Positions 1-12,359 of a stretch of 12,359 nt of DNA are shown here, piece by piece (positions within the stretch are counted from its first letter, which is position 1; the number at the start of each line of letters is the position of its first letter). A model generated the notes under the pieces. It searched no databases, was not told the DNA's origin, and was given only the letters and a program-made list of their open reading frames with translations. Origin of the DNA: Nitrosarchaeum sp. (GTDB taxonomy: Archaea > Thermoproteota > Nitrososphaeria > Nitrososphaerales > Nitrosopumilaceae); NCBI GenBank assembly GCA_965223865.1, contig CBDCXP010000002.1, positions 1 through 12,359 of the forward strand. The letters are read 5' to 3'. A program made the position numbers and the translations under genes.

Positions 1-1326
1 TCTAGCTGATTGTATGTGTCCTGTAAAATATCAGATATCATCATCCATTTTTCATGCCAGTCCGATGATGAGTTCTTGATTTCAGAGATTTTTTCTTGTG
101 CAGATTCTGGAAGTAATGGAACTATTACATCAAAGAATCTTTGGCGTTCCATAGATTCAAGATATCCATGTGAAAAGTCCTGACGATAAGTAATGTAAAG
201 TGAATCAGTTGAGACATGGATTGTTCCTGATCCTCCCATCAGAAATGTTTCAGAGTTTATTGTTTCTCCAAAAAGATCAATTGCTGTAACAGTGTTAAAG
301 TTGTAATGTCTATCAAAGTTATCAAAATAATAAACGTCAGGGGCCAATTCAAATTCAGAGTCTTCCATGATTAATGGGATTACTGGATGTCTGTAATCTA
401 TTCCAGATGTGGTAACAAGATAAACGTGGTTACCAATCATTCTTGCATTTTGAAATGAGCCATCAATAGAGTAATCCTTTATTATTTTTGGGGCCTCCTT
501 GTCAGAGATGTCCAGTATTGCAACATGTGTCGTTTGTCTATGGATTGATCTTGGAGCAAAGTCATATTCAGGAATTATTTGGTCTTGGCTTGTTCCGTAA
601 TAAAATATCACAAGCCTGTCATCATTTAGAAACATGTTCTGCAGGTTTTGCTGGTCGATGTCAAGGGCAGATTTGAAGATAATCTTGGCATTTTCTGCAG
701 GATATGCCTCTATTATCTTGAGATTCTGCTCAGAGACGATATAGACGTATTTTCCATCAGTTTTTAGAAAATCAGACTCATCTACTCCTTTGATTTGTAC
801 ATTGGTTGTAGAATAATCCGAACCAGATGAATCTGAAATGACTGATTCTGAATCTTGGTCTCTAAAAAAAGATGGTTCAGGCTCTGGTTCTGGCTCAGCC
901 ATAGGAACTGAAAATACGGTCCTATCAAGGGACATAGAACCAGAGTTTGCACGCATTTCCATATCTTCTTCTAACACAAATCCCCCATCGGCCTGAAACC
1001 CATCTATCATCATAGTGTCCATTCATGTTGCTTGTGGCCAATGCAGCTATGAATCTCTGGACTTCCTCTTGAGATGAGAATTTCTTAAGCTCCTGAGTTC
1101 CTTCAAAAAATTCTGAGAGATTGCCATCAACGTAAACCAGTCTCTCTGGAGCGTAACGAGATTGTTGGATGCGAATCTGCTGTTCCAAGTCTGCTACATA
1201 AAAAACAAACAGAGAGGAAACTATAACAACTGCAACTATAACTGAAATCAATATTTTATAATCCAAATTTTTCACTCCAGAGTTCTCCTGAAACCGAATT
1301 GACTGAATTTTAATCACGAATGGCAT
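1..1326 (-). CDS. Membrane-anchored/secreted beta-propeller domain protein (Beta_propel/COG4880-like); one apparent frameshift between ~928 and 1022; 3' end runs off the left edge of the window
   Basis: ORF 925-1326 supplies an N-terminal hydrophobic anchor (ILISVIVAVVIVSSLFVFYV) and ELKKFSSQEE. My translation of a second minus frame, open from 1022 to base 1, gives ...SGSMSLDRTVFSVPMAEPEPEPEPS...DYSTTNVQIKGVDESDFLKTDGKYVYIV...YSIDGSFQNARMIGNHVYLVT. The YSxTNVQxxGVDExDxxKTDG motif is characteristic of this family. The start may be ATG 1326 or TTG 1266 (GGAG just upstream). Confidence 0.85.
873..896 (-). repeat. Coding hexamer repeat (EPEPEPEP) in the beta-propeller protein linker
   Basis: Minus strand reads GAG CCA GAA CCA GAG CCT GAA CCA. 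Confidence 0.8.
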
Positions 1327-1350
1327 TGAATAACAAAACTATCAAAAAAA

Positions 1351-1387
1351 TGCATAAAACTTTTGATTAAATTTGGATTTTACCTAA
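1351..1387 (-). promoter_or_regulatory. Candidate TATA (TTTATGCA on minus) plus conserved upstream element, copy 1
   Basis: Plus strand tgcataaaacttttgattaaatttggattttacctaa. It is 26/33 identical to 6031-6063, and 1362-1387 is 25/26 identical to 3010-3035. It starts 24 nt upstream of ATG 1326. Confidence 0.7.
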
Positions 1388-1440
1388 ATTGATCACAAAG
1401 GTTATTTCCTCAAAATACATTTGCAAATAGAAAACACATT

Positions 1441-2383
1441 ATGAAAAAAAAGAATAACGGAAATCAAGAAGATAAAAACAATGTAGAAACTGAAAAAAAT
1501 CAAGAAAATGAAATTAGAGTTTTATCAGCTGATGATGAAAAAATTAAAGTTGTTGGCGAAGTACTAGCCAACGAATCAAGCAGAGCCATACTAAGACTGT
1601 TATCAAACATTGATGAGATGACAATTAACCAAATAGCTCAAGAGATGGATTTGTCAATTCCGTTGGTATCCCATCATCTAAAAAAGATGCAAGAGACAGG
1701 AGTTGTAAAAGTAAGCAGAGTTGGCAAGTCTGTAAAGGGACAAAAAATGAATTACTATTCCATAACCAATCAATCCTTTCTTATTACTCCCCCAGAAAAA
1801 CAAACACATTCTCTTTTTCACTCATTGAGAAAAATTTGCAAAATTTGCAGCTATTGGTATGGCAGGTCTTGTTTCATGGGCAATGCTAGAGCCAAAATCC
1901 AAAAACCAATTAGTACCTATTGAAGATGCCAGACAAACAAATTTTTCAGAACTTGATGAATCAGAAGAAAAGTGGTCATCAGCTTCTGAACTAGTAGATG
2001 AGAGTGAATCTGAAGTTGTAGAACCAACTGCTGCTGTACCTCCTGCACCAGAGTCAGTACCAGAGCCAGCACCTGAACCGGAGCCTGAACCTGAACCGGA
2101 GAGAGAATTAGAGCAAGAGTCTGAACCTTCTCACTCAGATGAGGGATTTGACTTGAAAATTGACTCAGATGGATTAGATACAGGCACAATATCCCTTGAT
2201 AGGACTGTCTATCCTGAACCATTTGCTAGCACCGGTGCAGAATCAGCAGATCCCATGATATTTTCCATTATCATTCCCATTGCAGTCATTGCAGGAGGCA
2301 TAATCATTGAAAGACTACTAACCCATTGGCACGGGAAGAGAAAAATGAAAAATTTCAGCTTTATCAAAAAAGATCCTAGATGA
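1441..2383 (+). CDS. Membrane-anchored ArsR-like winged-HTH transcriptional regulator (HTH - TM - acidic Pro/Glu loop - TM), ~313 aa; apparent +1 frameshift in the A5 run at 1830-1834
   Basis: N-terminal wHTH (LANESSRAIL...EMTINQIAQEMDLSIPLVSHHLKKMQETGVV...MNYY). Removing one A joins ORFs 1441-1923 and 1859-2383 as LRKFAKFAAIGMAGLVSWAML (TM1). TM2 is MIFSIIIPIAVIAGGIII, followed by a basic tail. The architecture matches the intact paralog at 6104-6904. Confidence 0.85.
2036..2102 (+). repeat. Low-complexity Pro/Glu coding repeat (VPPAPESVPEPAPEPEPEPEPE)
   Basis: Tandem degenerate CCN-GAR hexamers in the regulator loop. Confidence 0.75.
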
Positions 2384-2758
2384 GAGAATAACTTTTCTAA
2401 AATTATATATGTTTACAGAATTTAGTTTCTTCAAACTAGTACAAATAGAATTCTCAAATACAAAAATCAGATCAACTGACATTATGACAAATTCAGTAAA
2501 CTCCTAAATTATTTTAATGTAAGAAGTTAATTGTCTATATTTTAGAGATAATTTTTTTCAGAGTTAAAAAGAACGGTGGTCCTCCAATAAAGGCATGTCA
2601 TTAAATTTCTAGTACAGATTAATTTAGCAACACCATAATTTGTTTCTGATTATCCAATTATTATTTTCATTATTTTTATATTTTAAAATCTCAGTATCAA
2701 ATTTTGATAAATTCTTCTAAAATAATTACGAGATGATTTTTACAATTTTATTATTTGC

Positions 2759-2783
2759 ATTAGAACTAAAATAGAGTTCTAAT
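2759..2783. terminator. 9-bp inverted repeat overlapping the stop codon of 2779-2979; possible terminator or 3' stability hairpin
   Basis: attagaact-aaaatag-agttctaat. The stem is AT-rich, so it is weak. Confidence 0.3.
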
Positions 2784-2979
2784 TAATTCTTGAAACACCA
2801 ACTGAGAGTCTTTTGTTGCTTCTAGGTTTTAGTCTTGTCGCATTGTTGCAACAAGGACAACGAGGATATTTTTCTTTGAAATAATAATCACATATTTTAC
2901 AGTAGCATCCACCAGTCTGATAAATCTGACTTTTTGCAGCATTTTGTTTTTTTATGCATTGATTGTTACACATTAACAT
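2779..2979 (-). CDS. Small Cys-rich zinc-ribbon-like protein
   Basis: C-x3-C, CKIC and CPCC followed by RLKPR, a pattern I recall from small thaumarchaeal proteins. A TATA-like TTATAA lies about 22 nt upstream on the minus strand. Confidence 0.75.
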   Translation of the reverse strand: MLMCNNQCIKKQNAAKSQIYQTGGCYCKICDYYFKEKYPRCPCCNNATRLKPRSNKRLSVGVSRIN

Positions 2980-3000
2980 ATGATTTTGATTTCAGATTAT

Positions 3001-3035
3001 GTTATAACGTTTGATTAAATTTTGATTTTACCTAA
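3001..3035 (-). promoter_or_regulatory. Candidate TATA plus conserved upstream element, copy 2
   Basis: gttataacgtttgattaaattttgattttacctaa. Contains a perfect TTTGATT direct repeat at 3010 and 3021 (11-nt period). Confidence 0.7.
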
Positions 3036-3110
3036 CTTAATTTAAAAAAAATATTCCGAGTTAAAACGATTGGTGCAAAAACAAAAACCAGTATTTTCTG
3101 AGAATTGAAA

Positions 3111-4280
3111 TCACTTGGATAACGGCATCTTTGATTTTGACTCTGATGGTACAAAGTAAGTTTCTCCTCTGTTGGTCTTGTAACCTCCAGCAGAATCACT
3201 GGTCTCGTAGGCCCTAAGATGGACAGGATCTATGCCTGTCTGACCCTGGTTTTGGTCCTGTTTGAGCTTTCTGTTACTCACTACAAACATTACAACTCCT
3301 CCAATTGCTGCGATTCCGGCCATCCCATACATTACAGTTGCAGGAAACTCGTCAGTGTCAGGCCTGTAAGATACCGGAGAGTGGAGGTCCGTTTCAAAGG
3401 TATCAATACCGTCAATTGAGGAATAATCCACATAACCCTCTATTGCAATTGTTGCATCGTCTTGAGATTCTATTGCAGTTATCGAATATTTTCTGTCAAG
3501 CTCAAAGTCTTGTGACCATTCACGGTCTTTACAAAAATCACCAACCTCAAGGTTGCATTCACCCATTGAATAGTGTGTAACTACGTATTTGCCAGAAAAA
3601 TTATACTCCTTGGATCCAGCAATAATTGCAGTATTGTCAAAAAGAGAATGCCACTTGTGCAGTGGAAGTTCTGAAATCTTACTTGCATCAATTAGGGGCA
3701 ACCCCAATATTTCATAATCTGTTGCTTCAAGTTTGGTCATAACTTGTGGCATGAGAATATCCAGTGCATCTTTTGGATTGTTAATATCAAACTGACCATA
3801 CACTGTATCCAACTTTACGGGTTGATCAAGTGTTATTCCTCTCCAGTTTGCATCAATGATGCTCTTATCAGAATGTCTTTGCAAAATATGATTAGTGATT
3901 GTAGGGATCAGCTCAACTTTGTACTCTATTGCTGCAGAATCCTCATTTCCATTTAACATAGCACGGTAGATGATCTTTGCATCAGTAACAATTGCACTAC
4001 TAGATGAATCTCTAAGATTCTGATTAAGTTGACTTATCAGACTATCCATGCCAGGCGTTTGAGAGTCTGCAGTAATTGAGATTGACTGAGATTTGCCTCT
4101 TAGAAGATCTGCAATCTCTCCACCCTCAGGATATTCAATGTAGACTACTCTCAGAAATTTAAAGGAAGGCTCTGTAATGTCTTCGTCATGAATTATTGCT
4201 GCATCTAGCTGTGCTGCATATGCAGATGAAGGTACAAGAAATAACGTTACCAGAATTAGGAACAAAACTAGAAGATTCAT
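3111..4280 (-). CDS. Exported single-pass membrane protein of unknown function (signal peptide, ~310 aa ectodomain, C-terminal TM, cytoplasmic tail)
   Basis: The start is better placed at ATG 4280 (MNLLVLFLILVTLFLVPSSAYAA, an SPI-like signal) than at 4349, which would overlap the divergent gene. TM is VMYGMAGIAAIGGVVMFVV and the tail is GQTGIDP...SAGGYKTNRGE. Confidence 0.85.
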   Translation of the reverse strand: MNLLVLFLILVTLFLVPSSAYAAQLDAAIIHDEDITEPSFKFLRVVYIEYPEGGEIADLLRGKSQSISITADSQTPGMDSLISQLNQNLRDSSSSAIVTDAKIIYRAMLNGNEDSAAIEYKVELIPTITNHILQRHSDKSIIDANWRGITLDQPVKLDTVYGQFDINNPKDALDILMPQVMTKLEATDYEILGLPLIDASKISELPLHKWHSLFDNTAIIAGSKEYNFSGKYVVTHYSMGECNLEVGDFCKDREWSQDFELDRKYSITAIESQDDATIAIEGYVDYSSIDGIDTFETDLHSPVSYRPDTDEFPATVMYGMAGIAAIGGVVMFVVSNRKLKQDQNQGQTGIDPVHLRAYETSDSAGGYKTNRGETYFVPSESKSKMPLSK

Positions 4281-4379
4281 GCTAATATATCCATAGAAAT
4301 AGATATATCCATTATTATCAAATACAAGAATTATGGCGGATATATCCAATGCATCAAAGACATCGATGGATATATTCCG
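4281..4379. promoter_or_regulatory. Four imperfect copies of the palindrome ATGGATATATCCAT; putative operator array
   Basis: 4281-4294 GCTAATATATCCAT (10/14), 4299-4312 ATAGATATATCCAT (13/14), 4336-4349 GCGGATATATCCAA (11/14), 4366-4379 ATGGATATATTCCG (11/14). Confidence 0.7.
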
Positions 4380-4956
4380 CAGTATTATGGATTATGGTCC
4401 GCTCACCCTTTATGCTGCAAATAATAAAACAAAAATTCCCATAGGCACGATTCACAGACATTTTAAGCTGCTTGAAAAAGCAAGAAAGATTCGTGTTTAC
4501 AAGTCAAATAAGAAAGGCCGGAAAAAAATAGAATACGGTCCCACAATTTATGGAATTCTTAGTTTCTATAGACAAGACAGAATGATTGCAGAAAAGATTG
4601 AAAATTATTTTCTGCTGTGGGCAGAAAACAGGGAATTCCAGTACGAGCTCCACAAAGAAGGATTTGAACGATTTGATGCTAAAAAGAGCCAAAAAGCAAA
4701 AAGAATTTTCCATAAATACATGGACTATTTTAGTGCAATAGAGGATCAGATAGACATAATAAAAAATGGCAACGACATCATAACTCGAGACATCTTAATT
4801 ATGATTAGCTCTGGTCTGCTCTCAACAAATCCACACTACCAGAAAATGTGGAGGGATTTGTATCAAAACTTGCCAGGTATGAGAGAAAGCCTGGATAATT
4901 ATATGAAGAGCATGATCAAGTCACATAGGGAATTAAAAACTCTTAATTCCAAATAA
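4333..4956 (+). CDS. Soluble winged-HTH DNA-binding protein, putative transcriptional regulator
   Basis: GPLTLYAANNKTKIPIGTIHRHFKLLEK helix-turn-helix and GRKKIEYGPTIYG wing. It is divergent from 3111-4280. Alternative start at ATG 4366. Confidence 0.8.
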   Translation: MADISNASKTSMDIFRSIMDYGPLTLYAANNKTKIPIGTIHRHFKLLEKARKIRVYKSNKKGRKKIEYGPTIYGILSFYRQDRMIAEKIENYFLLWAENREFQYELHKEGFERFDAKKSQKAKRIFHKYMDYFSAIEDQIDIIKNGNDIITRDILIMISSGLLSTNPHYQKMWRDLYQNLPGMRESLDNYMKSMIKSHRELKTLNSK

Positions 4957-5647
4957 TAATTTTATTTGAAAATAAAACAAAGAACATAATTATTGTAACA
5001 GTTACTGGAATCAAATAGACAAATCGGTTTATGTTTTTTTTATTTGCATAATTTTGATATGCAAGGTAGACAATAGTTCCGGCAGATATTGCAGTTATGA
5101 TATTCATGATATCAAATGGGTCATCATTTATGATACTGCATTCTCTTAATCCAAAACTGCATAAAGAAATCAAGATTAAAAAATTCCAAACAGAGTGAAA
5201 TGCAATTGCAAACCATCCCTTGCCACTACTCCATGTTCTCAGGCTAAAAAATATGTGAGGAATAGAGAACAAAAATCCTCCATATGCTAGACTTTCAAGT
5301 GAAACAATTCCCGAATTAAACAGATGAGAGACAGACCAAATTATTCCAGTTCCAAGCAAAACAAAAGAGTTTCCCGTGAGATAAAACGGAATGCCAAAAA
5401 ACACCGACTCTTCTAGCAATCCAGAGCTTAGTGCTAATGAAATTGATACTGGTATCTGGGGAGTTTCATAGTCAGGTATCATATTTGTGACCAATTGTGA
5501 GCCTAATTGCATCAATGCCAACCCCAAAGTATGGTAAAACAGGCCCATCTTGAAGAGATAGACAAGGTTTGTCTTTTGGAATGATTTTAGCCAGTTTTTT
5601 GGATTAATGTCATGTATCTCGCTTCTCAATGTTGTTCTGATTTGCAA
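4943..5647 (-). CDS. CPBP (Abi/type II CAAX protease) family intramembrane glutamic endopeptidase
   Basis: Multi-TM protein with family motifs EESVFFG (EExxFxG; the usual Arg is replaced by Phe), WSVSH (FxxxH-like) and AFHSVWN (HxxxN). The start is uncertain (TTG 5683, 5647 or 5629). Confidence 0.75.
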   Translation of the reverse strand: MQIRTTLRSEIHDINPKNWLKSFQKTNLVYLFKMGLFYHTLGLALMQLGSQLVTNMIPDYETPQIPVSISLALSSGLLEESVFFGIPFYLTGNSFVLLGTGIIWSVSHLFNSGIVSLESLAYGGFLFSIPHIFFSLRTWSSGKGWFAIAFHSVWNFLILISLCSFGLRECSIINDDPFDIMNIITAISAGTIVYLAYQNYANKKNINRFVYLIPVTVTIIMFFVLFSNKIIIWN

Positions 5648-5674
5648 GGTTTGCTTATTTAGTATGTCAAAGAT

Positions 5675-5691
5675 AAAAAACAAAAAGAGAA
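5675..5691 (-). terminator. Archaeal oligo-U terminator after the small membrane protein gene
   Basis: Minus strand TTCTCTTTTTGTTTTTT begins 8 nt after the TGA at 5699-5701. Confidence 0.55.
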
Positions 5692-5698
5692 GGGGCAG

Positions 5699-6010
5699 TC
5701 ATCCTCTGCCCATCTCAGCATATTTGCCTTGTCTGCCTTTAACAAAGAATGCTGTAGCAATTCCGCCAAAGACACCTGTGGATAGTACTAGTGCACCTAT
5801 GACTCCATCGGCTGCAAGCAATGGAGTTCCAGAGCCTGCGCCAGGTTGTTCATTTGCAATTGCTACTCTGTTTTTTGCCAATTGCAAATAGGCATCAAGT
5901 CCAGTCTGACCATCAATTGGAACGTATTGTGCAAATGCGCTGCTAACAGAAGGCAATATCAAAATGCTTAGAATTGCTCCCGTTGCAATTATTGTCTTTT
6001 TTGTACTCAT
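5699..6010 (-). CDS. Small exported, C-terminally anchored membrane protein (signal peptide, ~38 aa ectopeptide ending in PGAGSGTP, TM, basic tail)
   Basis: MSTKKTIIATGAILSILILPSVSSAFA|Q is an AFA signal peptidase-like site. TM is GVIGALVLSTGVFGGIATAFFV and the tail is KGRQGKYAEMGRG. Confidence 0.85.
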   Translation of the reverse strand: MSTKKTIIATGAILSILILPSVSSAFAQYVPIDGQTGLDAYLQLAKNRVAIANEQPGAGSGTPLLAADGVIGALVLSTGVFGGIATAFFVKGRQGKYAEMGRG

Positions 6011-6030
6011 TGAAATTGTTAAGTAAATTT

Positions 6031-6066
6031 TGCATAAAGGCTTTGATGAAATTATGACTTTACTAA
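6031..6066 (-). promoter_or_regulatory. Candidate TATA (TTTATGCA on minus) plus conserved upstream element, copy 3
   Basis: tgcataaaggctttgatgaaattatgactttactaa. It starts 20 nt upstream of ATG 6010 and is 26/33 identical to 1351-1383. Confidence 0.65.
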
Positions 6067-6103
6067 TCTTTACATAGTTTGTTGCTGTAATATTATTACA
6101 GTT

Positions 6104-6904
6104 ATGATTGACAAAAATTCAGAGATAGCTAATAGCATAGATATTTTTTCAACAGATGATGAAAAGCTAAAGATATTAGCTGAGATAATTTCAAACAAAC
6201 CAAGTATAGAAATTCTAAATGTTTTGTTTAACAATGAGATGACTGCAAATGAATTAGCACAAAAAATTAACATCTCATTGCAGCTAGTAAAGTATCATTT
6301 AGAAAAGATGCAAAGAATTGATCTTGTTCATGTTTCCAGAGTAGGAAAAAATTCCAAATCACGAGACATGAATTATTACAAGACATCAAAACTTGCAATA
6401 CTGATAACGCCATCAAAAATAACTGAAAAAGCAAAACAAAGTAAATTACTAAAACGTTCCTTTAGATCAATTTACCGATTCTTTGGAATTGGGATAACAT
6501 CTCTAGTGGCAATACTTTCTGTAATGTCAGTTACAGCTGAGAGCAGCCTGTTTACTCCCATTAAAAATTGGTATTCAGGCTTTGAAATTCCAATATCAAT
6601 ACCCGGAACTGGCCTTCCAAGTACAATTGATGAGACATATTATTTAGCAAAGACCAAAGTTGACTCTGTAGTGGCAAATCCAGGAGCAGGATCTGGAACC
6701 CCATATTTTGATCCATACACAAATGTTCTAGGGTACACCGTCAATGACTTTGTAATAACAATGTTAGTTATTGGGGCAATTGGAGTTGTCATGTCATTAC
6801 CGTTTTTTGTAATGTCTTATAGACACTCCAAGAAACATCCAGAATTTACCAATCTTGCCATATCAAAAAATAAGATAGTAAATTTCAAAATAGATAACAA
6901 ATGA
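6104..6904 (+). CDS. Membrane-anchored ArsR-like winged-HTH transcriptional regulator (HTH - TM - loop - TM); paralog of 1441-2383
   Basis: Shares DDEK, EMTxNxxAQ, LVxxHLxKMQ, VSRVGK, MNYY and LITP with 1441. TM1 is FFGIGITSLVAILSVMSV and TM2 is FVITMLVIGAIGVVMSLPFFVM. Confidence 0.9.
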   Translation: MIDKNSEIANSIDIFSTDDEKLKILAEIISNKPSIEILNVLFNNEMTANELAQKINISLQLVKYHLEKMQRIDLVHVSRVGKNSKSRDMNYYKTSKLAILITPSKITEKAKQSKLLKRSFRSIYRFFGIGITSLVAILSVMSVTAESSLFTPIKNWYSGFEIPISIPGTGLPSTIDETYYLAKTKVDSVVANPGAGSGTPYFDPYTNVLGYTVNDFVITMLVIGAIGVVMSLPFFVMSYRHSKKHPEFTNLAISKNKIVNFKIDNK

Positions 6905-6974
6905 TAACTTTGAGCTAAAAAAAGTTGGAAAGTGAAGAATCTGTCAATCTTACCTCAGAACCAATCTTTTGTGA

Positions 6975-7613
6975 CTATCTATTTACAAATCTACCATAGC
7001 CTACGACTCCGTTCTCATTTACTCCCCATGTAGGTGGAACTATCCACAAAAATCCCTCTGAATCAGACTCCAAATCCAGTTTGGGAAGTATATTTGATGG
7101 AGATGCTTGGTTTGCTGCAGGACCTCCAGTGGCTGCTCCTGTTAGCGGGTCGTAAGTGCTTGCATGACACGGACACTCCCCCCTTTGACGTCCTTGTTCA
7201 GGCCAATACTTCCACAGGCACCACAAGTGCAGACACACCATACTATATGCCCTAAAGGCAGATACATCAGTCGCATCTCCTCCAAGTTCATCTGGAAGGC
7301 GTATCAGATTCCATTTCCTAAAGGCTTCCTGATCAAGTGCAAGATCACCCGTACTAGGGTATGTGATTACCTCAGCATGGTTTTTTGGAAATGTTGAAAT
7401 GTTTGCCTGTGTTCCATCTGGCAAAATCGCACGTGCTCTCTCTAAAATGTCATTGGCGATATTTGGCATGTAATTTCCAAATGGAATAAATGGAGCAAAT
7501 GCTAGACCTATTCCTGCTGCGCCAATCAGCTTCAAAAAATCACGTCTAGAGAGGTCATCGTTTCTCTCTTGTTTTTGATAGTCGATAGAACCGCTTTTAC
7601 GCTGTTCCGACAT
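6975..7613 (-). CDS. Tat-exported Rieske [2Fe-2S] protein
   Basis: Twin-arginine signal SRRDFLK plus a hydrophobic stretch. Rieske boxes are CLHLWC and CPCHASTY. Confidence 0.92.
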   Translation of the reverse strand: MSEQRKSGSIDYQKQERNDDLSRRDFLKLIGAAGIGLAFAPFIPFGNYMPNIANDILERARAILPDGTQANISTFPKNHAEVITYPSTGDLALDQEAFRKWNLIRLPDELGGDATDVSAFRAYSMVCLHLWCLWKYWPEQGRQRGECPCHASTYDPLTGAATGGPAANQASPSNILPKLDLESDSEGFLWIVPPTWGVNENGVVGYGRFVNR

Positions 7614-7659
7614 GACTTACAATATGCATTTCATACCTATTAACTATGCGAAACAATTG

Positions 7660-7681
7660 TTTTTTTTTTTTTTTTTTTTTT
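7660..7681. repeat. T22 homopolymer in the intergenic region upstream of the Rieske gene
   Basis: 22 consecutive T on the plus strand. Confidence 0.9.
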
Positions 7682-7722
7682 GAATTGATGTTATAATTGG
7701 AAAAATTCATCAGCTCATAGTT

Positions 7723-8208
7723 TTAAGATTGTGGGTTTATCTTGCATTCTACTTTTAGGGATTTGACAGTTGTATAGTATGTAAGTACTAGCACCCCAAT
7801 TGCAGCTATTCTTATTGGAATCTCAAAATTTGTCAAAAACGCTGATGCCGTAGCTCCTACCGTTCCAAAAGTAGAGATTACTGCAAAGCCAATAGGACCA
7901 CAACTACATGCCCCTGCAGCAGCACCAATTATTGAGCCAAATACTCCTCCACCCATTTTCTTTTTTGAGCTTTTTAGAATATTGATTCGATAAACATTCA
8001 TTGGAATTACCAATCCAGACAATCCAGACAAAATAACAATTAATGAAAATCCAATTTCTGTTCCCTTTGGAATATGACTAACCACATATGGTTCAAGAAA
8101 AATATACTCAGAGATTATCAGCAACCCAATAAGCATGGGTAAAAAAATTGCAGCTGCCAATGCAATGTATCGATAATTGGAAAATACGAGTTTGATTGTG
8201 TTTGCCAT
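7723..8208 (-). CDS. Four-TM membrane protein with a membrane-embedded CxC motif; function unknown
   Basis: Four hydrophobic segments and AAAGACSCGP. It starts 1 nt after the stop of the DsbA-like gene, suggesting an operon. Confidence 0.8.
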   Translation of the reverse strand: MANTIKLVFSNYRYIALAAAIFLPMLIGLLIISEYIFLEPYVVSHIPKGTEIGFSLIVILSGLSGLVIPMNVYRINILKSSKKKMGGGVFGSIIGAAAGACSCGPIGFAVISTFGTVGATASAFLTNFEIPIRIAAIGVLVLTYYTTVKSLKVECKINPQS

Positions 8209-8209
8209 T

Positions 8210-8872
8210 TTATATCATAGAATCCAGTACTTGTTTAAAAACCGAATAAGGTTGAGCTCCTCCTATTTGTTGTTGATCATCAGGGCCTACAATGAAGAAC
8301 CCAGGAGTGCCTCGTACTCCATGTTTTTTTGCCTCATCAATATTATGCTGAACTCTTTTAGAATATTTTCCAGAATCAAGACAGATTTCAAACAACTCCA
8401 TATCAAGTCCTAAACTAAATGCAAATGCCTTTAGGCGTTCAGAATTTGCCCAGCCATTATCAATTTTTGATTCTTGGGAATTATACAGTATATCATGATA
8501 CTCCCAGTATTTTCCTTGGTCTTCTGCGCAGTATGATGCCTGAGCAGCTCTTGGTGAATCCCTACCAAGAAAAGCAAGATCAACAAAAACAAAGTTTGCC
8601 TTACCAGTATCTACATAATTCTCAAATATAGCAGGTTTTGTGTTGTGAAACCAATTGTAACATTGATGACATTGGTAATCACCAAATTCTACAATAGTAA
8701 TTGGTGCAGAAGGATCTCCTAGAATCGAAGAACCCATTGCAGTTGAAATGGTACCATGTGTTCGGCTCATATCTAGATTAACAGTTTCAGATTGGGGAGA
8801 TGCAGAATAAGATGCGGCGATTCCAATGATTACTGCAGCAACCACTGCACCAATTACAAGTCCTTTTTTCAT
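8210..8872 (-). CDS. Membrane-anchored DsbA-family thiol-disulfide oxidoreductase (Thioredoxin_4-like)
   Basis: GDPSAPITIVEFGDYQCHQC active site, GVRGTPGF cis-Pro loop and an N-terminal TM. The start is ATG 8872 or GTG 8884. Confidence 0.92.
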   Translation of the reverse strand: MKKGLVIGAVVAAVIIGIAASYSASPQSETVNLDMSRTHGTISTAMGSSILGDPSAPITIVEFGDYQCHQCYNWFHNTKPAIFENYVDTGKANFVFVDLAFLGRDSPRAAQASYCAEDQGKYWEYHDILYNSQESKIDNGWANSERLKAFAFSLGLDMELFEICLDSGKYSKRVQHNIDEAKKHGVRGTPGFFIVGPDDQQQIGGAQPYSVFKQVLDSMI

Positions 8873-8903
8873 GTCAAAAAACACTGAAATTCGGTTAAAA
8901 AAC

Positions 8904-9116
8904 TTATTCCAAATTATGTGAGGATTTTCTTTTGAATAAACCAGTTATTTTTGAAATTGCAGTGTCTATAGGACATTCTTCACATGAGACACCAGAATTG
9001 TGTTCATCAAGATGTTTTTCAAATTTTTTCCTAGATTCAAAAACAGAGTCGCATCTAGAACAGTAGACTTTGGTGATGTTGTTTTTAGGTAATTTTTCCA
9101 CAAACAATTTTTGCAA
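8904..9116 (-). CDS. Small C2H2-type zinc-finger protein
   Basis: CSRC-x3-F-x8-H-x3-H followed by an additional CEEC. Confidence 0.75.
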   Translation of the reverse strand: MQKLFVEKLPKNNITKVYCSRCDSVFESRKKFEKHLDEHNSGVSCEECPIDTAISKITGLFKRKSSHNLE

Positions 9117-9151
9117 CTAGTCCTTATAAAGATCCTGTTGAAAACCATCTT

Positions 9152-9451
9152 ATGAAGAAAATAGTAGACAGGATTGTAACAGGTTTTTTTGTTTTTGTCT
9201 TTGGAGTTTTATGGTTTTTTAGCAAAAAATATCATATAAAGTCAGATCAGTACAACATTATTGTTTATGATTTGTTAGAAAAACAAGTAAAACTTGATGG
9301 AGTTAGAACAAGTTTCAAAACAAAGGAAGTTGCTACAAGTTTTCTAAAAGAATACAAGAATCGTTTTACACATTATGAGTTTTCAATAGCAGAGACTATT
9401 CCTGAATTTAAGAGAAGGACAATATTCTCGATTTTAAGAGATCAAAGATAG
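9152..9451 (+). CDS. Hypothetical protein
   Basis: 99-aa ORF filling the gap between two minus-strand genes. It has a hydrophobic N-terminal segment and the start is uncertain. Confidence 0.6.
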   Translation: MKKIVDRIVTGFFVFVFGVLWFFSKKYHIKSDQYNIIVYDLLEKQVKLDGVRTSFKTKEVATSFLKEYKNRFTHYEFSIAETIPEFKRRTIFSILRDQR

Positions 9452-9810
9452 TGTATTTTCATGTGGTTTTGGTATTCCACCTCATATTGTGTAACAAACC
9501 CACAATGAGAGCATGAGAACATTTCAGGTGGGGGCGGAGATGGCTCTCGTTCAATAGACTTGCCAGAAATGGATTTGATTGTAATTATATCATTACTTGA
9601 TATTACTGCAAAATTATGTCCCTCCCCTATTGAATCTAAAAATTCCTTAATTGATGAAATGACTACATTTGTGTCCACAGGTCCGTCATCAAACATGGAT
9701 AATGTAAACTGGTGATGTTTTATGGTAGGAATTGCTGCAACCTGATCAGATACATATACAAGTAATTCATTTTTGATTGACGAGACATCCTTACAATCTA
9801 CTGTTAACAT
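9442..9810 (-). CDS. Protein with a C-terminal C2H2-type zinc finger
   Basis: FSCSHCGFVTQYEVEYQNHMKIH follows a Pro-rich linker (PSPPPP). The start is ATG 9810 or TTG 9831. Confidence 0.8.
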   Translation of the reverse strand: MLTVDCKDVSSIKNELLVYVSDQVAAIPTIKHHQFTLSMFDDGPVDTNVVISSIKEFLDSIGEGHNFAVISSNDIITIKSISGKSIEREPSPPPPEMFSCSHCGFVTQYEVEYQNHMKIHYL

Positions 9811-9891
9811 AGCCACCTTTTGCAGAATCAATATTTTAGTTTAACACATATTTTGAAAATAATTATTATGGTTTGAAATTATTCAAAATAG

Positions 9892-10278
9892 ATGAAGGAC
9901 TCTGAGACATTTGGAATAGAAAAAGGACATGGAGAAGAAGTAGTGACCTGGCTCAATGAGCAATCAAAGACTCAAAAAACAAAATTAGAAGCAAGATTAT
10001 ACAATCATATACTTACTACAAAAAATTTTGGAGATTTTGAAATGTTTTCTTGGATTGGAGATGTGCAAACAGCAAGAAAGATGATAATCAAAGCTAGCAA
10101 AAGATTCAAGATCAAAGTAATCGAGGGAGGATACAAACCTAAAGAAAGAGTTTTCAGAATGAAGAAATTTGATTATGCCAAAATTAGAAAAGGAGACAAG
10201 ACCTTAGGTCATTTAGAATTAGAAGCATCAAGATTTGGAAGTAACCACTGGGAAGTAAAAGATGAAGAAAGAAGATAA
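9892..10278 (+). CDS. Hypothetical protein
   Basis: 128-aa ORF with typical composition, first of three co-oriented genes. No motif recognised. Confidence 0.75.
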   Translation: MKDSETFGIEKGHGEEVVTWLNEQSKTQKTKLEARLYNHILTTKNFGDFEMFSWIGDVQTARKMIIKASKRFKIKVIEGGYKPKERVFRMKKFDYAKIRKGDKTLGHLELEASRFGSNHWEVKDEERR

Positions 10279-10302
10279 ACCAAAACAACATGAGGAAATA
10301 AA

Positions 10303-11176
10303 ATGAGAATAGGAATTATTGGAACTGGGATGTTGGGAAATGCAGTAGGTCTGCATTTGTTAGATTCAGGGTTTGAATTAACAGTATACAACAGAACAAC
10401 TGAAAAGACAAAACAATTAGAAAGCAAAGGTGCCATAGTGGTTGATTCACCAAAAAAAGTAGCTGAGGAGCTCAGAACTTGTAATAACTATTGTAAAAGA
10501 CGCAGACGCAGTTAGGCAGGTGTCTTTTGAGGAAAATGGAATCATTGAGGGAAAACATGAGGGTTTAACAGTTGCAGATATGAGTACCATCAATCCCTCA
10601 GAATCAAAAAATATTTCAGAACAATATGAAAAAAACAGAATTAAGAAATTAGACATCCCAGTCATGGGAGGACCAAATGTAGCAATTTCTGGAGAATTGG
10701 TAATAATGGCCTCTGGAGATAAAGTAACATTTGAGAAATTCAAAAAAGTGTTTGAAAAAATTGGAAACAAGGTTTTCTTTTTGGGTGATAGTGGGGTTGC
10801 ACATTCAGTAAAACTGGCTATGAATCTTCAAATAGCAATGCTTGCACTTTCGCTATCTGAAGGAATAACCCTAGTAAGAGGAGCTAAGGTAGACCCCAAA
10901 GTATTTCTTGAAATTCTCAATTCAACCTATTTTAAAACTGGCATGAGCGAAAATAAAGCATACAAGATGATCAAAGATGAATTCCAGGCCACATTCACAT
11001 TAGAAAATTTGAATAAAGACATCAAAACTATTGTTAAAACTTCAGATTCTTATGGACTCGATCTTCCAATGATCAAAAAAGCCGAAGAGATTTACCAAAA
11101 TGCAACAAAACAGGGTTTTGGAAAAATAGATTACACAGGAATTTTAGCATACCTCAAAAAAATAAATGAACAATAA
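10303..11176 (+). CDS. NAD(P)-dependent beta-hydroxyacid dehydrogenase (3-hydroxyisobutyrate dehydrogenase / 2-hydroxy-3-oxopropionate reductase family); apparent +1 frameshift at ~10468
   Basis: IGIIGTGMLG, YNRT, DMSTINP, DIPVMGG and VKLAMN motifs. Removing one G at 10467-10468 joins the two ORFs as VAESSELVITIVKDADAVRQV. Confidence 0.9.
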
Positions 11177-11242
11177 TTTTTGATCGAAATTAAGACTGAT
11201 AGCTACCAAAAATTCTATAAGTTACTCCTGTAAACGGGTATT

Positions 11243-12004
11243 ATGCTAATGAAAGACAAAGTCGCAATTGTAACTGGAGCTTCCAGCGATATTGGAAAAG
11301 GAATAGCAAAGAAATTTGTTGAAGAAGGTGCCAAAGTCATTCTTGTTGCAAGAAGTCTAGAAAAATTAGAAGTAGTCAGAAAAGAGATAGGAAACGAAGA
11401 AGCCACTGCGTCAGTTCCATGTGATTTAACAGACGAATCACAGGTCATACAAGCAATTAATCAAATTATTGACAATTATGGAAAAATAGACATTCTAGTT
11501 AATAATGCCGGAGCAATTAATAATCCTGTCCATTTTCACGATATGGCAGATTCAGAGATAAAAAAATTAATTGATGTGAATCTCTTTGGAGTTTTTCACA
11601 TGACAAAAGCAGTCTTAGGAAAAATGTATGATGTCAAAAACGGAGTGATCATAAATATTGGTTCCATTTCAGGCGACAGAGCAGTTCCAAGAGTGCATTT
11701 GGCTGCATATTCAGCAACCAAAGCTGCAATCTCAATGTTCACAAAGGCAATAGCAGTAGAATATGCACGAAGCAACATAAGATGCAACTGTATAAGTCCT
11801 GGAATAATAAAGTCAGGAATGATAAAGGTATTTTTGGACGACCCGGAGGCAAGAAAGGTGTTAGAAGACAGGTTGCCATTAGCAAGAATAGGAGAGCCAG
11901 AAGATGTTGCAAACTCTGTATTATTCTTAGCTTCAGATGAAGCAAACTGGATTACAGGTGCCATTCTAAACGTAGATGGTGGAAAGACAGCTTCAGAAGC
12001 CTAA
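11243..12004 (+). CDS. Classical short-chain dehydrogenase/reductase (FabG-like)
   Basis: [12 protein letters not shown], catalytic S...YSATK, NCISPG and [11 protein letters not shown]. Confidence 0.93.
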
Positions 12005-12359
12005 ACCCTTTTGAAGTAAAGTTTTTGCAAGCAATTGAGAAACTCTCAAGGGTTCAGGATAGGAACCTTGTAATGTCAAATCATTTAGTATCTTTTGCAC
12101 ATCATTGGTTGTACATCCTTCTTTTCTAACAAAAACATCATGTTTTGTTTTTAATGTAATCTTTTCCCTACTATCTAGTTTTTTGTATTCAGATAATTTT
12201 GATTCAAAGGATGAGGGAAAATGATGTTTTAGTGCAGATTCTATTCCAGATGAATCATGATATGTAACTCCGATGATTGGTATTTTCAGATTTTCATATA
12301 GTTTTTTTACATCTATTATATTATACAAAGACACGATTAATCCTGAAATTAAGACATAG
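11993..12359 (-). CDS. DUF99 (UPF0215, endonuclease V-like fold) family protein; 5' end outside the window
   Basis: The frame is open to the window edge (YVLISGLIVSLYNIIDV...IPIIGV...GSYPEPLRVSQLLA), matching the family pattern NIxD...P[VI]I...PEPLR. Confidence 0.8.
   Translation of the reverse strand, partial: YVLISGLIVSLYNIIDVKKLYENLKIPIIGVTYHDSSGIESALKHHFPSSFESKLSEYKKLDSREKITLKTKHDVFVRKEGCTTNDVQKILNDLTLQGSYPEPLRVSQLLAKTLLQKGLGF

What the first reader, a model, noticed from the sequence alone, without database searches (positions are those of the whole stretch)
873..6904. Candidate new system: membrane-anchored ArsR-like regulators whose external loop copies a peptide from their own divergent target protein (two independent cases)
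Seen in sequence: two paralogous HTH-TM-loop-TM regulators have similar DNA-binding domains but unrelated loops. Each loop instead matches the exported protein encoded head-to-head with it: SLDRTV plus PEPE repeats in pair 1, and LAK...PGAGSGTP in pair 2. I saw no cross-match between pairs. Established: membrane-tethered one-component regulators exist (ToxR/CadC in bacteria, ArnR in Sulfolobales). Inference: the loop acts as a bait or mimic of the target, undergoing the same cleavage, modification or binding event, or co-assembling with it, so target status at the cell surface is relayed to its own promoter. I do not know a described system with this logic.
Basis: partly seen in the sequence, partly recalled or inferred. 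Interest (0 to 1): 0.92.

Follow-up and report, generated by a model that had tools for sequence, protein, structure and literature searches.

The report
Membrane-tethered regulators sharing segments with partners
Two membrane-anchored gene switches of an ammonia-oxidizing archaeon each share a short outward-facing stretch with the neighbouring protein they probably control, one through old common ancestry and one through DNA copying, which hints at a self-monitoring circuit but does not show one.

Summary
Both matches are real. Loop against its own neighbour beats every composition-preserving shuffle (0/1000 each), and the cross-pairs do not. The two cases differ in kind, and the proposed rule is not general.

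The regulators belong to a family of transmembrane ArsR-type winged-helix regulators found only in Nitrosopumilaceae: 85/151 family genomes, and 0/216 genomes of other families in the phylum. Each is transcribed back-to-back with an exported partner, across a conserved inverted repeat.

Pair 2: the regulator's loop plus TM2 is an old paralog of its about 100-aa partner (hhalign 98.6%). The cognate partner matches no better than non-cognate orthologs.

Pair 1: the shared core, GS(V/I)SLDRTVYPxPF, is a motif of an S-layer protein Ig-like domain. It is invariant in this regulator subtype, even where the neighbour lacks it. The partner's copy is homogenised by gene conversion.

In the largest partner class (SIMPL, 21 pairs) the loops show no match.

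In this window the pair-1 regulator and its partner each carry a +1 frameshift. A relative (G030) has both genes intact.

Verdict: a new variant of a known kind. The mimic or bait mechanism is neither excluded nor shown.

The parts
3..1326 (-). Partner 1: membrane-anchored Beta_propel (PF09826) protein. It is broken here by a +1 frameshift near 992, into an N-part (925..1326) and a C-part (3..1022), and it is cut by the contig end.
   Evidence: Pfam Beta_propel 155.3 bits. Frames. One extra base relative to G030 at about 992. Contigs of runs X2 and X3 also lack that base. The intact 758-aa ortholog is in G030.
873..992 (-). Segment of partner 1 that matches loop 1: ADGGF...GSMSLDRTVFSVPMAEPEPEPEP. 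It lies in the linker between the N-terminal anchor and the propeller.
   Evidence: Coordinates. SW tests. The orthologous linker (residues 82-152 of the G030 protein) is modelled with pLDDT below 50, so it is probably disordered.
1362..1386 (.). Putative operator 1, TTTGATTAAATTTGGATTTTACCTA. It is an inverted repeat between the two divergent TATA-like boxes.
   Evidence: The same architecture is found in 33 of 47 classed pairs by a strict pattern.
1441..2383 (+). Regulator 1 (reg1 type): ArsR-type wHTH, TM1, acidic loop, TM2. It is frameshifted at the A5 run 1829-1833, giving an HTH ORF (1441..1923) and a loop+TM2 ORF (1859..2383).
   Evidence: Pfam HTH_5 41.6 bits. Frames. A5 here against A4 in G030. 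Runs X2 and X3 lack the extra base. The intact 304-aa ortholog is in G030.
2057..2224 (+). Loop 1 segment shared with partner 1: EP repeats plus DEGFDL...TGTISLDRTVYPEPF. The core resembles an S-layer-protein Ig-like-domain motif.
   Evidence: The run DRTVYPEPF is invariant in the 4 reg1-type regulators aligned. DNA inverted repeats of 38 nt (74% complementary) and 39 nt (72%) link it to 874-935.
2255..2320 (+). TM2 of regulator 1, followed by a basic tail.
4943..5683 (-). CPBP/Rce1-like intramembrane protease directly downstream of partner 2. Among the fetched class-A loci it is an accessory seen only in Nitrosarchaeum.
   Evidence: Pfam Rce1-like 23.9 bits against a cut-off of 22.4. Among the fetched 7-kb loci a homolog is found only in G030. 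A fragment lies next to the G091 pair in L012.
5699..6010 (-). Partner 2: 103-aa small protein made of a signal peptide, an amphipathic helix, NPxxGSGTP, a Gly-rich TM helix and a conserved GKYAxMGRG tail.
   Evidence: No Pfam or NCBIfam family.
5822..5890 (-). Segment of partner 2 that matches loop 2: YLQLAKNRVAIANEQPGAGSGTP.
6042..6066 (.). Putative operator 2, TTTGATGAAATTATGACTTTACTAA, between the divergent TATA-like boxes.
6104..6904 (+). Regulator 2 (class A), intact. wHTH at about residues 19-94, TM1 at 126-144 (6479-6535), outside loop, TM2 at 216-234 (6749-6805).
   Evidence: Pfam HTH_5/HTH_24. AF2 model: wHTH pLDDT 84-93, C-terminal half 40-80. Foldseek best hits are ArsR/SmtB-type proteins. 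TM and charge pattern.
6638..6712 (+). Loop 2 segment homologous to the small-protein family: YYLAKTKVDSVVANPGAGSGTPYFD.
   Evidence: hhalign of regulator C-halves against small proteins: probability 98.6%, E 1.1e-15, 62 columns. Coordinates.

Best explanation
WHAT IT IS. The region holds two members of a family of transmembrane transcription regulators found only in Nitrosopumilaceae. Each has a cytoplasmic ArsR-type winged helix, TM1, an acidic loop of 45-150 aa facing the pseudoperiplasm, TM2 and a short basic tail. Each is transcribed back-to-back with a gene for an exported or membrane-anchored partner.

HOW IT LIKELY WORKS. A conserved inverted repeat (about TTTGAT[G/T]AAA-N5-6-TTT[T/C]A[C/T]C) sits between the two TATA-like boxes. 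It is most likely the regulator's operator, so regulator and partner would be controlled together. This step is inferred.

TWO ORIGINS OF THE SHARED STRETCHES.
- Pair 2: the regulator's loop plus TM2 is an old paralog of the small partner protein. The regulator is in effect an HTH fused to a copy of its target. The shared helix-NPxxGSGTP-TM module is conserved in both lines across genera.
- Pair 1: an invariant sensor-loop motif of this regulator subtype, which resembles an S-layer-protein Ig-like-domain motif, also stands with EP repeats in the disordered linker of the neighbouring beta-propeller protein. The two inverted copies are kept alike by gene conversion.

FUNCTIONAL READING (inferred). 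The loop is the sensor. Where it is homologous to the partner, it senses either the partner itself, by like-with-like association of homologous modules, or the same outside ligand or surface component that the partner binds. This is the logic of sensors that are paralogs of their targets.

STATE IN THIS WINDOW. Pair 1 is frameshifted in both genes. That is either decay or assembly error.
For: FAMILY AND FOLD.
- Pfam HTH_5 scores 41.6 and 22.9 bits against a cut-off of 22.
- In the AF2 model the wHTH has pLDDT 84-93.
- Foldseek best hits are PH1932, Phr, NolR, HlyU, SmtB and CzrA, at E 7e-6 to 1e-3.
- Topology, over 59 regulators: the stretch before TM1 is net positive in 58, the loop net negative in 56, the tail net positive in 57, and the TM1 17-residue hydropathy is at least 1.0 in 57.

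DISTRIBUTION.
- 85 of 151 family genomes and 18 of 27 genera at E <= 1e-8.
- At E <= 1e-10, 29 of 34 genomes of the family (without G000) and 0 of 216 genomes of other families of the phylum.

PARTNERS. Of the 59 regulators analysed, 21 have a SIMPL partner (PF04402, 186 bits for one tested), 14 a Beta_propel partner, 12 a small-protein partner, and 12 no classed partner.

OPERATOR. A strict pattern hits 33 of 47 classed pairs, or 5.7 per kb. Elsewhere in the same loci it hits 28 times in 532,612 nt, or 0.053 per kb. It always lies between TATA-like boxes.

PAIR 2.
- hhalign probability 98.6%, E 1.1e-15.
- 11 of 12 class-A loops beat all 200 shuffles.
- GSGTP-like loops occur in 10 of 12 class-A, 1 of 14 class-B and 0 of 21 class-C regulators.
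- There is no DNA inverted repeat at the motif in the window.

PAIR 1.
- Cognate is rank 1 of 14, with z 6.4 (G030) and 10.6 (G091).
- G091 has a 30-nt identical tract.
- Identical-residue codons are identical in 9/9, 10/10, 10/13 and 10/14 cases in the two G091 loci, and the synonymous differences between those loci are shared by regulator and partner.
- DRTVYPEPF is invariant in 4 of 4 reg1-type regulators, including G141, whose divergent neighbour lacks it.
- The motif lies in the S-layer protein ortholog, which matches PDB 8c8k at E = 0. The segment is found in 90 of 151 family genomes.
Against: - Nothing here is experimental. The operator is assigned from conservation and position only, and whether the regulator activates or represses is unknown.
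- TM1 is only weakly hydrophobic in the SIMPL class and in the reg1 type (17-residue hydropathy 1.0-1.3). No dedicated TM predictor was run, so the outside location of those loops rests on the charge pattern.
- The AF2 model of the regulator's C-terminal half has low confidence (pLDDT 40-80).
- For pair 2 the cognate partner is no closer than non-cognate partners, so there is no sign of pair-specific co-evolution.
- Gene conversion can keep two copies alike without any function.
- The largest partner class shows no shared segment, so homology with the partner cannot be essential to how the family signals.
- Two loci have mismatched loop and partner types.
- Only three propeller-partnered reg1-type loci were found. 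Two of them are from one MAG.
Confidence: 0.6

Rival explanations
1. Mimic or bait. The loop is a functional copy of an exposed segment of the target, or of the S-layer protein. It undergoes the same cleavage, modification, binding or co-assembly event, so the surface status of the target is relayed to the shared promoter.
For: - The matches are well above chance and recur in orthologous pairs.
- In the propeller class, loops prefer the cognate partner: mean rank 4.25 of 14, and 21 of 20,000 permutations do as well.
- The best alignment lies wholly inside the partner's N-terminal linker in 5 of 14 pairs by the script's flag. By my reading of the printed coordinates it overlaps the linker or the start of the propeller in 5 more.
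- The reg1 loop motif is invariant and equals a conserved S-layer motif.
- The motif and TM of pair 2 are conserved in both proteins.
Against: - There is no similarity in the 21 SIMPL pairs.
- There is no cognate preference in class A.
- The G141 regulator keeps the motif beside a neighbour that lacks it, and L060 has a GSGTP loop beside a propeller.
- The pair-1 similarity is maintained at the DNA level.
- The partner's segment is predicted disordered, with no docking site seen in the model.
- Cognate preference can also come from shared genome composition and from gene conversion.
Confidence: 0.25
2. Evolutionary by-product. The shared stretches are leftovers of a duplication and fusion (pair 2) and of ectopic gene conversion between neighbouring inverted segments in tolerant disordered regions (pair 1). 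They have no role in signalling, and the loops act mainly as spacers or sense something unrelated.
For: - Gene-conversion signatures.
- The linker is predicted disordered.
- The SIMPL class works without any shared segment.
- Mismatched loci exist.
Against: - NPxxGSGTP and the helix are conserved in both protein lines across at least 8 genomes of several genera, with no DNA-level repeat in the window.
- DRTVYPEPF is the longest invariant block of an otherwise variable loop across two genera. That points to selection on the loop motif.
Confidence: 0.2
3. Cation or metal sensing. The acidic, Met-, Ser- and Pro-rich loops, and the similar linkers of the partners, bind a metal or cation such as copper in the pseudoperiplasm. 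Loop and linker look alike because they share a ligand, not because one monitors the other.
For: - The DNA-binding domain is of the ArsR/SmtB type.
- Loops are net negative in 56 of 59 regulators.
- Met-rich stretches such as MAMKSAP and MMKSSPMMD stand in SIMPL-class loops and in propeller linkers, by my reading of the sequences printed.
- That Met-rich motifs bind Cu(I) is recalled, not tested here.
Against: - Loop 1 and loop 2 of this window are not Met-rich (one search prints them).
- No known metal-binding domain was found.
Confidence: 0.1
4. Processing signal. The motif-TM-basic-tail arrangement of the small protein and of regulator 2 is a recognition site for an intramembrane protease, such as the CPBP enzyme next door. 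The protease would release a peptide and, by regulated proteolysis, the regulator.
For: - A CPBP/Rce1-like gene lies directly downstream of partner 2.
- The motif sits just outside the TM helix in both proteins.
- The nearest Atlas cluster that carries a Pfam family carries Gram_pos_anchor in 12% of members, at score 0.77, which is only a lead.
Against: - The CPBP gene lies beside the pair only in Nitrosarchaeum loci.
- The 14-residue cytoplasmic tail of the small protein is itself conserved, which is unlike a discarded sorting signal.
- Cleavage near TM2 would not free the HTH from TM1.
Confidence: 0.07

Closest known systems
Transmembrane transcription regulators (TTRs) as surveyed by Demey et al. 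2023 (PMC10269533; passages read, supplements not seen)
   Same: A DNA-binding domain plus transmembrane segment(s) in one protein, acting from the membrane. The paper reports such proteins as widespread in archaea, about 4 per genome.
   Different: The passages I read do not mention this family, ArsR or Thaumarchaeota. The fixed back-to-back pairing with three partner classes, and a sensor module paralogous to the target, are not described there.
ArnR/ArnR1 of Sulfolobus acidocaldarius (PMC6396743; passages read)
   Same: Archaeal membrane-bound one-component regulators with an N-terminal HTH and two TM helices. They bind inverted repeats upstream of the promoter of a surface-structure gene.
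   Different: ArnR has a cytoplasmic HAMP and sensor domain, and its two TM helices are C-terminal. Here the variable sensor lies between the TM helices, and no HAMP match was found. Homology to ArnR was not tested.
ToxR-ToxS, TcpP-TcpH and CadC-LysP (recalled, not read here)
   Same: A membrane-bound transcription factor whose activity depends on a second membrane protein, often encoded next to it.
   Different: Those use OmpR-type winged helices and a single TM helix. The co-component is not a paralog of the sensor domain, and it is usually co-transcribed rather than a divergent target.
Sensors that are paralogs of their regulated targets: UhpC/UhpT, Snf3-Rgt2/Hxt (recalled, not read here)
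   Same: The sensing module is a diverged copy of the protein whose expression it controls, as in pair 2.
   Different: Those signal through separate kinases or cascades. Here the paralogous module would be fused directly to the DNA-binding domain.
SdpR-SdpI of Bacillus subtilis (recalled; an NCBIfam SdpR-family model hit both regulators below its cut-off)
   Same: An ArsR-type autorepressor whose activity is set at the membrane in response to an exported peptide.
   Different: SdpR is soluble and is captured by a separate membrane protein. Here the tether is built in.

Membership tests
ArsR/SmtB-type winged-helix regulators | Sequence match to the ArsR HTH model (Pfam HTH_5, PF01022) above the gathering score | tested here: met
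   Regulator 1 N-part scores 41.6 bits and regulator 2 scores 22.9 bits, against a cut-off of 22.
ArsR/SmtB-type winged-helix regulators | Winged helix-turn-helix fold | tested here: met
   The AF2 model has four helices (H19-30, H32-43, H48-55, H59-71) and a beta hairpin, with pLDDT 84-93. Foldseek gives TM 0.55-0.67 (normalised by target length) over 75-80 residues to SmtB, CzrA, NolR and HlyU.
ArsR/SmtB-type winged-helix regulators | NCBIfam metalloregulator subfamily NF033788 cut-off | tested here: not met
   Scores are 50.3 and 29.9 bits against a cut-off of 55.
ArsR/SmtB-type winged-helix regulators | Metal-binding sites (alpha3N / alpha5 ligands) | not tested
   No residue-level comparison was made.
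Transmembrane transcription regulators (TTR, PMC10269533) | A DNA-binding domain plus at least one predicted transmembrane region | tested here: met
   TM prediction used hydropathy windows only.
ArnR family | HAMP and sensor domain between the HTH and two C-terminal TM helices | tested here: not met
   No HAMP family appears among the Pfam matches at E <= 0.1. The variable region lies between the TM helices.
ToxR/CadC-type regulators | OmpR-type (Trans_reg_C) DNA-binding domain and a single TM helix | tested here: not met
   No Trans_reg_C match. There are two hydrophobic segments.
PDGLE domain (a name given to one small-protein homolog by UniRef and to Atlas clusters) | Match to the Pfam PDGLE model (accession PF13190 recalled) | tested here: not met
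   The PDGLE family is not among the 11 families matched by the 18 small proteins scanned at E <= 1.
Beta_propel (PF09826), partner 1 | Pfam match above the gathering score | tested here: met
   155.3 bits against a cut-off of 22.4. The propeller is modelled in the G030 ortholog with pTM 0.68.
C-terminal sorting signal with a dedicated protease | Conserved neighbourhood of substrate and protease | tested here: not met
   A CPBP homolog is present in 1 of the 12 fetched class-A loci (G030, the same locus as the window). A fragment also lies in L012 of G091.
N. maritimus S-layer protein (source of the pair-1 core motif) | Full-length sequence match to the solved S-layer protein | tested here: met
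   The 1,839-aa ORF C1:621255-626774 matches PDB 8c8k chain A (1,734 aa) at E = 0, 2036.8 bits. The motif stands at residue 913.

The most novel reading that the evidence does not exclude
These regulators are surface-status sensors. Their sensing element is a copy of an exposed segment of the very protein they control: the small GSGTP protein or the linker of the propeller protein. In the reg1 type it is also a copy of a conserved S-layer strand motif. The loop would compete or co-assemble with the original at the cell surface, and so report the partner's abundance, its processing or the integrity of the S-layer to the shared promoter. Gene conversion between the inverted copies would keep sensor and target in register.
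Probability: 0.22. Interest if true: 0.85.

Novelty: new variant of a known kind. Interest (0 to 1): 0.55.

Why it matters
Ammonia-oxidizing archaea have few described signalling systems. This family is present in over half of the Nitrosopumilaceae genomes sampled, usually in one to four copies. It comes with a ready-made prediction: an operator, two promoters, a partner gene and a sensor loop. That makes envelope-to-gene signalling in these hard-to-manipulate organisms testable in vitro or in a surrogate host.

Three observations were not found in the papers searched:
- the sensor module of one class is a paralog of the regulated small protein;
- the sensor loop of another subtype carries an S-layer strand motif;
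- a regulator and its target exchange sequence by gene conversion.

If the similarity proves functional, it would be a compact form of target-mimic feedback. If it does not, the case is a caution: adjacent inverted genes can come to resemble each other by recombination alone.

Tried and rejected
COMPLEX PREDICTION. I sent the regulator 2 loop+TM2 (alignment A1, residues 48-128) with the small protein (A2, residues 27-103) to complex prediction. The verdict was 'no answer' (score 0.01 against a mark of 0.32), and the controls were not run. I count this neither for nor against binding.

EXPRESSION AND READS. The look-up of sequencing runs listed no RNA holder, and no run holds more than 0.13 of the sampled words. 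Expression could therefore not be addressed. The window's own variant was not found in reads, so I cannot say whether the two frameshifts are real or assembly errors. Read laying only showed that related contigs in X2 and X3 lack the extra bases.

INTRAMOLECULAR DOCKING. I asked whether the partner's motif docks on its own propeller. The AF2 model leaves the linker disordered, so this is not supported. Foldseek of that model gave only generic propeller hits such as DDB1 and IFT-A, with TM at or below 0.25.

PDGLE OR CbiN-LIKE IDENTITY OF THE SMALL PROTEIN. Rejected. The Atlas search returned only the protein's own Nitrososphaerota clusters.

FUSED FORMS OF THE SMALL PROTEIN. A search among longer proteins (196-2000 aa) with alignment A2 found none at E <= 0.001. 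The tool itself calls this weak evidence, and the regulators were not recovered either.

PUBLIC NAMES. Cluster look-up gave no source names for regulator 2, partner 2 or a SIMPL-class regulator. The G030 regulator 1 is not in the collection.

CPBP PROTEASE AS A CORE COMPONENT. Rejected, because it is not conserved beside the pair.

COVARIATION IN THE PAIR-2 MOTIF. I read the two variable positions of NPxxGSGTP in the 8 orthologous pairs. The regulators have GA, GE, GA, GA, GA, GA, GE, SS. The partners have GA, GK, ST, HT, GT, ST, ST, AV. There is no covariation, and the 8-residue identity in this window is special to G000/G030.

LITERATURE.
- The search 'Nitrosopumilus, ArsR, transmembrane, transcriptional regulator' returned 5 papers, none on this family. 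I read passages of PMC7785015.
- The search 'membrane-anchored transcription / archaea / Nitrososphaerota / transmembrane transcription' led to PMC10269533, of which I read passages.
- For the ArnR search I read passages of PMC6396743.
- For the S-layer search I read passages of PMC11153153.
File S1 of PMC10269533 may list these proteins, and the extended data of PMC11153153 give domain borders that would place the motif. I could see neither.

ROWS DROPPED.
- Of the 115 places listed, I fetched 60 regions covering 62 places. I chose them by E-value and contig length and left out G092 and G077.
- One region (L088) was a 402-base slip. I re-fetched it as L103 and read it separately.
- Of the 63 HTH-matching ORFs in those loci plus the window, I dropped the two window ORFs as duplicates of G030 and two fragments of 65 and 99 aa. 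That left 59.
- The tallies include the unpublished genomes G092 and G077. The tally includes G077. No other claim rests on them. Locus L017 (G092) was fetched automatically and not used.

Full report
SETTING. The window is a whole 12,359-base contig (C3) of a four-contig assembly of 2.01 Mb. Public relatives found with the regulator are titled Nitrosarchaeum sp. MAGs. Positions 7441-12359 are 92% identical to C1:1689375-1694274. Positions 1-7118 align at 96.3% to the start of the closed genome G030. In the main chromosome C1 the genes that flank this stretch in G030 lie next to each other without it. The finding therefore sits on a strain-variable island, and C3 looks like an alternative haplotype.

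THE OBSERVATION: REGULATORS. Regulator 2 (6104..6904 +, 266 aa) is intact. Regulator 1 is split into an HTH ORF (1441..1923) and a loop+TM2 ORF (1859..2383) in another frame. The window has A5 at 1829-1833 where G030 has A4. The beta-propeller partner is also split, into 925..1326 and 3..1022, by an extra base near 992, and it is cut by the contig end. G030 has both genes intact, at 304 and 758 aa. Contigs of two public runs from two studies also lack both extra bases. No run holds the window's own variant, so real decay and assembly error cannot be told apart.

THE OBSERVATION: MATCHES. The HTH domains are 44% identical over 122 aa. The loops are unrelated.
- Loop 2 against its neighbour scores 61, against 24.2 +/- 4.4 for 1,000 shuffles, with none reaching it.
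- Loop 1 against its neighbour scores 67, against 37.1 +/- 5.9. Without the EP repeats it scores 59, against 27.6 +/- 4.4. No shuffle reaches either.
- The cross-pairs are at chance.
The cognate neighbour is not the best match in the genome, however. Loop 2 scores 85 against two identical small-protein paralogs in C1. The non-repeat part of loop 1 scores 74 against a 1,839-aa protein, 60 against another ORF and 59 against its neighbour.

THE FAMILY: FOLD AND TOPOLOGY. The N-terminal domain is an ArsR-type winged helix. Pfam HTH_5 is above its gathering score. The AF2 model of that domain has pLDDT 84-93. Foldseek best hits are PH1932, Phr, NolR, HlyU, SmtB and CzrA. It stays below NCBIfam's metalloregulator cut-off. 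Across 59 family members, the stretch before TM1 is net positive in 58, the loop net negative in 56 and the tail after TM2 net positive in 57. This fits an N-in, loop-out, C-in topology. TM1 is weakly hydrophobic in two subgroups, and no dedicated predictor was run.

THE FAMILY: RANGE AND PARTNERS. The family was found in 85 of 151 genomes of its taxonomic family (18 of 27 genera) at E <= 1e-8 (this tally includes the unpublished G092 and G077). At E <= 1e-10 it was found in 29 of 34 genomes of the family and in 0 of 216 genomes of other families of the phylum. I fetched 60 regions covering 62 of the 115 places. Of the 59 regulators analysed, the divergent neighbour is:
- a SIMPL/DUF541 protein in 21 (one tested by Pfam, 186 bits);
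- a Beta_propel protein in 14;
- a small protein of about 100 aa in 12;
- unclassed in 12.

A SHARED PROMOTER ARCHITECTURE. In all three classes the intergenic region has the same layout. A TATA-like box faces the partner, an inverted repeat of the form TTTGAT[G/T]AAA-N5-6-TTT[T/C]A[C/T]C follows, and a TATA-like box faces the regulator.
- A strict pattern hits 33 of 47 classed pairs: A 5/12, B 11/14, C 17/21. That is 5.7 per kb.
- Elsewhere in the same loci it hits 28 times in 532,612 nt, or 0.053 per kb.
- Several of the 14 misses show variant half-sites by eye, including perfect palindromes such as TTTGATGAAA...TTTCATCAAA. Others were cut short by over-long ORF calls.
- In the window the sites are 1362-1386, 6042-6066 and a third at 3010-3034.
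Position and symmetry fit an operator for a dimeric winged-helix protein controlling both promoters. This is inference.

PAIR 2. Partner 2 belongs to a small-protein family specific to Nitrososphaerota: 175 proteins at E <= 0.001, with no Pfam or NCBIfam family. Its parts are a signal peptide, an amphipathic helix, NPxxGSGTP, a Gly-rich TM helix and a conserved cytoplasmic tail.
- A profile of 12 regulator C-halves matches a profile of 18 small proteins with 98.6% probability and E 1.1e-15. The match spans 62 columns covering helix, motif, TM and basic stretch. Regulator 2 is in effect an HTH fused to a copy of its partner.
- 11 of 12 class-A loops beat all 200 shuffles against their partner.
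- GSGTP-like loops stand in 10 of 12 class-A regulators, 1 of 14 class-B and 0 of 21 class-C.
- The cognate partner scores no better than non-cognate ones: mean rank 6.58 of 12, permutation 10973/20000.
- The two variable motif positions do not covary in the 8 orthologous pairs I read.
- The window has no DNA inverted repeat at the motif.
This is old paralogy under protein-level conservation, not lineage-by-lineage copying. The exact eight-residue identity in this window is a local coincidence or a small conversion: a 19-nt stretch is 89% identical.

PAIR 1: THE SHARED SEGMENT. The shared segment lies in the partner's linker between the membrane anchor and the propeller. The AF2 model of the G030 ortholog leaves that linker disordered (residues 82-152, pLDDT below 50). 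Two further propeller-partnered loci of this regulator subtype were found. Both are in one MAG, G091, on contigs C89 and C191. There the Pro-rich stretch reads EPVPAPQPE in both regulator and partner, where G000/G030 have EPEPEPEP in both.

PAIR 1: DNA-LEVEL IDENTITY. At the DNA level the two G091 copies share a 30-nt identical tract. Codons for identical residues are the same in 9/9 and 10/10 cases in the Pro-rich stretch, and in 10/13 and 10/14 cases at the LDRTV stretch. The synonymous differences between the two G091 loci are shared by regulator and partner within each locus. That is the signature of gene conversion between the inverted copies. In G030 only 2 of 8 such codons agree, so there the identity is at protein level.

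PAIR 1: THE MOTIF IS NOT PRIVATE TO THE PAIR.
- GSVSLDRTVYPVPF stands at residue 913 of the 1,839-aa ORF. That ORF is the ortholog of the solved N. maritimus S-layer protein (PDB 8c8k, E = 0).
- The 43-residue segment around it is found in 90 of 151 family genomes, almost always in frames of about 1,700 aa (the tally includes the unpublished G077).
- The motif also opens the mature N-terminus of a 701-aa exported protein.
- In the passages I read, the S-layer protein is described as an array of Ig-like domains (PMC11153153). I could not see the domain borders, so 'first strand of a domain' is my inference.
- DRTVYPEPF is invariant in the four reg1-type regulators aligned. One of them is from another genus (G141), and its divergent neighbour is a 150-aa protein without the motif.
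The motif is therefore a conserved feature of this sensor loop. The propeller linker of Nitrosarchaeum carries a copy that recombination keeps alike.

HOW GENERAL IS 'LOOP RESEMBLES PARTNER'?
- Class C (SIMPL): not at all. Mean rank is 12.0 of 21, permutation 15601/20000, and the z scores lie around 0.
- Class B (propeller): a real but uneven signal. Mean rank is 4.25 of 14, and 21 of 20,000 permutations do as well. The signal is strong in the two reg1-type pairs and moderate in L049 and L050 (5/200 shuffles each). L049 also has a 17-nt identical tract.
- The best alignment lies wholly inside the partner's N-terminal linker in 5 of 14 class-B pairs by the script's flag. By my reading of the printed coordinates it overlaps the linker or the propeller start in 5 more.
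- Related genomes are not independent. Shared genome composition and gene conversion both inflate cognate preference.
- One propeller-partnered regulator (L060) has a GSGTP loop.

MECHANISM. Shown:
- fold and family;
- a charge pattern consistent with an outside loop;
- conserved pairing and a conserved palindrome;
- paralogy in pair 2;
- gene conversion and the S-layer-like motif in pair 1.
Inferred:
- the palindrome is the operator;
- the loop is the sensor;
- in the small-protein class the sensor reports either the partner itself, through association of homologous helix+TM modules, or the same outside ligand.
This is the logic of sensors that are paralogs of their targets (UhpC/UhpT, Snf3/Hxt; recalled), here fused directly to a DNA-binding domain. 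A neutral by-product reading is also open, though conservation of both motifs argues against pure neutrality.

COMPARISON AND NOVELTY. Transmembrane transcription regulators are a known and widespread kind (PMC10269533, passages). ArnR is the studied archaeal example, but it has a different architecture (PMC6396743, passages). I found no description of this family, its operator, its three partner classes, the paralogous sensor or the regulator-target gene conversion in four literature searches. The supplements that might list the proteins were closed. I rate it a new variant of a known kind with moderate interest. The original claim of a new signalling logic rests on two cases of different origin and fails in the largest partner class.

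Noticed in passing
window 3010-3034, with ORF 2779..2979 (-): A third, nearly identical copy of the pair-1 operator (TTTGATTAAATTTTGATTTTACCTA) has no regulator gene beside it. It lies 31 nt upstream of a 66-aa Cys-rich ORF (CxxC...CxxC, zinc-ribbon-like by eye). It is also present in G030. It may be a further target of regulator 1, or a relic promoter.
   Followed up: partly
window 3111..4349 (-) and 4333..4956 (+): A third head-to-head pair of a different kind: a 207-aa HTH protein without a TM helix (Pfam HTH_20, weak) facing a 412-aa exported protein with an N-terminal signal and a C-terminal TM helix. The exported protein has no family match.
   Followed up: no
window 1-7440 compared with G000:C1 around 1688700-1689650 (L104): The roughly 7.4-kb stretch that carries both regulator pairs is missing from the main chromosome C1. 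There a 154-aa exported-protein gene and the DsbD-like gene are neighbours. The flank 7441-12359 is 92% identical to C1. C3 therefore looks like a second haplotype in the sample.
   Followed up: partly
window about 992 and 1829-1833: Both genes of pair 1, and only these among the coding regions aligned to G030, carry frame-breaking single-base insertions. If real, regulator and target decayed together.
   Followed up: partly
G000:C1:353928-354257 and 688659-688994 (L101, L102): Two small-protein paralogs with identical protein sequence apart from their called N-terminal starts stand away from any transmembrane regulator. At the one locus read (L101), the copy is divergent from a 195-aa protein with a weak CopG/ribbon-helix-helix match. 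Their motif ANPASGSGTPYLD is closer to loop 2 than the cognate partner's is.
   Followed up: partly
loci L053-L082 (SIMPL-class regulators): The loops of the SIMPL-partnered regulators are acidic and rich in Met, for example MAMKSAP, MMKSSPMMDTTPM and SESMMMRSIP. This recalls Cu(I)-binding Met motifs. That resemblance is recalled, not tested.
   Followed up: no
L060 (G022:C13:151500-159000): This regulator has a GSGTP-type loop but a beta-propeller partner. That suggests loop modules and partners have been reshuffled.
   Followed up: no
L044 and L046 (G006, G080): In two distant genera the small-protein gene overlaps or is followed by an ORF of 600-617 aa for an exported protein. It looks vWA-like by eye; this was not tested.
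   Followed up: no
L103 3007..3459 (-), L037 8223..8693 (+), L104 8728..9192 (-): A conserved exported protein of about 150 aa with no Pfam family lies downstream of the propeller gene in G030. In G141 it lies directly opposite the reg1-type regulator, as if the propeller gene had been lost there.
   Followed up: partly

What the first reader, a model, noticed from the sequence alone, without database searches (positions are those of the whole stretch)
5822..6703. Pair 2: ungapped 26-aa match between the small membrane protein and the loop of its divergent regulator, conserved at protein level
Seen in sequence: LDAYLQLAKNRVAIANEQPGAGSGTP (5899-5822, minus) aligns with IDETYYLAKTKVDSVVANPGAGSGTP (6626-6703, plus) at 13/26 identity with no gaps. 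The PGAGSGTP codons differ at four positions, all synonymous third bases (CCT GGC GCA GGC TCT GGA ACT CCA versus CCA GGA GCA GGA TCT GGA ACC CCA). This points to selection on the peptide rather than a recent DNA copy. In both proteins the segment lies between an N-terminal hydrophobic helix and a C-terminal TM with a basic tail. Inference: the regulator's C-terminal half is a fused homolog of the whole target protein.
Basis: seen in the sequence. Interest (0 to 1): 0.85.

Follow-up and report, generated by a model that had tools for sequence, protein, structure and literature searches.

The report
Membrane regulator carrying an AmoZ-like module
A membrane-anchored gene regulator of an ammonia-oxidising archaeon carries, on the outside of the cell membrane, a copy of a small subunit (AmoZ) of the ammonia-oxidising enzyme, and sits next to a spare copy of that subunit's gene, which suggests a so far undescribed way of coupling gene control to this key enzyme of the nitrogen cycle.

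Summary
The motif NPxxGSGTP is kept in 120/120 listed homologs of the small protein and 120/120 listed regulator orthologs. Profile comparison gives 95% probability of homology over helix, motif and TM. The small protein belongs to the AmoZ family, an accessory subunit of archaeal ammonia monooxygenase. Its closest relatives in the same genome lie beside amoY, 3.4 kb from amoA. The family was found in 135/136 same-order genomes and 0/64 genomes of other families of the class. The window gene is a lineage-specific AmoZ paralog. The regulator is a membrane-tethered ArsR-type protein (HTH-TM-AmoZ-like module-TM). Regulator and paralog lie side by side in 12 of 81 family genomes (8 of 27 genera) and share a conserved operator-like element between two TATA-like boxes. 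In several genera the module resembles canonical AmoZ more than the neighbour. The mechanism, subunit mimicry that senses AMO/AmoY, is inferred, not shown.

The parts
5699..6010 (-). Gene for a 103-aa AmoZ paralog ('AmoZ2'). It has a signal-peptide-like N-terminus (residues 1-27, ...SSAFA/QY), an ecto-helix, the motif NEQPGAGSGTP, a TM helix (about residues 64-88) and the basic tail KGRQGKYAEMGRG.
   Evidence: ORF. No Pfam or NCBIfam hit. It is 46-53% identical to the two canonical AmoZ copies of the same genome. 175 homologs, listed identities 64-98%. Topology. Invariant columns.
5822..5899 (-). The 26-residue segment of the finding in the small protein (L38-P63): ecto-helix plus PGAGSGTP (codons at 5822-5845).
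5747..5821 (-). TM helix of the small protein (about residues 64-88) with the family's FGGIAxAFF core.
   Evidence: Hydropathy. Invariant F81 G82 G83 A85 F88 F89.
6011..6103 (.). 93-bp divergent control region between the two start codons.
6032..6039 (-). TATA-like box (GCATAAAG on +, CTTTATGC on -) 22 nt upstream of the small gene's start codon. The assignment is inferred.
   Evidence: Conserved in the alignment of 10 upstream regions. The promoter role is an inference from its position.
6042..6066 (+). Operator-like imperfect inverted repeat TTTGATGAAA-N5/6-(C)TTTACTAA between the two TATA-like boxes. It is the candidate binding site of the regulator.
   Evidence: Conserved in all 8 divergent and, in a variant form, 2 tandem pairs from 10 genomes. 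It is a perfect 10-bp palindrome in G075. The stricter pattern occurs once in the 2.0-Mb genome. The relaxed pattern occurs 3 times in the window (expected 0.01) and 3 times in the rest of the genome.
6069..6076 (+). TATA-like box TTTACATA 28 nt upstream of the regulator's ATG. The assignment is inferred.
   Evidence: Nearly invariant.
6085..6101 (.). Perfect palindrome CTGTAATA-T-TATTACAG just before the regulator's ATG. It is not conserved outside the closest relatives.
6104..6904 (+). Gene for a 266-aa membrane-tethered ArsR-type regulator: HTH, TM1, outside loop with AmoZ-like module, TM2, basic tail.
   Evidence: Pfam HTH_24 26.4 bits (cut-off 21.9), HTH_5 22.9 (22), HTH_20 26.8 (27). 204 homologs. 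AF2 model. Topology.
6158..6385 (+). Winged helix-turn-helix DNA-binding domain (residues 19-94).
   Evidence: Pfam match. AF2 elements H19-30, H32-43, H48-55, H59-71, E75-82, E88-94, with block pLDDT 81-92 over residues 21-90.
6470..6535 (+). TM1 (about residues 123-144), the end of a long helix 104-149.
6626..6703 (+). The 26-residue segment of the finding in the regulator (I175-P200): ecto-helix (AF2 H175-191) plus NPGAGSGTP.
6725..6805 (+). TM2 (about residues 208-234), followed by the basic tail YRHSKKH...
   Evidence: H213-243; block pLDDT 85 and 82 for residues 221-240.

Best explanation
The locus is a self-contained two-gene module of ammonia-oxidising archaea of the Nitrosopumilus family. 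One gene (5699-6010, -) encodes a spare, lineage-specific paralog of AmoZ. AmoZ is the single-TM accessory subunit that, together with AmoY, clamps neighbouring protomers of the archaeal ammonia monooxygenase. The other gene (6104-6904, +) encodes a membrane-tethered one-component regulator. Its ArsR-type winged helix faces the cytoplasm. TM1 takes the chain out, where an AmoZ-like module follows (amphipathic ecto-helix and NPxxGSGTP loop), and TM2 brings it back in.

Proposed working (inferred). The regulator binds as a dimer to the conserved imperfect inverted repeat that lies between the two TATA-like boxes, and so controls both its own gene and the amoZ paralog. Its AmoZ-like module acts as a decoy subunit. 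It engages the partner that AmoZ normally engages (AmoY and/or the periplasmic face of AMO), so transcription of the spare AmoZ is coupled to the occupancy or assembly state of the enzyme.

Shown: the homology of the module, its AmoZ family membership, its topology by prediction, protein-level selection, the conserved gene pairing, and the conserved operator-like element. Inferred: DNA binding at that element, that the small gene is the target, and any contact with AmoY or AMO.
For: Homology.

AmoZ identity of the family:
- In G000 the closest relative (111 aa, C1:688659-688994) is followed by a single-copy 89-aa one-TM gene. Then come a 193-aa one-TM gene, a 104-aa gene without a TM, amoB, amoC, amoX and amoA.
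- This is the order described for N. maritimus, where amoY is Nmar_1506 and amoZ is Nmar_1507, with amoZ directly upstream of amoY and the cluster 1-2 genes from amoABCX (passages of PMC10030591).
- The cryo-EM preprint describes AmoG = AmoZ as a single-TM subunit, Nmar_1504 as soluble, and AmoE as single-TM plus a C-terminal domain.
- The core copy lies 3.1-3.6 kb from amoA in 4 of 5 further genomes checked. amoY is adjacent to it in 20 loci.
- The family was found in 114/114, 5/5, 14/14 and 2/2 genomes of four families of the order, in 0/1 of a fifth, and in 0/64 genomes of other families of the class.
- Members from two other families of the order carry a C-x10-C helix pair, as published for N. 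viennensis AmoZ.

Pairing:
- An AmoZ paralog lies within 1.5 kb of the regulator in 11 of 30 regulator-centred loci. 9 of those 11 regulators carry an HMM-detectable AmoZ-like module and the other 2 carry degenerate ones.
- 0 of the 19 regulators without such a neighbour carry the module.
- From the coordinates, 12 of 81 family genomes and 8 of 27 genera have the pair. It is divergent in most and tandem in genus g22.

Mimicry of canonical AmoZ: the regulator's 32-residue ecto segment is 25/32 identical to the genome's own AmoZ in G067 and G047, 20/32 in G075 and 16/32 in G001. The figures against the neighbour are 11, 11, 15 and 10. Only 15/25 and 12/25 of the conserved residues use identical codons, so this is not a fresh gene conversion.

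Operator.

Topology and model.
Against: - No experiment or prediction here shows that the module touches AmoY, AMO or the paralog.
- In the window's own regulator the module is diverged. It is 13/32 identical to both AmoZ and the neighbour. TM2 has lost the family's FGGIAAAFF core, and the conserved cytoplasmic tail GKYAxMGRG is missing. According to the preprint, the C-termini of AmoF/AmoG make cytoplasmic contacts in AMO.
- The AF2 model is of low confidence outside the HTH and TM2 (mean pLDDT 64, pTM 0.35).
- The operator-like element could be part of a shared basal promoter rather than a specific binding site.
- Expression was not shown. One RNA-library contig of a relative covers 6209-6411 only, and DNA carry-over cannot be excluded.
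- The pair is absent from most genomes of the family (69 of 81 sampled), so it is accessory to AMO function.
Confidence: 0.5

Rival explanations
1. Product-feedback pairing. The AmoZ-like module of the regulator pairs in the membrane with the neighbouring paralog itself, through homotypic helix/TM contacts. The regulator then measures how much of its own target has been made. AMO is not involved in the sensing.
For: Adjacency of regulator and paralog is conserved in 12 of 81 genomes, and module presence tracks the neighbour (9/9 versus 0/19). In G006 both the neighbour and the regulator have lost the canonical NPxxGSGTP motif (sequences), which hints at pair-specific co-variation. The other regulator of this subfamily in the window also shares a segment of its outside loop with its own divergent neighbour (14/32, E = 1e-3). 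So does one in G077 (13/17; unpublished genome). This suggests that 'loop resembles neighbour' is a rule of the subfamily.
Against: In all 8 genomes compared the module is as close or closer to canonical AmoZ than to the neighbour. It matches non-cognate paralogs as well as or better than the cognate one. In the published AMO description AmoZ pairs with AmoY, not with itself (passages). In G026 the regulator's motif is degenerate while the neighbour's is intact.
Confidence: 0.22
2. Generic anchor or dimerisation cassette. The helix, NPxxGSGTP, TM and basic-tail unit is a reusable membrane-anchoring or sorting cassette. It was recruited by the regulator only to hold it, or dimerise it, in the membrane. 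The conserved motif would serve insertion, processing or lipid/S-layer contact, not sensing.
For: The C-terminal half of the unit (motif, TM, RxRSGKY tail) also ends two large repeat proteins of 529 and 720 aa, P0335 and P0348. That is what a C-terminal anchor or sorting signal would look like. The tripartite layout (motif, TM, basic cluster) recalls archaeosortase-type signals (recalled). A CPBP/Rce1-like intramembrane protease gene lies directly downstream of the small gene (Pfam E = 5e-5).
Against: No NCBIfam sorting-signal model matches the small protein. The CPBP gene is next to the pair only in G000 and its near-identical relative G030, not in G054, G047, G067 or G022. The regulator's tail continues 32 residues beyond TM2. 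The ecto-helix, which a sorting signal does not need, is the best-conserved part shared with AmoZ. The strict link between module and AmoZ-paralog neighbour is not expected for a generic anchor.
Confidence: 0.15
3. Precursor reading. TM1 is a former signal peptide with a retained signal-peptidase site (consensus V-S/T-A|E-S-S). The regulator is cut after TM1, which releases a free AmoZ-like protein and leaves HTH-TM1 behind.
For: BLASTP aligns the small protein's signal peptide with TM1. The residues AESS after TM1 are nearly invariant among close orthologs.
Against: The site is absent from the more distant members of the same regulator group (g22 type, P0322, P0349). Cleavage of a signal anchor behind a 120-residue cytoplasmic domain is unusual (general knowledge). 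No signal-peptide predictor was available here.
Confidence: 0.05
4. Chance or low-complexity resemblance (a Gly/Ser/Pro-rich linker) without common descent.
For: The exact shared peptide is short (8 residues) and rich in G, S and P. Several large repeat proteins match the profile through GSGTP-like repeats (multi-stretch hits).
Against: 0/500 shuffles reach the observed match. The regulator is the only other hit in the genome. hhalign gives 95.4% over 55 columns, including the helix and TM. The motif is invariant in both families.
Confidence: 0.02

Closest known systems
AmoZ (called AmoG in the 2026 cryo-EM preprint), accessory subunit of archaeal ammonia monooxygenase (Nmar_1507, NVIE_004550)
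   Same: The window's small protein is 46-53% identical to the genome's two canonical copies. It shares their whole layout: signal-peptide-like start ending AFAQY, ecto-helix, NPxxGSGTP, TM with FGGIAxAFF, and tail GKYAxMGRG. The regulator shares the helix, motif and TM.
   Different: The window gene is not in the amoZ-amoY-amoB-amoC-amoX-amoA cluster and has no amoY beside it. It lacks the short Gly-rich insert of canonical AmoZ. It occurs in a minority of genomes and is paired with a regulator. Whether it enters AMO is unknown. The searches turned up no report of AmoZ paralogs or AmoZ-like regulator domains (see Tried and rejected).
ArnR / ArnR1 of Sulfolobus acidocaldarius, membrane-bound one-component activators of the archaellum
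   Same: An archaeal transcription factor with an N-terminal HTH and two TM helices that acts at the membrane (passages of PMC6396743).
   Different: ArnR has a cytoplasmic HAMP-like domain plus a sensing domain, with both TMs at the extreme C-terminus. The window's regulator has no HAMP match, and its presumed sensor is the outside loop between the TMs, a homolog of an enzyme subunit. No sequence relationship was tested.
ToxR/CadC-type bacterial membrane-bound one-component regulators (recalled)
   Same: A cytoplasmic winged-helix DNA-binding domain tethered by a TM segment to an extracytoplasmic sensing part. DNA is bound at the membrane.
   Different: Those have an OmpR-type domain, a single TM and a folded periplasmic domain. 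Here there is an ArsR-type domain, two TMs and a roughly 60-residue loop that copies a subunit of a membrane enzyme. Recalled from general knowledge, not tested.
ArsR/SmtB family repressors, including SdpR, which the membrane protein SdpI sequesters at the membrane (recalled)
   Same: The HTH matches ArsR-type Pfam models at or near their cut-offs and, weakly, the NCBIfam ArsR/SmtB and SdpR models. SdpR shows that an ArsR-type repressor can be controlled by capture at the membrane.
   Different: NCBIfam scores are far below the cut-offs (29.9 versus 55; 26.6 versus 100). Metal sites were not examined. Here the membrane part is fused to the repressor, not a separate protein.
One-component regulators whose sensor domain derives from an enzyme or transporter component (for example MocR-type aminotransferase fusions; recalled)
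   Same: The principle is the same: a DNA-binding domain fused to a homolog of a working protein of the pathway it controls.
   Different: The fused part here is a tiny single-TM structural subunit of a membrane complex exposed outside the cell, not a ligand-binding enzyme fold.

Membership tests
AmoZ family (archaeal AMO accessory subunit) | Restricted to ammonia-oxidising archaea and present in essentially all of them | tested here: met
   Profile A1 matches 135/136 genomes of the same order (114/114, 5/5, 14/14, 2/2, 0/1 by family) and 0/64 genomes in other families of the class. One of the counted genomes (G077) is unpublished.
AmoZ family (archaeal AMO accessory subunit) | Gene directly upstream of amoY and 1-2 genes from amoABCX in Nitrosopumilaceae (PMC10030591) | tested here: not met
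   Met by the canonical copy C1:688659-688994. Also met in 4 of 5 other genomes. Not met by the window gene, which lies on another contig beside a regulator. The window gene is therefore a paralog, not the amo-cluster ortholog.
AmoZ family (archaeal AMO accessory subunit) | About 100-125 aa, a soluble helical part outside, a flexible loop and one TM (published description) | tested here: met
   Members from other families of the order carry the two-Cys helix pair described for N. viennensis (passages).
AmoZ family (archaeal AMO accessory subunit) | Physically part of the AMO complex | not testable with these tools
   No PDB chain matches. The structure named in the preprint (9XJ2) was not among the chains searched.
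ArsR/SmtB-type winged-helix regulators | Match to the family's HTH models above the curated cut-off | tested here: inconclusive
   Pfam HTH_24 26.4 versus 21.9 and HTH_5 22.9 versus 22 pass; HTH_20 26.8 versus 27 just fails. NCBIfam HTH_metalloreg 29.9 versus 55 fails. The AF2 model shows a winged helix with block pLDDT 81-92.
ArsR/SmtB-type winged-helix regulators | Metal- or ligand-sensing sites of the metalloregulators | not tested
   No analysis of metal ligands was made.
ArnR-like membrane-bound one-component regulators | N-terminal HTH plus C-terminal TM helices | tested here: met
ArnR-like membrane-bound one-component regulators | HAMP-like and cytoplasmic sensing domain between the HTH and the TMs | tested here: not met
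   Pfam shows no HAMP or other domain. Only about 25 residues separate the HTH from TM1.
PDGLE domain (Pfam PF13190), the name UniRef gives one homolog (P0071) | Match to the Pfam model | tested here: not met
   None of the 21 members of A1 matches PDGLE even at E up to 10. The name appears only.
C-terminal sorting signals of archaeosortase type (PGF-CTERM, PEFG-CTERM; recalled) | Match to an NCBIfam sorting-domain model; motif, TM and basic cluster at the very C-terminus | tested here: inconclusive
   No NCBIfam hit for the small protein. The tripartite layout is present, and the cassette ends two large proteins. However, the tail is specifically conserved (GKYAxMGRG), and the regulator continues 32 residues beyond TM2.

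The most novel reading that the evidence does not exclude
A subfamily of membrane-tethered ArsR regulators in Nitrosopumilaceae senses by subunit mimicry. Each carries, outside the membrane, a decoy copy of a segment of a secreted or membrane protein. In this pair the decoy is AmoZ. It competes with real AmoZ for AmoY or the inter-protomer site of ammonia monooxygenase. The cell thereby reads the assembly state or AmoZ:AmoY stoichiometry of its central energy enzyme and adjusts an alternative AmoZ isoform. If so, this would be, within what my searches found, a transcription factor not yet described as wired directly into archaeal AMO.
Probability: 0.3. Interest if true: 0.85.

Novelty: new variant of a known kind. 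Interest (0 to 1): 0.7.

Why it matters
Ammonia monooxygenase is the key enzyme of ammonia-oxidising archaea, and through them of nitrification. Its accessory subunits were named in 2023, and a structure was described only in a 2026 preprint. The papers I read gave no regulator of AMO in archaea. My searches found no paper holding both amoZ and ArsR. Three papers hold Nitrosopumilus, ArsR, transmembrane and transcription factor together, and none concerns this by its title.

This locus offers three testable things:
1. Unrecognised paralogs of AmoZ. They could give AMO alternative compositions, as has been proposed for the extra AmoC copies (PMC10030591).
2. A candidate regulator that is evolutionarily tied to an AMO subunit, with a defined 25-bp candidate operator.
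3. A possible general principle, in which a membrane-bound regulator's outside loop copies a piece of the protein it controls. It is seen twice in this window and once more in a relative.

The soluble HTH domain and the operator can be tested in vitro even though these organisms lack genetic tools.

Tried and rejected
PDGLE label: UniRef calls one homolog 'PDGLE domain-containing'. No member of A1 matches that Pfam model at E up to 10, so the label is rejected.

Solved structures: the profile of A1 found no PDB chain at E up to 1. The AMO structure named in the preprint was not among the chains searched.

Complex prediction: AmoY (alignment A4) was folded with regulator residues 118-266 (alignment A3). 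The verdict was 'no answer' (score 0.00, mark 0.32; the partner's own fold was uncertain; the controls were not folded). This is no evidence either way. No positive control (AmoZ with AmoY) could be run because the cap is one job.

Sequencing runs:
- Two runs of unknown kind hold the whole stretch at 100% and may be the source of this DNA.
- One marine-sediment metatranscriptome has a single 203-nt contig on 6209-6411 with 5 differences. That is a relative's HTH region in an RNA library, and transcription is not shown.
- One polyA run of another organism laid no read.
- Nothing about expression, starts or ends can be concluded.

CPBP/Rce1-like protease (4943-5683) as processing enzyme of the motif: it lies beside the pair only in G000 and the near-identical G030, not in G054, G047, G067 or G022 within the 1.5-kb flanks. 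It is not a conserved part of the module.

Palindrome 6085-6101 as operator: not conserved beyond the closest relatives.

Recent gene conversion between amoZ and the regulator: rejected, because only 15/25 and 12/25 conserved residues share codons in the two most similar cases.

HTH fusions outside the family: in 12 loci of 5 genomes from two other families of the order, no AmoZ-like open frame exceeded 157 aa and no regulator of this subfamily lay within 1.5 kb. This means not found in those searched.

Literature:
- amoZ with ArsR: 0 papers.
- amoZ with paralog: 2 listings of one work, not read.
- Nitrosopumilus with ArsR, transmembrane and transcription factor: 3 papers, none on this by title.
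- What I read: passages and section 9 of PMC10030591; passages of PMC13058606, of preprint 10.64898/2026.08.31.748207 and of PMC6396743.
- Supplements are closed. The supplementary datasets of PMC10030591 and the extended-data alignments of the preprint may list AmoZ copies, and I could not see them.

Tool closures and slips:
- In the scripts I cut the small protein at 5699-6007 instead of 5702-6010. It therefore lacked Met1 and carried the stop. Results stand, but the hhalign residue numbers are one too low. They are corrected in this report to 38-92.
- One search failed on the same slip (KeyError) and was corrected.
- One search returned no answer. I repeated the computation with faster code.
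- The regex selected ORFs by the motif, so invariance there is partly by construction.
- No tree was built. The order of duplication and fusion events is therefore not claimed.
Full report
**1. The observation**

The window is a whole 12,359-bp contig (C3) of a 2.01-Mb, 4-contig genome with 34-35% G+C. Its protein hits carry Nitrosopumilus and Nitrosarchaeum names.

- The 103-aa ORF 5699-6010 (-) and the 266-aa ORF 6104-6904 (+) are divergent, with 93 bp between their start codons.
- None of 500 shuffles of the regulator gives 13/26 (maximum 12, once) or an exact 8-mer (maximum 6).
- BLASTP of the two proteins gives E = 2e-5.
- An HMM made only from small-protein homologs finds four ORFs among the genome's 4675 six-frame ORFs up to E = 1. 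They are the small protein, two relatives on contig C1, and the regulator at E = 3.4e-5.
- hhalign of the two families gives 95.4% probability, E = 1.7e-8, over small 38-92 against regulator 175-238. This covers an amphipathic helix, the motif and the following TM helix (numbering corrected).

**2. Selection on the peptide**

- The pattern P..G.G.P with its flanks is present in all 120 listed homologs of the small protein (consensus NPxxGSGTP) and in all 120 listed orthologs of the regulator. Two of the latter have GPGTP.
- In alignment A1, P56, G59, S60, G61, T62 and P63 are invariant.
- Across 34 distinct small ORFs and 7 regulators from fetched genomes, these residues are written with 3-4 synonymous codons each (ORFs were selected by the motif).
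Orthologous regulators keep the motif.
- Hydropathy and charge place the segment outside in both proteins.
  - The small protein has a signal-peptide-like start, a 33-residue outside part, a TM at about 64-88 and a tail with 4 K/R.
  - The regulator has a cytoplasmic HTH, TM1 at about 123-144, an acidic loop 145-207, TM2 at about 208-234 and a tail with 7 K/R.
- The AF2 model agrees on the elements: winged helix 19-94 with block pLDDT 81-92, a long helix 104-149, helix 175-191 and helix 213-243. It is of low confidence overall (mean pLDDT 64.1, pTM 0.35).

**3. What the family is**

Neither Pfam nor NCBIfam knows the small protein, and no PDB chain matches. The genome holds two closer-to-consensus relatives (46-53% identity).

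Gene order on contig C1 (amoA by Pfam PF12942 at E = 1.2e-115):
- the relative at C1:688659-688994 (111 aa)
- an 89-aa one-TM gene, 114 bp further on
- a 193-aa one-TM gene on the other strand
- a 104-aa gene without a TM
- amoB, amoC, amoX and amoA

This matches the published accounts:
- For Nitrosopumilaceae, amoZ lies directly upstream of amoY, 1-2 genes from amoABCX, with amoY = Nmar_1506 and amoZ = Nmar_1507 (PMC10030591, passages and section 9).
- The 2026 cryo-EM preprint describes AmoG (= AmoZ) as a single-TM subunit, AmoF (= AmoY), a single-TM AmoE with a C-terminal domain, and a soluble Nmar_1504 product not in the complex.

Further support:
- The 89-aa gene is single-copy in G000. 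It sits beside the AmoZ-like gene in 20 fetched loci and is very conserved (mean column identity 89%).
- In 4 of 5 further complete genomes the AmoZ-like gene lies 3.1-3.6 kb from amoA. In the fifth it is 437 kb away but still beside amoY.
- The family is found in every one of 81 sampled genomes of the family, across 27 genera.
- With the profile it is found in 135 of 136 genomes of the order and in none of 64 genomes of other families of the class.
- Members from two other families of the order are 117-146 aa long. They carry a C-x10-C pair in an extra helix-turn-helix outside part. This fits the published N. viennensis AmoZ: 12.8 kDa, two helices, one disulfide, a flexible loop and a TM.

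I therefore take the family to be AmoZ, with about 95% confidence. The identification rests on synteny, distribution and published descriptions, not on a direct comparison with a named AmoZ sequence.

**4. The window's small protein is a paralog**

- It keeps the whole AmoZ layout, including the invariant cytoplasmic tail GKYAxMGRG. It forms a separate type.
- Hits of 62% identity or more occur only in G000, G030 (100% identical here), G054, G047, G067 and G022. All other hits, the canonical copies, are 55% or less.
- In the larger class-wide sample, 14 of the 115 genomes of the family, G000 included, have a hit of this type at E below 1e-50.
- Metagenomes hold many more: 175 clusters.

**5. 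The regulator and its relatives**

- The N-terminal 113 residues define a subfamily of ArsR-type regulators, each followed by a TM segment. It was found in 46 of 81 family genomes and 18 of 27 genera at E up to 1e-12.
- G000 has two such regulators, both in this window.
- I examined 30 regulator-centred loci with 1.5-kb flanks.
  - 11 have a separate AmoZ-like small ORF next door.
  - 9 of these 11 regulators carry an HMM-detectable AmoZ-like module.
  - The other two (G006, G026) have visibly degenerate ones.
  - None of the 19 regulators without such a neighbour has the module.
- From the coordinates the pair is present in 12 of 81 genomes and 8 of 27 genera.
  - It is divergent in G000, G030, G054, G022, G001, G006, G075, G080, G026 and G066.
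  - It is tandem, with the regulator upstream on the same strand, in G047, G067 and a second pair of G022.
  - Regulator identities to the window's protein run from 70% down to about 35%.
- A profile search of 1.84 billion representatives with the small-protein alignment alone found further fusions of this kind. P0322, P0339 and P0349 are full length, and P0329 and P0337 lack the N-terminus. Some have long acidic PEPEPE linkers.
- The link between module and neighbour is thus old and kept through rearrangement. These genomes are kin, so the counts are descriptive, not a statistical test.

**6. Whom the module resembles**

I compared 32 residues (helix plus motif) of the regulator module with the genome's own canonical AmoZ and with the adjacent paralog. 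Identities out of 32:

| Genome | vs canonical AmoZ | vs adjacent paralog |
|---|---|---|
| G067 | 25 | 11 |
| G047 | 25 | 11 |
| G075 | 20 | 15 |
| G001 | 16 | 10 |
| G022 | 14 | 11 |
| G054 | 13 | 12 |
| G000 | 13 | 13 |
| G080 | 7 | 5 (an indel spoils this ungapped count) |

- In G067 and G047 only 15/25 and 12/25 of the identical residues use the same codon. The likeness is therefore maintained at the protein level rather than freshly copied.
- The module also matches non-cognate paralogs as well as or better than its own neighbour.
The module is AmoZ-like, not neighbour-like.
- In the window's own regulator type the module is the most diverged. TM2 has lost the FGGIAAAFF core. The conserved tail is absent in all regulators.

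**7. Control region**

- All eight divergent pairs share an element of about 45 bp. It consists of GCATAAAG (window 6032-6039), then TTTGATGAAA-N5/6-TTTTACCAAA-like (6042-6066), then TTTACATA (6069-6076).
- The two tandem pairs have a variant of the element upstream of the regulator.
- In G075 the middle part is a perfect 10-bp inverted repeat.
- The outer boxes lie 22 and 28 nt from the two start codons. This suits archaeal TATA boxes of leaderless or short-leader genes (inference).
- A strict version of the middle element occurs once in the genome.
- A relaxed one (TTTGATNAA-N5-9-TTYAYYWA) occurs three times in the window against 0.01 expected, and only three more times in the other 2.0 Mb.
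- The other two window sites lie in front of the second regulator pair (1362-1386) and in front of a 66-aa Cys-rich ORF (3010-3034).
- I read the middle element as the operator of this regulator subfamily, bound by a dimer. This is inferred.

**8. How it most likely works**

According to the preprint, AmoF (AmoY) and AmoG (AmoZ) form a clamp-like heterodimer between adjacent protomers. Their N-termini bridge the periplasmic domains, and their C-termini bridge the cytoplasmic ones.

A regulator that displays an AmoZ-like helix, loop and TM in the same orientation, and that in some genera is kept 78% identical to the real AmoZ over 32 residues, is best explained as a decoy. It would meet AmoZ's partner, either AmoY or the periplasmic face of AMO. 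Engagement would change the regulator's ability to dimerise on, or hold, its operator. It would thereby set the level of the spare AmoZ and of itself.

My odds:
- About 0.35-0.4 for this mimicry reading, within an overall 0.5 for 'dedicated membrane-bound regulator of the adjacent amoZ paralog whose AmoZ-like module is its sensing part'.
- About 0.2 that the module pairs with the neighbouring paralog itself. This is supported by the joint loss of the motif in G006 and by the second pair in the window, whose regulator loop shares 14/32 residues with its own neighbour.
- About 0.15 that it is only an anchor or sorting cassette. This is supported by P0335 and P0348, where the motif-TM-tail unit ends large repeat proteins.
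- About 0.05 that the protein is cut after TM1.

The one complex prediction allowed gave no answer, and the read-laying gave no expression evidence.

**9. Comparison with what is known**

- The small protein is a new paralog of a known family (AmoZ).
- The regulator works like the membrane-bound one-component regulators. ArnR/ArnR1 are the archaeal examples; ToxR and CadC in bacteria are recalled. It is not a member of the ArnR family, because it has no HAMP or cytoplasmic sensor domain.
- Its HTH is ArsR-like at or just around the Pfam cut-offs and below the NCBIfam cut-offs.
- I found no paper that holds both amoZ and ArsR. The passages I read of the AMO papers do not mention AmoZ paralogs or regulators.
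- I rate it a new variant of a known kind. The new feature is the use of an enzyme-subunit homolog, exposed outside the cell, as the membrane part of a transcription factor.

**10. Caveats**

- All function is inferred from sequence.
- Signal-peptide cleavage and topology rest on hydropathy and charge only.
- AmoZ identity rests on synteny and descriptions.
- The genome counts include one unpublished genome (G077), and related genomes are not independent.

Noticed in passing
window 925-2383 (regulator 1441-1923 plus 1859-2383, +; neighbour 925-1326 plus 3-1022, -): This is a second member of the same membrane-tethered ArsR subfamily ('pair 1'). Its outside loop shares 14/32 residues (…SLDRTV[FY]…) and a PEPEPEPE run with the product of its own divergent neighbour (E = 1e-3 for the single comparison). 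The same operator-like element lies between them at 1362-1386. This suggests 'loop copies neighbour' may be a rule of the subfamily. A further case is L049 in the unpublished genome G077 (13/17 identical).
   Followed up: partly
window about 1829-1833: The pair-1 regulator is split into two overlapping ORFs (160 and 174 aa) by one extra A in an A-run, relative to G030. There it is one intact 304-aa ORF: HTH, TM, acidic linker, TM. This is either a pseudogene or an assembly error. That part of the window (1301-2500) is 92% identical to G030, whereas the regulator and small gene of pair 2 match G030 at 100% at protein level.
   Followed up: partly
window 3010-3034, upstream of ORF 2779-2979 (-): A third copy of the operator-like element (TTTGATTAAATTTTGATTTTACCTA) is nearly identical to the pair-1 site. 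It lies about 30 nt upstream of a 66-aa Cys-rich (zinc-ribbon-like) ORF and has no regulator gene on its other side. The ORF may be a further target of the pair-1 regulator.
   Followed up: no
G000 C1:353928-354257 (L003 1489-1818): A second copy of canonical amoZ has a mature part identical to the amo-cluster copy. It lies away from amoY, next to an Hsp20-like gene. G030, G054 and G003 also have two canonical-type copies.
   Followed up: no
P0335 (529 aa) and P0348 (720 aa), metagenomic proteins: These large repeat proteins (repeats of the …VQVLDLTDPHNIVPAG… kind) end in the C-terminal half of the AmoZ unit: GGSGTPYF, a TM and RARSGKYKASG. The AmoZ membrane part may serve as a modular anchor, possibly docking other surface proteins to AMO arrays.
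   Followed up: no
window 4943-5683 (-): A CPBP/Rce1-like intramembrane protease gene (Pfam E = 5e-5) lies 15 bp downstream of the amoZ paralog on the same strand. It neighbours the pair only in G000 and G030.
   Followed up: partly
window 4333-4956 (+) and 3111-4349 (-): A third divergent arrangement. A 207-aa protein with a weak HTH_20 match (E = 0.003) and no TM overlaps head to head with a 412-aa secreted or membrane protein of no known family. That protein has a TM segment (…GMAGIAAIGGVVMFVVSNRK…) about 60 residues before its C-terminus.
   Followed up: no
L074, L078, L082 (G223) and other loci of families f3 and f5: Genomes of other families of the order hold several AmoZ-like genes each (up to 4 in G223), all with the two-Cys helix pair. 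AmoZ multiplicity is therefore not confined to the window's family, but no HTH partner was seen there.
   Followed up: partly
window 6975-8884 (-): Downstream of the regulator lie a TAT-signal Rieske protein (212 aa), a 161-aa multi-TM protein with a Cys-x-Cys motif and no family, and a DsbA-like thioredoxin (E = 6e-30). This looks like a small redox or maturation cluster of the outer compartment. It is not conserved beside the pair in the other genomes examined.
   Followed up: no
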